Source: Candidatus Latescibacterota bacterium (GTDB lineage Bacteria; Latescibacterota; UBA2968). Taken from it: a DNA stretch of 64,000 nucleotides. The translations under genes and the position numbers were made by a program. The stretch is from assembly GCA_965207885.1 (NCBI GenBank), contig OZ242311.1, positions 3,488,001 to 3,552,000 of the forward strand, written 5' to 3'. Below are positions 1 to 64,000 of the stretch, piece after piece (position 1 is the stretch's first letter; every line of letters starts with the position of its first letter). Below the pieces are notes generated by a model. That model saw only the letters and a list, made by a program, of their open reading frames with translations. It was not told the DNA's origin and searched no databases.

Positions 1-1
1 A

Positions 2-1819
2 GTGTGGCGAGGTCCGGCCTGGTCTCCAGAACAGGAACGGGCAAACCGCGAATGGGAAACCTTCTGGCGATTTTTCAAGTACCTGTATCCCCACAAGACG
101 AAAGTCATCCTCGGGATGCTATTCATCATGGTAGGCGTTCCGCTCCGTGAGATAGGCGTCTTTTTGAATCGATATCAGGTTGATGAAGTCATTCTGAACA
201 TCGACCTGCCAGTAGATCGCCGCTTGCAGCTTTTCTTTTTTGTCTTTGGTATCCAATTCCTGATGTGGATCATCTCGAATGTCTCTCAAATAACACGGCG
301 TATCCTCGGGTGGTATATCGACATGAAAGTCACCATCCACCTGCGCACGATCTTCTACGACCACCTCCACAAACTTTCCCTGGGCTTTCTTCAGAGTAGG
401 CCCATCGGCGAACACATGTATCGCAGTACTGCTGACGTCGGAGGTGGCCTGATCACCATGATCACCGACGATGTTCCCAATGCGATCACCATAGCCTACC
501 GGATTATCTGGACGGGCATCATCCTCAGTCTGGTCGATCCCTATCTCACAGTGCTGATTTTTCTCTACTCCTTTCCCTACACAGCCCTATCCCACTACTT
601 CTACACGCGCCTTCAGAGAGTCCGATGGGACATGAGAATGCAGGCACAGTACCTGAGGACGATCTTGAGAGACGGTATAGCCGCGACCAAGACCGTCAAA
701 GGTTTCGGCCGCATGCGCTGGTCTGCCCGCCGATATGCATCAACTTTTATCGAGAACCGCAGATATTGGATCAAGTACCGCGTTCTACATATCTTTACGC
801 ACCAGGGCGTTCTGTGGTTTCTCTCTGAAGGCGTTGAAAAAGTGTTGTGGCTCTACGTAGGTTACCACACCATGACCGGGGAGTTGAGCATCGGAGAATT
901 CAGTGTTGTGTTTTTCCTCGCCCGGCAATTTGAAGGCCCGATGGAGAGAATGATCAGGCTGATCCAGAGCATTCGCCTTCAACTCGTCCAGGCCGAACGC
1001 GTCCTGCAAACCCTTGACGTTCAACCCGAGATAAGCGATGCGCCCGATGCGAGCACCATACCGTCCCTCAGCGGCACAATCGAATTCAGAAACGTGGGAT
1101 TTGAATACGAATCGGGACAGCCTGTGCTGGAAAATATCAACATCACAATCCGTCCTGGAGAGCGCGTCGCATTCGTGGGACCGAGTGGATCGGGCAAGAC
1201 CTCAATGCTATACCTCATCTTGAGGCTTTACGATCCCACCACCGGATCGGTTCTGGTAGATGGACACGACCTGAAAGATGTCCGACTCTTGAGCTACCGC
1301 AATCAACTCGGCGTTGTGCTTCAAGACACCTTCCTATTTTCCGGAACTATCCGCGAGAATATCCGGTATGGAAATCTAAAGGCTTCGGACGCAGATGTGG
1401 AGGAAGCAGCCCGCATGGCCGCGCTTTACGATGCCGTCATCGCCCACCCGGAGGGATTTGAAAGAGATCTTGGAGAGGGAACGAGATTATCCGGCGGACA
1501 AAAGCAAAGAATAGGCATTGCCCGCGCCCTGATCAGAGACCCCGCGGTTTTCATTCTGGATGAAGCGACCTCGAATCTGGATTCTCGATCGGAAGAACAC
1601 GTCATGGACACGATCTGGAACGTATCGGAGGGGCGAACCACCGTGATGGTTTCTCACAGACTCATGACCGTTCAAAAAGCAGACCGAATCTACGTTTTGG
1701 ATCAGGGCAGAATCGTCGAAAATGGCACACACGACGACTTGCTATCAGCAAACGGTCTCTACCGCAGAATATGGGATGAGCAGATGCAGTTGGGCACAGA
1801 CGTCGATGCAGCCGATTGA
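2..1819 (+). CDS. ABC exporter, fused permease/ATP-binding protein (MsbA/ABCB-like); 5' end may extend beyond the window
   Basis: N-terminal TM domain; Walker A GPSGSGKT, signature LSGGQKQR, Walker B ILDEATSNLD, H-loop SHRL. Confidence 0.92.
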   Translation: MWRGPAWSPEQERANREWETFWRFFKYLYPHKTKVILGMLFIMVGVPLREIGVFLNRYQVDEVILNIDLPVDRRLQLFFFVFGIQFLMWIISNVSQITRRILGWYIDMKVTIHLRTIFYDHLHKLSLGFLQSRPIGEHMYRSTADVGGGLITMITDDVPNAITIAYRIIWTGIILSLVDPYLTVLIFLYSFPYTALSHYFYTRLQRVRWDMRMQAQYLRTILRDGIAATKTVKGFGRMRWSARRYASTFIENRRYWIKYRVLHIFTHQGVLWFLSEGVEKVLWLYVGYHTMTGELSIGEFSVVFFLARQFEGPMERMIRLIQSIRLQLVQAERVLQTLDVQPEISDAPDASTIPSLSGTIEFRNVGFEYESGQPVLENINITIRPGERVAFVGPSGSGKTSMLYLILRLYDPTTGSVLVDGHDLKDVRLLSYRNQLGVVLQDTFLFSGTIRENIRYGNLKASDADVEEAARMAALYDAVIAHPEGFERDLGEGTRLSGGQKQRIGIARALIRDPAVFILDEATSNLDSRSEEHVMDTIWNVSEGRTTVMVSHRLMTVQKADRIYVLDQGRIVENGTHDDLLSANGLYRRIWDEQMQLGTDVDAAD

Positions 1820-1823
1820 GACC

Positions 1824-4274
1824 CTATTCGTACTTAAGCGCCTCAATCGGATTGGTCTGCGCCGCTTTCCATGCCTGGTAACTCACAGTGATCAGGGCAA
1901 TGGCAATAGCCAGTACACTGCTCAATACAAATACCGAGATATCCAGACCGATGCGATAGGCAAAATCGGCTAACCAGTCATTGAGCATATAATAAGCCAG
2001 AGGCCATGCAATGAGGCTGGCAAACGCGACCAGCTTGACAAATTCGGCTGAAAACATCGTCACAATTTGTCCGCCAGACGCACCGAGCACCTTGCGCACA
2101 CCAATCTCTTTTGTGCGCCGTTGGGCAGAAATAGCGGCCAAACCGAACAGACCCAAACAGCACACCACGATCGCCAGCAATGAAGAAATGCCAGCAATTC
2201 TTCTCAGGCGAAGTTCATTCCGGTACGCAGATGCTAATCCATCGTCCATAAAAATGGGATTAAACGCTTCGTTGGGCACGAACTTATACCATTCCTCTTC
2301 CAAAAAATCCATCGTCTCTACAAACTGTCCGCCCTTTATTTTAAGCGTTAAATACGCATATAGCCTGGCCCACTGGACAAATGCGAGGGGCGCGATTTTT
2401 TCTTTTAAGGAATCAAAATGGTAATCCTTAAACACGCCCACAACAGTACCCGTGCCGCCGCCCCCATCCAGCTTCTGAATTTGTTTGCCGATGGGATTAT
2501 CCCAGCCAAATAATTTGGCTGCCGACTCATTGATCAGAAATTCGCGCGTCCATCCCCTGAGGGGATTGCCCTTGCCCGGGGTGAAGTTTTTGCCAGCAAC
2601 CAGCTCGATACCCATTGTTTTTACAAAGTCCTGATCGACCTCGTTGACCAGAATCCACCAGTCATCCCCCGGCAAATCCTCTGGGCGAATGGGCTTGCTC
2701 CGCGAGCCACCCCCGCTGGGGAAGGCGCGATACTGAGATGCCGTTGCCCCAACGACATTGGGATGCCTCAAAAACGACTGCTTCACAGTACTGTACCGCG
2801 ACGACAGGCGGTTGGCGTGAACAAAATGCGCCTCCCGGCTCGAAATAAAAATGGGCAACATGACCAGATGTTCTGTATCAACCCCCAGATCCCGATCCAG
2901 CATATAAGAGATCTGGTTGCGCACGACCAGCGTCCCTACGATCAAAAAAATCGAAATTGAAAATTGGAATATCACCAGACCCTTCCAGAACCACGAACCA
3001 CCCGACCTGGATTGAACCTGGCTCTTCAATGTATCAATCGGTTGCCAGGCAGACAAAACAAAGGCGGGATAACCTCCGGCGAGTATCCCGGATACCAGTA
3101 CCACGCCGACCAACGCCGGGATCAAAGTCATATATGCTCTGAGATCTAATACCAGGTTTTGCTGGATCAAATCATTAAACACGGGCAGTGCCGTATGCGC
3201 GACAATAAGTGCCAGCAACGACGCGAGACAGGCGACAATCAGGGACTCCCCCAGAAATTGCTGGATCAACTGACCGCGACTGGCACCGACCACTTTTCGC
3301 AAGCCCACCTCTCTTGCGCGCCGGACTGATTGGGCTGTCGCCAGATTCATAAAGTTCACGCAGGCAATGATCAGAATAAATGCGGCAATCACACACATCG
3401 TATAGAGTTGATCGATATCGCCGAAGCTCTGGATGTCGTAATCTGCGCGCGAATGCAAATAGACCCGATGCAGGGGTTGAAGATGATACGCATTGTATTT
3501 TTGGATTTCTGCGCCCATATAGCGCGTTATAAAATCCGGAAATTTTTGCTCCAGTGTTTTGGGAGAAACACCTTCTTGAAGCAAAATATAGGTTTGTACC
3601 GGTCGAAAACCCGCAGCCGGATCCCATCTGTGCAATTTGTTACTCCATTGGGCATTGGGGTCTCTCGATACGAACATATTAAATGGGATTGTCGTAGGCT
3701 CAAGGCGATCTTTCAACACACCCCGCACAATATAATCGCCGCCAAAAATCGAATTGACAACGGTAAGCACCCTGCCCATCGGGTTTTCCTCGCCGTAGAT
3801 AACATTCGCCATGCGCTCGGTAATCACAATACTCGTTGGATCTTCAAAAGCCGTCTGTGCGCTGCCCTGAACAAATTCGGCTTCAAACACGTCAAATACG
3901 TGTTTGTCAACGCGATTGAGCCGTGTGGGAAACAAAATATTCTCGCGTTCGACCTTCACATTCCAGGGCCATATTCGAACGGCTGACTCCACTTCGGGGA
4001 AATCGCGTTGCAACGCGGGGGCCAAAGATCCCGATGTGCCCCAGGAAAAATTGCGCGATCCGCCCTGGATATTTATTTCTCGCACAACCTTGTAAATGCG
4101 ATCTCCCTTTTCATATCTGTGATCGTATTGCAGTTCGCGTTGTAAAAACAACACGATTAAAAGGCAGCAGGACATGGCGATGCCCAAACCGAGGATATTG
4201 AGCGCGGAATACACTTTGTTCCGCATCAAATTCCTGATAGCAATTTTGGCGTAATTTCCGATCAGATTAAACAT
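1824..4274 (-). CDS. MacB/FtsX-type duplicated ABC transporter permease (816 aa)
   Basis: Starts NYAKIAIRNLMRNK; two REVGLRKVVGA / KEIGVRKVLGA motifs; ends NPIEALKYE; no ATPase domain. Confidence 0.92.
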   Translation of the reverse strand: MFNLIGNYAKIAIRNLMRNKVYSALNILGLGIAMSCCLLIVLFLQRELQYDHRYEKGDRIYKVVREINIQGGSRNFSWGTSGSLAPALQRDFPEVESAVRIWPWNVKVERENILFPTRLNRVDKHVFDVFEAEFVQGSAQTAFEDPTSIVITERMANVIYGEENPMGRVLTVVNSIFGGDYIVRGVLKDRLEPTTIPFNMFVSRDPNAQWSNKLHRWDPAAGFRPVQTYILLQEGVSPKTLEQKFPDFITRYMGAEIQKYNAYHLQPLHRVYLHSRADYDIQSFGDIDQLYTMCVIAAFILIIACVNFMNLATAQSVRRAREVGLRKVVGASRGQLIQQFLGESLIVACLASLLALIVAHTALPVFNDLIQQNLVLDLRAYMTLIPALVGVVLVSGILAGGYPAFVLSAWQPIDTLKSQVQSRSGGSWFWKGLVIFQFSISIFLIVGTLVVRNQISYMLDRDLGVDTEHLVMLPIFISSREAHFVHANRLSSRYSTVKQSFLRHPNVVGATASQYRAFPSGGGSRSKPIRPEDLPGDDWWILVNEVDQDFVKTMGIELVAGKNFTPGKGNPLRGWTREFLINESAAKLFGWDNPIGKQIQKLDGGGGTGTVVGVFKDYHFDSLKEKIAPLAFVQWARLYAYLTLKIKGGQFVETMDFLEEEWYKFVPNEAFNPIFMDDGLASAYRNELRLRRIAGISSLLAIVVCCLGLFGLAAISAQRRTKEIGVRKVLGASGGQIVTMFSAEFVKLVAFASLIAWPLAYYMLNDWLADFAYRIGLDISVFVLSSVLAIAIALITVSYQAWKAAQTNPIEALKYE

Positions 4275-4474
4275 GAAGCAGGCTCCTGCAGACGCAATAA
4301 ATGTGCCACAACATATAGACTACTGTATAAAAAAGTGGATTTTCTGCCAGACGCAATTGTTTTCTGTTCTCCCACAAACCCGAAAATCCAATTGACATTC
4401 AAACATATCTTCGCCTAATTGTGGTATCTTTGAGAGCAGTCCACGCGCGTATATTGAACAGGTAAGACCAGATA

Positions 4475-6271
4475 ATGTTCAACTATTTTCCTCCTCCCCG
4501 CAAGGGGGTAAAACAGTCGCTCATAAGAGTCTTTCTGCGTTTTCTCAGGCTGATGATCCCGGTCTGGGATAAGGCACTGCTCGTCGTAATGGGCACGATT
4601 GTCGTCAGCACGTTTCGGGTTGTGAATCCGTGGCTGAGCAAGTTCCTCATCGATGATGCATTTCCAAATCAAGATTGGAACCTGTTCTACAGTATCTTTG
4701 TCGCCTATGTCGTGCTTGTCCTGATTCAGAGATTGGTCGGTACCATGACGACCATACTCAATCACTACGTAGATCTACGCGTGAGCTTAGCCCTCAAAAC
4801 CCACTTCTTCACCCACCTCCAGCGTCTCTCCATGACCTTCTACGAGAGTCGTGGTATTGGCGAGCACATGTATCGCGCCAGCGCAGATACGGGGGCCGTA
4901 ATGCGCATGATTACGGACATATTGCCAGCGACATTGCGTGCGGTCTATGAGTTCATACTCATACTCATCTTCACCACCTGGTTGGACTGGCGAGTCTCGC
5001 TGGTCATTCTGATTTACTCGATTCCTTATGGAATGGTCGCCCAGAAGATCGCGACCATACAGCGCAGATTCGATCGCCGCGTAAGAGAGAGATGGCAGGC
5101 GCGCGACGCCGGGCTTCAAGAAGGCGTTGCCGGGGCAGCTGTCGTACAGACATTTGGTCGGCGTCGGCACGAAGTAAAGCGATATCTCAATCTCACCATC
5201 GAAGGATATCGCGCCGCGATGCGCCTGTTTTATATGCGTGTCATCGAAGGAGAACTCGCGCGCAATAACGGCCTGCTTCCCTATTTAAAAAATCGACTGA
5301 TAAGACTATACTTTCTCAGAGAAGTTATTTTAGGCAACCTCTCATATGGGTCTGTCTTCCCTATTTTTTCCTATACGAATCGCCTGTCCAATCCCATTCA
5401 AGTCCTGATTCGGTATTTTCAGCAAGTTCGCATTGCAATGGTTCCCGCCGAGCGCATTCTCGAAACACTGGATCAGGTTCCCGCTGTTACAGACCGTCCC
5501 AATGCACCGGCAATGCCACCTATCAGGGGCGATGTCGTCTTTGACGATGTCTCCTTTTCTTATGAGGATGGCACACCAGTCCTGCGCAACCTGAGCTTCA
5601 CCGTTCAGGCAGGTCAAAAAATCGCTCTGGTTGGACACAGTGGATCGGGCAAAACCACGGTCGCGAACCTGCTTCTCAGACTATACGATCCGGATTCGGG
5701 AAGGGTAATTGTAGATGGCCAGGACCTCAGAGAAGTAAAATCGAGCACCTATCAGGACCAGGTTGGTCTGGTTTTACAGGAAACGCATTTGTTCAACGGA
5801 ACAATCAAAGAAAATATCCTATTCGGTCAGCCCCATGCATCTGACGATGAAGTGGTCAGAGCCGCCCAACTGGCGGACATAGACGCATTTGCCTCATCCC
5901 AACGCAACGGATATGACACCGACCTTCGAGAAGGCACGCGAATCTCAGGAGGTCAGAAACAGCGGATCGGGATTGCCCGGGCCATGGTTCGCGATCCCAA
6001 AATTCTCATTTTGGACGAACCCACATCATCCCTGGACAGCGCCACAGAACAGCGATTTTTGCAAAGCCTGGACCGCGTGGCAGAAGGACGCACCACATTC
6101 ATAGTCTCTCACAGACTCACAACAGTGGCAAATGCCGACCTGATCATCGTTCTCGGCGACGGTCAGATCCTCGAACAAGGGACACACGCAGAACTGATTC
6201 GCAATGGAGGCGAGTACGCAGAGATGTACCGGCGATACCTCGGGCTGGATGATACCAGACAAGTTGGGTGA
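4475..6271 (+). CDS. ABC exporter, fused permease/ATP-binding protein, paralog of 2..1819
   Basis: GHSGSGKT, ISGGQKQR, ILDEPTSSLD, SHRL; shares the IGEHMYR motif with the first ABC gene. Confidence 0.92.
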   Translation: MFNYFPPPRKGVKQSLIRVFLRFLRLMIPVWDKALLVVMGTIVVSTFRVVNPWLSKFLIDDAFPNQDWNLFYSIFVAYVVLVLIQRLVGTMTTILNHYVDLRVSLALKTHFFTHLQRLSMTFYESRGIGEHMYRASADTGAVMRMITDILPATLRAVYEFILILIFTTWLDWRVSLVILIYSIPYGMVAQKIATIQRRFDRRVRERWQARDAGLQEGVAGAAVVQTFGRRRHEVKRYLNLTIEGYRAAMRLFYMRVIEGELARNNGLLPYLKNRLIRLYFLREVILGNLSYGSVFPIFSYTNRLSNPIQVLIRYFQQVRIAMVPAERILETLDQVPAVTDRPNAPAMPPIRGDVVFDDVSFSYEDGTPVLRNLSFTVQAGQKIALVGHSGSGKTTVANLLLRLYDPDSGRVIVDGQDLREVKSSTYQDQVGLVLQETHLFNGTIKENILFGQPHASDDEVVRAAQLADIDAFASSQRNGYDTDLREGTRISGGQKQRIGIARAMVRDPKILILDEPTSSLDSATEQRFLQSLDRVAEGRTTFIVSHRLTTVANADLIIVLGDGQILEQGTHAELIRNGGEYAEMYRRYLGLDDTRQVG

Positions 6272-6301
6272 CACAATCTCCTCATAATCACAGGTAAAAA
6301 A

Positions 6302-7630
6302 ATGCAAACGACAGAGAAACCGAAAACACAGAGCTTGAGAACCCGCAGGTTTATCGCCAGGTACGTCAAATATCTGGAAATATTCGGGTATGGCTTTGTT
6401 TTTGCGGTCGCCGCAGCCATCGCCTTTCTGTGGTTTACGAAGACAGAAGACCTCGTGTTATCTAATGCCGAACCGATCAAGCCGCACGAATATGTCCTAT
6501 CTTCTGATGAGGATGTCATAGTCATAGAAGCACTGGTAAAAAATAAAACTGACGTAACAATTGGTCAGCCACTATTTGAAATTTCCAGAGATAAATCCCA
6601 GGTCAACCGCTATCGCGCAAAACAAGTTGCAGAAGAACTGAGTGGTGAACTCGACAGTCTTGCAATATCATCTTCTCTAACTCTATCGGAACGGGAGCTT
6701 CAGGGCGTAATGAGAAGTGCGACGTCCGCCTGGGAACAAGAGCTATCCCAGCGCGAAACATTGACCGCTACGCACGCCGGCGTCATCCTCTTTGAGGAGG
6801 AAATCGTCGGAACGGTCGTACCGAAGGGAGACGAAATCGCGCGTATCCTGGATTTTGACGATCTGCGAATTTCCGCAGGTCTAAAAGGTGCCGCACAAAG
6901 GCTCGCACGCGTCGGTCAACCGGCTCAGATTGAATTGATTACAACTTATGGAGACGGCGAAATACTGAGAACAGACCTCGATTTGCCGGATTGGTGGAGC
7001 ACGGGATTTGCGCAATTCAACGATATCTCGGATGGTCAGGTCACCAAGCAATTGGAAGAGTATTTTTCGGGCAAACTCGTCGCCATAGAAGACGACACGG
7101 TATTCGCACTCGGCAAGGTGAAAAATATCGATCTCCACAGCACATTAAACGTGCAAAATGCCGGGCCACTCGATCCCGGAGAGAAGATCGAAGCCGAGCC
7201 ATTAAGCCGGATAGCGCTAACCGGCACAGTCATCGAAGGCACCCACACCGCGGAATTCAGGATTCACACTTTTCCCGATGAGATTCAACAGGAAATCCAG
7301 AATACGCTTCAAGACCGCATTTTGGAACGGCAATTCGACACGGGCGGTCAGCCCCTATCCGTAAATGAAATCACAGATCTGAGTATGATTATCGAGATGG
7401 ATGCCGATGAGCCAGAGAATAACGAGATGGTCCAGAACGGACAGATGGTCAATGCCGAAAATTCAAAGCGTTCTTTTAAGGGCGTGATCAGAATCGACGA
7501 TCCACATCCGCTGCTCAAGGCAAAAGTCCGGGAACTCGCATTGCTCAAAAAACCCATCTATATCAAGGCCATTGTGAAGGTCGTGGTGGGAGAAAGACGA
7601 ATCGCAATGCTGTTATTCCGGAAGAACTAA
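6302..7630 (+). CDS. HlyD-like membrane fusion (periplasmic adaptor) protein with a large insertion
   Basis: One N-terminal TM helix; split barrel-sandwich halves (LVKNKTDVTIGQPLFEI ... LTATHAGV...VPKGDEIARI) around a short helical hairpin; follows an ABC exporter. Confidence 0.65.
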   Translation: MQTTEKPKTQSLRTRRFIARYVKYLEIFGYGFVFAVAAAIAFLWFTKTEDLVLSNAEPIKPHEYVLSSDEDVIVIEALVKNKTDVTIGQPLFEISRDKSQVNRYRAKQVAEELSGELDSLAISSSLTLSERELQGVMRSATSAWEQELSQRETLTATHAGVILFEEEIVGTVVPKGDEIARILDFDDLRISAGLKGAAQRLARVGQPAQIELITTYGDGEILRTDLDLPDWWSTGFAQFNDISDGQVTKQLEEYFSGKLVAIEDDTVFALGKVKNIDLHSTLNVQNAGPLDPGEKIEAEPLSRIALTGTVIEGTHTAEFRIHTFPDEIQQEIQNTLQDRILERQFDTGGQPLSVNEITDLSMIIEMDADEPENNEMVQNGQMVNAENSKRSFKGVIRIDDPHPLLKAKVRELALLKKPIYIKAIVKVVVGERRIAMLLFRKN

Positions 7631-7644
7631 CGGGAAGAACCACA

Positions 7645-8463
7645 ATGAACGAAGTCGAACAATACGAATTTGACCGCCAGGGATATATCACAATCAAAAA
7701 CCTGCTCACGAATGCAGAAGTGCAAACCCTGCGCAAAGCCGTTGACAAATTGGAAGAACACGCCCTATCCAATGTCGCTCTACCGCCTCGAAAACACAGT
7801 GTCTGGGGAGCCGAATATCACGTCAATAAGGAGAAAGGCTACCACGTTCAGGGATCATGTGCCGAGGGGAAAACCCTGATCATAGAAGACTTTTGGAATG
7901 CAGATTCAACATTTGATCTCCTGGTAAACCACGAAAAAACATTGCCATACGTACAATCCGTCATCCGCGGCCGCTACACCATCAACAATTCAGAGATCCG
8001 CATTCGGCACAAAAACAATACATCGCGCAGCCACGGCGGCACGAGACCGGAAAATCAAAAATACCGCTATACCAGCGGTGATCGCATCGACTGCATGATG
8101 GTGCGCATGATTTACTTTATACACGATGTCACCAATGAACAAGGCGCGTTTTGCGTCGTCCCCGGCACGCACAAAAGCACCTTGCTCTGCCCTTACGACA
8201 ACGACCCTGATGTAGAACCGGGAATGATCGGATTGGAAGCCAAAGCGGGCGACGCGATCTTTTTTACAGAACACCTGCGGCACGGTGGCTTGACCAACCG
8301 CTCAGATCAAGTCCGCAAAACCATCCACGTAGGCTATGGTCCCTACTGGATGATGTCGCAAAATATCGCCACCATGGATGAACCCCAGCATATCACATCG
8401 CACACACTGGCGCGATACACAAAAGAACAGCGCAATTTGTTTCGACCGTGGCCCGAAAAATAG
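7645..8463 (+). CDS. Phytanoyl-CoA dioxygenase (PhyH) family Fe(II)/2OG enzyme, HxG variant
   Basis: YEFDRQGYITIKNLL, VVPGTHKS, GDAIFFTEHLRHG; first metal motif is H-G-G. Confidence 0.88.
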   Translation: MNEVEQYEFDRQGYITIKNLLTNAEVQTLRKAVDKLEEHALSNVALPPRKHSVWGAEYHVNKEKGYHVQGSCAEGKTLIIEDFWNADSTFDLLVNHEKTLPYVQSVIRGRYTINNSEIRIRHKNNTSRSHGGTRPENQKYRYTSGDRIDCMMVRMIYFIHDVTNEQGAFCVVPGTHKSTLLCPYDNDPDVEPGMIGLEAKAGDAIFFTEHLRHGGLTNRSDQVRKTIHVGYGPYWMMSQNIATMDEPQHITSHTLARYTKEQRNLFRPWPEK

Positions 8464-8477
8464 AGGAGTAAAAGCCA

Positions 8478-9269
8478 ATGTCTGAGAAAACAGCGCGTGA
8501 GCATTTGCCCATGTCGGATTACGAAAAATTCCTCTTCGACTTAAAAGGCTTTCTCGTCATCCCCAGTGTGCTCACCGACGAAGAAATCGCGATCGCACGC
8601 GACCATATCGAAACGTATATGAAAACGCCCGAAAGCCTTCCCGAACACCATCGCTCGCCCATTTCTGGTCCCACTGAATTTTTAATCGATCACCCGCGCG
8701 TCATGGGCATTCTGCAAGAAGTCATTGACCAGGATCGGGAGCGCATCCGACTGGAAAGCGTATTCATATCTGGCCGGTCCGCTGAGAAAATCGGCAACGA
8801 GTGGCGGCCACATGTGGGAGGAACAAATCTCCACCCTTCGTTTTCCTTTCGCTTCCACAACGGTCGCATCTACAGCGCAATGACGCGCATTGTCTGGGAG
8901 TTAAACGAGGTGAAAAAAGGCCAGGGCGGCACCTGCCTCGTGCCCGGCTCGCACAAAGCCAACCTCGCTTCCGCCCAGGACGGCACCTGGCCCGAAGAAG
9001 CCGATGATCCGAACTCGGGAGTTTGGGAAACCTATGGCTGCCCGCCGGGAAGCCTTGTCGTATTTTCAGAAGGCGTGCGGCACACGGGATCTACATGGAC
9101 CAATCCGGACAATCCGCGACGCGCCATCCTCATCGCGTACAATCACGTAACCGTGCGATTCCACGAACCCAAGCCCTGCATGAACCCGGTCGTGATCAAT
9201 CGCCTGGAAGAAAGCCGTCAGTCTTTCTTCCGCGATGTCTGGGTTTTAGCCAACAAGCGAAGGGGATAA
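8478..9269 (+). CDS. PhyH family Fe(II)/2OG enzyme, HxG variant
   Basis: FLFDLKGFLVIPSVL, LVPGSHKA, GSLVVFSEGVRHTG; first metal motif is H-V-G. Confidence 0.88.
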   Translation: MSEKTAREHLPMSDYEKFLFDLKGFLVIPSVLTDEEIAIARDHIETYMKTPESLPEHHRSPISGPTEFLIDHPRVMGILQEVIDQDRERIRLESVFISGRSAEKIGNEWRPHVGGTNLHPSFSFRFHNGRIYSAMTRIVWELNEVKKGQGGTCLVPGSHKANLASAQDGTWPEEADDPNSGVWETYGCPPGSLVVFSEGVRHTGSTWTNPDNPRRAILIAYNHVTVRFHEPKPCMNPVVINRLEESRQSFFRDVWVLANKRRG

Positions 9270-9284
9270 CAGGAGATACACCCA

Positions 9285-10727
9285 ATGCCGACAACCGAAA
9301 CTTCTCCCAATATACTCTTTATCCTGACCGATCAATGGCGGGGGGATTGCCTGGGCTATACCGGTCATCCCGCAGTTGAAACCCCTCACCTGGATCGTCT
9401 GGCAGACGAAGGTGTCACATTTACCCAGGCCTATGCCTCGTGTCCGGTATGCGTTGCTGCCCGCGCCACAATCCTTACGGGCCTCGCCCCCAAGCGCCAC
9501 GGATATCTCACCAACGGCGGCGTGCAGTGGGACTATCCAGTAACACTTCCCGGAACCCTATCAGATGCGGGTTATCACACCCAGTGCGTCGGCAAAATGC
9601 ACGTCTATCCCTGGCGCAATCTCGTGGGTTTTCACAACGTCGTACTGCACGATGGCTATATGCATCGCGCCCGGCGGGAAAACCGCGAATTTGGATTGAA
9701 TGACGATTACACCCCCTGGCTTCGGGAAAAACTCGGCGCGGTCTATGCCGACCACAACGACTCTGGCGTGGGATGCAATGGATACGCAGCGCAAGCCTGG
9801 CCCTACCACGAAATGCTTCACCCCACGAGTTGGGTGACCTCGCAGGGCATTGACTTCTTGCGCAGACGCGACACATCCAAACCCTTCTTCCTCACGCTAT
9901 CCTACCATCGGCCCCATCCGCCGCTGGATCCGCCCGCGTCTTTTTTAAATCGCTATTTGCAAAAGGACATTCCCCCACCCGCCATGGGAAACTGGGTTGA
10001 CCACGAACTCCGCAAAGGAGGCCACGACAGTCCGATCCCACGAGACCCGGCGCTGGTGGCCTTTGCTCGAAGAGCGTATTACGCACAGATTTCACACATC
10101 GATTTCCAGATCAATCGCATGATCATGGCGCTCAACGAATACGGTGTTCAGGATAACACGGCCATACTCTTCACCGCGGATCACGGTGAAATGCTATACG
10201 ATCACAACCATGTGGGAAAAGGCGTGCCCTATGACGGATCCGCTCGCGTGCCCTTCATCCTGCGAATGCCCAGAACATCTGGCGCTGCTGAACATGGATC
10301 CCTCGTAGAATCGCCGGTAGAACTGCGGGACATCTTCCCAACCTTCTGCGACATCGCAGGAATCGACACCCCGGACGATCTCGACGGAGAGAGTGTGTTG
10401 AATTGTGGCGGGAATAATTGGCGTCCGTTTATTCACGGAGAACACGCGACATCTGCCAATCAGTGGCTTACGGACGGCAAGGAGAAGTACGCCTGGTTTA
10501 CCCAGACGGGAAGAGAATTGCTCTTTGATCTAACCGAAGACCCCCGCGAAATCAACGACCTGTCCCGCGATCGTCCCGACCGATTGGCCTGGTGGCGCGA
10601 TCAACTGATTGAGGAACTCACAGGGCGACCAGAGGGATTTGTCCAGAACGGAAAACTGGTGCCCGGGCAACCAATTCAGGGCTTGCTCCCCCACGTCGGC
10701 AAAGGCGTACCCAAAGGCGCGATTTGA
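9285..10727 (+). CDS. Arylsulfatase / sulfatase-like hydrolase
   Basis: PNILFILTDQWRGD, CPVCVAAR formylglycine motif, GKMH, ADHGEM. Confidence 0.92.
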   Translation: MPTTETSPNILFILTDQWRGDCLGYTGHPAVETPHLDRLADEGVTFTQAYASCPVCVAARATILTGLAPKRHGYLTNGGVQWDYPVTLPGTLSDAGYHTQCVGKMHVYPWRNLVGFHNVVLHDGYMHRARRENREFGLNDDYTPWLREKLGAVYADHNDSGVGCNGYAAQAWPYHEMLHPTSWVTSQGIDFLRRRDTSKPFFLTLSYHRPHPPLDPPASFLNRYLQKDIPPPAMGNWVDHELRKGGHDSPIPRDPALVAFARRAYYAQISHIDFQINRMIMALNEYGVQDNTAILFTADHGEMLYDHNHVGKGVPYDGSARVPFILRMPRTSGAAEHGSLVESPVELRDIFPTFCDIAGIDTPDDLDGESVLNCGGNNWRPFIHGEHATSANQWLTDGKEKYAWFTQTGRELLFDLTEDPREINDLSRDRPDRLAWWRDQLIEELTGRPEGFVQNGKLVPGQPIQGLLPHVGKGVPKGAI

Positions 10728-10742
10728 GGAGAGGAATATCCC

Positions 10743-11564
10743 ATGTCACTACACGAACCCTTTACAGAAGAAGAATTATCGCCGATTCTCGAAGACTTTT
10801 ACAAAAACGGCGCGACCATCATCCGAAACGTCTTATCTCGGGAAGAATGCGAGCAAATATGCAGACGCGTCGATCAGATCTTCGCAGAACCCTATTTCGC
10901 CGAAATGCGAAACGTAAAAATAAAGCCGCAGCACGATGGCAAAGAACCCATCGTTGTGCATCGGCTATTTGAATGCGACCGGATGTTCCGCGACCTGCTC
11001 GTGCGCGAGCCTATCATATCTATCGCCGAAACAGTCCTCGGTGCCCAGTGCCATTGCATGGCACAGGGATGCATCTTGAACCGCACAGATCTGGGCATTA
11101 ACCGCTTTCACGTAGATGACAGCCTGGAATTTCCCATTACGGATGACAATATCAGCAGTCATGACAGGCGTCTTCGAATGCCCGTTTTCCGCATGTCTTT
11201 CCAGATCGCCCTGACAGACCAGGACGAAGACCAGTATGGCCCCAGCCAATTCGTACCCGGCAGCCACTACGCGGGCAGACAACCCAACGATCCGGAAAAT
11301 CCAACCTTTGACGGACAAGGACCAAAATCCCTGCACATGAAAGCGGGTGACCTCTACCTCCTCAGCAGCCAAACCTGGCACCGCGGCGCACCCAATACAT
11401 CCGACCGCATCCGCTACCTCTTTCACCAGGTCTATGGTCAGCGTTTCGTCGCCCAGCGATTCTGGCCCTATCTCAACTACCACATGCCCGATTACGTCCT
11501 CGAAGGCGCAGACGAACGCCTCCTCCGCGTTCTCGGAAAACACCCCGAAATGGCTTATGGATAG
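10743..11564 (+). CDS. PhyH family dioxygenase (canonical HxD)
   Basis: FHVDD, FVPGSH, AGDLYLLSSQTWHRG. Confidence 0.88.
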   Translation: MSLHEPFTEEELSPILEDFYKNGATIIRNVLSREECEQICRRVDQIFAEPYFAEMRNVKIKPQHDGKEPIVVHRLFECDRMFRDLLVREPIISIAETVLGAQCHCMAQGCILNRTDLGINRFHVDDSLEFPITDDNISSHDRRLRMPVFRMSFQIALTDQDEDQYGPSQFVPGSHYAGRQPNDPENPTFDGQGPKSLHMKAGDLYLLSSQTWHRGAPNTSDRIRYLFHQVYGQRFVAQRFWPYLNYHMPDYVLEGADERLLRVLGKHPEMAYG

Positions 11565-11609
11565 TTCTCCATACCACTCCCACCATTACAATAGCTTCAT
11601 CTCTGTTCA

Positions 11610-13361
11610 TTAGTCCCCCCGCCTGTTGTACGGGGGCTCGTATTCCAACAGTGCCGACTTCCCGATCATCTCAACAAACCGCACGATCCACTCAGAACCG
11701 TTGACATCCGTGAGCAGCAAGGGCTGATTCAATTTGAAGTGAACGGGTTGCTGCTTGCCTCCTTCAATGGCAATATTCGTCGCGTAAAGGTACATGCGAT
11801 CACGGTTGTCAAGGATCGGATTTAGTCGCCCGGTCAAATTGGGCAAATGACCTGTTCTTTCCGTGAAAATCTCTGATCCTCCCATCGGCAGCGTATCGAG
11901 CTGCACAGATAGCGGTTCTGGTGGCTGCCAATCCCTCACGACATGTGCTCTGTACCCCGGCATCGCACAGAAAACCGTGATGGGGAGTTCCGAGTGAAAC
12001 CCGAAATCGACCCGACCAAACGTATCGGTCTTCCCCTCCATCCATGTCTTGTTGGGATACAGCGCAACGACCTTTGCACCCGCGAGTAGCCGACCCGCGG
12101 CAGATACGGACACTTCACCTTCAATGCCCGTTACCGGCGGACGGGCGGACGGTATCGTCAGCCGCAGTTCTGCGCCATCGAGCAGTTCGTAGTCCGGATC
12201 GCGCCCTGTCAGATCTCGCGTCTGCTCATAGATAATCGGGACACCTTCGCCGCGTTGCTCCAGAAAGTACTGCCGATCGCCAGCACCGACGATATCCCCT
12301 ACTGTAAGCATACGGAAGACGGACGCGAGCGTTTCGTTGCGGGTGGCTTGTCGATTGCGCATAGCTTCGATACGCAGCGTGTTGGGCAGGGCACCCGGCG
12401 AATATAACTCAAGTCGATCATCGAAGATAAAGAGCCGTATCTTTGCATTCTCTATTGAGTAGTCGCGGTGGACCACGGCGTTGACGATGGCCTCGAACAC
12501 CGCCTGCGGACTGAATTGCGGGACCTCCACCCGCCCAGGGTCTTTGCGCGCCGCCACCCGCGTGTTGAGCCTGGCGAAATTGACGGCGTCGCGGACCTGC
12601 TGGTCTAATGGACCAGTGATTGACACCGCATCGTGCTGGCTCGCGCGACCAAGCACTGTGCCGCGATAGCGAACAGCTTCGATCATCGCACCGCGTATAT
12701 GCTCATCCGGGCGCGCTGTGCAAAGCAGCACCCCGGCAACCGTTGCGCGAATCACACCGCTGTCATCCTCCCTCACCAGCCCCAGCTTTGTGAGTTGAGC
12801 GTCGGTGGACTCAGTGGCGCGCGAGCTCAAGAAACGGTCCACAAGTGTCGATTCGAGTGTGTTGGGACCGGTTCCAGTGACAATCGCTTCGTCAGGACCA
12901 AGGAGGCCAGAACGCCCCCGCTGTTGAAACAGGCGGTGCAATGCTTCCGGCGACAATTCCCGCCTGGCACTGCCCTGACGGGAAAGATATCCCCCGGGAC
13001 TCTTGTGTACCAGCGCACTCTGTTCGACTTCGACCACCAACACGGACGAACCGTCCGGCAAAGCCAGCCGTTGGGTGACAAACGCCAGCGAGGGACGGAT
13101 GCTATCCGCACAAATCTCGCCGACGAAGGCTTCCAACGCATCCATCTGTTTCCGGTCCAGCGATCGCACCTCACCGGCATCTGACACACTGAAAATCAAT
13201 GTGCCACCGATGGTGTTGCCAAAAGCAGCCAACTCGTTGGCGATGGTTTCCCTACGCGGTGCCCACACGCGACCACCAGCAAACACAACTTCTTTGAACT
13301 CAACGCGGCTATCCTCGCCAAGTTCGATTTGCCGCAACAAGCTATCGCTATCCCAGGGCAT
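11610..13361 (-). CDS. Schlafen/AlbA_2 domain plus HATPase_c_4 (RecG C-terminal-like) protein with an extra uncharacterised C-terminal beta-rich domain
   Basis: GEDSRVEFKE...AAFGNTIGGTLIFSVSD (AlbA_2); EAIVNAVVHRDYS...DDRLELYSPG...EQRGEGV (HATPase_c_4); ATG at 13361 chosen by RBS spacing. Confidence 0.85.
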   Translation of the reverse strand: MPWDSDSLLRQIELGEDSRVEFKEVVFAGGRVWAPRRETIANELAAFGNTIGGTLIFSVSDAGEVRSLDRKQMDALEAFVGEICADSIRPSLAFVTQRLALPDGSSVLVVEVEQSALVHKSPGGYLSRQGSARRELSPEALHRLFQQRGRSGLLGPDEAIVTGTGPNTLESTLVDRFLSSRATESTDAQLTKLGLVREDDSGVIRATVAGVLLCTARPDEHIRGAMIEAVRYRGTVLGRASQHDAVSITGPLDQQVRDAVNFARLNTRVAARKDPGRVEVPQFSPQAVFEAIVNAVVHRDYSIENAKIRLFIFDDRLELYSPGALPNTLRIEAMRNRQATRNETLASVFRMLTVGDIVGAGDRQYFLEQRGEGVPIIYEQTRDLTGRDPDYELLDGAELRLTIPSARPPVTGIEGEVSVSAAGRLLAGAKVVALYPNKTWMEGKTDTFGRVDFGFHSELPITVFCAMPGYRAHVVRDWQPPEPLSVQLDTLPMGGSEIFTERTGHLPNLTGRLNPILDNRDRMYLYATNIAIEGGKQQPVHFKLNQPLLLTDVNGSEWIVRFVEMIGKSALLEYEPPYNRRGD

Positions 13362-13460
13362 TACCATTCCCCTTTTGCAAACTTTGGCCACGCCAGGCCA
13401 TCAGTGCATTGCCGCTTCTTCTTTGGCCTCAAACTCCGACTGCACCTCACAAGCATTTTC

Positions 13461-14291
13461 TCACCCACCCGGCACAAATTGCCGCAGATAATTCACGGCT
13501 TTGGGAACTGCTGTCTCTTCTGCCTCTTCGTCCTGCCCCTCATACACGATCGACACCCAGCCGTTGTAATTCACCCCATTCAAAATCTCAAAAATGCGCG
13601 GATAATTCAGCCAGACCTCTTCTCCCGTACTGATGCGATAGACCTTTGCGCGGACATGCACGGCAAGAGGGGCTGTCTCCGCAATACTCCCATAAAAATT
13701 CAATGCAGGATCTTCAGTCCCGCGCTGACCACTCGACCCCGGCGACCCGACGTATTGCCCCGTATCGAGAATATGGGACAAATGGGGATTATCGACCGTC
13801 TCGAGAATCCGGCGCACATCTTTACCCGTGCGCGTAACACACCCGTGATTGTGATTGTGCAAACCCAGGACAATGCCTTTTTGTTGTCCGTACTCCGCGA
13901 CCTCCTGCATACAGGGCATCATGCGGTCCCAAACCTGTTCTTCAGGCTCGTCATTACGATTCCACGCCGCAAAAATCCGCACGAGTGGCACCCCCATAAA
14001 CTCTGCAACATCGACCCAGTGCTTGACACTATCTATCACCTCCTGCAACTCTTCCTGGGGCCTGCCAAAATCATTACTCACACCCAGATACGAAATCACC
14101 AGACCGCGCCTGAGACAGCGCATGCGAATATCCCGCAAATACGCAGGGTCTTCAGATTCAAACGCACGGGTGTGAATATCAATTCCATCCAGACGCAGAT
14201 CATAAGCCTTGTCGATAAACCCCGCCATATCGATTTCGCCAGCAGTGAACTGATCTTTGTAACTCAGAGACATACAACCCAATTTCATCAT
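13461..14291 (-). CDS. Sugar phosphate isomerase/epimerase (xylose isomerase-like TIM barrel)
   Basis: GIVLGLHNH, ILDTGQY, HVRAK, YNGWVSIVYEG. Confidence 0.88.
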   Translation of the reverse strand: MMKLGCMSLSYKDQFTAGEIDMAGFIDKAYDLRLDGIDIHTRAFESEDPAYLRDIRMRCLRRGLVISYLGVSNDFGRPQEELQEVIDSVKHWVDVAEFMGVPLVRIFAAWNRNDEPEEQVWDRMMPCMQEVAEYGQQKGIVLGLHNHNHGCVTRTGKDVRRILETVDNPHLSHILDTGQYVGSPGSSGQRGTEDPALNFYGSIAETAPLAVHVRAKVYRISTGEEVWLNYPRIFEILNGVNYNGWVSIVYEGQDEEAEETAVPKAVNYLRQFVPGG

Positions 14292-14309
14292 GGTTAATAT
14301 CCTTTCGGT

Positions 14310-15449
14310 TTAAGTTTCACTCCTCACTTCATTCAGCGCATCGAGCAATCGCGCCACATCATCGCTACCATTGTACAAATGCGTGGAAACGCGCACCCGT
14401 CCAAACTCGCCCCAGCAAAAAACATTGCGCTCTTCAAGGCGATTGACCAATTCGCGACCATCATCACACGCAAAGCAGGTATTGCCCGACCGCGCTTCCC
14501 GGTTATCGGGCGAAATGACCTCATAGCCCAACTTCGCAAGTCCCTGGGACACCAGTACGGACAAATCGCGTGCGTGATTTTCAATCTTCTCGGGACCAAT
14601 ATCTAAAATCACGCCCAGCGCGTGATCCAGGTGCATAACCACCTGCATAGCTGGATTCCCGGGCTCGAGCTTCTCTGGCATCGGTTGTTCGGCGACCTCG
14701 GGATCCCGCTCGGCGGTTTGTTCGGGCCACACTTTGAGATTGTGCCAGCCAAAACACGTCGAAGCCACCTGCTCTTCTGCGCGTTCGCTCAAATAGCAAG
14801 GCGCCGTACCATGCGTTGCCAAAAGCCACTTATAACTGCTACTCACCGTGAGATCGGTCAAATGCGCTGGCACGCGCAAAACACCCGAAGAATGCGTGGC
14901 ATCAACGGCGAATAACGCGCCTTTTTTCCCTGCACCCTCAGAGAGTTGCGCCAAATTTAAACACTGTCCCGTATAAAACCCCACATGGCTAACAGCGAGA
15001 ACGCGCGTGCGGGAATCAACAGCGTCGAGGAGACCCTCTTCGCGCACCCGCCACTGTTTATGCGGCACCAGACGAACCTCAACACCCCTGGATCGCAGAT
15101 GCTTCCACGCATACGCCACAGAGGGAAACTCGAGATTATTGGTCACGACATTATCGCCTGGTTGCCAGTCCAACCCCCGCGAAAACCAGCCCATGCCCTC
15201 GGCAGCAGAAGGCATAAACGCAATGCGATTGGCCGGCACATTCCAGAGCTGCCCCATGCGCTTGCGACAGCGTTCTCCCCTGTCGTAAATTTTATCGCGG
15301 CCCTTGTGCGATCCACCCTTAAATCTGGCAAAATCGGCATATACTTCAGCCTGACTTTTGAGCCATGGGGACTCACCCCCCGTACACAGGTGGGCCAGGC
15401 CTTCAATACCTTCAAAAGCATCGGGTGAAAGAAGAGGTGCAATTGTCAA
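14310..15449 (-). CDS. Class V PLP-dependent aminotransferase-fold enzyme (not a canonical desulfurase)
   Basis: LEFPS, VDATHSSG, SSYKWL (PLP lysine), RVRVSTHLYN; no RxGxxC persulfide loop. Confidence 0.85.
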   Translation of the reverse strand: MTIAPLLSPDAFEGIEGLAHLCTGGESPWLKSQAEVYADFARFKGGSHKGRDKIYDRGERCRKRMGQLWNVPANRIAFMPSAAEGMGWFSRGLDWQPGDNVVTNNLEFPSVAYAWKHLRSRGVEVRLVPHKQWRVREEGLLDAVDSRTRVLAVSHVGFYTGQCLNLAQLSEGAGKKGALFAVDATHSSGVLRVPAHLTDLTVSSSYKWLLATHGTAPCYLSERAEEQVASTCFGWHNLKVWPEQTAERDPEVAEQPMPEKLEPGNPAMQVVMHLDHALGVILDIGPEKIENHARDLSVLVSQGLAKLGYEVISPDNREARSGNTCFACDDGRELVNRLEERNVFCWGEFGRVRVSTHLYNGSDDVARLLDALNEVRSET

Positions 15450-15529
15450 AAGAACTCCTTTCTCTATTTGGAATATTGATCAACAAACAGACCATTCCCC
15501 AATATAGTCTTTATATCTCATTCATCCAC

Positions 15530-15562
15530 AAATAAAATAAGGGTCGTGAAGTCACGACCCTT
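15530..15562 (-). terminator. Rho-independent terminator downstream of tRNA-Glu
   Basis: Stem aagggtcgtg / cacgaccctt followed by a T-rich tail on the minus strand. Confidence 0.75.
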
Positions 15563-15583
15563 TGAATAATACACGCACATTAA

Positions 15584-15658
15584 TGGCGACCCCGAGGGGA
15601 ATCGAACCCCCGTTGCCGGGATGAAAACCCGGTGTCCTAACCACTGAACGACGGGGTC
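15584..15658 (-). tRNA. tRNA-Glu(TTC)
   Basis: Reverse complement GACCCCG...CCGGG-TTTTCAT-CCCGG...GGTTCGATTCC...CGGGGTCGCCA forms a full cloverleaf with encoded CCA. Confidence 0.97.
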
Positions 15659-15674
15659 GCCTCATAGATAGGGA

Positions 15675-15703
15675 AATATATATAAAACCCAAAAACGAAG
15701 CAA
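15675..15703 (-). promoter_or_regulatory. Sigma70-type promoter for tRNA-Glu
   Basis: TTGCTT-17 bp-TATATT on the minus strand, 16 bp before the tRNA. Confidence 0.6.
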
Positions 15704-15735
15704 GGCAGAATCTAAAAAAATAAATTCCTCACACC

Positions 15736-15764
15736 TTGACAAAATCACACTCTGGATATACACT
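15736..15764 (+). promoter_or_regulatory. Sigma70-type promoter for the dehydrogenase operon
   Basis: TTGACA-17 bp-TACACT. Confidence 0.65.
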
Positions 15765-15801
15765 ATATTTTTCGCAAAAACAACAATAGAAAGGACGCAC
15801 T

Positions 15802-16764
15802 GTGGCAAAATTCAACATCCTGCTCTTTGAACCCGTACATCCCTGTGGACAGGATCACCTTCTCAAAAACGACTGCGAAATCCTCTGGGCACAAGGATTT
15901 GAACCCGATCAAATCATTGCCTCGATCAAAGACGCAGACGGCATTCTCGCACGCGCTCGGGGCATCATCGACGGACCCGTAATGGACCGGGCACCGCGCC
16001 TCAAAGTCATAGGTCGCCACGGCATTGGCGTCGATAACATCGACGTTGACGCCGCCACCGAGCGTGGTATCTACGTCGTCAACACCCCCGGCGCCCCCGG
16101 CGAAGCCGTCGCCGAATATCTCGCCATGTCCTTCATCGCCCTGCCGCGCAAAATTGGTCAAGCCGATACCGCGACTCGCTCTGGCGACTGGGCACTTCGA
16201 GACCGCGTACACGCCCCTGAATTACTCGGCAAAACCCTGGGAATTATCGGCTTTGGTCGCATTGGCCGTCGCCTTGCGGAAATTTGCTCCCTCGGCTTTG
16301 GAATGAACGTCATCTACACCGACGAATTTCCCGCATCTACAGAAGAAGAAAACCGCCTGAATGTGCGCCGCGTGGAATTGGACGAACTCCTCTCTGCCTC
16401 GGACTATATCAGCCTCAACGTCCCCCTCCTCGACAGCACGCATCACCTCATCAATACCGACACACTCGCCCGCATGCAACCCCACGCCATTATCGCCAAT
16501 TGCAGCCGCGGTCCAGTTATCGACGAACAAGCACTCGTAACCGCATTGAAAAACAAACAAATTGGCGGCGCAATCATCGACGTCTTTGAACAAGAACCCG
16601 CAACGCCAGACAATCCCCTGTGCGAACTCGACAATGTGCTCCTGTCGCCCCATTATTCCGGCCACTCGGCTGAATCAATACAAAAAATGGCAATGGTCGC
16701 AGCGGATATCGTGCGCGTTCTCAACGGACAAAAACCCGATTTTCCCGTCAACGGACCGTTCTAA
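15802..16764 (+). CDS. D-isomer-specific 2-hydroxyacid dehydrogenase (SerA-like, no ACT domain)
   Basis: RHGIGVDNID, GIIGFGRIG, NCSRGPVID, DVFEQEP, SPHYSG. Confidence 0.9.
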   Translation: MAKFNILLFEPVHPCGQDHLLKNDCEILWAQGFEPDQIIASIKDADGILARARGIIDGPVMDRAPRLKVIGRHGIGVDNIDVDAATERGIYVVNTPGAPGEAVAEYLAMSFIALPRKIGQADTATRSGDWALRDRVHAPELLGKTLGIIGFGRIGRRLAEICSLGFGMNVIYTDEFPASTEEENRLNVRRVELDELLSASDYISLNVPLLDSTHHLINTDTLARMQPHAIIANCSRGPVIDEQALVTALKNKQIGGAIIDVFEQEPATPDNPLCELDNVLLSPHYSGHSAESIQKMAMVAADIVRVLNGQKPDFPVNGPF

Positions 16765-16775
16765 AGGATCTAACC

Positions 16776-17591
16776 ATGCGATATATCATGCTCGGCAGCG
16801 GTGCGGTGCGGGACAACCCGAATCGCGGCGGCCCATCGCAATTATTGCAAATTGGCAATGAAAACTGGATGTTTGACTGCGGTCGATCAGCGTGTACAAA
16901 CCTGGCGCGCGCAGGTGTGAATTGCGAAGATATAGATCGACTATTTTTGACCCACCTGCACTTCGATCACATCGTCGATGTTCCCTATCTCGTATTTGTG
17001 GGATGGGTGAAAGTACGCAAAAAGCCCCTTCAAATTTATGGTCCTGTCGGGACAAAACACTTTATATCGCATGTCATTCGCCCGCCCTTTGAGCAGGATA
17101 TTCAAAGTCGAATTGGGCATGGAAAAGACGACAGTGTACTCGATCCCGAAGTTACTGAGATCGGGGCAAAAGGCGAATTTTTATCCACGGACGACTTTCA
17201 ATTATCCGCAACATTCACAGACCACGGCGGCATCCCCACGCTCGTCTATCGCGTCGATACCAGAAATCACCGCGTCGTAATTACGGGCGATGGGAATCCC
17301 GATGCGGAATTCCCGGCATTCTGTCAAAATGCCGATTTATTATCCATAGAATGTTCGGGCACCGCTGAATTCCTGGCGACCCAACCCTGGGGATCGTGGC
17401 ATATTACACCGCCAGAAATCGCAGAAATCGCAACCGCAGCCAATGTAAAACGCGTGATAATCAAGCATCTGGTAATCGAAGATATCACGGGTGATCTACA
17501 AGCTGTGCATCGCATGGGCGACCAGATTCGGAAAGAATACGGCGGCGAAGTCATGGTCGGCGAAGATGGGTTGATAGTCGAAATCGGATAA
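16776..17591 (+). CDS. MBL-fold metallohydrolase (RNase Z/AtsA-like)
   Basis: LGSG, FDCG, THLHFDH, ITGDG, WHITP. Confidence 0.85.
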   Translation: MRYIMLGSGAVRDNPNRGGPSQLLQIGNENWMFDCGRSACTNLARAGVNCEDIDRLFLTHLHFDHIVDVPYLVFVGWVKVRKKPLQIYGPVGTKHFISHVIRPPFEQDIQSRIGHGKDDSVLDPEVTEIGAKGEFLSTDDFQLSATFTDHGGIPTLVYRVDTRNHRVVITGDGNPDAEFPAFCQNADLLSIECSGTAEFLATQPWGSWHITPPEIAEIATAANVKRVIIKHLVIEDITGDLQAVHRMGDQIRKEYGGEVMVGEDGLIVEIG

Positions 17592-17613
17592 ATTTATGGA
17601 AGAGAGGACTCAA

Positions 17614-18297
17614 ATGATTCTTACAGGACACCGGGGAGCAGCAGCACTCGAACCTGAAAATACGCTGCTATCCATGCAAAAAGCGATAGATCTCGGCGTC
17701 GATCAGATCGAGCTTGACGTACACCTCACACGCGATCAGCACCTCGTCGTCATTCACGATACCACCGTAGATCGAACGACCGATGGACAGGGCGCGGTCG
17801 CCGACTTGACGTTATCGGAAGTTAAGCAGTTAGACGCTGGCAAAGGAGAACGCATTCCGACACTACAGGAAGTCATAGACCTGGTGCGCGAGAAAGTGGT
17901 CCTTCAGATTGAACTGAAAGGACCCAACACCGCCGAGCCAGTCGTCCGGACGGTTGAGCAAAATAATATAGAAAGCGAGGTACTTCTGACCTCATTTGTC
18001 CATGAGCGGCTACGCGAAGCGCGCCAGCTTAATCCAAGCCTGGCACTGGGTGCGTTGTGGTCGAATCCACCATCTGATGCGTGTGAACAGGCTATCGATA
18101 TGGGAGCGGTAGGGATACACATCCTGCATCCAAATATCGACGCCCAGCTCGTACAGAAAGCCCATGCACACGGCCTCCTGATCCGCGCCTGGAACCCCGA
18201 CACGGTTGAGGAGATACAGCGTGTTATCGATCTGGGAGTTGACGCCATCGGCTCGAACCGTCCAGATCTGTTAATCGCACTTGGACGCCCATCGTGA
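17614..18297 (+). CDS. Glycerophosphodiester phosphodiesterase
   Basis: GHRGAAALEPENTL, IELDVHLTRD, VVIHD, IELK; ATG at 17614 follows GAGG. Confidence 0.93.
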   Translation: MILTGHRGAAALEPENTLLSMQKAIDLGVDQIELDVHLTRDQHLVVIHDTTVDRTTDGQGAVADLTLSEVKQLDAGKGERIPTLQEVIDLVREKVVLQIELKGPNTAEPVVRTVEQNNIESEVLLTSFVHERLREARQLNPSLALGALWSNPPSDACEQAIDMGAVGIHILHPNIDAQLVQKAHAHGLLIRAWNPDTVEEIQRVIDLGVDAIGSNRPDLLIALGRPS

Positions 18298-18405
18298 AAC
18301 TTTATGTAATGCCAAATCGTCCACAATTTCAAACAGAACACAATATTTGGCTCTAATTCCCGTATTTTGTTTATATTTTCCCGAGAATTTTCTAAAGGAA
18401 TAGAA

Positions 18406-20139
18406 ATGCGTTACTCTCAATTATTGACACAAACCCTGCGCGAGGTGCCCGCAGATGCAGAAGCCATCAGTCACCAGTTGGCTTTGCGCGCGGGGCTAAT
18501 TCGTCCTCTGGCATCGGGAATTTTTAGCTTCTTACCGCTGGGATTGCGCGTGAAGCGAAACATCGAACATATTTTGCGCGAAGAAATGGAACGCGCAGAT
18601 TGCTTTGAAATTTCGATGCCCGTGGTACAACCCGCGGAAATCTGGCACGAAAGTGGCAGGTGGGACGATGTGGGCCAGGAAATGATGCGCATGAAAGACC
18701 GCGCAGACCGCGACATGTGTTTGGCAATGACGCACGAAGAAGCCGTAACCGACCTGGCGCGTCACATGGTACAGAGCTACCGACAATTGCCCTTGAGCGC
18801 GTTTCAGCTTCAGACCAAATTCCGCGACGAGCCGCGCAGCCGCGGTGGATTGATTCGCGTACGCGAATTTACGATGAAAGACGGGTACAGCTTTCACATC
18901 GACCAGGCGGGTTTAGATGCGTATTACCCGCGCATGTACGAGGCATATCAGCGGATATTTGAGCGCGCGGGATTGGGAGACCACGTCATCTCAGTAGAAA
19001 GCGACCCGGGAATGATGGGCGGAACAGAAGCGCATGAATTTATGTACTTAAACCCGGGCGGCGAAGACACCCTGCTCTTATGCGATGCCTGCGGTTATCA
19101 GGCCAATCGACAGGTAGCGACATATAAGAGGGAAGCCATCGAAGCGGGAAGTGAAAAACCCCTGCAAAAAGTGGCGACCCCCAATTGCAAAACCATCGAA
19201 GAAGTCGCATCGTTTTTGAACGTACCGCAGAGCGAGACAGCCAAAGCCGTATTTTTAATCGGCACAATAAGCGGCGAAGAAAAATTTATTTTTGCAGTAC
19301 TGCGCGGCGACCGCGAATTAAATGAAACCAAACTCGCCAACGTAGTAAAGGCGCAGGCATTGCGCCCAGCAACCGATGAGGAAATCACCGCAGTGGGCGC
19401 AGTCCCTGGATATGCATCGCCAATGGCCGTGAAAAATGCAATCGTAGTCGTTGATAAAGCCATCGCAAAAGGAACCAATTTTGTATCGGGCGCGAATGAG
19501 GAAGGATATCACTACTTAAACGTCAATGTGGGACGCGATTTTGATCCCGACATCGTCACAGACCTCATCGCCGTAGAAAAAGGCATGCCCTGTCCAGTAT
19601 GCGAAACCCCGCTCGACAGCACGCGCGGCATTGAAGTGGGCAATATTTTCAAACTCGGCACAAAATACAGCGACAGCATGGGCGCGAAGGTCCTGGATGA
19701 AAACGGTAAAATGCAGCCCCTCTTCATGGGATGTTATGGCATTGGCGTGGGCCGACTATTGGCGTGTATTATCGAAGCCCATCACGATGACCACGGCATT
19801 ATCTGGCCAATATCGGTCGCGCCCTTTGAGGTACAAATCGTAGTCCTGACGGGCAGAAAACCCGCAGGAGAACTGGAAGCCGCCGAAAAATTGTACGCGC
19901 AACTAAAGGCCGCGGGACTGGATGTATTGCTCGACGACCGCGATGAACGCGCAGGCGTAAAATTCAACGATGCAGATTTAATCGGCATACCAATACGGTT
20001 GACCGTGGGATCGCGCGGCCTGGCAAATGGACAGGTGGAAATGAAACTGCGGCATGAAGATGGCCGCTCAGATGTGCCTCTGGATCAGGTAGTAGAACGT
20101 GTAAAGTGTGAAGTAAAAAGTATGAAGTGTGAAGACTAA
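18406..20139 (+). CDS. proS: Proline--tRNA ligase (bacterial type with INS editing domain)
   Basis: [56 protein letters not shown]. Confidence 0.97.
20104..20131. repeat. Degenerate 7-bp tandem repeat (aagtNNN x4) inside the 3' end of proS
   Basis: aagtgtg aagtaaa aagtatg aagtgtg. Confidence 0.6.
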
Positions 20140-20165
20140 TAACTAACAACCCAAAAGGTCTTAAA

Positions 20166-21845
20166 ATGGCAACAACCGAAGACGCACCAACGGATTTTAT
20201 CCGTGAAATTGTTCGCGAAGACGTAAAAAATGGCAAACACAAAAAAATCGTAACGCGCTTTCCCCCAGAGCCAAATGGCTATCTGCACATCGGCCATGCC
20301 AAGGCTTTTTGTCTGGACTTTGGCCTCGCCGAGGAATTTGACGGCCAGTGCAATCTCCGGTTTGACGACACCAATCCAGACCGGGAAGACACCGAATACG
20401 TCGAGTCTATCCAGGAAGATTTGAAATGGATGGGCTTTGATTGGGGCGACGGATTGTACTTTGCCTCTGACTATTTTGACCAACTCTACAATTATGCAGT
20501 GGAACTCATCCAACAGGGAAAAGCCTATGTTTGCGACTTGAGTCCACAGGAAATACGCGAATACCGAGGCACAGTAACAGAACCGGGAAAAAACAGCCCC
20601 TATCGCAATCGCACCGTGTCGGAAAATCTCGATCTATTTGCGCGAATGAAAAATGGGGAACTTCCCGATGGCGCGTGTACATTGCGCGCAAAAGCCGACA
20701 TGGCATCGCCAAATATGAACATGCGCGATCCCGTCATGTATCGGATCAAACACACATCGCACCATCGCACAGGCGACAAATGGTGTATTTATCCAATGTA
20801 CGATTGGGCACACGGGCAATCCGACGCCATAGAGCAAGTCACGCACTCGCTGTGCAGCATCGAATTTGCAGAACACCGCCCCCTGTACGATTGGTACATC
20901 CAGCAATTGGAAATTTTCCCCTCGCGGCAAATCGAATTTGCGCGGTTGAATATCACCTACACATTGACCAGCAAGCGCATGTTGACCCAACTGGTCGAGC
21001 GCGGTCTCGTAAACGGATGGGAAGACCCGCGCATGCCCACGCTTTCGGGAATGCGACGACGCGGGATACCGCCGCAAGCCATTAAAAATTTCATCTGGCG
21101 CGTGGGAATGAACCGGCGGGATACAACCGCGGAAATAGATTTGTTTGAATTCTATATTCGCGAACACCTGAACAAAGTCGCGCCCCGGGTAATGGGCGTG
21201 ATTGACCCCTTAAAAGTGGTCATTGAAAACTATCCCGAAGACGAAGAAGAGACATTTGAAGCGATGATCAATCCCGAAGACCCCGATACCGGCACGCGCC
21301 CAGTGCCTTTCTCGCGGGAATTGTACATCGAGCGAGAAGATTTTATGGAAGATCCCCCTCGCAAATTTTATCGTCTTGCGCCTGGACGCGAGGTGCGATT
21401 GCGCGCGGCGTGTTATATCACCTGTCAGGAAGCAATAAAAGATAACGACGGCAATGTGATCGAACTCCGCTGCACCTGGGATCCAGAAAGCCGCGGCGGC
21501 ACAACACCCGATAAACGCAGGGTTCGCTCGACATTGCACTGGGTATCAGCCAAACACGCATTGAAAGCCGAAGTGCGATTATTTGACCGGCTATTCATGA
21601 CGGAAAACCCCACCCGAACTGAAGATGGACAGGATTTCACAGACAACTTAAACCCCGACTCACTGGAAGTGCGCCCAACATGCTATGTCGAGCCGAGCAT
21701 GAAAGGGGTAGAAGTTGGCAGCGTGGTCCAATTCGAGCGCCTGGGTTATTTCTGTGTCGATACAGACTCATCAGATGAAAAACTCGTATTAAACCGAACG
21801 ATTACCTTGCGCGACACATGGGCGAGGATGAGAAGTGGGAAGTAA
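20166..21845 (+). CDS. glnS: Glutamine--tRNA ligase
   Basis: [41 protein letters not shown]. Confidence 0.97.
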
Positions 21846-21859
21846 GAAGTTTGAAGTAG
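21832..21859. repeat. 7-bp tandem repeat (gaagtNN x4) spanning the glnS stop codon
   Basis: gaagtgg gaagtaa gaagttt gaagtag. Confidence 0.6.
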
Positions 21860-21860
21860 G

Positions 21861-21948
21861 TATGGGACGGTCCCTGTGCCCCCGTATAGAATCACTACGG
21901 GACAGGCTCCTGTGCGTCATCGCGGTATGAAGTTGAGCCGCGATCCAG
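21861..21948. repeat. REP-like palindromic cluster
   Basis: Two imperfect direct copies (tatgggacggtccctgtgc / tacgggacaggctcctgtgc) followed by the hairpin gtcATCGCGG...CCGCGATccag. Confidence 0.5.
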
Positions 21949-21991
21949 AAGGTTCTATCTGATCGCTGTCCGCTAATTTCTAAAAAGAAAG

Positions 21992-22020
21992 TTGCCTCTA
22001 ATAGGCTAAAAATTTATATT
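21992..22020 (+). promoter_or_regulatory. Sigma70-type promoter for tRNA-Gln
   Basis: TTGCCT-17 bp-TATATT, 18 bp before the tRNA. Confidence 0.6.
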
Positions 22021-22038
22021 TAGCCCTCGACATAGTAT

Positions 22039-22112
22039 TGCCCCTTCGTCTAATGGCAAGACACTGGATTTTGGTTCCAGGTATCGGGGTTCGAATCCCT
22101 GAGGGGCAACCA
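22039..22112 (+). tRNA. tRNA-Gln(TTG)
   Basis: TGCCCCT...CTGGA-TTTTGGT-TCCAG...GGTTCGAATCC...AGGGGCAACCA; lies next to glnS. Confidence 0.97.
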
Positions 22113-22121
22113 CAAAAAATA

Positions 22122-22160
22122 AAAAGCTCGTCGATCATCACCGATTGACGGGCTTTTGTT
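22122..22160 (+). terminator. Rho-independent terminator after tRNA-Gln
   Basis: aaaagctcgtcgatc ... gattgacgggctttt followed by gtt. Confidence 0.7.
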
Positions 22161-22227
22161 GTGTATTCGAGGTAAGCAGAGAGATATAATTACGATAGTA
22201 GTTTATCAGCGTCCATAAAGGGCGGTT

Positions 22228-22296
22228 ATGAAAATTAACATTATGTATTGTAAAGAATGCAACTTGATTTTGCCGTTGTGGCGTTTTACATTGTGA
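22228..22296 (+). pseudogene. N-terminal remnant of a SelW/Rdx-family redox protein
   Basis: Translates as MKINIMYCKECNL..., resembling the Rdx N-terminus (MKIxIxYCxxC/UN); stops after 22 aa. Confidence 0.45.
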
Positions 22297-22478
22297 AACA
22301 GAACAAGTTACGGGCTGCCAGTCCGTTTTTGTCTTTGTGTTTTGCTGCTGAAAAGTCACAAAGGAGACACCATGGACCTCTCCCAATTTCACGACGATAC
22401 CATTCTCGCCGAATGGACTGGAGTAATACACAGGGGCCGGTGCTCATTTAACCTCTATCTCCACTATTGGAGTTTTCT

Positions 22479-24155
22479 ATGCAAACCAACTACGACGTCA
22501 ACATGCAATTAGACGTAAAAGTGCCCATGCGAGACGGCATCAATCTCTCTGCCGATATCTACCTGCCTCGAGCACACGGTAAATTTCCCACCGTGCTTAT
22601 GCGGACGCCTTATGACAACAACGCCGACAACATGGTTGAAAAAGCCCGGCGGCTTGCCAACAATGGTTATGCCAGTGTTATTCAAGACTGCCGCGGACGG
22701 TGGGACTCAGAAGGGGAATATTACGCCTTTCGGGAAGGCGAAGATGGGTATGACACTCAGGAATGGATTGGCAAACAAGAATGGTGCAATGGCAAAATCG
22801 GCATGGCTGGCAGTTCCTATGGCGGCACGGTCCAGTGGCGTAGCGCGCCGTATCGCAGCCAGTACCTCAAATGCATCACACCTCGCGTTATATGCACGGA
22901 CTATTACTCAGGCCTGGTCCACCCCGGTGGTGCTTTCCAGCTCAACGTCATGATGACCTGGGGCATGCGTACCAACGCCCGCACCGCACAAACCATTGAA
23001 TTCCACAACTGGACCGAAGCCTTCCGCGCACTACCCCTCATCGAAATGGACGAACAGGCGGGCCGAAACCTGAATTTCTGGAAAGACTGGGTCGAACATG
23101 CCGCTTACGACGACTATTGGGAGCAATTCAACGACGAAACCAAATGGGGTGAAATCGCCGTCCCCGCGTTCAACATGGGCGGCTGGTACGATCTTTACGC
23201 GGCACAGACCTTCACCAACTTCAACGGCTTGCGCCTGCACGGTCGCACCGAAGAATCCAAAAAGAGCAAACTCATCGTCGGCCCCTGGCCACATTCTCTC
23301 AGCCTATCGCCCAAAACCGGCGACATTGACTTCGGGGCACCGTCAATGGTCGATCTGGAAAGTCTTGAACAGCGCTGGTTTGACCACTGGCTCAAGGGTA
23401 TTGACAACGGCATCGCGGATGAACCGCCTTTGCGTCTCTTCATCATGGGCATCAACCAGTGGCGCGACGAACGCGAATGGCCGCTTGCGAGAACCCAATG
23501 GCAAAAATGGCACCTGCACTCCGGCGACGGTGCCAATACGCTACTCGGCAACGGCACGCTCTCCACAGCATCACCGGAGAACGAATCGCCTGATCACTAC
23601 ACTTATGACCCTCGCTACCCCGTCCCGACGATGGGCGGCAACAACTGTTGCTCACCCCACATCGTACCGTGGGGTCCCTATGACCAGCGTCCCGTAGAGA
23701 TGCGAAGCGACGTACTCTGTTACACCAGCGCCCCCCTTGAAACAGCCATGGAAGTCACGGGCCCCATCAAAGCCGTCATCTACGCCGCTACCGACTGCAC
23801 AGACACGGACTGGACCGCCAAGCTCGTCGATGTATCGCCCACCGGGTATGCTATGAACCTCTGTGACGGCATTTTGCGTGCGCGTTTTCGGGAAAGCCTC
23901 ACCAACCCCACCTTGCTCAAACCCGGCAGCATCTATGCCTACGAAATTGACCTCGGCGTAACCGGAAACGTCTTCAAAAAAGGCCATCGCATTCGCCTCG
24001 AAATATCTTCTTCCAATTTCCCCCGGTTCGACCGCAACCTCAATACAGGCGGCTCGCTGGGTCGTGAGACCGAGATGCGCCAGGCCCATCAGACCGTCTA
24101 TCACTCAAAGGCATACCCATCCCACATCACGCTACCCGTCATTCCCTCGGCATAG
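22479..24155 (+). CDS. CocE/NonD family serine hydrolase
   Basis: VPMRDGINLSADIYLP, QDCRGRWDSEG, GSSYGG nucleophile, GGWYD, GPWPH, SSNFPRFDRNLNTG. Confidence 0.93.
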   Translation: MQTNYDVNMQLDVKVPMRDGINLSADIYLPRAHGKFPTVLMRTPYDNNADNMVEKARRLANNGYASVIQDCRGRWDSEGEYYAFREGEDGYDTQEWIGKQEWCNGKIGMAGSSYGGTVQWRSAPYRSQYLKCITPRVICTDYYSGLVHPGGAFQLNVMMTWGMRTNARTAQTIEFHNWTEAFRALPLIEMDEQAGRNLNFWKDWVEHAAYDDYWEQFNDETKWGEIAVPAFNMGGWYDLYAAQTFTNFNGLRLHGRTEESKKSKLIVGPWPHSLSLSPKTGDIDFGAPSMVDLESLEQRWFDHWLKGIDNGIADEPPLRLFIMGINQWRDEREWPLARTQWQKWHLHSGDGANTLLGNGTLSTASPENESPDHYTYDPRYPVPTMGGNNCCSPHIVPWGPYDQRPVEMRSDVLCYTSAPLETAMEVTGPIKAVIYAATDCTDTDWTAKLVDVSPTGYAMNLCDGILRARFRESLTNPTLLKPGSIYAYEIDLGVTGNVFKKGHRIRLEISSSNFPRFDRNLNTGGSLGRETEMRQAHQTVYHSKAYPSHITLPVIPSA

Positions 24156-24169
24156 CAGCGGAGAATAAT

Positions 24170-25609
24170 ATGTCAGACTCTCGACCAAATATCCTGCTCA
24201 TCATGACCGACCAGCAACGCGGCGACTGCATAGGTCTCGATCCGTGTAGTCCCCCGTGCCTGCAAACACCCAACCTGGACTGGATTGCCCGCACGGGCAC
24301 ACACTTTCACCGAGGATACTCCGAATGCCCCAGTTGCATACCCGCTCGTCGCTGCCTGATGACCGGCACAGCACCCGCGGCAAATGGCGTTGTAGGATTC
24401 AAAAGTGCTCAGTGGCATCCGCCTCACACGCTCGCTGGTGAATTGTCCAGGGCGGGGTATCAAACAGAAATGATCGGTAAACTCCACCTGAACCCCAAAC
24501 GCAAGCGCTATGGCTTCGATCACATGCAACTGGCCGACGCCACACGGGGCGACCACAACGACTATGTCGAATGGCTACAGCAATACCACAACCGGAATGA
24601 AGTGCATCCCGGCATGGCCCACGGTATTTCCTCCAATGGATGGATTGGTCGCCCACACCACTTGCCCGAAGAACAGATGCACACCTTCTGGTGTATCGAC
24701 AAAGCGATGGACTTTCTACAAAAACGCGATCCCACGGTCCCGTTTTTTCTCAACATATCCCTTATCGATCCCCACCCCCCGCTTACCCCCCCGGCTCTCT
24801 ATTACGATCGCTATATCCAGCGGAACTTGCCCGACCCCGTCATAGGAGACTGGGCACCCGAATTTGACGGTCCTCAAAAAGGTCTCGACCCCAATGCCTG
24901 GCGAATTTGCCTTGACAAACACGACATGCGCTGTTCTCGTGCGGCTTATTACGGCATGATCAACTTTATAGACGATCAGATCGGTCGCCTCATCCAATAT
25001 ACCGGTGGTCTCAACAACTGCCTGACCATCTTCACATCTGACCACGGCGAAATGCTGGGGGACCACAATCTCTTTCGCAAAACCTGGCCCTATGAAGCGT
25101 CTGCCCGAATTCCATTTCTCATGCGCGCCCCAAAAAAATGGAGCTACCCCGAAGAAATAACTTGCCAAAGCCCCGTCGGCATTCAGGACATTATGCCCAC
25201 TATCCTCGATGCGGCCGACATCGACATCCCCGATACCTGCACGGGCAAAAGCCTTCTGCCCGTCATGCAAGGCGACACCGACCATGTCCGGGAATTTCTA
25301 CACGGAGAACACGCCGGCTGTTATGCCCGCGATCACGGCAACCACTATATCACAGACGGACACCACAAATACATCTGGTATTCTCAAACAGGTGAAGAAC
25401 ACCTTTTCAACCTGGACGAAGATCCCAATGAAATACGCGATATCACGCGCAATCCCAACTCTGAAATACAACCCTGGCGAAATCGTCTCATCGAATTCCT
25501 CAAAAACCGCCCAGAAGATTTTACCGATGGCACGCGCTTAATCCCCGGCCAGCCCCACGAAGAACTCCTGCCAGGCTACACTCCCGAAGCGACCTACCCG
25601 TATTTGTGA
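24170..25609 (+). CDS. Arylsulfatase / sulfatase-like hydrolase
   Basis: PNILLIMTDQQRGD, CPSCIPAR, GKLH, SDHGEMLGDH. Confidence 0.92.
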   Translation: MSDSRPNILLIMTDQQRGDCIGLDPCSPPCLQTPNLDWIARTGTHFHRGYSECPSCIPARRCLMTGTAPAANGVVGFKSAQWHPPHTLAGELSRAGYQTEMIGKLHLNPKRKRYGFDHMQLADATRGDHNDYVEWLQQYHNRNEVHPGMAHGISSNGWIGRPHHLPEEQMHTFWCIDKAMDFLQKRDPTVPFFLNISLIDPHPPLTPPALYYDRYIQRNLPDPVIGDWAPEFDGPQKGLDPNAWRICLDKHDMRCSRAAYYGMINFIDDQIGRLIQYTGGLNNCLTIFTSDHGEMLGDHNLFRKTWPYEASARIPFLMRAPKKWSYPEEITCQSPVGIQDIMPTILDAADIDIPDTCTGKSLLPVMQGDTDHVREFLHGEHAGCYARDHGNHYITDGHHKYIWYSQTGEEHLFNLDEDPNEIRDITRNPNSEIQPWRNRLIEFLKNRPEDFTDGTRLIPGQPHEELLPGYTPEATYPYL

Positions 25610-25631
25610 GGAATCACCAACCTTTCATCCC

Positions 25632-25660
25632 AACCGCCCGACACAACGGGCGGTTTTTTT
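25632..25660 (+). terminator. Rho-independent terminator
   Basis: aaccgcccg-acacaa-cgggcggtt followed by a T run. Confidence 0.85.
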
Positions 25661-25739
25661 GTGTCTTTTAAGGCAACTTCTGTGCATCTTAACGGTTAAA
25701 ATAAAAGTACTCTGTTCCCCCCACCCGAGGAGCCCCCAA

Positions 25740-27833
25740 ATGATATTGCGAATGCTATTAATTCTCATATTCGTCACACCAACAGATGCAGTATGGGCAA
25801 ATATCGATTCTTTGCTCGTTGCCGCTTCAGATACAACGCGTGCGTTTGATGAACGCGAGTCGCTGTTAAAAGAGGCTACAAAAAGCGACCCAGCGGGACG
25901 CGCGGCCCACGCGCTGGGTGAATTATATATGTTGCAGGGCAAAAGTCATGTACACAGTGCAGAGCGGTGGTTGAAAAGGGCGATGCAAAAACAGCCGAAT
26001 AATGGGAATATTTTGACCTCACTGGCCGAGTATTACTGGCGCATTGGGCGGCGAACAACCGCAATCGTATATGCCAAACGGGGTATTGAACGCGATCCCG
26101 ACAATGTGGGACCATTGTATTGGGCGGCGCGCTTTGAAATGTGGAATATGACGCGGTATCTCGATGGCGAACGCAGAATTGTGAATTATGGTTCGGATTT
26201 CAATAGATACAGGAGAACGGTCAGAACACTGAGTTTGGAAAATTACGGCATTGAGGCGCGCGATGCGGCCATTGGATATTTGACGCGTGCAATTGCCAAA
26301 CATCCAGACCACTGGCCCTCGCATCACTTATTGGGGCTGGTCTATTACGAAGGGCGAATGGCGCGTGAATTGATTCCCCTATTTGAAAATTATGTGCAAA
26401 GGCATCCCGACAATGCCCATGCACATTTTTTTGTTGGATTGGGGTATCAAGCTGAGGACCGGTTGCAGGATGCGTATGCGGCTTATACCAGGGGACTTGC
26501 ACGCATGTCAGAAGAAGAACAACGCTTTATGATGGGCGTGTTCATGCTCGCCGATCCCGACTCAACTGCGCCAGACCGCGCGGCGATTCGCAAATTCTGG
26601 ACGGGTCGCGATCCATTATTTTTGACCGAATACAACGAGCGATTACTCGAACATTGTCGGCGCGTGGCCTATGCCAATTTGCGATTTGGCGACCCCCTCA
26701 AAGGCATTCCCGGATGGACAACGGATAAAGGCCAGGTTTATATCCGCTATGGTCATCCAGTATCTCTGGTCGCGAGACCTGCGGAGTTTCACACAGGTGT
26801 GGATTTGCCCGGGTATATGCAAGATTATCTGGCATGGCGGGCGCGGTGGCAGATGATGTCGCACAATTACGAACATCGGAAGGAATTGTGGCGATACGAG
26901 GGCTTTACCATCATTTTCGAAAATACGGACACGCGCGATCACTGGAATTTCCGCCTGGGCTGGTTGGATTCTGAAATGAATCCCCTGGGCTTTAAGATGT
27001 TTGTCGAGCGCAATCCCGACCATTTTCGAGATCCTTACTGGCACGAGCGGTACGACGCGCCACATCAGATAGCGCAGTTTCGCGGAGAAAACGACAAAGC
27101 GCGTGTTGAAGTGTATTATGCCCTCGACGCCGATGAGGTTGAAACAAAAGACCTCCGCCCCGGAATAAAAAGCGTCAATCTGCGCCAGGGCCTGTTCCTT
27201 TTTGACGCTCAATGGGACACATTGCGTAGGGATATAAATCGGGTGCAGCGCATGCCCATCGTGAAGTACGACGCACTTGGCTTGGGTTATTTGCTGGCAG
27301 GTGATCGGCTCAATTTGAAAGCCGGGCGTTATTATCTATCGGCAGAAGTTGAGGATCGCGAAAAAAAATCTGTGGGCACATTTCGCGATACGCTCAATGT
27401 GAGACAATTTTCAAAAGAGCAACTGGATATCAGCGATTTGTTGATCGCGCGGCGTATCGTTGAACGTGAAGACCGCCCTTTTGGTCGCAATCGCTTTCTC
27501 ATATTGTCAAATCCCTTGCGGCAATATGAGCACAACGGTCAAGCCGTGGTGTATTTTGAAATTTACAACTTACAGCGCGATGTGTTTGGCGCGACCCATT
27601 ACAAGCTCACCTTTCAAGTGCGGGCACTGAGCGATGCCAGCGATGCAGAGCAGGCTGATTGGGTAACTGCCGTGTCTTATGAGCAACGCGGCAATAGCGG
27701 CTGGGAGCCATTGTTTCTATCACTGGCATTGGAAAAAACCATGCCAGGCCCCAAAGCACTGCGCGTGGTGGTCGAAGATTTGCAAACTCTGGAAACAGCG
27801 CGTTCTACAACGCGGTTTCGCGTGATGTGGTAG
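25740..27833 (+). CDS. Secreted TPR + GWxTD domain protein
   Basis: Signal peptide; TPR-like helices; RRVAYANLRF...GWTTDKGQVYIRYGHP; GAGGAG RBS. Confidence 0.9.
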   Translation: MILRMLLILIFVTPTDAVWANIDSLLVAASDTTRAFDERESLLKEATKSDPAGRAAHALGELYMLQGKSHVHSAERWLKRAMQKQPNNGNILTSLAEYYWRIGRRTTAIVYAKRGIERDPDNVGPLYWAARFEMWNMTRYLDGERRIVNYGSDFNRYRRTVRTLSLENYGIEARDAAIGYLTRAIAKHPDHWPSHHLLGLVYYEGRMARELIPLFENYVQRHPDNAHAHFFVGLGYQAEDRLQDAYAAYTRGLARMSEEEQRFMMGVFMLADPDSTAPDRAAIRKFWTGRDPLFLTEYNERLLEHCRRVAYANLRFGDPLKGIPGWTTDKGQVYIRYGHPVSLVARPAEFHTGVDLPGYMQDYLAWRARWQMMSHNYEHRKELWRYEGFTIIFENTDTRDHWNFRLGWLDSEMNPLGFKMFVERNPDHFRDPYWHERYDAPHQIAQFRGENDKARVEVYYALDADEVETKDLRPGIKSVNLRQGLFLFDAQWDTLRRDINRVQRMPIVKYDALGLGYLLAGDRLNLKAGRYYLSAEVEDREKKSVGTFRDTLNVRQFSKEQLDISDLLIARRIVEREDRPFGRNRFLILSNPLRQYEHNGQAVVYFEIYNLQRDVFGATHYKLTFQVRALSDASDAEQADWVTAVSYEQRGNSGWEPLFLSLALEKTMPGPKALRVVVEDLQTLETARSTTRFRVMW

Positions 27834-27868
27834 CCTCACTGCAAAAAGCCAAAACAAGGAGACGCAAT

Positions 27869-28831
27869 ATGGGCAAAATTGCTGGTATTTTGTTCGCGTT
27901 AGTCGCTTCTGTTGGCGCGGCGGAAAAGTCGCAGATGTTGCGTGCCTGGGCAGAGGATCATTGGGCTGTGGTGACGGTGGGTGAAGTGACCGGAACTGTT
28001 GTGGTTATCAGCCCAGCCGTAGGGCGAGAAATTGATTTTGATGAGGGCAATCAATTGGGCGTTTTTCAGGGCGCGACAGAATATACAAAGCACCACAACA
28101 TGCCCACGCTGACACAGCTGGTATCGGGATTTCAGTCTGCTGTATTTCTCAAAATGGCAGATGATCAATACGGCATCTGTGTCACCTTTCGCGACGAGGC
28201 CGGTACGCGCTGTCGGTTGCTACACATCCGAGATGTAGAGGAACTGAATCGCATTCGAGATTATATCCATCGGATGGCCGTTGTGCATGACGCGCCAAAT
28301 TATCCATTGGTGACAGATGAAAAAGTGACTTACAAAGTAATATCACCTGTTTATCGCGCCTATGAACGGTTACAAGTAAAAATGGCACTGGCAAATGGCG
28401 AGCAAATAAAAGGTGAACTCTTGCCAATGATGGAAGATGGGCAAATGCTCATCAACACGTCCCTGGGATTTCGACGGATCAAAATGGATGTCATTGACCA
28501 GATTCGCATTGCACCGCGCGGAGGCAAACGGATTGTGACCAGGACAATCAGGAACGGCCTGAAGTACGGCATTTTGGGCGGGATTACGGGATTGCTCGCG
28601 GGTTGGTCTTTCGAAGGCTTATCCGCCAAAAATGAAATGCTTCTCGGTACTCTATTGGGCGGAACGGTTGGGGCTTCTATCGGATTTTTAGATGGGCTGA
28701 TGTCGGTGGAACGTGCCCGAACATTTCGATTTGAACATGGTGATGCCCATAAAAAACCGAAGATCCGACTTTTGCCGCAGCAATTAAAGCCACCCAAATC
28801 AATCTTTTTTAGACTTTCTTTTTCCATTTGA
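27869..28831 (+). CDS. Hypothetical exported protein with a Gly-rich hydrophobic hairpin near the C-terminus
   Basis: AAGGAG RBS; signal-like N-terminus; GILGGITGLLAG / LLGTLLGGTVGASIG glycine-zipper-like segment. Confidence 0.7.
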   Translation: MGKIAGILFALVASVGAAEKSQMLRAWAEDHWAVVTVGEVTGTVVVISPAVGREIDFDEGNQLGVFQGATEYTKHHNMPTLTQLVSGFQSAVFLKMADDQYGICVTFRDEAGTRCRLLHIRDVEELNRIRDYIHRMAVVHDAPNYPLVTDEKVTYKVISPVYRAYERLQVKMALANGEQIKGELLPMMEDGQMLINTSLGFRRIKMDVIDQIRIAPRGGKRIVTRTIRNGLKYGILGGITGLLAGWSFEGLSAKNEMLLGTLLGGTVGASIGFLDGLMSVERARTFRFEHGDAHKKPKIRLLPQQLKPPKSIFFRLSFSI

Positions 28832-28930
28832 TTGTAACCCAATCTTCACTCCCGCTTAATACGATAGAAACAATGATACCTTATTTTTGTGTGTCATTAT
28901 TCTGCGTCTCGTTCAGCAAGGAGTTGGGTT

Positions 28931-29779
28931 ATGGTCAACGCCTCATCCAAACAATCAGACACCAGTCTCGAACACTATCTCAAAGAACTCTCCCACTCTC
29001 ACCCCATCTCTGCTACAGAAGAATTTGAACTCGCCGTCAAAATGAAGCGAGGTGACCTCAAAGCGCGCAATCGCCTGATCAAAGCCAACCTCCGTTTTGT
29101 GGTCAACGTGGCTCTGAAATACCGCAATCAAGGCGTGGCCCTGGCCGATCTGATCAGTGCCGGCAATATAGGCCTCATTACAGCCACCGAACGCTTTGAC
29201 GAAACACGCGGTTTCAAATTTATCTCTTATGCCGTCTGGTGGATTCGCCAATCTATTCTACAAACGCTCGCCGAACAGGGGCGTATGATCCGTTTGCCTA
29301 TCAACCGGTTGGATCTACTGCGTCGAATTAAAAACTTTAGCGACGAGTATCAATCCAATAAAGGCCACAGGCCCACAGAGGCGGAAATCGCCAGTGAATT
29401 TCACATCACCGAAGACCAGGTCATCGATATGCTGTCTCACAGTCCGATCGTATTTTCTTTGGACAAACCAATTCATGACGAAGATACAACCCTCATCGAT
29501 TTGATGCACGACGAAGATCAGGCCCCACCAGATGCTGCAATATTTCACAATGCCCTGCGAGATGAAGTCAACGATCTGCTCCATACCCTGGATAATCGTG
29601 AAGCCGACGTTATCCGTCTCTATTTTGGTCTCGATGGCTCCAGTTGGACACTTCAGGCCATAGCCAACAAATATAGCCTCACGCGTGAGCGCGTGCGCCA
29701 AATTAAAGAAAAAGCCCTGCGTAAATTGCGTCACCCCTCTCGGGGGCGCAAACTCATTGCGTATGCAGAAGCGGGATAA
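28931..29779 (+). CDS. RNA polymerase sigma-70 factor, RpoD/SigA family, short form lacking region 1.1
   Basis: ANLRFVVNVA, DLISAGNIGL, RGFKFISYAVWWIRQSI, LTRERVRQIKEKALRKLR. Confidence 0.93.
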   Translation: MVNASSKQSDTSLEHYLKELSHSHPISATEEFELAVKMKRGDLKARNRLIKANLRFVVNVALKYRNQGVALADLISAGNIGLITATERFDETRGFKFISYAVWWIRQSILQTLAEQGRMIRLPINRLDLLRRIKNFSDEYQSNKGHRPTEAEIASEFHITEDQVIDMLSHSPIVFSLDKPIHDEDTTLIDLMHDEDQAPPDAAIFHNALRDEVNDLLHTLDNREADVIRLYFGLDGSSWTLQAIANKYSLTRERVRQIKEKALRKLRHPSRGRKLIAYAEAG

Positions 29780-29802
29780 CCTGCTATATCCCAATAAAAA
29801 TG

Positions 29803-29842
29803 AAAAAGCCTTTGAAGCGCGTGTCTTCAGAGGCTTTTTTTT
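29803..29842 (+). terminator. Rho-independent terminator
   Basis: aaaaagcctttgaag ... cttcagaggcttttttt. Confidence 0.8.
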
Positions 29843-29860
29843 ATTATCTAACGCCAAAAC

Positions 29861-29895
29861 TTGATTTGTCTGAAGTTGTTATATACATTGATGTA
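29861..29895 (+). promoter_or_regulatory. Promoter with an overlapping palindromic operator for the antitoxin gene
   Basis: TTGATT-17 bp-TACATT; the palindrome TACAT-tg-ATGTA overlaps the -10 box. Confidence 0.55.
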
Positions 29896-29906
29896 CAGGA
29901 GGAAAA

Positions 29907-30140
29907 ATGAAAATTATTACATCCACTGAATTCCGTCAGCATGTGGCGGCGTGTTTAAATGCTGTTGAACGGGGCGAGACGTTTCGTATATTGCGGCACG
30001 GTAAACCTGTTGCCGATCTAAAACCCATAAAAACAAACAACACTGTACCTTCCTGGAAACGGTGTATTGAACCGATCACACTAAAAGGTATTTCTGTATC
30101 GGATATGATAGTAAAAGAAAGAGATGAGTACGGACGATGA
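29907..30140 (+). CDS. Type II TA antitoxin, Phd/YefM family
   Basis: MKIITSTEFRQHVAACLNAVERGETFRILRHGKPVADL. Confidence 0.9.
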   Translation: MKIITSTEFRQHVAACLNAVERGETFRILRHGKPVADLKPIKTNNTVPSWKRCIEPITLKGISVSDMIVKERDEYGR

Positions 30141-30151
30141 ATGCTTTTTTT
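30137..30151 (+). pseudogene. Five-codon stub of a deleted VapC/PIN toxin gene
   Basis: ATGA overlap with the antitoxin stop gives M-N-A-F-F, like PIN toxin N-termini (MxAFFDTS); similarity ends there. Confidence 0.4.
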
Positions 30152-30189
30152 AAAGTCACTATTTACCGAGACCCAATAGGAGGCAAGCG

Positions 30190-30759
30190 ATGGACGTTTT
30201 GGAAGCTATTCACACGCGGCGCACAATTTTTAAGTTCAAACCGGGTGGTGTGCCCAAAGATGTAATTGAAAAAACTTTTGAGGCCGGCCTTTGGGCACCA
30301 AATCACCATTTAACAGAACCGTGGCGATTTGTAGTCCTGGGAGAAGAAACCAAAGAAATACTGGCGCAACGCTACAGCGAAATTCAGGAAGAAAAAGCGG
30401 CTGAAGGTGCGAGTGATGAAGCCAGGCAGATATTAAAAGAGGCCGGTTATGCCAAGTTCATGTCAAAGCCCACAATTATTGCAGTGGCATGTCTGCAGGA
30501 TGGTGATGACATCAAGAACAGAGAAGATTATGCAGCCGCGTGTTGCGCCATGCAAAATGTACAGTTGGCTGCCTGGGCAGAAGGGGTTGGCATGCAGTGG
30601 AGTACGGGGCCGATTACGCTGGAAGAAAACACCTACAAATTGCTGGATGTAGATATCGAGACCGAATACATCATCGGATTTTTCTATACTGGATATCCGG
30701 ATGAAATACCAGAACCGAGGCGCAAACCCCTCGAAGAGGTGCTGAGCTGGACGGATTGA
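30190..30759 (+). CDS. Nitroreductase family protein (YdjA-like)
   Basis: AIHTRRTIFKF, WAPNHHLTEPWRF, MQNVQLAAWAEGVGMQWSTG. Confidence 0.9.
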   Translation: MDVLEAIHTRRTIFKFKPGGVPKDVIEKTFEAGLWAPNHHLTEPWRFVVLGEETKEILAQRYSEIQEEKAAEGASDEARQILKEAGYAKFMSKPTIIAVACLQDGDDIKNREDYAAACCAMQNVQLAAWAEGVGMQWSTGPITLEENTYKLLDVDIETEYIIGFFYTGYPDEIPEPRRKPLEEVLSWTD

Positions 30760-30770
30760 TTCCGCTAACC

Positions 30771-31589
30771 ATGAATGGCTTTGAATTTTTTGTTCTCTAT
30801 CGCCTGCCCTATTTCGCATTGCCTTTCTATCTCATCATGTTAGGCGTGCGAATATGGGTATGGATGCGGTTTTACAACCCCGCGCTCAAGCTATTGCCAC
30901 GAGCCAGGAGATCTGTATATGGCGTGTGGAAGCAGCAGTACCGCCCAACCATTCACATTTTTCCCGGACCGCGCTCAAAAAATACAGAATGGAAGCGCGC
31001 GATAAAAGGCTTTATTTTTTTTACTGGTCTCTATAAGCGCGACAAAATACTGTGGCTGGGCTCCTGGTCCCTCCATTTGGGACTGTTTCTGGTAATTGTA
31101 GCTCATGTCCGCGTGATTTTGCCGCTCGACCTGGACCCAATCTGTTTGCGCATCGCATTGATCGGCAGTGGATTGATGACTGTGTCGGGCACTTATTTAT
31201 TGGTCCGTCGGATAATCGTTCAGCGCGTGCGAGAAATTACGGACTTTCGGGATTATCTGGCGGAATTTATTCTCCTGTCCTTTTCTGCGACAGCATTTCT
31301 CGTCGTATTAGACGGTGGCGTGTCATCCGAAGCCTTGCGCCACTATGTGTCTGGCCTATTGACAGGCACCTCGGCAGTTATTGAAGGACAACGCATTTTT
31401 GTGTGGCACTTGCTCGCCGCACAACTCTTATTGGTTGTGATCCCCTTTTCCCATCTATTGCATCTGGGCGGAATTTTTTGGAGCCGCGAATTTTTGGGTA
31501 CATCCGATACATTTGCGGGAGAATTTGGATCGGGATTTTCAGGATTAAAGGATGGACAGGATGAAAAACCACTAACCACTAACCACTAA
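30771..31589 (+). CDS. dsrM: DsrM/NarI-like di-heme cytochrome b membrane subunit (alternative TTG start at 30756)
   Basis: WLGSWSLHLGLFLVIVAHVR and WHLL...IPFSHLLHLGGIF supply four conserved His heme ligands; RVREITDFRDY. Confidence 0.8.
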   Translation: MNGFEFFVLYRLPYFALPFYLIMLGVRIWVWMRFYNPALKLLPRARRSVYGVWKQQYRPTIHIFPGPRSKNTEWKRAIKGFIFFTGLYKRDKILWLGSWSLHLGLFLVIVAHVRVILPLDLDPICLRIALIGSGLMTVSGTYLLVRRIIVQRVREITDFRDYLAEFILLSFSATAFLVVLDGGVSSEALRHYVSGLLTGTSAVIEGQRIFVWHLLAAQLLLVVIPFSHLLHLGGIFWSREFLGTSDTFAGEFGSGFSGLKDGQDEKPLTTNH

Positions 31590-31594
31590 CCACT
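31533..31594. repeat. About 9-bp ggat-periodic repeat followed by a perfect (aaccact)x4 heptamer array at the dsrM/dsrK junction
   Basis: ggat at 31533, 31542, 31550 and 31559; aaccact at 31567, 31574, 31581 and 31588. Confidence 0.8.
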
Positions 31595-32961
31595 TGAGAA
31601 TCAAAAAATTGGAAAATCCAGATCAAACAGAACGCGAAAAAAAATACATTCCAACAGGCCTGGCTGGCACGTATATGCGACGCATTGCCGAATCAGACCC
31701 ATTTGTCCGAGAGATTCAAGATGAACCATCGGCATTGCGCCTGTACATGGATACGTGTACCAAATGCGGGGTGTGCGCACAGGAATGCCCGGTGTATTAT
31801 GGGCAGCCCGATAAGCGCATGCATCCGGTGGAACGCTCTCGGCAGGTGATTCGTTTATACAAAAAGTACACGACATTTTGGGGGCGATTTTGGAACGCCA
31901 TTTTTCCAAAGCCCGATTTTGAAAATAACGATGCCGAGTTATTTGCCGAGCGCATGTACGAGTGTTTGACGTGTCGGCGATGTGCGGCATTTTGTCCTGT
32001 AGGAATCGATCATTCGGTGATCTCGCGCGTTGGACGCTCGCTTGTCGATTTAATGGGTTTGACGCCGCCATCCCTTGCACAGGGCACGCACAATTCATTT
32101 GAAACGGGCAATTTAGAAGGCGCGTCAGCCGAGGCTTTTTTGGATGCGATTCAATTTATCGAAGAAGAACTCAAAGAAGAAACAGGACGGGATATTTCAA
32201 TTCCCTTAGACCGAGAAGGCGCGGAAATTTTCTTTTTGCCGCCGTCGGGTGATGTGCTGGTATATGCTGAAAATTTAATGGGCATGGCGAAAATTTTTCA
32301 CGCCATCGGTGCCGATTGGACGATGAGCTCGCGGGCATTTGACGGATCGAATTTCGGATTTACGACCGGCAATAACTTCTCAATGAAGTACGAGAACAAG
32401 CACTACATTGACGCGTGCGAAAAATTGGGATGTAAGATCATGGTAATGGGCGAATGCGGGCATGCGTATCGGGTGATGAAGTTCATGGCCAGCGAAGGGC
32501 GCTGGTGGGGCGCATTGCCTTTTGAGATTACCAGCGGCTTTGAATATACGGCACAACTTATTCGCACGGGCAAACTGAAATTGGACCCGGGCAAAAACCT
32601 CGATCCCGTGACTTATCACGACGCTTGCCAATTTGCTGCCGGGTGTGGGATAGTCGAGGAACCCAGAGAGATTTTGAAAGCAGCCTGTGCCGATTACCGC
32701 GAAATGCCCGATGGCGGGTACACACAGTGGTGTTGCGGTGGTGGCGGTGGGTTATCGGCACTCCGCTCGGTACGCACATTTCGGATGGAGGTCTCGGGAA
32801 AAAAGAAAGCAGAGCAAATGCGCGAGACCGATGCGAAGGTCGTATCGACCTCGTGTTTGCAGTGCCGCACACAGCTCAAAGAAATCGCTCGCCATCACAA
32901 AATGCCACTAAAAATTACGGGTGTACACGAGTTGATCAACAATGCGATTGTACTGGAATAG
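31594..32961 (+). CDS. dsrK: DsrK/HdrD-like (Fe-S)-binding heterodisulfide reductase-family protein
   Basis: CTKCGVCAQEC and CLTCRRCAAFCPVGID ferredoxin motifs; GECGHAYR; TYHDAC...WCCGGGGG...SCLQC CCG domain. Confidence 0.85.
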   Translation: MRIKKLENPDQTEREKKYIPTGLAGTYMRRIAESDPFVREIQDEPSALRLYMDTCTKCGVCAQECPVYYGQPDKRMHPVERSRQVIRLYKKYTTFWGRFWNAIFPKPDFENNDAELFAERMYECLTCRRCAAFCPVGIDHSVISRVGRSLVDLMGLTPPSLAQGTHNSFETGNLEGASAEAFLDAIQFIEEELKEETGRDISIPLDREGAEIFFLPPSGDVLVYAENLMGMAKIFHAIGADWTMSSRAFDGSNFGFTTGNNFSMKYENKHYIDACEKLGCKIMVMGECGHAYRVMKFMASEGRWWGALPFEITSGFEYTAQLIRTGKLKLDPGKNLDPVTYHDACQFAAGCGIVEEPREILKAACADYREMPDGGYTQWCCGGGGGLSALRSVRTFRMEVSGKKKAEQMRETDAKVVSTSCLQCRTQLKEIARHHKMPLKITGVHELINNAIVLE

Positions 32962-32971
32962 CCGATAGCTC

Positions 32972-34180
32972 ATGTCTGATTTAATTTACATGGACAACGC
33001 GGCGACGACGTTTCCAAAGCCCCCCAATGTGCTGGAAGACGCGCTGGCGTTTTATCGCAAATACGGGGTAAATCCCGGGCGCAGTGGCACGGATCTGGCG
33101 CGAGAGGCCGAGGCTATGGTTGCCGAGGCGCGTGCATCGCTCGCGTCGCTTTTTGGCGCCACGGGCAGTCCCGATCGGCTTGTGTTTACACACAATGCCT
33201 CGGATGCGTTAAATATTGCGATTCAAGGCACATTGAAACCCGGTGATCACGTAATTACAACGCTCCTAGATCATAATTCGGTTTTGCGCCCGATTTACCA
33301 CCTCTCAAAATACGAAGGAATTGAGGCGACTTATGTGGGCTTTGGGACAGATGGCTTTATCGACCCAGAGGATATTGATAGAGCGATCAGGCCGAATACA
33401 AAACTCGTGGTGATGACCCATGCATCCAATGTACTGGGCACTGTGCAACCCGTAGCCGCGGTCGGTGCAATTTGCCGTACACGCGGTGTAATTTTTTGCG
33501 TTGATGTGGCGCAAACAGCGGGCATGTTGCCCATTGATATAGAGGCGATGCAGGCCGACATTTTGTGTTTTACCGGACACAAGTCACTCATGGGACCAAC
33601 GGGTACTGGTGGGATGTACGTGCGCGAAGGGGTGACAATTGCACCGTTGCGATACGGCGGAACGGGTGTGCGATCGGAATATCCCGATCATCTGGACGAG
33701 TATCCCTGGCGACTGGAGTGCGGCACGGGCAATCTGATGGGTATTGCAGGCCTGTTGTGTGCGCAGAAATGGATGCAACGCAAAGGCGTGGAAAATATTC
33801 ACGCACACGAGATGGCTTTGTTCAAACAACTGGTCAATGGCCTGCGCGAAGTCGATGGGACCATTTTGTATTGCGCTGAAAATTTTGATCAACACGTGCC
33901 CGTATTGTCGGCCAATATCGAAGGGATGACAGCAAACAATGTGGGCACCTTGCTAGATGTGAAGTTCAATGTGGCAACGCGCACGGGATTGCAATGCGCG
34001 CCAAAGGTACATGAAACTCTGGGCACAAAAGCGGTGAAGGGCACTGTGCGTATTTCGTTAGGCCCCTTCAATACCGAAGCACAAATTGAGACTGTAATTG
34101 AGGGCTTGAGTGATATATCCAAACGGCATGGGCGAAGCAGTGAACAACTGCTAAAAGGTCAGGTGCGGAATGGCCTATGA
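32972..34180 (+). CDS. Cysteine desulfurase family protein (class V PLP)
   Basis: YMDNAATTFPKP, HNSVLRP, FTGHKSLMGP (PLP lysine), RTGLQCAP with catalytic Cys. Confidence 0.9.
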   Translation: MSDLIYMDNAATTFPKPPNVLEDALAFYRKYGVNPGRSGTDLAREAEAMVAEARASLASLFGATGSPDRLVFTHNASDALNIAIQGTLKPGDHVITTLLDHNSVLRPIYHLSKYEGIEATYVGFGTDGFIDPEDIDRAIRPNTKLVVMTHASNVLGTVQPVAAVGAICRTRGVIFCVDVAQTAGMLPIDIEAMQADILCFTGHKSLMGPTGTGGMYVREGVTIAPLRYGGTGVRSEYPDHLDEYPWRLECGTGNLMGIAGLLCAQKWMQRKGVENIHAHEMALFKQLVNGLREVDGTILYCAENFDQHVPVLSANIEGMTANNVGTLLDVKFNVATRTGLQCAPKVHETLGTKAVKGTVRISLGPFNTEAQIETVIEGLSDISKRHGRSSEQLLKGQVRNGL

Positions 34181-34493
34181 GATTGTGACGCTGGGTGGCA
34201 AAGAAATTGAGGTGGATGAAGATGGATTTATCCAACAACCCGAGCTTTGGAACGAAGATGTAGCGCGCGATATAGCCAGACAAGATGGCATTGAGAAGAT
34301 GAGTGAGGATCACTGGCAGGTAGTGTATTATATCCGAAATTATTGGTTGAAATTTGAAATCGCCCCATTAATCCGCCGCCTGTGCAAAGAGACAGAGAAA
34401 GATATCGATACGATTTACGATCTGTTTTCTGCAGGTCCTGCAGATGGCGCGTGTAAAATCGCGGGTTTGCCAACCCCTACGGGGTGTACGTGA
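34170..34493 (+). CDS. dsrC: DsrC-type sulfur carrier with both C-terminal cysteines (CX10C)
   Basis: EVDEDGF...W...HW.VV..IR.YW...IAP.IR.L...IYDLF..GP..GACKIAGLPTPTGCT. Confidence 0.9.
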   Translation: MAYEIVTLGGKEIEVDEDGFIQQPELWNEDVARDIARQDGIEKMSEDHWQVVYYIRNYWLKFEIAPLIRRLCKETEKDIDTIYDLFSAGPADGACKIAGLPTPTGCT

Positions 34494-34519
34494 CCGCTAA
34501 AAATGAGTTTTAACAAAAC

Positions 34520-34556
34520 GAGGCGATTCCCAATAGGAAATCGCCTCAATTTTTTT
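34520..34556. terminator. Terminator between convergent genes
   Basis: gaggcgatt ... aatcgcctc flanked by A and T runs. Confidence 0.75.
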
Positions 34557-34571
34557 AAGCTTTAATCAACT

Positions 34572-35468
34572 CTATCCCGTACGCGCTTGAATATTCGACA
34601 TATCTTCAATAACCGTGAGCAAACCCGAATGGTCAAGTTCGCCGCGGCCTTTGACCATCGCGGTCTTGAAAAGCTCAAAAACCTCGCTGGTAACGGGCAA
34701 GGGCACGTCGAAATCATTACTCGTTTTCTGGATGATATTGAGGTCTTTGTAGTGCAGGCGAATGCGAAAGCCGGGATCAAAATCGCCATTGACCATGCGC
34801 TCGCCCCTGTTTTCAAGCACACCACAGCGAGCGAGCCCCCCGCTGAGCACCTGAACAATTTTGATTGGATCAACACCTGCTTTGGTACCCATTGTGAGGG
34901 CTTCTGATACGCCAGCAATGGTGACAGCAACGAGAATTTGATTGCACGCTTTTACGGTTTGCCCTGCGCCGAGGGGACCACACAAAATCGCACTTTGACC
35001 CATGATATCAAAGAGTGGTTTGACCGTGTTAAACGTATCTGCATCGCCGCCAACCATAATGGAAAGGGTGGCATTTTGGGCACCGATATCACCGCCGCTG
35101 ACGGGTGCATCGAGACTTTGGACGCCTTTTTCTGAGAGCACCTCCCCCACCTGTGTGGTGACACTGGGTGCAATCGTGCTCATATCGACGAAAATCAGAC
35201 CCTCGTGCACGCCTTCAATAATCCCGCCCTCGCCCAAAGCGACACTCTCGACATCGGGCGAATCGGGCAACATAGTGAGAACAATATCGCTTTGTTCCGC
35301 CACCTCTTTACCAGAGTGCGCTTCTGTAGCCCCTCTACCAACGAGTTCATCAACCGCATCTCGATTGCGGTTGTGTACGACGAGTTCATATCCAGCATCT
35401 ATCAAATGACCGGCCATCGGCTTGCCCATGATCCCGAGACCGATAAACCCAATTTTTGGCTTCGACAT
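34572..35468 (-). CDS. garR: 2-hydroxy-3-oxopropionate reductase / beta-hydroxyacid dehydrogenase
   Basis: IGFIGLGIMGKPMA, DMSTI, LDAPVSGG, KACNQI, GFRIRLHYKDL. Confidence 0.85.
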   Translation of the reverse strand: MSKPKIGFIGLGIMGKPMAGHLIDAGYELVVHNRNRDAVDELVGRGATEAHSGKEVAEQSDIVLTMLPDSPDVESVALGEGGIIEGVHEGLIFVDMSTIAPSVTTQVGEVLSEKGVQSLDAPVSGGDIGAQNATLSIMVGGDADTFNTVKPLFDIMGQSAILCGPLGAGQTVKACNQILVAVTIAGVSEALTMGTKAGVDPIKIVQVLSGGLARCGVLENRGERMVNGDFDPGFRIRLHYKDLNIIQKTSNDFDVPLPVTSEVFELFKTAMVKGRGELDHSGLLTVIEDMSNIQARTG

Positions 35469-35517
35469 GTATTAAACTCCTTTCAACTGAAAATATAATT
35501 TATCAAAACAAGGATTT

Positions 35518-36441
35518 CTATAACTTCCTCAACTCTGCAAGCGAGGGAAAGGCATGGCTCTCCCACACCCGCACGATTACTCCATCCACAATATAAGCCA
35601 GTCGCGGATACCCATGCCCATAGGTCAAACGCTTGAAATCAGCGAGAGAAATTGTGGCGATGGTGAAACGCGGTCGAAACTGCATTTTGAACTGTGTGGT
35701 CACAGGATGATCTTTGGGGTACTGACTTAAAGCAATTAATCTCGGCACCTCTGGATCGGCAGCCCAGAAATTGAGCTTGGGCACGGCAGCCTGGCAATAG
35801 TGACAACTTGGACTAAACAACTCGATCAGATAGGCTCCACGCGTCAAATCGATATCTGTATCTAACAGGGATAAACCTTTCAGATAATCACCCACCTGCA
35901 GGTCTGAATCAGCTAACCGATCACGCTCGGGCACATACCTGAACCCCAGCACCGTTAGAGCAACCAATCCGCCGACCAGGACTACCCCTCTCCCCCATGC
36001 CCACAGCGCAACGGACCTTCGCCGCGACCCCCACCAGGAAAAGACCAGCAACCCCAGCATAAGAAAATTTTCCACCATTGCCTCAGTTGGCGAGCGATCG
36101 ACCAGAGTACCAAAACACCCGCAACTCTCCCCCATTCCCCGATGTAAGGCATGAGCGGTAATCGCAAGAAAAAAAACCATCATCACCACACCTATAGGCA
36201 AAACGAGACGCGGCTTCCAATCGACCAGAAGCGCGAGACCCACCAGGCATTCTAACGGACCGAGCAACAGAGCCAATTTGGCGACCATTTCCACTGTCTC
36301 GCGCCCGACAAAAATCTGGGCAGGCACCACAGCCTCCCAGAAAAAGAGCACGGGATCCCATATCTTAGTCAGACCAGCCACCAGAAAAACCACACCCATA
36401 ATTCGCTGGCTTACCCACAGGCTCTTTTCTAATCCACTCAT
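35518..36441 (-). CDS. MauE/DoxX membrane domain fused to a thioredoxin-like domain
   Basis: GVVFLVAGLTK..DP, SCGCFG, C-terminal FSPSCHYC...GYP. Confidence 0.78.
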   Translation of the reverse strand: MSGLEKSLWVSQRIMGVVFLVAGLTKIWDPVLFFWEAVVPAQIFVGRETVEMVAKLALLLGPLECLVGLALLVDWKPRLVLPIGVVMMVFFLAITAHALHRGMGESCGCFGTLVDRSPTEAMVENFLMLGLLVFSWWGSRRRSVALWAWGRGVVLVGGLVALTVLGFRYVPERDRLADSDLQVGDYLKGLSLLDTDIDLTRGAYLIELFSPSCHYCQAAVPKLNFWAADPEVPRLIALSQYPKDHPVTTQFKMQFRPRFTIATISLADFKRLTYGHGYPRLAYIVDGVIVRVWESHAFPSLAELRKL

Positions 36442-36455
36442 AGATATTTCCTCTT

Positions 36456-37286
36456 TCAGTCAATAAATAACGGCTGATCGGATCGCGGTACAATGCCCGC
36501 TTCTTCTGCCCGCGCAAAAAGATCGACCAGCGCTGCTTTTCCATCTGCGCCGTAATCCAACGTGTATTCATTGACGTACAGATCGATGTGCTGCTGCATC
36601 ACGGCTTCGTCCATCTCCTGTGCGTGCTGGCGGATGTAACTTTTAACTGCATCGGGGTTTTCATGTGCATATTTTACACTGGCGCAAAGAGATACATCAA
36701 TCTGCTGAATTTTTCCTTCGCCGAGATCACGTCGGACAAGAATACCGCCGAGTGGAATGGGATGTCCCGTAGATGCCTCCCACCATTCGCCCAGGTCAAT
36801 GACTTTGTACAGACCATAATCGGGATAGGTAAATCGCGATTCGTGGATAATCACGCCGGCATCAACATCGCCTTTTTGCGTGGCCTCCATAATCTCGTCA
36901 AAAGGCATTGCGACGAGATTGTCAAGTGCAGGATTAAAGAGACGCAGCAAGAGCGCGGCCGTGGTGAGTTCGCCGGGAATGGCAATGCGTTTGCCCAACA
37001 GATCGCGTGGATCAAGAGAGTCAGACGCAATAACGAGCGGGCCACATCCGCGCCCCAATGCCCCTCCCGAATGCAACAAACAATAGCGATCGCGCATAAA
37101 TGCAAGCGCGTGGAATGATATTTTGGTCATATCCAATTTACCAGCCATAGCCATGCGATTCAGAGTCTCGATATCTTCGAGAATCTCGCGACATCTCGGC
37201 GCGCCGTCAATTTTTCCGTGAACCAAACCGTAGAAAATATACGTGTCATTGGGACACGGGGAATAACCAAGAGAAATACGGGACAT
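36456..37286 (-). CDS. mqnD: 1,4-dihydroxy-6-naphthoate synthase
   Basis: LGYSPCPNDTYIF, GALGRGCGPL, IIHESRFTY, DLGEWWE, HIDLYVN. Confidence 0.95.
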   Translation of the reverse strand: MSRISLGYSPCPNDTYIFYGLVHGKIDGAPRCREILEDIETLNRMAMAGKLDMTKISFHALAFMRDRYCLLHSGGALGRGCGPLVIASDSLDPRDLLGKRIAIPGELTTAALLLRLFNPALDNLVAMPFDEIMEATQKGDVDAGVIIHESRFTYPDYGLYKVIDLGEWWEASTGHPIPLGGILVRRDLGEGKIQQIDVSLCASVKYAHENPDAVKSYIRQHAQEMDEAVMQQHIDLYVNEYTLDYGADGKAALVDLFARAEEAGIVPRSDQPLFID

Positions 37287-37299
37287 GATGAACCTCGCG

Positions 37300-38019
37300 T
37301 CATAGAGCCTCAACGAATTTTCGCGCTGCTATTTGCGCACGCTGGACAGATTGGGGAATATCCCAGGTGTCTTTGTTGCGGTCTTCCACACGGTTGCTAA
37401 TAGCGCGTAATTCGAGAAATGGAACCGCGTAAAGGATGCAGACATGTGCCGCGGCTGCGCCCTCCATGTTTTCGCATATCGCATTAAAACGCGCTGCCAA
37501 TTCATTCCCAATATCCTCGCGCCCTGTACACTGTTGCACTGTGACAAAAGGACCTTGCACAACACATTCGCCCGATTGTTCGAGTATGTGCTGCGCCCTG
37601 GCGACAAGCGCGGGATCGAGAGAATACGTATTGTAATAATCGCGATCTGTTGACAGGACGGGAATACCGATCTCATCAGCAGGAGACCAGCCAGCAGGTG
37701 TGATGACGCCTAAATCGCCATAATTTTCCTCGGTCGCAAGTGCGAGATCGCCCTTATCCAGGCCACTGCCGAGATAAGCACCGCCTATGCCGATTTGCAG
37801 AACGAGTTCGGGATCAATCTCCTGCAGTGCAACAGTCAGAGCCTGCGCCGTATTGACCGCCCCAATACCCGTTTCAACAAGGACTACGGGGCTGATGCCA
37901 ATCATACCGCGAACCCAGGCGCGATGTCCTATACGCTGTATTGTCGCCTGTTGAAGGCTATCGCGCAAACGCTGTTGCTCATAAGCCGTAGCTGTCAGGA
38001 TGAGCAGAGGATCGAGCAT
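37300..38019 (-). CDS. mqnB: Futalosine hydrolase (alternative GTG start at 38031)
   Basis: PNP/UDP fold (GIGAVN, GIGGAY, CENMEGAAAA, RAISNRVEDR); adjacent to mqnD. Confidence 0.9.
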   Translation of the reverse strand: MLDPLLILTATAYEQQRLRDSLQQATIQRIGHRAWVRGMIGISPVVLVETGIGAVNTAQALTVALQEIDPELVLQIGIGGAYLGSGLDKGDLALATEENYGDLGVITPAGWSPADEIGIPVLSTDRDYYNTYSLDPALVARAQHILEQSGECVVQGPFVTVQQCTGREDIGNELAARFNAICENMEGAAAAHVCILYAVPFLELRAISNRVEDRNKDTWDIPQSVQRAQIAARKFVEAL

Positions 38020-38031
38020 GGTCTTGAGCAC

Positions 38032-39051
38032 CTAAAAAGAAAAGGGCATCTTCAGAGACACGGTTCGCCGTGCAGGTTCGTACCATCCCTGAGGTGCGAA
38101 ATGGTCGGAATGCAAATAGCATTTCACATCTACCCAATCGCATCCCTCGGCAAAAGTCAAAACGCGACTCATCGGCACGTTCTTTTGCCCGTGAAATTTT
38201 GAAATCGCAGCGACGTTAATAAATGTCGCGCCCCACTTCTGTTCCACATGCGAACGCCCGCCGGTCGTATCCTCGGGATTTGTATGCGTGTGTCCGCCCA
38301 GCCAGATATCACAAACACCGGGATTATCTGCTAGAAAACCTTCAAATTGTCCGCTATCTGGTTTGCCACCCACCCAGTAGAGATACGAAGCCCCAATAGG
38401 TGCGCCATCGTCAAAACGACCGTGATAGCCTTCATCTACCCCCACCCAATCGAGCGAAGCAACCGTCGTCTCTTTTAACATGTGGTGATGTGCGGAAATG
38501 ATAATTTTATCCCGATGGGAAAGCACCATATCGCGCCACCATTCAAATGTCCCCTGTGTGACCGCGCCTGCGGGATAACCACCCCTATTTCCCCGTCCCA
38601 CAGGTGGCCCGCCATCATTGCGATCACCCATACACAAAAACAGGATATTGCCCACCTCAAAAGAATACCGATCCCACTGCCCGGTTACGGGATACGGTCG
38701 CTGGTTGGCATAAACACCCGAATATTCGGAGTTCACACCCATTGGGTCCACCCACTTTTGAAACCACCACTGGGTCTCTTCATCGGGACCACTCGCATCG
38801 TGATTGCCCACGATATTGTAAAAATGTGACCGCGGATGTTTGGTCGATACACTGTATTGCCGAACCACCTCCTCGCCTTCTTCATCGTCGGGCGGTTCCT
38901 GCGCGCCGGATAGATCGCCAATATCGAGCATCACATCCCATTCAAAATCCCGCTCTGCCTGTAAAATGGCTGTTTCCAAACTCTTTCGCCCCCGCCGCAG
39001 GTCCGTTCCCACATGCGCGTCCCCACCAGCCCAGAGTGTGAATGCACTCAT
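38032..39051 (-). CDS. Calcineurin-like metallophosphoesterase
   Basis: DAH, GD, GNHD, HHH and GHTH motifs. Confidence 0.85.
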   Translation of the reverse strand: MSAFTLWAGGDAHVGTDLRRGRKSLETAILQAERDFEWDVMLDIGDLSGAQEPPDDEEGEEVVRQYSVSTKHPRSHFYNIVGNHDASGPDEETQWWFQKWVDPMGVNSEYSGVYANQRPYPVTGQWDRYSFEVGNILFLCMGDRNDGGPPVGRGNRGGYPAGAVTQGTFEWWRDMVLSHRDKIIISAHHHMLKETTVASLDWVGVDEGYHGRFDDGAPIGASYLYWVGGKPDSGQFEGFLADNPGVCDIWLGGHTHTNPEDTTGGRSHVEQKWGATFINVAAISKFHGQKNVPMSRVLTFAEGCDWVDVKCYLHSDHFAPQGWYEPARRTVSLKMPFSF

Positions 39052-39923
39052 TGCGCCCCCCGCCACCCGATATCAATACTCGTGTACCCATTAGTATATC
39101 GCTTCAAATGGTCCGGAATATTTTTCAAAAACCACTTGCCTGATTCCGGTATCTCCCACGGAATATCGATTCTGTGATTGCGATCTCTAAACCCAATCGC
39201 GCACGAAAGGCGCGTCTCATCCAACCGATTGGGAAATGCCCCGTGGTACGTGCGGTGGGCAAACACAATCATATCTCCCCCATTTGTGAACAGGGGAACT
39301 AACCCCGGAATATCAAATCCCGCGTAGCGGTGTTCTTCCTCGCCTTCGGGATAAAACGAGCGCCGATCTGACGTCAACTTAAATCCTTCGGGACCTTCCC
39401 AGCCTTCCATATGAGAATCTTCGATCACACACAGGCCGCCGTGAATCGGGCGTGACCCTGTCAGATAAAACCACTTGCCCGACGGCCAGAGTCCGCGATT
39501 CAACACATCGCCCGAGTTCAAAACTTTATTGGAAAAACCACACCAATCCGTATGCCACCCCACGGGCTGAGACCCCGACATGCGAATGATCGCTGCAGAG
39601 CGATGGACGGTCATATCATCTGTGCCTATCAAATGCCGATGAATATCCATAAATGGCTCGTATTCCAAAAGCTCCCATGCACCTGGTCCAGATTCGATCC
39701 ACGCATGTCGCGTACAACTCTGGCCGCCCTCTAACGTCCCGTCTGGATCGGTACCGTCATACACAGCCTGTTTGAGCTTCTCGACAATCTCATCCGGCAA
39801 CACATCTTTAATAATCGCAAATCCGTGCGCCTCCAGGCACTCGGACATTGCATCGAGTTCATCTGTAGCAAACTCATAGCAATAGCCCAAATCGGGCTTT
39901 TTAATATGTGAATAGTCTGCCAT
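39048..39923 (-). CDS. PhyH family dioxygenase (HxD)
   Basis: GFAIIKDVL, GWHTDW, GDMIVFAHRTYHGA. Confidence 0.85.
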   Translation of the reverse strand: MADYSHIKKPDLGYCYEFATDELDAMSECLEAHGFAIIKDVLPDEIVEKLKQAVYDGTDPDGTLEGGQSCTRHAWIESGPGAWELLEYEPFMDIHRHLIGTDDMTVHRSAAIIRMSGSQPVGWHTDWCGFSNKVLNSGDVLNRGLWPSGKWFYLTGSRPIHGGLCVIEDSHMEGWEGPEGFKLTSDRRSFYPEGEEEHRYAGFDIPGLVPLFTNGGDMIVFAHRTYHGAFPNRLDETRLSCAIGFRDRNHRIDIPWEIPESGKWFLKNIPDHLKRYTNGYTSIDIGWRGAQ

Positions 39924-39944
39924 TTTTTCCTCCCTATGTGTTCT

Positions 39945-40958
39945 TTATTCAGGTGGATCAGAAGAAAGAGCATTTCCATCTGTCACCTGGCATCCGGCCA
40001 ACAACACTTCTTGCACGGTCAAATCGTGTGCCTGAGAATAATCCGGTTCTTTCTCGCCATTCATACACGCCCTCAACTCCCTCAACAGCGTTGGAAAACT
40101 ATCAGGAGGTTCAATCTCCAATTCCTGCCAGCCGCTCTGATACCCTTCGGTTTTCTCTTCCAAGCACAAACTCAGATTATTGGAGCCAATGGGCGCGTGA
40201 AGCGCTGTTCCCGACGTCCCGTGCACCTCAATCCGCCGTGCCATACCCACCTGCATGGCGGCCATGTCAATCGTGCCGAGACCGCGTTCAAAATCGTGTA
40301 CCACAACCGCGTTGTCAACGACAGTTCGTTTGCCATAATGTTTTCGGAGGATCGGATGTACATCTGTCGGGCGTCCCATCAAAGCCACCATAATATCTAC
40401 GAGATGACCCGCCATTTCAAAATAAATCCCCCCGTGATAAATGCCGTTCTCCTCTTCTAACTCTGTGCGCCAACTGTAGGGCTTTGGGATATGCCCGCGG
40501 TAAGCGTAAATATCACCCAACACATCCAGCTTTGCCAATCGAATAATCTCGTGGACAGCTGGATTATAACGCCACATATAGGCCAAATTGAGGACCAATT
40601 GTTTGTCCGATGCCAATTTCTGGATGCGCTTAAACTGGTCCAGATTGACTCCCGCGGGTTTTTCCAGCAATACATGCCTGCCTGCGGTGAGTGCTTGTTC
40701 GGCATAATCCAAATTCTGATAGACATGCCCTTCTACAATAACGGCATCGACCTCACTGTTTAACACCGCGTCAACCGAATCAAAAATGGGAATATCCAGC
40801 CCCTCTTCCGCACTCTTTTCCCGTCTGATCGCAATCACTTCGGGATCGGGATCGTACATGCCAATGAACTGAACCTCATCAGGCGACCGCGCAGCTTCGC
40901 GCAAGTGCATACTCGTATGACTGTGCCAGCAACCCAAAAACGCAACTTTTAATGCCAT
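39945..40958 (-). CDS. Gfo/Idh/MocA family oxidoreductase
   Basis: KVAFLG, HVLLEKP, MAGHLVD. Confidence 0.88.
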   Translation of the reverse strand: MALKVAFLGCWHSHTSMHLREAARSPDEVQFIGMYDPDPEVIAIRREKSAEEGLDIPIFDSVDAVLNSEVDAVIVEGHVYQNLDYAEQALTAGRHVLLEKPAGVNLDQFKRIQKLASDKQLVLNLAYMWRYNPAVHEIIRLAKLDVLGDIYAYRGHIPKPYSWRTELEEENGIYHGGIYFEMAGHLVDIMVALMGRPTDVHPILRKHYGKRTVVDNAVVVHDFERGLGTIDMAAMQVGMARRIEVHGTSGTALHAPIGSNNLSLCLEEKTEGYQSGWQELEIEPPDSFPTLLRELRACMNGEKEPDYSQAHDLTVQEVLLAGCQVTDGNALSSDPPE

Positions 40959-40972
40959 TGAAAACTCCTTTG

Positions 40973-43663
40973 CTATTTCACCTCAAAATCACCCGAACCA
41001 ACTGAGCGTTGTTCTACATCCCCATCTCGAATGGTCACAAACGCCGATGTCCGAATCTGCAACTGCACTGTGCCTTCAACCTCTCGAAGCGGAAAAAAGC
41101 AATGCGCCATTCCCGTATTTGTAATGCGAAAACCGGGATCGTCTTCGAGAATGACCTCCCTACCCACCACGCGTTGAACGCGCAACCCGCGCGTTGTGCC
41201 ATCGCCAAATATCACCACAGCAACAGCACCGTCTATGTCACCCATTTCAGGCGTACCATTCACGACCAATGCATGGTACGGCGCACCATCCTCTGTTCGC
41301 AATACATCTGTAACCTGCCCCGTATAGATACCTTCACCCGTTAATTGCGCTGTTTTCCATTGCACCTTCTCCCCACCCCATAAACCCATAACTCGCGCCT
41401 CACCATCCTGTTCGCGCACAAAACCGACTTCGCCTTGAAATGTAAGATCGCCCAAGCGAAAAACTTCTGTCCCGGGTTGCAGAACAATGTGATCCGTACC
41501 CCCCGGGTGGCGCACTTTCAGATACACGCCGCGCTCGCCAACATCCTCCGCCTCAACAGAATCGATAAACGCCCTATCCCGAAACGGTTCGTGAACAGCC
41601 GTAAATCGACTCGGCGATCGACCTTTTTGCTGAACCATCAACATGGGCATGCGAAAGCGATCAATCAGTGTTTCATCTTCATCTGCGCGCCGCACAGAAG
41701 GCGCATCACCCACAAAAAGTTTGCTGTCCTTCAGTCCCACAAGATGAATACGCACAGCAACATCATCTCCGTGAAAAGTGACACGCGCATCCTGTACATA
41801 ATCGCTATATAACACATTCTGAAAAAATGCAAGCGCGACATTCCGTCCCTCTGCATCCCCCCGGTCGCGTTCGTGTTCTGGAAATCGCACCTTCACACCC
41901 GGCAAAAGATTTTCACCATAATTCTGCAAAGGCACATTGACCTCTGTCCGCATATCGCCATCCGCACTTCCGTGCATCACCCAATCGCGCTGATCGCCGC
42001 CCCGCACGCGAAACAGGTCAACCACATAGTGATCCTCTCCCCCCACATTTACGAGCATGACCAATCGCCGATATTCTTCCGCCAGTCCGGGATACACACC
42101 TTCCCCACTCGCTTCCACCCATTGCACAGAGGGATATGCGGCTTCAAACGCCAGCAGAGAACCATCTATAATACCCTTTCGATTGGAGCGTTCTTGTTCC
42201 ACTTCATCGATCAACACAGTATTGTGGCACAAGGTGCTGACCGTCCAACTTCGGTATTGGGTATGGGTATAGCCCACATCGGAGAGCAGTTCCTGTCCCC
42301 TGGCAAAAAGCATCAGATTCAAATTGTCTGCATGGGCATGTCCATAAGCCCCCGAAAAATGCAGGTGCACCTGCACCTGATGTTCGCCATTTCCCCTCCC
42401 CAACCAGGCATGCCCAACACCCGGCAGCAGTGTCGAATGCGATTGTTCAAGCGGTTTGACATTGGGATCAACCCGCCGACTATCCCGATATGCCCAGGCA
42501 TCGTGCATGGGAATCCACCGCCCATCTGGATATCTGCAAATATCCAGAAGATGATTTGCCTTTCTCACAATGGCAATATCGCGCTCCAAATCGAGATTGT
42601 CATATCGCACGCCATCATCCGACACATAACCCAATGGGTCGGAATACCCTTTCAGCGCATCAAATACCACTTGCATACCCGCCATTGTCATCCGTTGATA
42701 CCCCAAACTGCCTTCATGCCAGAAGCCATCTGCATAAAATTGGCTCTCAAACAGCCCGATACTGCGACGAACCGCTTCATGTACCAGTTCGGGATCGCCC
42801 AAAACGCGACCAATCACCGCATACCCGCGATAGATATGGGGACTCGCATTGGTATAGACAATCCCGTGATATCTATCCTGCCGAATGGCTCCGCGAAAGA
42901 AATCGTCCTCAATCCGCTTTTTCACATCTATCCCAACCGCATCGGACAACCGCTCCAGTTCACCACTCGTATAAATCGCATCATAGGCCCTAACCAGATT
43001 GGTCGGCATCTCATCGTGCCGCCACCGCCCCCACTTTCCCCCATTATTTGGATAGGGCGGTTCAAACACAAACCCCTTTTGTTCGTGTGGCCGATCATAA
43101 CTCACCAGAAAGCCCGGGTAATACCGCGCGAATGCGTCCAGAATCAATGTCGCGCGTCGTGCATACGTCGCATCTCCTATTGCCTGGTACAATTCTCCCA
43201 AATCTTCGGCAATCGCCGCAAAATACACACGCGCTTCTCGCCACGCCTTTGCCCGAAAGTAATACCGAAATCCCGTCTCGTCTTCCCAAAATGGATATGT
43301 CATCCTCTCACCCGTCGGGTTGACAACTGTCAGCATCTCATCATCGGGATACGCCTCATTGGGAAACACCATCTCGCAATAGCGGCACTGCACGCGATGT
43401 GGATCTCTGATTGACCACCGCAACTGCCCCTCCTGAGCACCCGCATCACAATCGGGACATCCCACAAATCGAAACCCCGTCTTATCGGGGATCAACGCCA
43501 CCATCTCCGCTTCAGAAAGTCCCATCACCGCTCGCACGCGCCGTTTCAAACGCACGACTTCCTTCTCGGTTAAGCTCACCTGGTAAACCGGGCGTTCAGT
43601 GGCTTGCATAGCCGATACTCCTATCAGAATTTGGATTGTGATCAAAAGAATCCGTATTGACAT
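40973..43663 (-). CDS. Heparinase II/III family (polysaccharide lyase-like) secreted protein
   Basis: Signal peptide; DGFWHEGSLGY; GHAHADNLNLMLFARG...SDVGY; HNTVLID. Confidence 0.85.
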   Translation of the reverse strand: MSIRILLITIQILIGVSAMQATERPVYQVSLTEKEVVRLKRRVRAVMGLSEAEMVALIPDKTGFRFVGCPDCDAGAQEGQLRWSIRDPHRVQCRYCEMVFPNEAYPDDEMLTVVNPTGERMTYPFWEDETGFRYYFRAKAWREARVYFAAIAEDLGELYQAIGDATYARRATLILDAFARYYPGFLVSYDRPHEQKGFVFEPPYPNNGGKWGRWRHDEMPTNLVRAYDAIYTSGELERLSDAVGIDVKKRIEDDFFRGAIRQDRYHGIVYTNASPHIYRGYAVIGRVLGDPELVHEAVRRSIGLFESQFYADGFWHEGSLGYQRMTMAGMQVVFDALKGYSDPLGYVSDDGVRYDNLDLERDIAIVRKANHLLDICRYPDGRWIPMHDAWAYRDSRRVDPNVKPLEQSHSTLLPGVGHAWLGRGNGEHQVQVHLHFSGAYGHAHADNLNLMLFARGQELLSDVGYTHTQYRSWTVSTLCHNTVLIDEVEQERSNRKGIIDGSLLAFEAAYPSVQWVEASGEGVYPGLAEEYRRLVMLVNVGGEDHYVVDLFRVRGGDQRDWVMHGSADGDMRTEVNVPLQNYGENLLPGVKVRFPEHERDRGDAEGRNVALAFFQNVLYSDYVQDARVTFHGDDVAVRIHLVGLKDSKLFVGDAPSVRRADEDETLIDRFRMPMLMVQQKGRSPSRFTAVHEPFRDRAFIDSVEAEDVGERGVYLKVRHPGGTDHIVLQPGTEVFRLGDLTFQGEVGFVREQDGEARVMGLWGGEKVQWKTAQLTGEGIYTGQVTDVLRTEDGAPYHALVVNGTPEMGDIDGAVAVVIFGDGTTRGLRVQRVVGREVILEDDPGFRITNTGMAHCFFPLREVEGTVQLQIRTSAFVTIRDGDVEQRSVGSGDFEVK

Positions 43664-43665
43664 TT

Positions 43666-44955
43666 TTATTTTATCTCATCCAAACGCGCTCGGAACCCGG
43701 GCAAAAGAGCTGTGACCACGGCGGTTGCAACCAGGGCGACACTGGTGTGCAAACCGAGGGCGATAGGCGCGCCATAGACTTCGGTGAGTTTGCCAATTTG
43801 CAGGCTGCCAAGTGGTCCTGCGCCAATGGCGAGGACGAGTGTACCCATTGCGCGGTCTCTCATATCATCACGGGCAGCGATAAGTATTATTGAGCTTTGC
43901 ATCACGGTAAAAAATGCATGCCCCAGGCCAGCAAGTATGAGGAGAAAGATAGCGAGTGGAAAGGCAACCGACGCGCCGAACAGGGTGAGCGCACCAACCC
44001 AGGACGTGCTAAAGGCAAAGACAAACAGCGCAAGAGACTGAAAAAGCGATCCAGCGGAAAATATCCAGCCACGGCTGAGGCGCGAGCGCAACACACTGAC
44101 CGCGTAAAGGCCAAAAAACGCCCCAATACCATTGCACGCGCCCAGCACACCGTATTCAAGTGGCCCCTTGTGAAGAATATCATGTGTAAAAATGGGCAGA
44201 ATGGTCTGGTAGGGAAACGCCAGAAAATTCATGATCACAGTAATGAGCAACGTCCCCATAATCGGCTGGCTGGTACGTATGTATTGCAAGCCTTCGCGCA
44301 TCAGCGTCCACGGAGAAGTTTTGAGAATCGCAGGATGACGCGGCACTTTGACGCCCAGCATGATCAGAAATGAGATAAGGGAGATGAAAAAAATAGTGAT
44401 ATAACAGTCCAGGACGCCAAATAAAGCGTAAATATATCCGCTCAAAAAAGGACCAATCATGCGAGCGATATTTTGGGTAACGCTTTCGAGCATCATCGCT
44501 TCAACCGTGCGCTGCTTGCTTACCAGATCGGGTACCAGGGCGCGACGAGCAGTCCAGTTAAGAGACCACGAGGTGCCAAATAACACCGCGCCAATCGCGA
44601 GATGCCAGACTGCCAGTTGGTTGGTCCAGAGCAGCAGGATAATGGCTGCGAGAACCAGTACGCTGAGCCACTGCGAAAAAATCACGATGCGAACGCGCCC
44701 AACGCTATTGATCAATGGCCCGGCGATAAAACCGATGAGCAACAGGGGAATAGATCGGTAAAAACCAATCAGCGCGACGTCAAACGCAGAGTGGGTAATC
44801 TCAAAAACGAGCCATCCCACGACAATCATTTCCATCCACATGGCCTGCCACCAGAGCATATTGCTCAGGATCAGGTAGCGAAAACCGCGGTTGCCCAGGG
44901 GAGCAAGGGATCCTCGAAAGGAGATGACAAATTTTCCCGTTCTTCTAATGCGCAT
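43666..44955 (-). CDS. MFS transporter (DHA3/EntS-like)
   Basis: About 12 TM helices; ARRALVPDLV, MRDRAMG. Confidence 0.9.
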   Translation of the reverse strand: MRIRRTGKFVISFRGSLAPLGNRGFRYLILSNMLWWQAMWMEMIVVGWLVFEITHSAFDVALIGFYRSIPLLLIGFIAGPLINSVGRVRIVIFSQWLSVLVLAAIILLLWTNQLAVWHLAIGAVLFGTSWSLNWTARRALVPDLVSKQRTVEAMMLESVTQNIARMIGPFLSGYIYALFGVLDCYITIFFISLISFLIMLGVKVPRHPAILKTSPWTLMREGLQYIRTSQPIMGTLLITVIMNFLAFPYQTILPIFTHDILHKGPLEYGVLGACNGIGAFFGLYAVSVLRSRLSRGWIFSAGSLFQSLALFVFAFSTSWVGALTLFGASVAFPLAIFLLILAGLGHAFFTVMQSSIILIAARDDMRDRAMGTLVLAIGAGPLGSLQIGKLTEVYGAPIALGLHTSVALVATAVVTALLPGFRARLDEIK

Positions 44956-45021
44956 GGTCGAGTTTCAAATCCAATCTTCATAGCGCGGAGAATGTCGTCT
45001 ATCGCTATAGCCTCTGCTCTT

Positions 45022-45594
45022 TTACCGCCCAATCTCAAAATCACGCGCCACTGCCCTTGCCATCGTCACGAGAACATCGCTGTCGATGCGCTCGCGATAA
45101 TTGGGATTAATATATTGAAATTGGATCTTGCGATTGGGTGCAATTACAAAGAGCGATGGTACGGGCAAAGAGCGTTTTCTATTATTCATAAAAGCAACGC
45201 CATAAGCCTTTGCTGCCTCAAATTCCACATCCGATAATAGCGCAAAATTGAGACCCACGCGATCGCGCACCTCAGCCAATTTTTCAGGCGGATCGGGCGC
45301 AATAGCAATAATTTCAAAACCCAAACCATCCAACTGTGACTTCAGTTCTTGCAGTTGTCCCAACTGCCGTCGGCAATGCGGTCACCAGTATCCCCGATAA
45401 AAAATCAAAATCGTCGGTTTTTTGTGCGCGCCCAGATCAAAATCCCGTCCATTCGCATCGGCGAGCCTCAGCGCGGGAACTTCATCTCCAACCATCAGGG
45501 GACGCACTTTATTGGGCGCATCGGGCAATTGCGCGTGCCCCCATCCAAAAGTACCAAATACTATCAGCAATGCGACCCAGATTATATTCTTCAT
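45022..45594 (-). CDS. AhpC/TSA peroxiredoxin-like selenoprotein (UxxC; UGA at 45382-45384 read as Sec), 190 aa
   Basis: The two track ORFs are in the same frame, giving FYRGYW-UGA-PHC-RRQLGQL; signal peptide; LPVPSLFVI cis-Pro motif; downstream hairpin. Confidence 0.88.
45351..45381 (-). promoter_or_regulatory. Putative bacterial SECIS element
   Basis: GCAGUUG-GGA-CAACUGC hairpin whose G-rich loop lies about 20 nt 3' of the UGA. Confidence 0.7.
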
Positions 45595-45608
45595 AAAAAT
45601 CTCCTATA

Positions 45609-47081
45609 TTACAATGAAAGAATTTTCCTGATCTTCCCCGGTTGTGCCCAGTTGCATTTTCCCTCTCCGTTGAGTTGTCTCAACAAAATGGGAATACCCG
45701 GATGCTGAAGCGCAGCGCAAACCCTCTCGGCATCCCCCTCGTTTCGACAAGGGATAAATGCCTGCATCGCTTGATTCGCCTGCCACACCTGCCCATCCTC
45801 GCTGTTTAAGATCACCGGATGGAAGTCGCTCTTACCATAAGCCTCCCAGATAACCTTGTAGGGCGCAAAAGAATACGGACCAACGCCGAGCAACGACCAC
45901 CAGACGCCTTTGGCAATAGCAGATCGGATCAAAGTACCTCTCCGACCTTCCAGTTTGCCTCTGACCTCAATGAGATATTGTCTGAGTTCGGCATATCGCT
46001 CAATGCTGGCCCACGAAAGCGGTCGTCCTGTATTTCTATTGTATGGAAGCAGAATCCATTTATGCGGAGCCAGGTCCTCATTCTTCCAGATCTCCTTTGT
46101 CGCAAGCGGAAATAGGAACTCCTCTGGCAGGTACCCTGGCTTATCCTCGAACATGAAAATCGCATTTGTACCACAAGTATTCACGCCCTGGCGCGGTTTT
46201 TGGTCAGAAGATAGTTCGACTTTGATGGCGCTAAGATCATCGGTATCCCCGCGTTGAAGAACGCGCCATTGATCGTCAGATGCCTTGAGCGGAACCGTAC
46301 GGTGTTCGGTCCACTCGCCCTGGCGCTCTCTGAAATATCTGATGGGAAATTTGTGCGGCACATCCATGCGAAACCTGGCACAGCAGTAAGATGTGCCTAC
46401 CCCTCCGAATACCTCTGTCTCAGTAAATTCACAGACCTCATCCACCGCAAATCTCCGACCACTGGCGATGTAATCTCTGAATCCCCTGTGAGCATCACCT
46501 GAGAAGAGAGAAAGTGGTAGAAAGAAACATCCTATCCCATTCTTGCACAGCAATTTGCCCAATACGACCTTCAACACCAGTGCGGCTATATCGGTGCGAG
46601 AGGAACCGAGAAGAACCTGTTTTTTATCGGGAACCAGACCTTCTGCCACAAAATAGGGCTTGAGTCTTTCCTTATATGAATTGGACAAATCCGTGAAATT
46701 TGCCCACGGCGGGTTGCCAAACAAAATATCGTACTCACTATTCGGGGGATCTGTAATCACATCTAAAGCGAGAAGCTGAGACGAAGGAAAATCAATCGCG
46801 AATTTCCGACGCGCTTTGTGCTGAAACGCCTGAAGATGTGACGCACGTACCTCGATCAAAGTCAGCCGCGAAAGAAGCTCTGGCGATACCCGAATACCTC
46901 TCGATCTGGCGAGACGAAACAGCGCGAGCGCGAAAGCACCCTGTCCCGCAGTCGGGTCACAAACAGACGCCCCATCAATCCACGCATCGAAAACATCCCA
47001 CCGCTCGATAAGCCATTCTGCCCATTTGATCGGAGTAAAAATCTGTCCCACCTCAACACTGTGTGAATTGTTTATATACAT
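45609..47081 (-). CDS. Orphan N6-adenine DNA methyltransferase (Eco57I/TaqI-like, gamma class)
   Basis: GQIFTP, CDPTAGQGAF (motif I), GNPPW (motif IV), C-terminal target-recognition region. Confidence 0.88.
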   Translation of the reverse strand: MYINNSHSVEVGQIFTPIKWAEWLIERWDVFDAWIDGASVCDPTAGQGAFALALFRLARSRGIRVSPELLSRLTLIEVRASHLQAFQHKARRKFAIDFPSSQLLALDVITDPPNSEYDILFGNPPWANFTDLSNSYKERLKPYFVAEGLVPDKKQVLLGSSRTDIAALVLKVVLGKLLCKNGIGCFFLPLSLFSGDAHRGFRDYIASGRRFAVDEVCEFTETEVFGGVGTSYCCARFRMDVPHKFPIRYFRERQGEWTEHRTVPLKASDDQWRVLQRGDTDDLSAIKVELSSDQKPRQGVNTCGTNAIFMFEDKPGYLPEEFLFPLATKEIWKNEDLAPHKWILLPYNRNTGRPLSWASIERYAELRQYLIEVRGKLEGRRGTLIRSAIAKGVWWSLLGVGPYSFAPYKVIWEAYGKSDFHPVILNSEDGQVWQANQAMQAFIPCRNEGDAERVCAALQHPGIPILLRQLNGEGKCNWAQPGKIRKILSL

Positions 47082-47225
47082 TCTCCTCAACCCATTCCAG
47101 CGCAATTTTTTATGCCAATCTTCTAATGAATTTTATCCAAAGCAGCCAGATACTGATTTCGGATACTTTTCCCTTTGAAATCACATATTGCATTTATACA
47201 CGCCTGTTTGTCAAAATTCAACCCG

Positions 47226-47254
47226 ATTATACCCGCCTGACAAACACCTGTCAA
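47226..47254 (-). promoter_or_regulatory. Perfect consensus sigma70 promoter
   Basis: TTGACA-ggtgtttgtcaggcggg (17 bp)-TATAAT on the minus strand. Confidence 0.85.
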
Positions 47255-47320
47255 CCGATTTGTGTCAATGAGGCGCGGGAATATCTCATTCCATCGGTTA
47301 TTCTCAATCTGTCCATTTAC

Positions 47321-47363
47321 AAAAAAAGGCGGCACTGGCAATGTCCTTCACCAGTGCCGCCTT
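47321..47363 (-). terminator. Rho-independent terminator
   Basis: 13-bp stem aaggcggcactgg / ccagtgccgcctt followed by a T run on the minus strand. Confidence 0.85.
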
Positions 47364-47590
47364 CGCACGATCAGCACCCGGGGAATGTTGGGAATATCTG
47401 GAACTGGAAGGTCGGCAAGCCGTCCTAAAGGGTGGATAATATTTCTCAAAAGGAGAACTTCATGCATAGACCTTTATTGCTTTAATCCACCCCCGCACCT
47501 CTGAGCAGGATAGATACGGCCGATTATCGCTTGATGGAGCGGGATAGAATTGAAAAACGTGCAGACTTTAATAATAGAAGGGGGCACGTC

Positions 47591-49684
47591 ATGTCGATTC
47601 GTTTAGCACTACTCGCATTCATCGTTAGCCTATGGGGCTGCGGAGGCCATAGCATGCCTACCGCCCCAGAAAAAGCGGTTATTCGGCCAACCGGGAATAT
47701 CCAATCTCTGGATCTTTCACCCAATGTCCTGGTCGGCTCTATCCGCTCCAAGCCCGCCAGTACCAACGCTGGTTCCAGTGTAGATGCAAGGAACCACGAA
47801 GGCAATCACCCCCCTACTTTCAATAGTTCTCCAGCAGGTCGCAGTCTGACCATCTTGCTCCCGCATGGTCCCCATCTCAGAGCTACACTGCATTTCAATG
47901 GAGAGCCAGCGACGGACCCGGACGGAGACAACATCACCTACCGATTCGCGCTCGCAGTACATGGTCTTCCGGGTCTCCAGACTCCTGCTGAAGCCTTGAT
48001 GAGAATCACGCGGGAAGGCAACAACTTTGTGTTCCGGGGAAATGGCGATATAACCCCGGCCCAGTTCACCTCCGTCTATGGAGAAGTCGCCACCATTCCT
48101 GTCCTGCTGGGGGGAATCTACGCAAGTGATGGGACCGATGAAAGCGATCCTGAGGGTTTCAATATACACCTGGTTTACGACGGCTCAGCCCAGTTCTCAG
48201 CCCCTGCCGAATACATAGGGGACCAACGCTGGGAGATCCCTACTCCCATAGAGATGTACGAAGGGACAACGATGCCCGAAACTGGGGAATTGCCCACCTG
48301 GACAGCAGTTACCGCAGCGCGTCGGGATTGGGGATTCGACTGGTCGTATCCCCGTATCCGATGTGAGGTAGAAGCTACTACCTACGATGTTTACACATTT
48401 CCAGACGGCGGCAATGACAATACTCTATTTACCCTTGATTCAGAAAGTAGAGCGGCATCGGGAACCGTATCACTGGCCTTTAAAACAGTGCCGGACTATG
48501 AAACACCGGGCGACAGCAACGCAGACAACGAGTACCAGGTGCGCGTCGTAAACACGCACAACATCCATCGCCTGGGGGGCGAAGGATCTCCAACAGGGTG
48601 CAGTGGATCGGTGCTTGACATGAGCATCCTGGTCAAAGATGTAGGAACTCCGGCGCCTCCAGAACATGTGGAAGGCAGATTTCGGGAAACGGACGACACG
48701 ACGATAGACGTGAACTGGACCGCGTCTGGAGGCTTTAGCGAAAACGGCACTCTGGTAGCATTCCCAACAGGATTTGAAGTTATCGATTACGACTATCGCT
48801 ACCGACCATCAGGAACAACAACCTGGACAGAAGTGACAGATACCCCTTTGATGGTGACGACCATCACGTTAGAGAATATGACGGAAGATGCTTATGACAT
48901 TCAGGTTCGAGCCAACAATAGTGAAGGTAGCGGAGCCTGGTCATCGGCGATACAAGCAAAGAAGATTAAACGCACCATTTGCTTTATGGCATCGCAATAC
49001 ACCGCTGTGGAGGGAGATCCCTCTGGCGCCGAGATTGCGGTATATCTGGACCCAGCGGCAGGAACTGTGCCGATTAATATCCCCATTTCTGTGGTAGAGA
49101 GAGAAGGGGCTGGTCCTGAAGACTATTCTGGCGTACCTTCAAGTATTACTTTTGCACCAGGCGAAAGCAGGCAGACATTCTCTTTGATGGCCACGGAAGA
49201 TAGCGACAACGATGAAGGTTTGGAAAATATCCAGCTAAACTTCGGAGACCTGCCAAAGAATGTGACTCCAGAAACGCCAGCCACTGCCGAGGTAACCCTG
49301 AAGGAACCAACACCAGCAATCACGGAAATCCGGATATTTTCTACTCCCGAGAGTGGGACCACCTATGGAGGCGGAGAGATCATAAAGGTAGAAGTGACCT
49401 TCAACGTGCCAGTGGTGGTAACGTGCGAGCCCTATATTTGGGTCAAATTTGACGGTAATACAGCGGGAAGGGCCATCTACAAGAGAGGATCGCGCACAGA
49501 GAGGCTTGTCTTTGAATACTGTGTCCGCTCGAGAGATCGGGATCGCAACGGAATAAGCATCCGCTCGAATGCGTTAAACCTGTTCGGGGGATCCATTACG
49601 GCAGTTTCCGATGGTACCAACGCAAATCTCGACCACGTCGGTTTGCCCGACGATCCAGATCACAAAGTAAATGGATGCCAGTGA
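47591..49684 (+). CDS. Surface lipoprotein with cadherin-like, fibronectin type III, Calx-beta-like and C-terminal Ig-like domains
   Basis: Lipobox LWGC; PDYETPGDSNADNEYQV; VNWTA...YDYRYR...YDIQVRANNSEGSGAWS; ITFAPGESRQTF..ATEDSDND; LVFEY.V...DRDRNGISI. Confidence 0.85.
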   Translation: MSIRLALLAFIVSLWGCGGHSMPTAPEKAVIRPTGNIQSLDLSPNVLVGSIRSKPASTNAGSSVDARNHEGNHPPTFNSSPAGRSLTILLPHGPHLRATLHFNGEPATDPDGDNITYRFALAVHGLPGLQTPAEALMRITREGNNFVFRGNGDITPAQFTSVYGEVATIPVLLGGIYASDGTDESDPEGFNIHLVYDGSAQFSAPAEYIGDQRWEIPTPIEMYEGTTMPETGELPTWTAVTAARRDWGFDWSYPRIRCEVEATTYDVYTFPDGGNDNTLFTLDSESRAASGTVSLAFKTVPDYETPGDSNADNEYQVRVVNTHNIHRLGGEGSPTGCSGSVLDMSILVKDVGTPAPPEHVEGRFRETDDTTIDVNWTASGGFSENGTLVAFPTGFEVIDYDYRYRPSGTTTWTEVTDTPLMVTTITLENMTEDAYDIQVRANNSEGSGAWSSAIQAKKIKRTICFMASQYTAVEGDPSGAEIAVYLDPAAGTVPINIPISVVEREGAGPEDYSGVPSSITFAPGESRQTFSLMATEDSDNDEGLENIQLNFGDLPKNVTPETPATAEVTLKEPTPAITEIRIFSTPESGTTYGGGEIIKVEVTFNVPVVVTCEPYIWVKFDGNTAGRAIYKRGSRTERLVFEYCVRSRDRDRNGISIRSNALNLFGGSITAVSDGTNANLDHVGLPDDPDHKVNGCQ

Positions 49685-49819
49685 AGGGGGTTCATTCTCA
49701 CCTGGTATCGCGTCAAGAGGCGGTAAAGGACACAGGCACCGGTGGCATTGTTCTCGTTGCCACTAATTTGGTGGGTTACCGCGGTGTCCTGCCACTAAAA
49801 AAGAAAAGGGGATATTGGG

Positions 49820-50287
49820 ATGAAGCAAAAATTCATGGAAAGAGCCATAGAACTCTCCCGGATTCATATGAGGGCGGGAGAAGGCGGTCCATTCGGTGCG
49901 GTCATCGTCAAAGACGAAAGAATTATTTCGGAGGGGTATAATGAGGTGCTCTCCAGCAAAGACCCCACAGCCCATGCGGAGATCATGGCCATCAGAAAGG
50001 CGGCATTCAAGCTCGACACCTTCCACCTTGCGGGATGCGAAATCTACACCAGTTGCGAACCCTGCCCCATGTGTCTCGCCGCCATCTACTGGGCCAGAAT
50101 CGAGAAAATTTATTTTGCCAATACCGCTGAAGACGCCAGGAATATCGGCTTCGACGACCAATTCTTTTACCAGGAATTGCAACTGCCGCGATCCAAACGC
50201 CAAGTCCCCTCCCAGCAATTGCTACACGATCAGGCATTAGCGGTCTTCAAGGAGTGGCAGGAAAAGGTGGATCGCATTGAGTACTAG
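49820..50287 (+). CDS. guaD: Guanine deaminase, cytidine-deaminase fold (B. subtilis GuaD type)
   Basis: GGPFGAVIV, DPTAHAE, SCEPCPMCLAAIYWA, GFDDQFFY. Confidence 0.88.
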   Translation: MKQKFMERAIELSRIHMRAGEGGPFGAVIVKDERIISEGYNEVLSSKDPTAHAEIMAIRKAAFKLDTFHLAGCEIYTSCEPCPMCLAAIYWARIEKIYFANTAEDARNIGFDDQFFYQELQLPRSKRQVPSQQLLHDQALAVFKEWQEKVDRIEY

Positions 50288-51576
50288 AGTGCCCCGACCA
50301 CAAACCGGATCGCGAACAGTACCGCCACCATGACCACTGCCAGATTCAACTCCTGGCGGCGCCCGCCCAACACCTTAATGAGTGCATAGGAGATGAATCC
50401 AAGACCGATCCCTGTGGCAATCGAATAGGTGAAAGGCATCGCGATTGCAGTCACGATGGCGGGGACACACTCAGTCAGATCTTCCCATTCTATGTGCCGA
50501 AGTGCACGCGCCATGACACACCCTACGAACACAATCGCCGGGGCAGTCGCGTAAACCGGAATCGCAGTCGCCACCGGTGCGAACGCAAGCGCAACCAGGA
50601 AAAGCCCCGCCACGACCAGAGCCGTAAGCCCAGTCCGCCCACCTGCCCGCACCCCTGCCGCACTCTCGATACTTGACGTCGTAGTTGACGTGCCCAGGAG
50701 TGCGCCAACTATAGTGGCGGAGCTATCCGCTACAAGGGCACGGCGCAGCCCTGTAACCCGACCGGTACTATCGGTCAATCCTCCCTCGTTGAGTACCGCA
50801 ACCAGCGTGCCGCTGGTGTCAAATAGATCCACCATCAGGAATGCGAATACGATCGAGATCAAGCCTATCTCAAACGCCCCGACAATGTCCAGTTGCAACG
50901 CTGTTGGAGCCAGCGAAGGTGGTAGCGCTACCACGGATTCCGGTGCTGGCGACAGCTCCCCTATCCAACCCACCAATGCCACAACCAGAATGCAGATCAG
51001 CACAGAGCCAGGCACCTTCCGGTGCTCAATCGCCACGATTCCAATGAATCCGAGGCCCGCCAGCACCACTGTCCACTGAGCCAGATCGCCCAGCGTGACC
51101 AGCGTGGCTTCGCTGGCTACCACAATCCCTGCGTTGCGCAATCCAATAATGACAAGGAAATATCCGATACCCGCTGCGATGGCCATCTTCTGTGAGCGAG
51201 GAATGCTGTTGACGACCCACTCTCGCACGGGAAGCACGGACAGGATGAGCATCAGGCATCCGGAACAGAACACCGCTCCGAGCGCGACCTGCCAGGACAA
51301 TCCCAGTGTGCCCACCGCGACCGCAGCGAAATAGGCGTTCAGACCCATTCCCGGGACCAGTGCAATGGGATAGTTGGCGTAAAGGCCCATGACCGCGGAT
51401 CCAAAGGCTGCAGCGAGACAGGTGGCTACCAGCACAGCGCCAGCGTCCATTCCCGCGCCTCCCAGCACCAACGGGTTCACGAAGATGATATACGACAGGG
51501 TCAGGAAAGTGGTGCATCCGGCCAGCACTTCCTGCCGCACGCTTGAGTTCCGCTCTTCTAACTGAAAAAAGCTCAT
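50284..51576 (-). CDS. NCS2/AzgA family purine permease
   Basis: EVLAGCTTFLTLSYIIFVNP, PGMGLNAYF, DLFDTSGTL, ESAAGVRAGGRTGL. Confidence 0.93.
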   Translation of the reverse strand: MSFFQLEERNSSVRQEVLAGCTTFLTLSYIIFVNPLVLGGAGMDAGAVLVATCLAAAFGSAVMGLYANYPIALVPGMGLNAYFAAVAVGTLGLSWQVALGAVFCSGCLMLILSVLPVREWVVNSIPRSQKMAIAAGIGYFLVIIGLRNAGIVVASEATLVTLGDLAQWTVVLAGLGFIGIVAIEHRKVPGSVLICILVVALVGWIGELSPAPESVVALPPSLAPTALQLDIVGAFEIGLISIVFAFLMVDLFDTSGTLVAVLNEGGLTDSTGRVTGLRRALVADSSATIVGALLGTSTTTSSIESAAGVRAGGRTGLTALVVAGLFLVALAFAPVATAIPVYATAPAIVFVGCVMARALRHIEWEDLTECVPAIVTAIAMPFTYSIATGIGLGFISYALIKVLGGRRQELNLAVVMVAVLFAIRFVVGAL

Positions 51577-51628
51577 TATTCCGTTGCTCCTCTCTGCATT
51601 GTGGATTCTTCAGCTATATATGTACTCC

Positions 51629-51657
51629 ATCCTATCGAATGATCCATCTTCTGTCAA
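51629..51657 (-). promoter_or_regulatory. Sigma70-type promoter of the purine permease
   Basis: TTGACA-17 bp-TAGGAT. Confidence 0.55.
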
Positions 51658-51778
51658 TACAGTACCATGCTCATTATTGCAAGGGATAGATATTTTATTC
51701 TTTGCACATCCTTCTAAAAGCGATACTTTAAGCGAGAAACAGATGGGTTGATCGGACTGACCACTGACAATTCACCAC

Positions 51779-52876
51779 ATGAACGACCTTGCAATCTATT
51801 TCATCACAAGCCTTTGCGCTGTGTACATCACGCTGATCGTCGTTTTTTTGTTTGGTCTTTTTCGCAGATTGCGGCGAGTAAATGGACGCCGTCTATCTGT
51901 TTCCGTTATTGTCCCCGCCCGCAATGAAGCCACCAACATCGATGCGTGTTTGCGGGCATTGGCTGCACAGACCTATCCTGACGACCATCTGGAAATTATC
52001 GTTGTAGATGACCGATCCACAGATGATACCGCCGCTCGAATTGATCAATGGACGCGCCGTTTACCCAACCTGAGTCGCGTATCTGTCACACAGCAGGACT
52101 ATATTTGCCCCAAAAAAAACGCCCTGTGGCAGGGCATCAAACACGCGCGCGGAGATATTATTTTTACGACAGACGCCGATTGTCGGCCCGGTCCCAACTG
52201 GATAACCTCAACCCTCGCGCACTTTGCGCCCGATGTCGGCATGGTCATAGGCCACGCTCCCCTGCTGCAAAACGAAAAAGCGCTATCGGGTCTGCTATCT
52301 CTCCAGGCACTCATTGTCTCAACTCTCGCAGCGGGCAGCGCGGGTATTGGCTTCCCGCTCACCTGTTCGGGGCGCAACATGGCTTATCGCAGAAAAGCCT
52401 TTGATGAGGCCAACGGCTTTAACGACATCGGACACATCATCGGCGGCGACGATGTATTGCTCATGCGCCAATTCGCTCAAAAAAGCGCGTGGAAAATTCG
52501 GTTCAACGCAGACGCCGATACGTTCGTTCCCTCGGCGTCTCACCCAGACAATCTCATCAATCGACAGGTGCGCTACCAATCCAAAACCATTCACTACGGC
52601 ATTCCCACCTTGATTCTGGCTCTTTCGGTGTATATATTCCATGTCGTTCTGGCGACGCTGCCCATTTTATTCTGGACCAACGCGGAATTATTTTATATGA
52701 TCGGCTCTTGCCTGGGAATAAAAATAATCGCCGATGCCGTTTTTTTGCTCTTCGGCAGTATCCGCTTCAAAAGCCTGAAATTGCTCCTGTGGTTTCCAGT
52801 TCTCGAAATCCTGATCATACCCTATATTGTCATCTTATGCGCGCTCGGCACATTTTCACCATTCAAATGGAAGTGA
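51779..52876 (+). CDS. Family 2 glycosyltransferase (membrane-bound)
   Basis: SVIVPARNE, VDDRSTD, TDADC, GGDD, QVRY (QxxRW-like), C-terminal TM helices. Confidence 0.92.
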   Translation: MNDLAIYFITSLCAVYITLIVVFLFGLFRRLRRVNGRRLSVSVIVPARNEATNIDACLRALAAQTYPDDHLEIIVVDDRSTDDTAARIDQWTRRLPNLSRVSVTQQDYICPKKNALWQGIKHARGDIIFTTDADCRPGPNWITSTLAHFAPDVGMVIGHAPLLQNEKALSGLLSLQALIVSTLAAGSAGIGFPLTCSGRNMAYRRKAFDEANGFNDIGHIIGGDDVLLMRQFAQKSAWKIRFNADADTFVPSASHPDNLINRQVRYQSKTIHYGIPTLILALSVYIFHVVLATLPILFWTNAELFYMIGSCLGIKIIADAVFLLFGSIRFKSLKLLLWFPVLEILIIPYIVILCALGTFSPFKWK

Positions 52877-52913
52877 CTACTCCCACGCCTAAAAGCTGTG
52901 GGCTTCTTGGTGG

Positions 52914-54038
52914 TCAAGCCACCTGACGTTGTAGCCCCAACGTCAATATGTTTATCGCAGCATTGTGGTCTCTGTCCGTCTTATAGCCACACGCCTTGCA
53001 ATGATGCACACGATCTGAGAGTGTCTTTTTCTCTCTATGTCCGCATGCCGAGCAATCTTGTGACGTGTATTCAGGATCAACGGCCTTGAATCCAATACCA
53101 GCCTCTTCCGCTTTGTATTCGAGACAGTGCCGAAACAGTGACCACGCTACGTCTGCTATTGATTTAGCCAATCGCTTGTTCTTCTGCATCTCTTTAACGT
53201 CCAATTTCTCTACGGCTATGAAATTGTGACGATTGACCATTTTTCTTGACTCTTGGTGTGCAAAGTTATGTCGCTTATTACGGATGCGCTCATGCACTCT
53301 ACCAATGACTTTACGACGCTTTTCTCTTGTGGGATCGGTCTTGGGTCTTTTTTTCACCGCGTCCCATTTGCGCTGTGCTTTGGCAAGAGCCTTTTCCTCT
53401 TTGCGAAAGAATCTCTGATTCTCTATTTTTTCGCCGTCACTGGTCACAGCAAAGGAATTGAGACCCACGTCAATGCCAACAGCAGAGTTAGTGTTTGGTT
53501 TCTTATCTTTTTCGCCAATATCGCAAGAGATAGACACGAACCATTTGCCTGTTTCTGTGCGTGTGATTGTGCAAGACTTAGGCACACCCTCAAGTGGCCT
53601 GTGCTGGACAATGCGAATGCAACCAATACTGCCCAATCGCAAGCCCTTGCCGTCCAATCGACATCCATTGGAAAACTGAGGGTAGGTGATAGAATCGTAG
53701 CGATTCTCATTCTTGTATCTGGGAAAACCCGCTTTCTCGCCAGTCTTTGACTTCTCTTTGAGACGGCGAAAGAAACCTTTGAATGCCAAATCTACTCTCT
53801 GTGATACTTGTTGCAACACTTGACTATATACTTGCTTGAAAGCAACGTGCTGTTGTTTTAACAATGGTATTGTTTTAGTCTGGTCATATTGCGAGAGAGA
53901 CTTATTCTCATTTTTCCATGCTTGTATTCTCGCACAGAGTAATTGATTATAAAGAATACGACATTCGTCAATATGCGCCAGCAAGATTTGTTCTTGCTTT
54001 TTGGTTGGACGCAATCTATATTTGAACGACTTAAACAT
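52914..54038 (-). CDS. tnpB: RNA-guided endonuclease TnpB
   Basis: KSFKYRLRPT HTH; RuvC residues GIDVG, AVEKL and DRDHNAAINI all intact; CSAC...CKAC zinc ribbon. Confidence 0.95.
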   Translation of the reverse strand: MFKSFKYRLRPTKKQEQILLAHIDECRILYNQLLCARIQAWKNENKSLSQYDQTKTIPLLKQQHVAFKQVYSQVLQQVSQRVDLAFKGFFRRLKEKSKTGEKAGFPRYKNENRYDSITYPQFSNGCRLDGKGLRLGSIGCIRIVQHRPLEGVPKSCTITRTETGKWFVSISCDIGEKDKKPNTNSAVGIDVGLNSFAVTSDGEKIENQRFFRKEEKALAKAQRKWDAVKKRPKTDPTREKRRKVIGRVHERIRNKRHNFAHQESRKMVNRHNFIAVEKLDVKEMQKNKRLAKSIADVAWSLFRHCLEYKAEEAGIGFKAVDPEYTSQDCSACGHREKKTLSDRVHHCKACGYKTDRDHNAAINILTLGLQRQVA

Positions 54039-54044
54039 AATAAA

Positions 54045-54073
54045 AATATACACTTAGGTATTGTTTTTGTCAA
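54045..54073 (-). promoter_or_regulatory. tnpB promoter, probably leaderless
   Basis: TTGACA-17 bp-TATATT, then 6 nt, then ATG; no RBS. Confidence 0.65.
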
Positions 54074-54351
54074 GTTGAAAGAGCACTCATGCTAAGCATG
54101 TTCCGTAACGATTCTACACGGAAGCAAACCAAAACCGTAAGCCCTTCGCCATGCGACCCACGCCTAAAGGCTGTGGGTTTTACGGGCTATTTGATAACCA
54201 CCCCTCTGCCCCGAGATTATCCACTAAGAACACGGAACGGGGTATGAAGGCGAGTAATTTGAGCATGACTGGCCGTCTCTTAGGCCAGTTCACGACACGA
54301 AGGATTCTCACGCTCACGCACTTTCGCCCCTTTCACTCAGAGACACAACTT

Positions 54352-55410
54352 ATGCTCTCAATCAAACTGCTGCCCGAAACCTTTATGCGATACCATCGCG
54401 CAATCACGCCCCGACGGATATGGAATGCCTCAAAAGTGGTCGCGTCCTACGCCCTCTCCAATCTATTTCGGCGGGATATTCGCCTGGGCAAACCCTTTGT
54501 GCTCATGGTCGAACCCACCAATTTCTGCAACCTCAAATGTCCGCTTTGCCCCTCTGGCAATGGCGACATGACCCGCGAGCGCGGCATTATGCCATTTGAA
54601 CACTTCAAGCATGTCTTTGAGCAACAGGCCGATCATCTCCTGCTCCTCATGTTGTGGAATCAGGGTGAACCCTTTATCAACAAACACCTCACCGACATGA
54701 TCCGGTTGGCCTCCGCACACAATGTCCCCACACTGACCAGCACCAATGTCCACTACATCAAAAACCGGGAAACCGCTCGAGACATCGTCGATTCCGGCCT
54801 TTCCGAACTCGTGGTCTCTCTGGATGGCGTCACATCCGAAAGCTATGTCAAATATCGCGTGGGGGGCAATTTTGACCGCGTACTCGAAGGCATCCGCCTC
54901 CTTGTTCAGGCCAAAAGCGACCTGCAAAGCAGCTATCCCCTGATCCACCTGCAATTTATAATTATGAAACACAACGAACACGAAATTGAAGCCGCACGCA
55001 AATTCGCTCGGGAGTTAGGCGTAGATCGCCTCTCGCTCAAAACAGCCCAGGTCTATACCGAATCCGATATAGAGACTTTCTTGCCCTCTGACGAGAAATT
55101 CAGCCGCTACGATTACACAGCCGACCACCTCTCGACCAAAAGCAAAATTAGCAATACCTGCCGCCACCTGTGGTACAGCACTGTCATCAATTGGGACGGC
55201 GCTGTATCGCCCTGTTGCTTTGACAAAGATGTTCACTACGGCCTCGGCGATGCCCTCAGTGAATCGGACTTCGACCAGATCTGGACCGGCCAAAAATACA
55301 CGGACTTCCGCAATGCCATCCTCAAAGACCGCAAATCTGTGCCGATATGCAACAACTGCTCAGAAGGGGTGAAGGGCATGTTTTACGATATAGAAAAAGT
55401 TGAGCACTGA
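54352..55410 (+). CDS. Radical SAM protein with SPASM/twitch domain
   Basis: CNLKCPLC, QGEPF, STN, SLDG, CRHLW...GAVSPCCFD...CNNC; start moved to 54352 because the upstream part of the track ORF runs through the IS end. Confidence 0.92.
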   Translation: MLSIKLLPETFMRYHRAITPRRIWNASKVVASYALSNLFRRDIRLGKPFVLMVEPTNFCNLKCPLCPSGNGDMTRERGIMPFEHFKHVFEQQADHLLLLMLWNQGEPFINKHLTDMIRLASAHNVPTLTSTNVHYIKNRETARDIVDSGLSELVVSLDGVTSESYVKYRVGGNFDRVLEGIRLLVQAKSDLQSSYPLIHLQFIIMKHNEHEIEAARKFARELGVDRLSLKTAQVYTESDIETFLPSDEKFSRYDYTADHLSTKSKISNTCRHLWYSTVINWDGAVSPCCFDKDVHYGLGDALSESDFDQIWTGQKYTDFRNAILKDRKSVPICNNCSEGVKGMFYDIEKVEH

Positions 55411-55417
55411 TAAAACT

Positions 55418-56533
55418 ATGGATATTGTCCTTTACTTATTGCTGCTCTCCACAGTCCTCTACGCCCTTGTCGCACTGTATTTTTTTTTCGGCTTATTCCG
55501 CCTGAACAATCAGCCGCGCACTGCTGAAACGCCATTTATATCCATCGTTATTGCCGCGCGCAATGAAGCGGATTATATCGGTCTGTGCCTCAAGTCTCTG
55601 AAAAAACAGACCTATCCATCCGACAGATTTGAAATTCTCGTAGTTGATGACGACTCGATTGATAGTACATCCCAAATAGTCGCCTCCACGCGTCTGGACA
55701 ATCTCCACCTCTTATCTGTCGATAATAGCTTTCCCGAAATGGTGGCAAAAAAACGACCGATGTCCGTTGGCATTCACCGTGCCAGGGGGGAATGGATCCT
55801 CACCACCGATGCCGACTGCACAGTGCCACCCACCTGGGTTGCCAGCATGGCGTCTTATATGGCGGCTGATACTGGCGTTGTCATCGGATTTTCACAACTT
55901 ACATCGCGCTCATTTTTCGACCGCTTGCAGGCTTATGATTTTCTCACCCTCATGGCGGCGGCGGCAGGCGCCGTCGGGGTGGGCAGACCCCTGGCTGCTT
56001 CGGGACAAAATTTCGCCTATCGCAAATGTATTTTTGAAAAAGTTGGCGGTTTTCGCGACATCGCACACCGCCCGTCTGGCGACGATGTGCTATTGCTCCA
56101 ATTGCTGCGCCAGGCATGGGATGGGCGCATCGCTTTTGCTGCTGATCCCGGCACTTATGCAACCACCCATCGCCCAGAAACCCCATTATCGCTGTGGCAA
56201 CAACGCAAGCGGTGGGCATCTAACGCCGCGTATCAACTGCGTCTCAACCCCGTTTTTTTTTCCTATATTGCAGTGGTCTTCTTGACCAACGCACTCATTC
56301 CAACTGCTTTTCTCATCTCAATAACAGACGGCACATACACCCTGCCCCTGATCTGCTGGGGTGCAAAAATACTGGTGGATCTGCTCGTAGCGGGAAAAGG
56401 CGTTTATACCTTCAAGCGTGCGGATCTACTCATCATGTTTCCTCTGTGGGAGATCTTACAAATCCCCTACACCATTCTCATCGGCCTCGCGGGAACCCTG
56501 CGCGGATTTACGTGGAAAGACCGAGATCATTGA
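55418..56533 (+). CDS. Family 2 glycosyltransferase, paralog of 51779..52876
   Basis: IVIAARNE, VDDDS, TDADC, SGDD, QRKRWAS. Confidence 0.92.
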   Translation: MDIVLYLLLLSTVLYALVALYFFFGLFRLNNQPRTAETPFISIVIAARNEADYIGLCLKSLKKQTYPSDRFEILVVDDDSIDSTSQIVASTRLDNLHLLSVDNSFPEMVAKKRPMSVGIHRARGEWILTTDADCTVPPTWVASMASYMAADTGVVIGFSQLTSRSFFDRLQAYDFLTLMAAAAGAVGVGRPLAASGQNFAYRKCIFEKVGGFRDIAHRPSGDDVLLLQLLRQAWDGRIAFAADPGTYATTHRPETPLSLWQQRKRWASNAAYQLRLNPVFFSYIAVVFLTNALIPTAFLISITDGTYTLPLICWGAKILVDLLVAGKGVYTFKRADLLIMFPLWEILQIPYTILIGLAGTLRGFTWKDRDH

Positions 56534-56548
56534 AGTGTGAGGTACCCC

Positions 56549-57670
56549 ATGACTACCAAAATTCTTTTCTCCCTCCTCAGTCTGCTACTCGCAATGCCAT
56601 CTTATGCACAGCGCCCGCGTGCCCGGGATCTCGGCATTCAGATTGGCACATTGTCTACAGGTACATACAACGCCATCACCGATGTCGAAGGCGTTCTCGT
56701 CGGTCACGTCACATTAATTGAAGGCAGTGGCGAACTCGTCGTGGGCAAAGGTCCCGTGCGAACGGGTGTCACAGCCATTGTCCCGCACGGCGAGGACATC
56801 TTCCGAAATAATATATTTGCCGCAGCCGAAGCCCTCAATGGCAACGGTGAAATGACGGGAATGGCATGGATTAACGAACGCGGACAACTCGAAGTGCCCG
56901 TTGTACTTACGAATACGCTCTCCGTGGGCGAAGGCTATAGTGGCGTGGTCGCATACATGCTCAAACAGGGCACTGGGAGGGTCCCCCTACCCGTAGTCGC
57001 CGAATGTTATGACGGCGGTCTCAACGATATAGCCGGACGACACGTCACAGTCGATCACGTTGTCGAAGCCATTGAAACCGCCACAGGCGGCACAGTGCCC
57101 GAAGGCTCGGTTGGCGCAGGTACGGGAATGCGCTCGTATGGATTCAAAGCGGGTATTGGCACAGCCTCGCGCGTTGTACCAGATGGACATACCGTAGGCG
57201 TACTCGTCAATGCCAACTGTGGGCGCAGGCGGGAACTCCTCATTGCCGGCGTTCCCGCAGGACGCGAATTACCCGTTCAGGCCTCCCCAACGCGCGATGG
57301 CTCGATCATAGTGGTCATAGCTACCGACGCGCCTCTGGTGCCGCATCAATTGCGCCGCCTGTGCAAACGCGCCGCTCTGGGCATTGGTCGCACGGGTACG
57401 GTTTCCCGCACGAGCAGCGGAGATTTTGCCCTTGCCTTTTCAACCGCCTATCGCCTACCTCGCACCCGCGCTGACCGCGATACAATTACCACACTACGCG
57501 ATGGTCGGCTAAACGCCATCTTCCAGGCCACCATTGAAGCTACCGAAGAAGCCATTGTCAACGCCATGTGCGTGGCAGAACCCATGACGGGCCGAGATAA
57601 CCGCACAATGCCTGCGTTACCGCATGACAAATTGATTGAGGTAATGAAAAAATACGGTCGCTTAAAATAA
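56549..57670 (+). CDS. dmpA: P1/S58 family aminopeptidase (DmpA-like), secreted
   Basis: RPRARDLG, NAITDVEGVLVGH, EGSVGAGTGM, DG|SIIVVIATDAP autoproteolysis site, SGDFALAFST. Confidence 0.88.
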   Translation: MTTKILFSLLSLLLAMPSYAQRPRARDLGIQIGTLSTGTYNAITDVEGVLVGHVTLIEGSGELVVGKGPVRTGVTAIVPHGEDIFRNNIFAAAEALNGNGEMTGMAWINERGQLEVPVVLTNTLSVGEGYSGVVAYMLKQGTGRVPLPVVAECYDGGLNDIAGRHVTVDHVVEAIETATGGTVPEGSVGAGTGMRSYGFKAGIGTASRVVPDGHTVGVLVNANCGRRRELLIAGVPAGRELPVQASPTRDGSIIVVIATDAPLVPHQLRRLCKRAALGIGRTGTVSRTSSGDFALAFSTAYRLPRTRADRDTITTLRDGRLNAIFQATIEATEEAIVNAMCVAEPMTGRDNRTMPALPHDKLIEVMKKYGRLK

Positions 57671-57682
57671 ACGAGGTGCTCT

Positions 57683-59158
57683 ATGTCTCAAATACCCATC
57701 ATCACTGCCCTTTGCGCCTATGTTTTCCTCACCCTATTGGTTGGCGTCTATGCCGGCAGGCGCGTCAAAGATTCTGCCGATTTTGTCGTTGCGGGTCGGC
57801 GTTTGGGCATCTTATTGGCCACGGGCACGCTTTCCGCCACCTGGTTTGGCACGGGCACTGTGCTCGGCGCAGCAGGCGCGGCTTACAAAGGCGGTTTTTT
57901 AGCCATCATTGCCGATCCTTTTGGCGCAGCCCTGTGTCTGTTTCTCGCGGGCCTGTTTTACGTGCGAATGATGCGCCGCATGGGCGTTTCAACCATTGCC
58001 GAATTTTTTGAACGGAGATTTGGCAAAACAGCCGGTGTGGTCGCCGCAGCATGTACGATTCCGGCCTATCTGGGCTGGGTTGCGTCGCTAATGGTGGGAT
58101 TTGGGAAAATTATCCACGCGCTCACGGGATTGGATGCGGTATTAGGCACCTGTCTGGGTGCTGCTATTGTGCTGATCTATACAACCGTAGGCGGCATGTG
58201 GGCGGTGACGCTGACTGACTTTATTCAGGTAGCCGTCTTAACCCTGGGGCTGATCTTTATGACCCCCGTTCTCCTGAGCGACATGGGGGGATGGGCCGCC
58301 ATTCGAGCGCAGCTGCCCGATGACCAATTTTATCTCTATCCCCGCGATGCAGACATGACCACCTGGTTTAATTATGCGCGCGCCTGGTTGGTAATTGGAC
58401 TGGGCAATCTCGCAGGACAGGACCTTTTGCAACGCAGCCTATCCAGTCGAAACGAAGCCGTCGCCCAAAACAGTGCCTACCTCTCTGGGATTATTTATCT
58501 GACCGTTGGCCTACTGCCCGTTTTCCTCGGCATTGCAGCCACCCTTACATTTCCCAATCTGGCCGACCCCGAGCAAGTGATGATGAAACTTGCCGAGACG
58601 TATCTACCTCCACTCGGCATGGCTGTTTTTATCGGTGCTTTGATCTCCGCACTGATGAGCAGTGCGGACAGCGCCTTGCTCGCCCCTGCCAGCGTGATCG
58701 GCAACGATTTGATCCGCTACCTGCGCCCCGACATTGACGCGCAAACCCAACTACGCCTGTGCCGCCTGAGTGTCCCTATCCTCGGCGTCATCGCGCTCTA
58801 TCTCGCCCTTTCGCACGACACGGTTTACACGCTAATGGTCGATTCCTGGTCCATCTTGCTAGCGACCCTCTTTGTGCCCCTCACTGCGGGTATCTGGTGG
58901 CGCAACGCCAATCGTTCTGGCGCGCTCTGGTCAATGATTTCAGGTGCTATCGCCTATCTCATCCTGCTCCAAATCGCGCCCGACCAACCCGCCGACCTCC
59001 TCGCAGTACCAGTCGGCCTTCTCGCACTTATCATCATAACCAAAGCGACTGCAAAAACAGATCCACCCTTGCCCTTGAGCGATACGTCAGGAACACCTCT
59101 CCCCTATGAAAACCGCCTGGGTGCTCTAAATCCACTTCGAGGTTCATCTAAAAAGTGA
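57683..59158 (+). CDS. Sodium:solute symporter family protein
   Basis: DFVVAGRRL, ATWFG, YTTVGGMWAVTLTDFIQ, SALMSSADS. Confidence 0.92.
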   Translation: MSQIPIITALCAYVFLTLLVGVYAGRRVKDSADFVVAGRRLGILLATGTLSATWFGTGTVLGAAGAAYKGGFLAIIADPFGAALCLFLAGLFYVRMMRRMGVSTIAEFFERRFGKTAGVVAAACTIPAYLGWVASLMVGFGKIIHALTGLDAVLGTCLGAAIVLIYTTVGGMWAVTLTDFIQVAVLTLGLIFMTPVLLSDMGGWAAIRAQLPDDQFYLYPRDADMTTWFNYARAWLVIGLGNLAGQDLLQRSLSSRNEAVAQNSAYLSGIIYLTVGLLPVFLGIAATLTFPNLADPEQVMMKLAETYLPPLGMAVFIGALISALMSSADSALLAPASVIGNDLIRYLRPDIDAQTQLRLCRLSVPILGVIALYLALSHDTVYTLMVDSWSILLATLFVPLTAGIWWRNANRSGALWSMISGAIAYLILLQIAPDQPADLLAVPVGLLALIIITKATAKTDPPLPLSDTSGTPLPYENRLGALNPLRGSSKK

Positions 59159-59187
59159 TGCGCTACATTTGGTAAATTCCTTGTCCT

Positions 59188-59237
59188 AAAAAACAAAGGC
59201 GCAGTTCCATAATACAGGAACTGCGCTCATTTTATTT
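59188..59237. terminator. Bidirectional terminator
   Basis: gcgcagttcc / ggaactgcgc stem with A- and T-rich flanks between convergent genes. Confidence 0.8.
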
Positions 59238-59252
59238 CTATGCAAGCAAACA

Positions 59253-60011
59253 TCACCCCGCCCGAACGCGATTAATCTTGCTCGCTGCGACACCTGCACC
59301 AAATCCATTGTCGATATTGACCACAGTCACACCCGACGCGCAACTGTTCAACATACCCAGCAATGCTGCCAGCCCCTTAAAACTCGCCCCGTATCCCACG
59401 CTGGTCGGCACGGCAATAAGTGGCACATTGACCAGACCACCAACCACACTGGGCAGCGCCCCCTCCATCCCGGCCACCACGATAATCACACTTGCATCCA
59501 ATAGACGTTCCTTACACGCCAGCAAACGGTGAATCCCGGCAACCCCTACATCGTAAAGCGTTTCGACTTCATTGCCCATCACCCGCGCGGTTTCCACGGC
59601 TTCTTCTGCCACGGGCAAGTCGGATGTGCCCGCAGACACAACCAGAATTTTGCCGACTGTTTCTGCCGAGGGAATCTCCCCTGCCACAACCACTGTGCGC
59701 GCGAGCGCATTGACATTTGTTTCGGGATATTTGGCGACCAGAGCATCCCGCATCTCTGCATTTGTGCGTGTCGCCAGCAGTGTCGCACCCGATGACACAA
59801 TGCGGTCTGCTATAGCGGTCACTTGCTCGGCTGTCTTTCCCTCACAAAAAATAACTTCGGGAAACCCTTGCCTCAGTGTGCGGTGGTGGTCAATGCGCGC
59901 AAAACCAAGCTCTTCAAAAGGCAAGTGCGCGAGGTTTGCAAACGCCTCATCCACATCTGTTTGCCCCTGTGCAACAGCTTCTAACAACGCGCGTATGCGT
60001 TCTGGTGTCAC
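59253..60011 (-). CDS. larB: Nickel-pincer cofactor biosynthesis carboxylase LarB (PurE-like)
   Basis: ARIDHHR..RQGFPEVIFCEGKT, AGTSDLPVAEE, DVGVAGIHRL, AGMEGALPSV, NSCASGVTVVNIDNGFGA. Confidence 0.95.
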   Translation of the reverse strand: MTPERIRALLEAVAQGQTDVDEAFANLAHLPFEELGFARIDHHRTLRQGFPEVIFCEGKTAEQVTAIADRIVSSGATLLATRTNAEMRDALVAKYPETNVNALARTVVVAGEIPSAETVGKILVVSAGTSDLPVAEEAVETARVMGNEVETLYDVGVAGIHRLLACKERLLDASVIIVVAGMEGALPSVVGGLVNVPLIAVPTSVGYGASFKGLAALLGMLNSCASGVTVVNIDNGFGAGVAASKINRVRAG

Positions 60012-60988
60012 GCCGCCACCCCCGCTTTTATTTGTCCCAGCAAATCCATGAGATGATTTGGATCGTCTTCTGTCATCAACGTGCGACGATAAGGAGTAGC
60101 GCCGGACACCCCCTTGATATATGCCGCGAGATGCCGGCGCATTTCCAGGACGCCATAGCGCAGCCCCTTAAACGCGATAGACGCCTTAAGATGGTGAACA
60201 GCCATTTCCAGGCGGTCCCTATCCGTTGGCTCAGGCAATAATTCCCCCGTATTCAGAAAGACCTCCATGCGCTTAAAAAGCCAGGGATTGCCAATAGCCC
60301 ATCGCCCCACCATCACCAGATCGCAACCCGTTTTCTGCATCATCTCCTTTGCAGCCTCTGGCCCGCGCACATCGCCATTGCCTATTACGGGAATCGAAAC
60401 CGCGTTTTTGACTTCCGCGATAATATCCCAGTCTGCTCTGCCCGCAAATTTCGCCTCGCGCGTGCGTCCATGCACGGCAATTGCCGCTGCACCAGAATCT
60501 TCAGCAATCCGCGCAACTGCAACTGCCTGATCGGCTTGCGCCCATCCACTTCTAATTTTCAGCGTCACAGGAATATCCACAGCACGCACCATTGCCGCAA
60601 TGATCTGTCCCAATCTATCAGGTGTATTGAGCAGCGCCGCACCCGCATTTTTCGTCACGATTTTTTTTACCGGGCACCCGCAATTGATGTCGATAATATC
60701 CGGATTGCGCTCCGCCACAACCCGAGCACCTTCGGCCATGACCTCGGGTTCTGAGCCGAACAACTGCGCGGAAATCGGAAACTCATCGGCCTCAAAATCG
60801 AGATATTGATTCGACCTCTCACTACCCTCGGCCAATCCTTTGGCGCTGACCATCTCCGTGACCGCAAAACTCGCGCCCTGTTGCCGGCACAGCATGCGAA
60901 AAGACCGGTCTGTAATACCTGCCAATGGTGCCAGCGCCGTCCGCCCGGGGATATTTACCCCACCGATTTTTACGCTCATATCATTCAT
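60008..60988 (-). CDS. dusB: tRNA-dihydrouridine synthase B
   Basis: LAPLAGITD, DINCGCP, VHGRT, GNGDV, GRWAIGNPW. Confidence 0.93.
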   Translation of the reverse strand: MNDMSVKIGGVNIPGRTALAPLAGITDRSFRMLCRQQGASFAVTEMVSAKGLAEGSERSNQYLDFEADEFPISAQLFGSEPEVMAEGARVVAERNPDIIDINCGCPVKKIVTKNAGAALLNTPDRLGQIIAAMVRAVDIPVTLKIRSGWAQADQAVAVARIAEDSGAAAIAVHGRTREAKFAGRADWDIIAEVKNAVSIPVIGNGDVRGPEAAKEMMQKTGCDLVMVGRWAIGNPWLFKRMEVFLNTGELLPEPTDRDRLEMAVHHLKASIAFKGLRYGVLEMRRHLAAYIKGVSGATPYRRTLMTEDDPNHLMDLLGQIKAGVAA

Positions 60989-61833
60989 ACTGATGTTTCT
61001 CGCGCTTCTAACAACACGTTTGACAATTGCTCGGCAAATTTCACCTGACTATTGTCCTCGGGTTCATAGCCGATTTTCTTGCGCGCATTGGAGATCGTCC
61101 AGAAATTGTGTGAATTGCCGCTAATGCCGTAAAAAATTTGAAATGGGATACCGTATTCATCTTCGATATTTTCAGCCTCAATACTCTTCACAATCAACTG
61201 CACCTGATCCCGAATGCTCAAATACGCGCCCAACCCCCGATGCATACTTTTCAAATTTGTGGATCTTGCGCGATCCATATCGGTCTCGCGCGGGCCACCA
61301 ATCCGAATCTGCACATTCTCCAGCTTCTTGCCGTCATTCATCAATCCCGTTGCAAAGGTAAAGCCCAACAACTCGTATTGCGCCTTTGCCCAGCCGTAAT
61401 AATTGTCGGAAAGCGGGTACATCTCTGGCGTCACAAATTCCTGCTTGCCCGCCCAAATCAGATTTTCGTAATAATCTGCCGCGTGATTTGAACTGATGAT
61501 CACAGCGCGTCGAACATTTTCCTCCACACACGTCTGATACACATTGTGCGCCATATCGATATTTGTCATCTCTGCCCAGAAGCGATCTGCATCATCTCTT
61601 GTCCGAACAAATCCGCAGTGGATAATCGCATCTTGCCCCCTGAAATACTCCCGATACGCATCCCGATCTCGATTCGTCAAATCCGCAATCACCACATCGC
61701 GTACTTCCTCGCCCTGGCGGTTGGTCGTCTTCACGTCTAAAACCGTCAGATCATATCGCTCGCGCAATGCGGGCAACATCCGCCCGGCCACATAACCCGT
61801 ACCCCCCGTAATAAGCACCTTTCTCTTCGCCAT
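60985..61833 (-). CDS. NAD(P)-dependent epimerase/dehydratase (uronate dehydrogenase-like)
   Basis: ITGGTGYVA, SSNHA, YYGWAK, IGYEPED. Confidence 0.85.
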   Translation of the reverse strand: MAKRKVLITGGTGYVAGRMLPALRERYDLTVLDVKTTNRQGEEVRDVVIADLTNRDRDAYREYFRGQDAIIHCGFVRTRDDADRFWAEMTNIDMAHNVYQTCVEENVRRAVIISSNHAADYYENLIWAGKQEFVTPEMYPLSDNYYGWAKAQYELLGFTFATGLMNDGKKLENVQIRIGGPRETDMDRARSTNLKSMHRGLGAYLSIRDQVQLIVKSIEAENIEDEYGIPFQIFYGISGNSHNFWTISNARKKIGYEPEDNSQVKFAEQLSNVLLEARETSV

Positions 61834-61854
61834 ATCTGCTCCTCAGATCAATCA

Positions 61855-62613
61855 TCACGACAATGGAAATGGCATCCCAACCTTTGCGAAATGTCCAAAT
61901 TGATCTTCGCCGCGCAATACAATGGGCTGCCATGACTGTTTATGTGAATTGAGCGTGGTCTGTTTGACATGCGGGGGAATAAATCGCACGGTCAACCCGC
62001 ATCGCCGTCGGTTTGACCGATTGGGATTGCTCGCGTGAAATAATTGCCCATCGTGAACCGACATCTGCCCGGCTTTCAACACAATATCGACCGCCGCGCT
62101 ATCATCCACATAGTCATCTGGAATCTCCTGATTAATACTCAGCAAATTGCCTCCCCGTGCAGATTTGTCGTGTACAGCAATTCCATTTTTGTGCGATCCC
62201 GGAATAAAACGCATACACCCATTCTCCACATCCGCGTCGTCAATGGCGATCCATGCCGTATGTGCAATGGGCGGTTGCAGGCCCCAGTACGTAATATCCT
62301 GATGCCACGCCACAAATATCTTTGCCTCTGGATCGGGATATTTGCAAAAAAAGTGAGTGGATAACAGCATCACATTATCACCCATCACTGTCTGTATTAT
62401 GTCCAAGACCCGCTTATCCGTTGCCAATTGCCAGATAAATGTCTCGTCAAAATGCCGCCCCTGCAAACCGATCTGGCATTTCTCTTTGCCTTCTCGCGCT
62501 TCCAAATCGTCAAATAACGCGCGAAAATGCCCGATCTCGTTTTCTGAAAACACATCGACTTCTGTCAAAAATCCCTGCGTCTCATAAGTTTCGACCATAG
62601 AATCTACAGGCAT
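61855..62613 (-). CDS. PhyH family dioxygenase (HxD)
   Basis: AWHQDITYW, NGCMRFIPGSH, HDGQLFHAS.PN.S.RRR. Confidence 0.9.
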   Translation of the reverse strand: MPVDSMVETYETQGFLTEVDVFSENEIGHFRALFDDLEAREGKEKCQIGLQGRHFDETFIWQLATDKRVLDIIQTVMGDNVMLLSTHFFCKYPDPEAKIFVAWHQDITYWGLQPPIAHTAWIAIDDADVENGCMRFIPGSHKNGIAVHDKSARGGNLLSINQEIPDDYVDDSAAVDIVLKAGQMSVHDGQLFHASNPNRSNRRRCGLTVRFIPPHVKQTTLNSHKQSWQPIVLRGEDQFGHFAKVGMPFPLS

Positions 62614-62697
62614 GGTGCATTCCTTTCGTGAGCAATGGTGAACTGTATATAAACTATATCGGCTGTCTTTTTTGCGCAACTCGTTTTCCAAATTGCT

Positions 62698-62758
62698 AAA
62701 AAAAGAACCGGTTCAAAAGCGATACCCCGCGCAGCGTTCGCATATCAAACCGGCTTTT
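62698..62758 (-). terminator. Long imperfect hairpin terminator downstream of dapF
   Basis: ccggtt ... aaccgg stem followed by ttctttttt on the minus strand. Confidence 0.5.
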
Positions 62759-62778
62759 AACCGTTTATATCACCTATA

Positions 62779-63651
62779 TCAGACGCCGATCCCGCGCAAA
62801 AAAGACGGACTCAGCGTACCGCGCGCCACCTCTGCCACAGGTCCCGCCATTGTCAGGTTAAACGCTTCATCCACATCGATCATCAACGTGCCTCCCGGCG
62901 CTTCTACCGTCACAGGTGATGCCACCAATCCCAAACGCACCGCAGCACTTGCCGCAGCACATGACGAAGACCCCGACGCCTGCGTTTCGCCTGCGCCGCG
63001 TTCCCAGATCAAAATGAAAATCTTTTGGTCACCCGTGGGCACGACCAACTGCACATTGGTTCGCCTTGGAAAAATCTCGTGGTTCTCCAACTCAGGTCCA
63101 AGGCGCAACAAATCGTCGCGCGTCCACGCCTCGCCCCTGGGCTTAAACACCACACAATGGGGATTGCCCACGCTCACACCCGTAAATACCATATCCTCGC
63201 CAGCAGCAGTAATCGGCTGTTCGATCAGTTCTTCCACCTCGAGCGAACAGGGCAATGCCTCTGGTCTAAACGTCGCCTCCCCCATCTCTACTGTCGCCGC
63301 ACTCGCATCGCCCCATTCGTCGATATGCAAATCAATATGAACCAGCCCCCCCGGCGTATCGACGGAGAATGAGGTTTTGTCTATCTGACCCGTAGCATGC
63401 AAATACCGCGCAAAAATCCTCAGCCCATTACCCGATTTCTCCGCCTCGCTCCCATCTGGATTCCATATCCGCAACCCAAAATCCGCGCGGTCAGATGCTT
63501 CCAAAGTCAAAATGCCATCACTCCCTACTCCCCAATTGCGATCACAGATTTTCTCAATGCGCTCTGGCGTCAATTCAAACGTCAACTCCTTTGGATCCAT
63601 CACCAGATAATCATTGCCCAATCCATGACCCTTAAAAAATCCATTCTCCAT
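62779..63651 (-). CDS. dapF: Diaminopimelate epimerase family protein with Ser at both catalytic positions
   Basis: KGHGLGNDY, GVGSDG, NPDGSEAEKSGNG, VGNPH, WERGAGETQASGS. Confidence 0.88.
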   Translation of the reverse strand: MENGFFKGHGLGNDYLVMDPKELTFELTPERIEKICDRNWGVGSDGILTLEASDRADFGLRIWNPDGSEAEKSGNGLRIFARYLHATGQIDKTSFSVDTPGGLVHIDLHIDEWGDASAATVEMGEATFRPEALPCSLEVEELIEQPITAAGEDMVFTGVSVGNPHCVVFKPRGEAWTRDDLLRLGPELENHEIFPRRTNVQLVVPTGDQKIFILIWERGAGETQASGSSSCAAASAAVRLGLVASPVTVEAPGGTLMIDVDEAFNLTMAGPVAEVARGTLSPSFLRGIGV

Positions 63652-63685
63652 AATTGCTCCTGTTTTTTCGTAATAATCTAAAGCC

Positions 63686-64000
63686 CTAACTAACGACCAC
63701 CGCGACCCGATGCATCGAATTATTGAGATACCCCTTCGGATTCCAGGCAATGGCGTGCGGTTGACTTATCCCTTGCGAATCGGTCGCCCTTGCCCAGATC
63801 TCGTAATATCCCGCTTTGGGAAATGCGATATTCGCCCGCCAGTTCTGCCAAGCATACGCATTCACTGGTTCGTAGAGCTTCGCATCAATCCATGTTGCGC
63901 CAAAATCGATAGACAGACGGACAGCGTCAACCTTCCGGTCTCCTGCCCAGGCGTGTCCGCGCACTTCCAGAGTTTGCTCGCTCATCTTGTGACCGGTACC
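63686..64000 (-). CDS. Sulfite oxidase-family molybdoenzyme, C-terminal dimerisation domain (partial)
   Basis: VRGHAWAG, SIDFGATW, YEIWARATDSQG..QP, WNPKGYLNN; frame stays open to the window edge. Confidence 0.88.
   Translation of the reverse strand, partial: GTGHKMSEQTLEVRGHAWAGDRKVDAVRLSIDFGATWIDAKLYEPVNAYAWQNWRANIAFPKAGYYEIWARATDSQGISQPHAIAWNPKGYLNNSMHRVAVVVS

Follow-up and report, generated by a model that had tools for sequence, protein, structure and literature searches.

A DsrMK–DsrC gene module with its own cysteine desulfurase and no DsrAB in sponge-associated bacteria

The stretch of DNA analysed here (the window, 64,000 nucleotides in all) belongs to a closed genome of 6.23 Mb, and carries genes for a DsrM-like and a DsrK-like protein, a cysteine desulfurase (CSD) and DsrC in direct succession. 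The hosts of this module are uncultured sponge-associated bacteria of one family. The conservation of DsrC and DsrMK together with a dedicated CSD, in genomes without a sulfite reductase, suggests a so far undescribed, quinol-linked route by which cysteine sulfur is turned into sulfide. That is, CSD may load cysteine sulfur onto DsrC and DsrMK may then reduce it with menaquinol, without DsrAB, a proposal that we consider plausible, if still slightly short of probable. A literature search, apart from the supplementary lists to Neukirchen et al. 2023 (a possible source of genomes with DsrMK and DsrC but without DsrAB), returned no description of such a module.

Gene arrangement and conservation

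The five genes are all encoded on the forward strand. A nitroreductase gene (NTR, 30190–30759, 189 aa), whose product matches PF00881 with 92 bits and resembles the minimal nitroreductases of the YdjA type, is followed by the genes for a DsrM-like dihaem cytochrome b membrane anchor (30756–31589, 277 aa), a DsrK-like catalytic iron–sulfur subunit (31594–32961, 455 aa), the group II cysteine desulfurase CSD (32972–34180, 402 aa) and a two-cysteine DsrC (34170–34493, 107 aa). NTR and DsrM overlap by 4 bp, DsrM and DsrK are separated by 4 bp and DsrK and CSD by 10 bp, and the CSD and DsrC reading frames overlap by 11 bp, so that the tight coupling of five genes described in the earlier note (overlaps or gaps of at most 11 bp) is borne out. 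The terminator that it had placed at the operon end was also recovered, as a GC-rich hairpin with T-runs on both strands (34519–34548) located between dsrC and a convergent gene; the terminator scan lists it on the reverse strand, and on the forward strand the same stem is followed by AATTTTTTT. Scanning positions 28500–35000 with Rfam for a riboswitch or leader gave two matches only, both at chance level, and the counts from a promoter scan were not above those of shuffled sequences. Genes of the futalosine pathway to menaquinone are found 2–3.5 kb from the module, and profile matches confirm a MqnB gene (37300–38031; TIGR03664, 220 bits) and a VitK2_biosynth gene of the MqnA/MqnD family (36456–37313), which the earlier note had named mqnB and mqnD.

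The lack of dsrAB and dsrEFH/tusBCD, first noted for the window, extends to the entire genome. Profile searches of the closed genome gave no match over the cut-off for dsrA, dsrB or aprA, and tblastn found no DsrEFH/TusBCD (TusBCD being covered by the DsrE/F/H queries), DsrN or DsrAB. Likewise, dsrA exceeded the cut-off in none of the 31 genomes of the bacterium's family. No dsrJOP genes were seen beside dsrMK, and at all loci examined it is CSD and dsrC that come after dsrK. The genes dsrK, dsrM and dsrC are single copies in the genome. One DsrE-like and one TusA-like gene are present, but this pair is unlinked to the module, at a distance of 2.5 Mb, and was discarded as an alternative sulfur donor.

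DsrK of the type found in the window is encoded by 29 of the 31 family genomes and by 0 of 137 genomes from other families of the phylum. CSD is located immediately 3′ of DsrK in all loci whose downstream flank exists (27 of 27), and the core order DsrM-DsrK-CSD-DsrC is held across five genera of the family. The two family genomes without DsrK have also lost DsrC and the module-type CSD, and the latter occurs in 0 of 22 genomes of the sister family. The linkage of the desulfurase is conserved. Neither of the two genomic findings by which the earlier note would have been refuted, dsrAB elsewhere in the genome or an unconserved desulfurase linkage, was thus made. Purifying selection acts on each of the five genes, with dN/dS values of 0.04–0.18 (0.05–0.08 for NTR and 0.09–0.18 for DsrM). 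NTR is a loose rather than a constant member of the module: in 20 of 29 loci it precedes dsrM at a distance of at most 1.5 kb, and in other genera it is 0.3–3 kb off or absent from the fetched flank. The solved structures closest to NTR are uncharacterised nitroreductases and YdjA, and its relatives in the protein atlas are also generic or YdjA-like; that it acts as a partner on the NAD(P)H side would be a guess.

Contigs from four sponge metatranscriptome libraries, 88–99% alike to the module, cover parts of the five genes and span the NTR/DsrM, DsrM/DsrK and DsrK/CSD junctions, in each case possibly through DNA carry-over. None of the RNA-library contigs listed spans the CSD/dsrC junction by 31 letters on each side, and uncovered bins carry no meaning. 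A spike in depth at 31410–31580 was rejected as a signal of the module, as it has many loose ends and looks like matches of other organisms to a short stretch.

Properties of the encoded proteins

CSD (PF00266, 300 bits) reaches 419.7 bits with TIGR01977, above the cut-off of 377, and 330.8 bits with the SclA model NF040779, below the cut-off of 525. The residue pair H203-K204, which includes the PLP lysine, and the catalytic cysteine C342 are invariant in 63 aligned sequences, and the position aligned with H100 of SclA and D146 of the human enzyme is occupied by an invariant Asn. Both motifs reported earlier, RTGLQCAP in CSD and C-KIAGLPTPTG-C in DsrC, are present in the translations. Three housekeeping desulfurases are encoded elsewhere in the genome (an IscS-type protein, SufS in the suf operon and a NifS-like protein), which also has its own sufBD-sufS-sufU; CSD is thus a fourth, dedicated desulfurase.

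DsrC scores well above the cut-offs of its family models (113.8 versus 24.9 bits for PF04358; 109.1 versus 53.5 for TIGR03342), whereas the TusE model NF008562 yields 78.2 bits, short of its cut-off of 191. The closest solved structures are DsrC proteins of sulfite or sulfate reducers (1ji8, 111 bits; 2xsj, 92.5 bits; 1sau, 92.1 bits), the sulfurtransferase 7syb scores 37 bits, and the identity to Desulfofundulus DsrC is 61%. The arm has both cysteines, with C95 (CysB) located eleven residues before the penultimate C106 (CysA); the two are invariant in 58 aligned sequences, and all DsrC orthologues terminate in GACKIAGL(P/S)TPTGCT. Judged by its sequence, and with no TusBCD found in the genome, the protein is of the sulfite-reducer type and not of the TusE type. 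It departs from that type in one respect: there is no dsrA or dsrB over the cut-off in the genome with which it could work.

The DsrM-like protein matches the NarI-like family PF02665 with 39.4 bits, and its best NCBIfam model is the DsrM model NF038037, yet at 49.7 bits it stays far below the cut-off of 300. H107, H117, H218 and H236 are kept in 29–30 of 30 DsrM-like sequences, consistent with a NarI-like fold with four putative haem-ligand histidines. DsrK, which contains Fer4_8 and CCG domains, scores higher with the DsrK model NF045796 (314.6 bits) than with the models for TmcB (222) and HmcF (206), but does not reach the cut-off of 400; for comparison, the sister-clade DsrK proteins score 344–352 with this model, and that of locus L094, which has a cluster of the rDsr type (dsrEFH-MK...C-N), scores 469. 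The cubane cysteines (eight, in two CxxCxxCxxxC motifs) and the five of the CCG domain (C345, C380, C381, C421 and C424) are present in 99–100% of 91 sequences, so that alignment conservation upholds the earlier reading of the DsrM histidines and the DsrK cysteine motifs. When the non-ligating Cys-x-His (C288-x-H290) is included, the range is 88–100%. C288 and H290 correspond to C329 and H331 of Archaeoglobus fulgidus DsrK by motif and not by alignment to that protein; D343 is invariant as well, while Asp500 of A. fulgidus was not mapped onto the window DsrK. In the A. fulgidus protein the cysteine of Cys-x-His was seen persulfidated and a sulfur relay was proposed, according to the accessible part of 10.64898/2026.08.25.746951. 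The nearest relatives of the window DsrK, with 47–53% identity, come from dsr loci in genomes that possess dsrAB. In a quick LG+G4 tree the window clade is set apart by a long stem of 0.71 changes per column, and the SH-aLRT support for its sister relation is only 90. Such a stem could reflect a change of substrate; it speaks against the proposed route, as do the scores of DsrK and DsrM below their cut-offs.

We modelled the desulfurase–DsrC complex, as proposed in the earlier note. The fold predicted for a CSD dimer with DsrC passed the controls, with an ipSAE of 0.65 versus 0.00 for the best control. In calibration, 58 of 80 solved complexes attained the mark, as did 2 of 110 mismatched pairs; these counts apply only roughly here because the alignments were our own and three chains were folded in one job. 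At least 77% of the contacts agree between runs, and the pLDDT of the partner does not fall below 86. The predicted interface is made up of CSD residues 320–331 and 385–386, together with residues 37–44 of the other protomer, and of DsrC residues 64–92. It adjoins the CSD loop that bears Cys342 and also the arm of DsrC; C106 and C342 themselves are not among the confident contacts.

Proposed sulfur route and alternative explanations

For the chemical steps, the direction in which electrons flow and the role of the module, we infer the following. CSD would draw sulfane sulfur from L-cysteine onto Cys342, releasing alanine, and hand it to DsrC, at the penultimate residue C106 of its flexible C-terminal arm. 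The DsrC persulfide, or the C95-S-C106 trisulfide or the disulfide arising after attack by C95, would then enter DsrK, where electrons of menaquinol, oxidised periplasmically at the dihaem DsrM, would reduce the sulfur to H2S, and DsrC would be regenerated at the end of the cycle. The complex would be a DsrMK-only complex of the 'DsrM-1' type, and the net reaction would convert cysteine and menaquinol to alanine, H2S and menaquinone. Such a module could serve as an electron sink or for disposal of cysteine sulfur, and could contribute to the proton-motive force. A point against this route is that menaquinol reduces persulfides only weakly. The idea of the earlier note that the desulfurase replaces DsrAB as sulfur donor is partly supported, by the conserved linkage, the absence of DsrAB, the type of DsrC, the Cys-x-His of DsrK and the predicted fold; its weaker points are the inconstant NTR and the ties of the CSD family to selenium and Mo-hydroxylases elsewhere.

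Because the CSD family is linked in other bacteria to selenium and to the maturation of molybdenum hydroxylases, a carrier or biosynthetic role has to be weighed against this route. In the Syntrophobacter order, a CSD of the same family lies directly beside a DsrC-family carrier in 12 of 19 loci. An XDH-family gene, a DsrC-like gene with CysA only and CSD stand in a row at 11 loci without DsrMK, and CSD is next to the N-terminal part of XDH at four further loci (two representatives of each locus type were scanned with Pfam); in one Syntrophobacter MAG (L046), one same-family CSD adjoins DsrMK. Among the 30 best CSD loci of a sample of 301 Bacteroidota genomes, 3 have CSD with a CysA-only DsrC-like gene and 0 have DsrK. 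That same-family CSDs adjoin DsrC-family carriers in two other phyla also speaks for the proposed transfer from CSD to DsrC. The best 30 DsrC loci of this sample are dsr-type; the 12 with wider flanks have the order M-K-C in 9 cases, CSD in none and dsrA in all 12 genomes, and eight lower-scoring DsrC loci have no CSD, no DsrK and one DsrM-like match. Pairs of CSD and a DsrC-like protein near XDH-family genes suggest a possible role in cofactor maturation. In the window genome, with its five XDH-family Mo-hydroxylase loci, CSD and DsrC could likewise supply sulfur to a cofactor or RNA, e.g. the terminal sulfido ligand of Mo in XDH-family enzymes, while DsrMK would only reset or gate the redox state of DsrC. 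We regard this as unlikely, since the window DsrC is a two-cysteine protein of the sulfite-reducer type and only 35–40% identical to the CysA-only carriers, the nearest Mo-hydroxylase locus is about 210 kb away, TusBCD is missing, and a membrane quinol-linked reductase that is co-inherited and co-lost would be superfluous for delivery alone.

In a selenium version of the route, CSD would be a selenocysteine lyase, selenium would be held between the DsrC cysteines and DsrMK would reduce it to selenide for SelD. The membership of CSD in TIGR01977, which Haft and Self called the 'selenocysteine lyase' family, its partial match to the SclA model, the in-frame TGA in the SelD gene of this genome and the occurrence of selD in 30 of the 31 family genomes are in line with this version; however, the SclA score is too low, and selD is 2.2 Mb from the module, is retained in both genomes lacking it, and went undetected in one module-bearing genome that is 98% complete. 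Across the 31 genomes there is thus no co-distribution pattern favouring selenium, and we judge this version distinctly unlikely. Sulfur oxidisers run DsrMK(JOP) and DsrC in reverse, and the DsrC of L094 is 47% identical to that of the window, so that DsrMK might oxidise DsrC thiols or bound sulfide into the menaquinone pool, with CSD as a second source of sulfur. This is very unlikely in the absence of rDsrAB, DsrEFH and a DsrL-type partner, as the reverse reaction would have no sink if no partner consumes the oxidised DsrC product. That the module is a leftover of a dsr locus after loss of dsrAB, without coupled function, would fit the origin of the nearest DsrK relatives in dsrAB-holding genomes. 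Strong purifying selection on all genes and an order kept in five genera speak against it, and assembly fits better than decay given that DsrK, CSD and DsrC have different nearest relatives; this explanation is highly unlikely, the least likely of those considered.

Relation to known systems

DsrC and DsrMK are assigned to the dissimilatory sulfur metabolism that depends on DsrAB, and serve as markers for it in metagenomes. If the route from cysteine sulfur through DsrC to DsrMK is true, a CSD-fed DsrC would make the DsrC cycle independent of sulfite reduction, would add a route from organosulfur to sulfide in animal-associated bacteria, and would provide a simple two-protein system for persulfide handling by DsrK, a proposed late step of the canonical mechanism. 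A more far-reaching and somewhat unlikely view is that DsrC/DsrMK acts as a terminal reductase with which the DsrAB-less sponge symbionts respire cysteine-derived sulfane sulfur ('cysteine-sulfur respiration'), gaining energy through the DsrM quinol loop and forming an unrecognised source of H2S; dsrC and dsrMK would then be unreliable as markers of sulfite or sulfate metabolism. To our knowledge, the host family is not recognised as a sulfur respirer.

DsrMKJOP of sulfate reducers is described as a menaquinol:DsrC-trisulfide oxidoreductase in the part of the PNAS 2024 report (PMC10861901) available to us, and quinol oxidation by DsrM has been proposed for DsrMK-only complexes (accessible part of 10.64898/2026.08.25.746951). 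The module resembles the 'DsrM-1' DsrMK of sulfite and sulfate reducers in the NarI-like dihaem anchor with four predicted histidine ligands, the two cubane clusters, single CCG domain and Cys-x-His of DsrK, the two-cysteine DsrC, and the proximity of menaquinone genes. It differs in lacking DsrAB, DsrD and DsrN, and DsrJOP at the loci, in the DsrK and DsrM scores below equivalog cut-offs, and in having CSD in the place of the sulfur donor. The proposed transfer of a desulfurase persulfide to the penultimate cysteine of a carrier from the DsrC/TusE family is shared with the IscS-TusA-TusBCD-TusE-MnmA relay of E. coli and with the IscS/TusA-DsrE-DsrEFH-DsrC transfer outlined for Allochromatium vinosum (accessible part of PMC3397948). 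Unlike these relays, the module has no TusA/DsrEFH intermediate, its carrier has both cysteines, and its co-inherited partner is a membrane reductase instead of MnmA or rDsrAB.

Other group II desulfurases also have acceptors dedicated to them, as in the pairs SufS-SufE/SufU and CsdA-CsdE. CSD is similar to them in its RxGxxCA-type loop, in its own, overlapping acceptor gene and in the predicted docking at an active-site entrance built by both protomers, but here a protein with the DsrC fold is the acceptor and the associated genes are respiratory, not for Fe-S assembly. TIGR01977 was termed probable selenocysteine lyase by Haft and Self 2008 (accessible part of PMC2276186), and SclA, a characterised member from the selenium-dependent molybdenum hydroxylase trait, prefers selenocysteine according to the accessible part of the preprint 10.1101/2020.02.07.939272. 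K204 and C342 of CSD are equivalent to K202 and C341 of SclA; unlike SclA, CSD does not adjoin selD or Mo-hydroxylase genes and has Gln, not His, before the catalytic cysteine.

Gene content, conserved residues and expression of the operon

The segment at 30190-34493 (+ strand) is taken up by five ORFs, all in the same direction. That is, a 189-aa nitroreductase (NTR; PF00881) comes first, a 277-aa DsrM-like protein (PF02665) starts inside the NTR end (4 bp overlap), and a 455-aa DsrK-like protein (Fer4_8 and CCG domains) follows 4 bp downstream. Next, 10 bp further on, comes a cysteine desulfurase of 402 aa (CSD; TIGR01977, 419.7 bits, cut-off 377), with which the last gene, for a 107-aa DsrC (PF04358, 113.8 bits), shares 11 bp. 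The operon ends at a hairpin (34519-34548) that has T-runs on each strand, facing a convergent 2-hydroxy-3-oxopropionate-reductase-like gene, and a second terminator-like hairpin is located upstream (29802-29840). A small Phd/YefM-type antitoxin-like gene (29907-30140), with no toxin gene after it, sits just 5′ of the operon, and a similar gene was also found upstream of the operon in three relatives.

All the motifs that the earlier note had named were found in the operon proteins. DsrM is the top NCBIfam model for the DsrM-like protein, yet its score of 49.7 bits is below the cut-off of 300; likewise, DsrK is the top model for the DsrK-like protein with 314.6 bits (cut-off 400), more than TmcB (222.6) and HmcF (205.9) reach. 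CSD scored 330.8 bits against the selenocysteine lyase model SclA (cut-off 525). The four His of the DsrM-like protein are conserved in 29-30 of 30 aligned rows, and in DsrK both CxxCxxCxxxC motifs, the five cysteines of the CCG domain and the pair Cys288-x-His290 are conserved across 91 rows. In CSD, H203-K204 and C342 are retained.

Sequencing runs that contain this stretch are labeled mainly as sponge and marine metagenomes. Metatranscriptome contigs from four libraries of four studies, 88-99% alike, covered parts of all five genes (28 of 30 bins in one run) and spanned three of the four gene junctions, although contigs cannot prove a single transcript and DNA carry-over is possible. RNA-library contigs also piled up at the dsrM 3′ end (31410-31580), on a stretch of about 35 bases (31529-31562). 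Loose ends abound there in three runs, and the pile-up probably consists of short matches that come from other organisms.

Conservation of the module in the absence of DsrAB

DsrK of the window type (E <= 1e-40) was detected in 29 of 168 genomes of the phylum, including the window's own, and all 29 belong to the window's family: 21/21 genomes of its own genus and 8/8 across four more genera, against 0/2 in the sixth genus and 0/137 in other families. Six Latescibacterota genomes reached through loci L007-L011 and L044 probably overlap this sample and were not counted as independent. DsrM adjoins DsrK in 28 of the 29 loci, the single exception, in one genus, being a GT4 glycosyltransferase gene inserted in the same orientation (L130:5146-6315). 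The earlier note had described a DsrAB-independent DsrMK-desulfurase-DsrC operon; the operon is real and the genomic predictions hold, as CSD is directly 3′ of DsrK in 27/27 loci not ended by a contig edge and dsrA exceeded its cut-off in 0 of the 31 family genomes. DsrC is next in order in every locus whose flank extends far enough, and metagenome contigs with DsrK 86-89% identical carry the identical gene order. DsrC is missing, too, from the two family genomes without DsrK, which are 95% and 100% complete, and their desulfurases are just 30-35% identical to the operon CSD; no close relative of CSD was detected in 22 sister-family genomes. Pairwise dN/dS was 0.04-0.18 for each operon gene (against five to seven relatives). 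NTR is the less constant member: it is at most 1.5 kb upstream in 20 of the 29 loci, 0.3-3 kb distant with unrelated genes intervening in some others, and missing from the fetched flank in one genus and in one same-genus genome. One genus has an AhpC/TSA-type thioredoxin-fold gene and then a DUF6029 gene after dsrC (L129:9718-11774, L130:9647-11856, L131:2387-4470; Pfam scan for L130 only).

The window's genome, one contig of 6.23 Mb and 97% complete, gave nothing over cut-off for dsrA, dsrB and aprA; weak dsrA and dsrB matches both land in a single 742-aa NirA-family protein, and an ATP-sulfurylase-like gene scores below its cut-off. By tblastn, this genome has a single gene each for DsrK, DsrM, DsrC and NTR of the operon kind, and no DsrEFH, DsrN or DsrAB. 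Three other full-length desulfurases lie outside the operon, namely an IscS-type enzyme adjoining an ApbC/Mrp carrier, a SufS within sufB-sufD-sufS-sufU, and a NifS-like one, and CSD is therefore an extra, dedicated enzyme. Menaquinone genes of the futalosine pathway are located at 36456-38031. Elsewhere (977560-982465; L176:3560-8465), two sulfatase genes precede TusA-like and DsrE-like genes and a fusion-type protein with a weak TusA-like N-terminus and a cobalamin-independent methionine-synthase-like domain.

Relatives of the individual components

The next relatives of DsrK (47-53% identity) are from Gemmatimonadota, Planctomycetota, Myxococcota, Zixibacteria, Elusimicrobia and others, where 27 of 35 loci show the order dsrC′-dsrM-dsrK, often with MerR-type and Rrf2 regulators and a fused double DsrC-like gene close by, and in three Gemmatimonadota loci adjoining DsrN-, DsrL- and DsrAB-like genes. 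dsrA was over cut-off in 19/23 genomes of these relatives versus 0/6 Latescibacterota genomes tested alongside. A quick LG+G4 tree, built on 56 of the 91 rows, places the window clade (6 rows, stem 0.71) as sister to a 23-row dsr-linked clade (SH-aLRT 90, unstarred), and both fall inside a 37-row clade (99) that includes DsrK of a dsrEFH-MK...C-N cluster. The window DsrC differs from the sister-clade dsrC′, which has Tyr in place of CysB (CysA and CysB being the two arm cysteines, C106 and C95). Its identity is 47-49% with rDsr-cluster DsrC and 61% with a DsrC named from Desulfofundulus. Among solved structures, it comes closest to DsrC of Pyrobaculum, Desulfomicrobium, Archaeoglobus and Desulfovibrio, whereas a TusE-like sulfurtransferase scores 37 bits. 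Outside the family, CSD has relatives of 54-57% identity in several phyla. Since DsrK, DsrC and CSD differ in their nearest kin, we infer that an assembled module fits better than a decayed dsr locus.

In the dsrAB-holding Gemmatimonadota, Planctomycetota, Myxococcota, Zixibacteria and others (L012-L040, L052, L066; e.g. L017:3217-8275), the DsrC variant 5′ of dsrMK keeps CysA and has, besides the Tyr, a new Cys in LFPCG. Alongside it are a double DsrC-like fusion protein of about 215-221 aa (CysB kept, CysA missing) and a second, HmcF/TmcB-like DsrK paralogue.

Proposed sulfur transfer to DsrC versus possible cofactor and selenium roles

A fold prediction for a CSD dimer plus one DsrC, from alignments of 63 and 58 rows, respectively, gave scores of 0.65, 0.66 and 0.64, while three controls all gave 0.00; in the tool's calibration, 58/80 solved complexes and 2/110 mismatched pairs met the mark used, counts that apply only roughly to this job type. 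Contacts agreed by at least 77% between runs, with partner pLDDT of at least 86. The predicted interface (CSD 320-331 and 385-386 plus 37-44 of the other protomer, against DsrC 64-92) adjoins the Cys342 loop and the DsrC arm base, with neither of the two cysteines among the confident contacts. Among 81 genomes from the order of a Syntrophobacter MAG, 19 loci have a CSD with 53% identity or more to that of the MAG, and in 12 of them a DsrC-family gene is directly upstream; a Bacteroidota sample gave such a pair in 3 of 30 loci. These pairs in other lineages lend independent comparative support to the CSD-DsrC link. Sampling of the latter phylum turned up no DsrC-DsrMK-desulfurase module. Locus L046 has the order Rrf2-Usp-DsrM-DsrK-CSD (4351-9525), a second string in a dsrA-holding Syntrophobacter MAG, with DsrC not adjacent.

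A 2026 preprint on A. fulgidus DsrMKJOP (10.64898/2026.08.25.746951) describes a non-ligating Cys-x-His strictly conserved in DsrK; its Cys was observed as a persulfide and is proposed to relay sulfur between CysA of DsrC and the non-cubane cluster, in that direction. The same source states that DsrC without CysB can still serve as substrate, and it expects DsrM of DsrMK-only systems, in contrast to that of DsrMKJOP, to be capable of quinol oxidation. Given the relay persulfide and the CysB-less substrate, a CysA persulfide made by the desulfurase would join the known DsrK mechanism at a late step. A mechanism of this kind, in which CSD would load cysteine sulfur on DsrC for reduction by DsrMK, is plausible. 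Literature searches that paired cysteine desulfurase and DsrC with either DsrMK or DsrK returned no paper on such a module, and one on desulfurase with DsrC-like and TusE-like proteins nothing relevant. The main text of Neukirchen et al. (2023) deals mainly with DsrABCMK holders, mentions a few DsrAB-less DsrK or DsrM lineages, and does not contain the word 'desulfurase'.

Alternatively, CSD may act in cofactor or selenium trafficking. In the Syntrophobacter MAG order and the Bacteroidota sample, its DsrC-family partners have CysA only (…GARRLAGLPNPKSCF), and in 11 loci this partner is located after a gene of the xanthine dehydrogenase (XDH) family; moreover, TIGR01977 is listed as a probable selenocysteine lyase in the selenium-dependent molybdenum hydroxylase trait (Haft and Self 2008). 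The CSD family thus often serves such trafficking, which, in our analysis, weakens the proposal of menaquinol-driven reduction by DsrMK. In the window's genome, the nearest of five XDH-family loci is about 210 kb from the operon and a Sec-containing SelD is 2.2 Mb away, and no co-distribution of selD and the module was seen among the family genomes.

The selD gene (5699275-5700198) has an in-frame TGA, as it does in 30/30 family genomes with a selD match (of 31). The 11 loci, all from the Syntrophobacter MAG order (L136-L153; e.g. L137:3-2667), have the XDH-family Mo enzyme, the CysA-only DsrC/TusE-like protein and the TIGR01977 desulfurase in a row, which looks like a candidate set for Moco sulfuration (or selenation). 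Finally, a single in-frame TGA is present in each of several desulfurase homologues with 77-82% identity to the L046 CSD (G026:C1:5273041-5274204; G256:C44:46526-47689, L136; G262:C49:67480-68643, L137), which may be selenocysteine-containing desulfurases or lyases.
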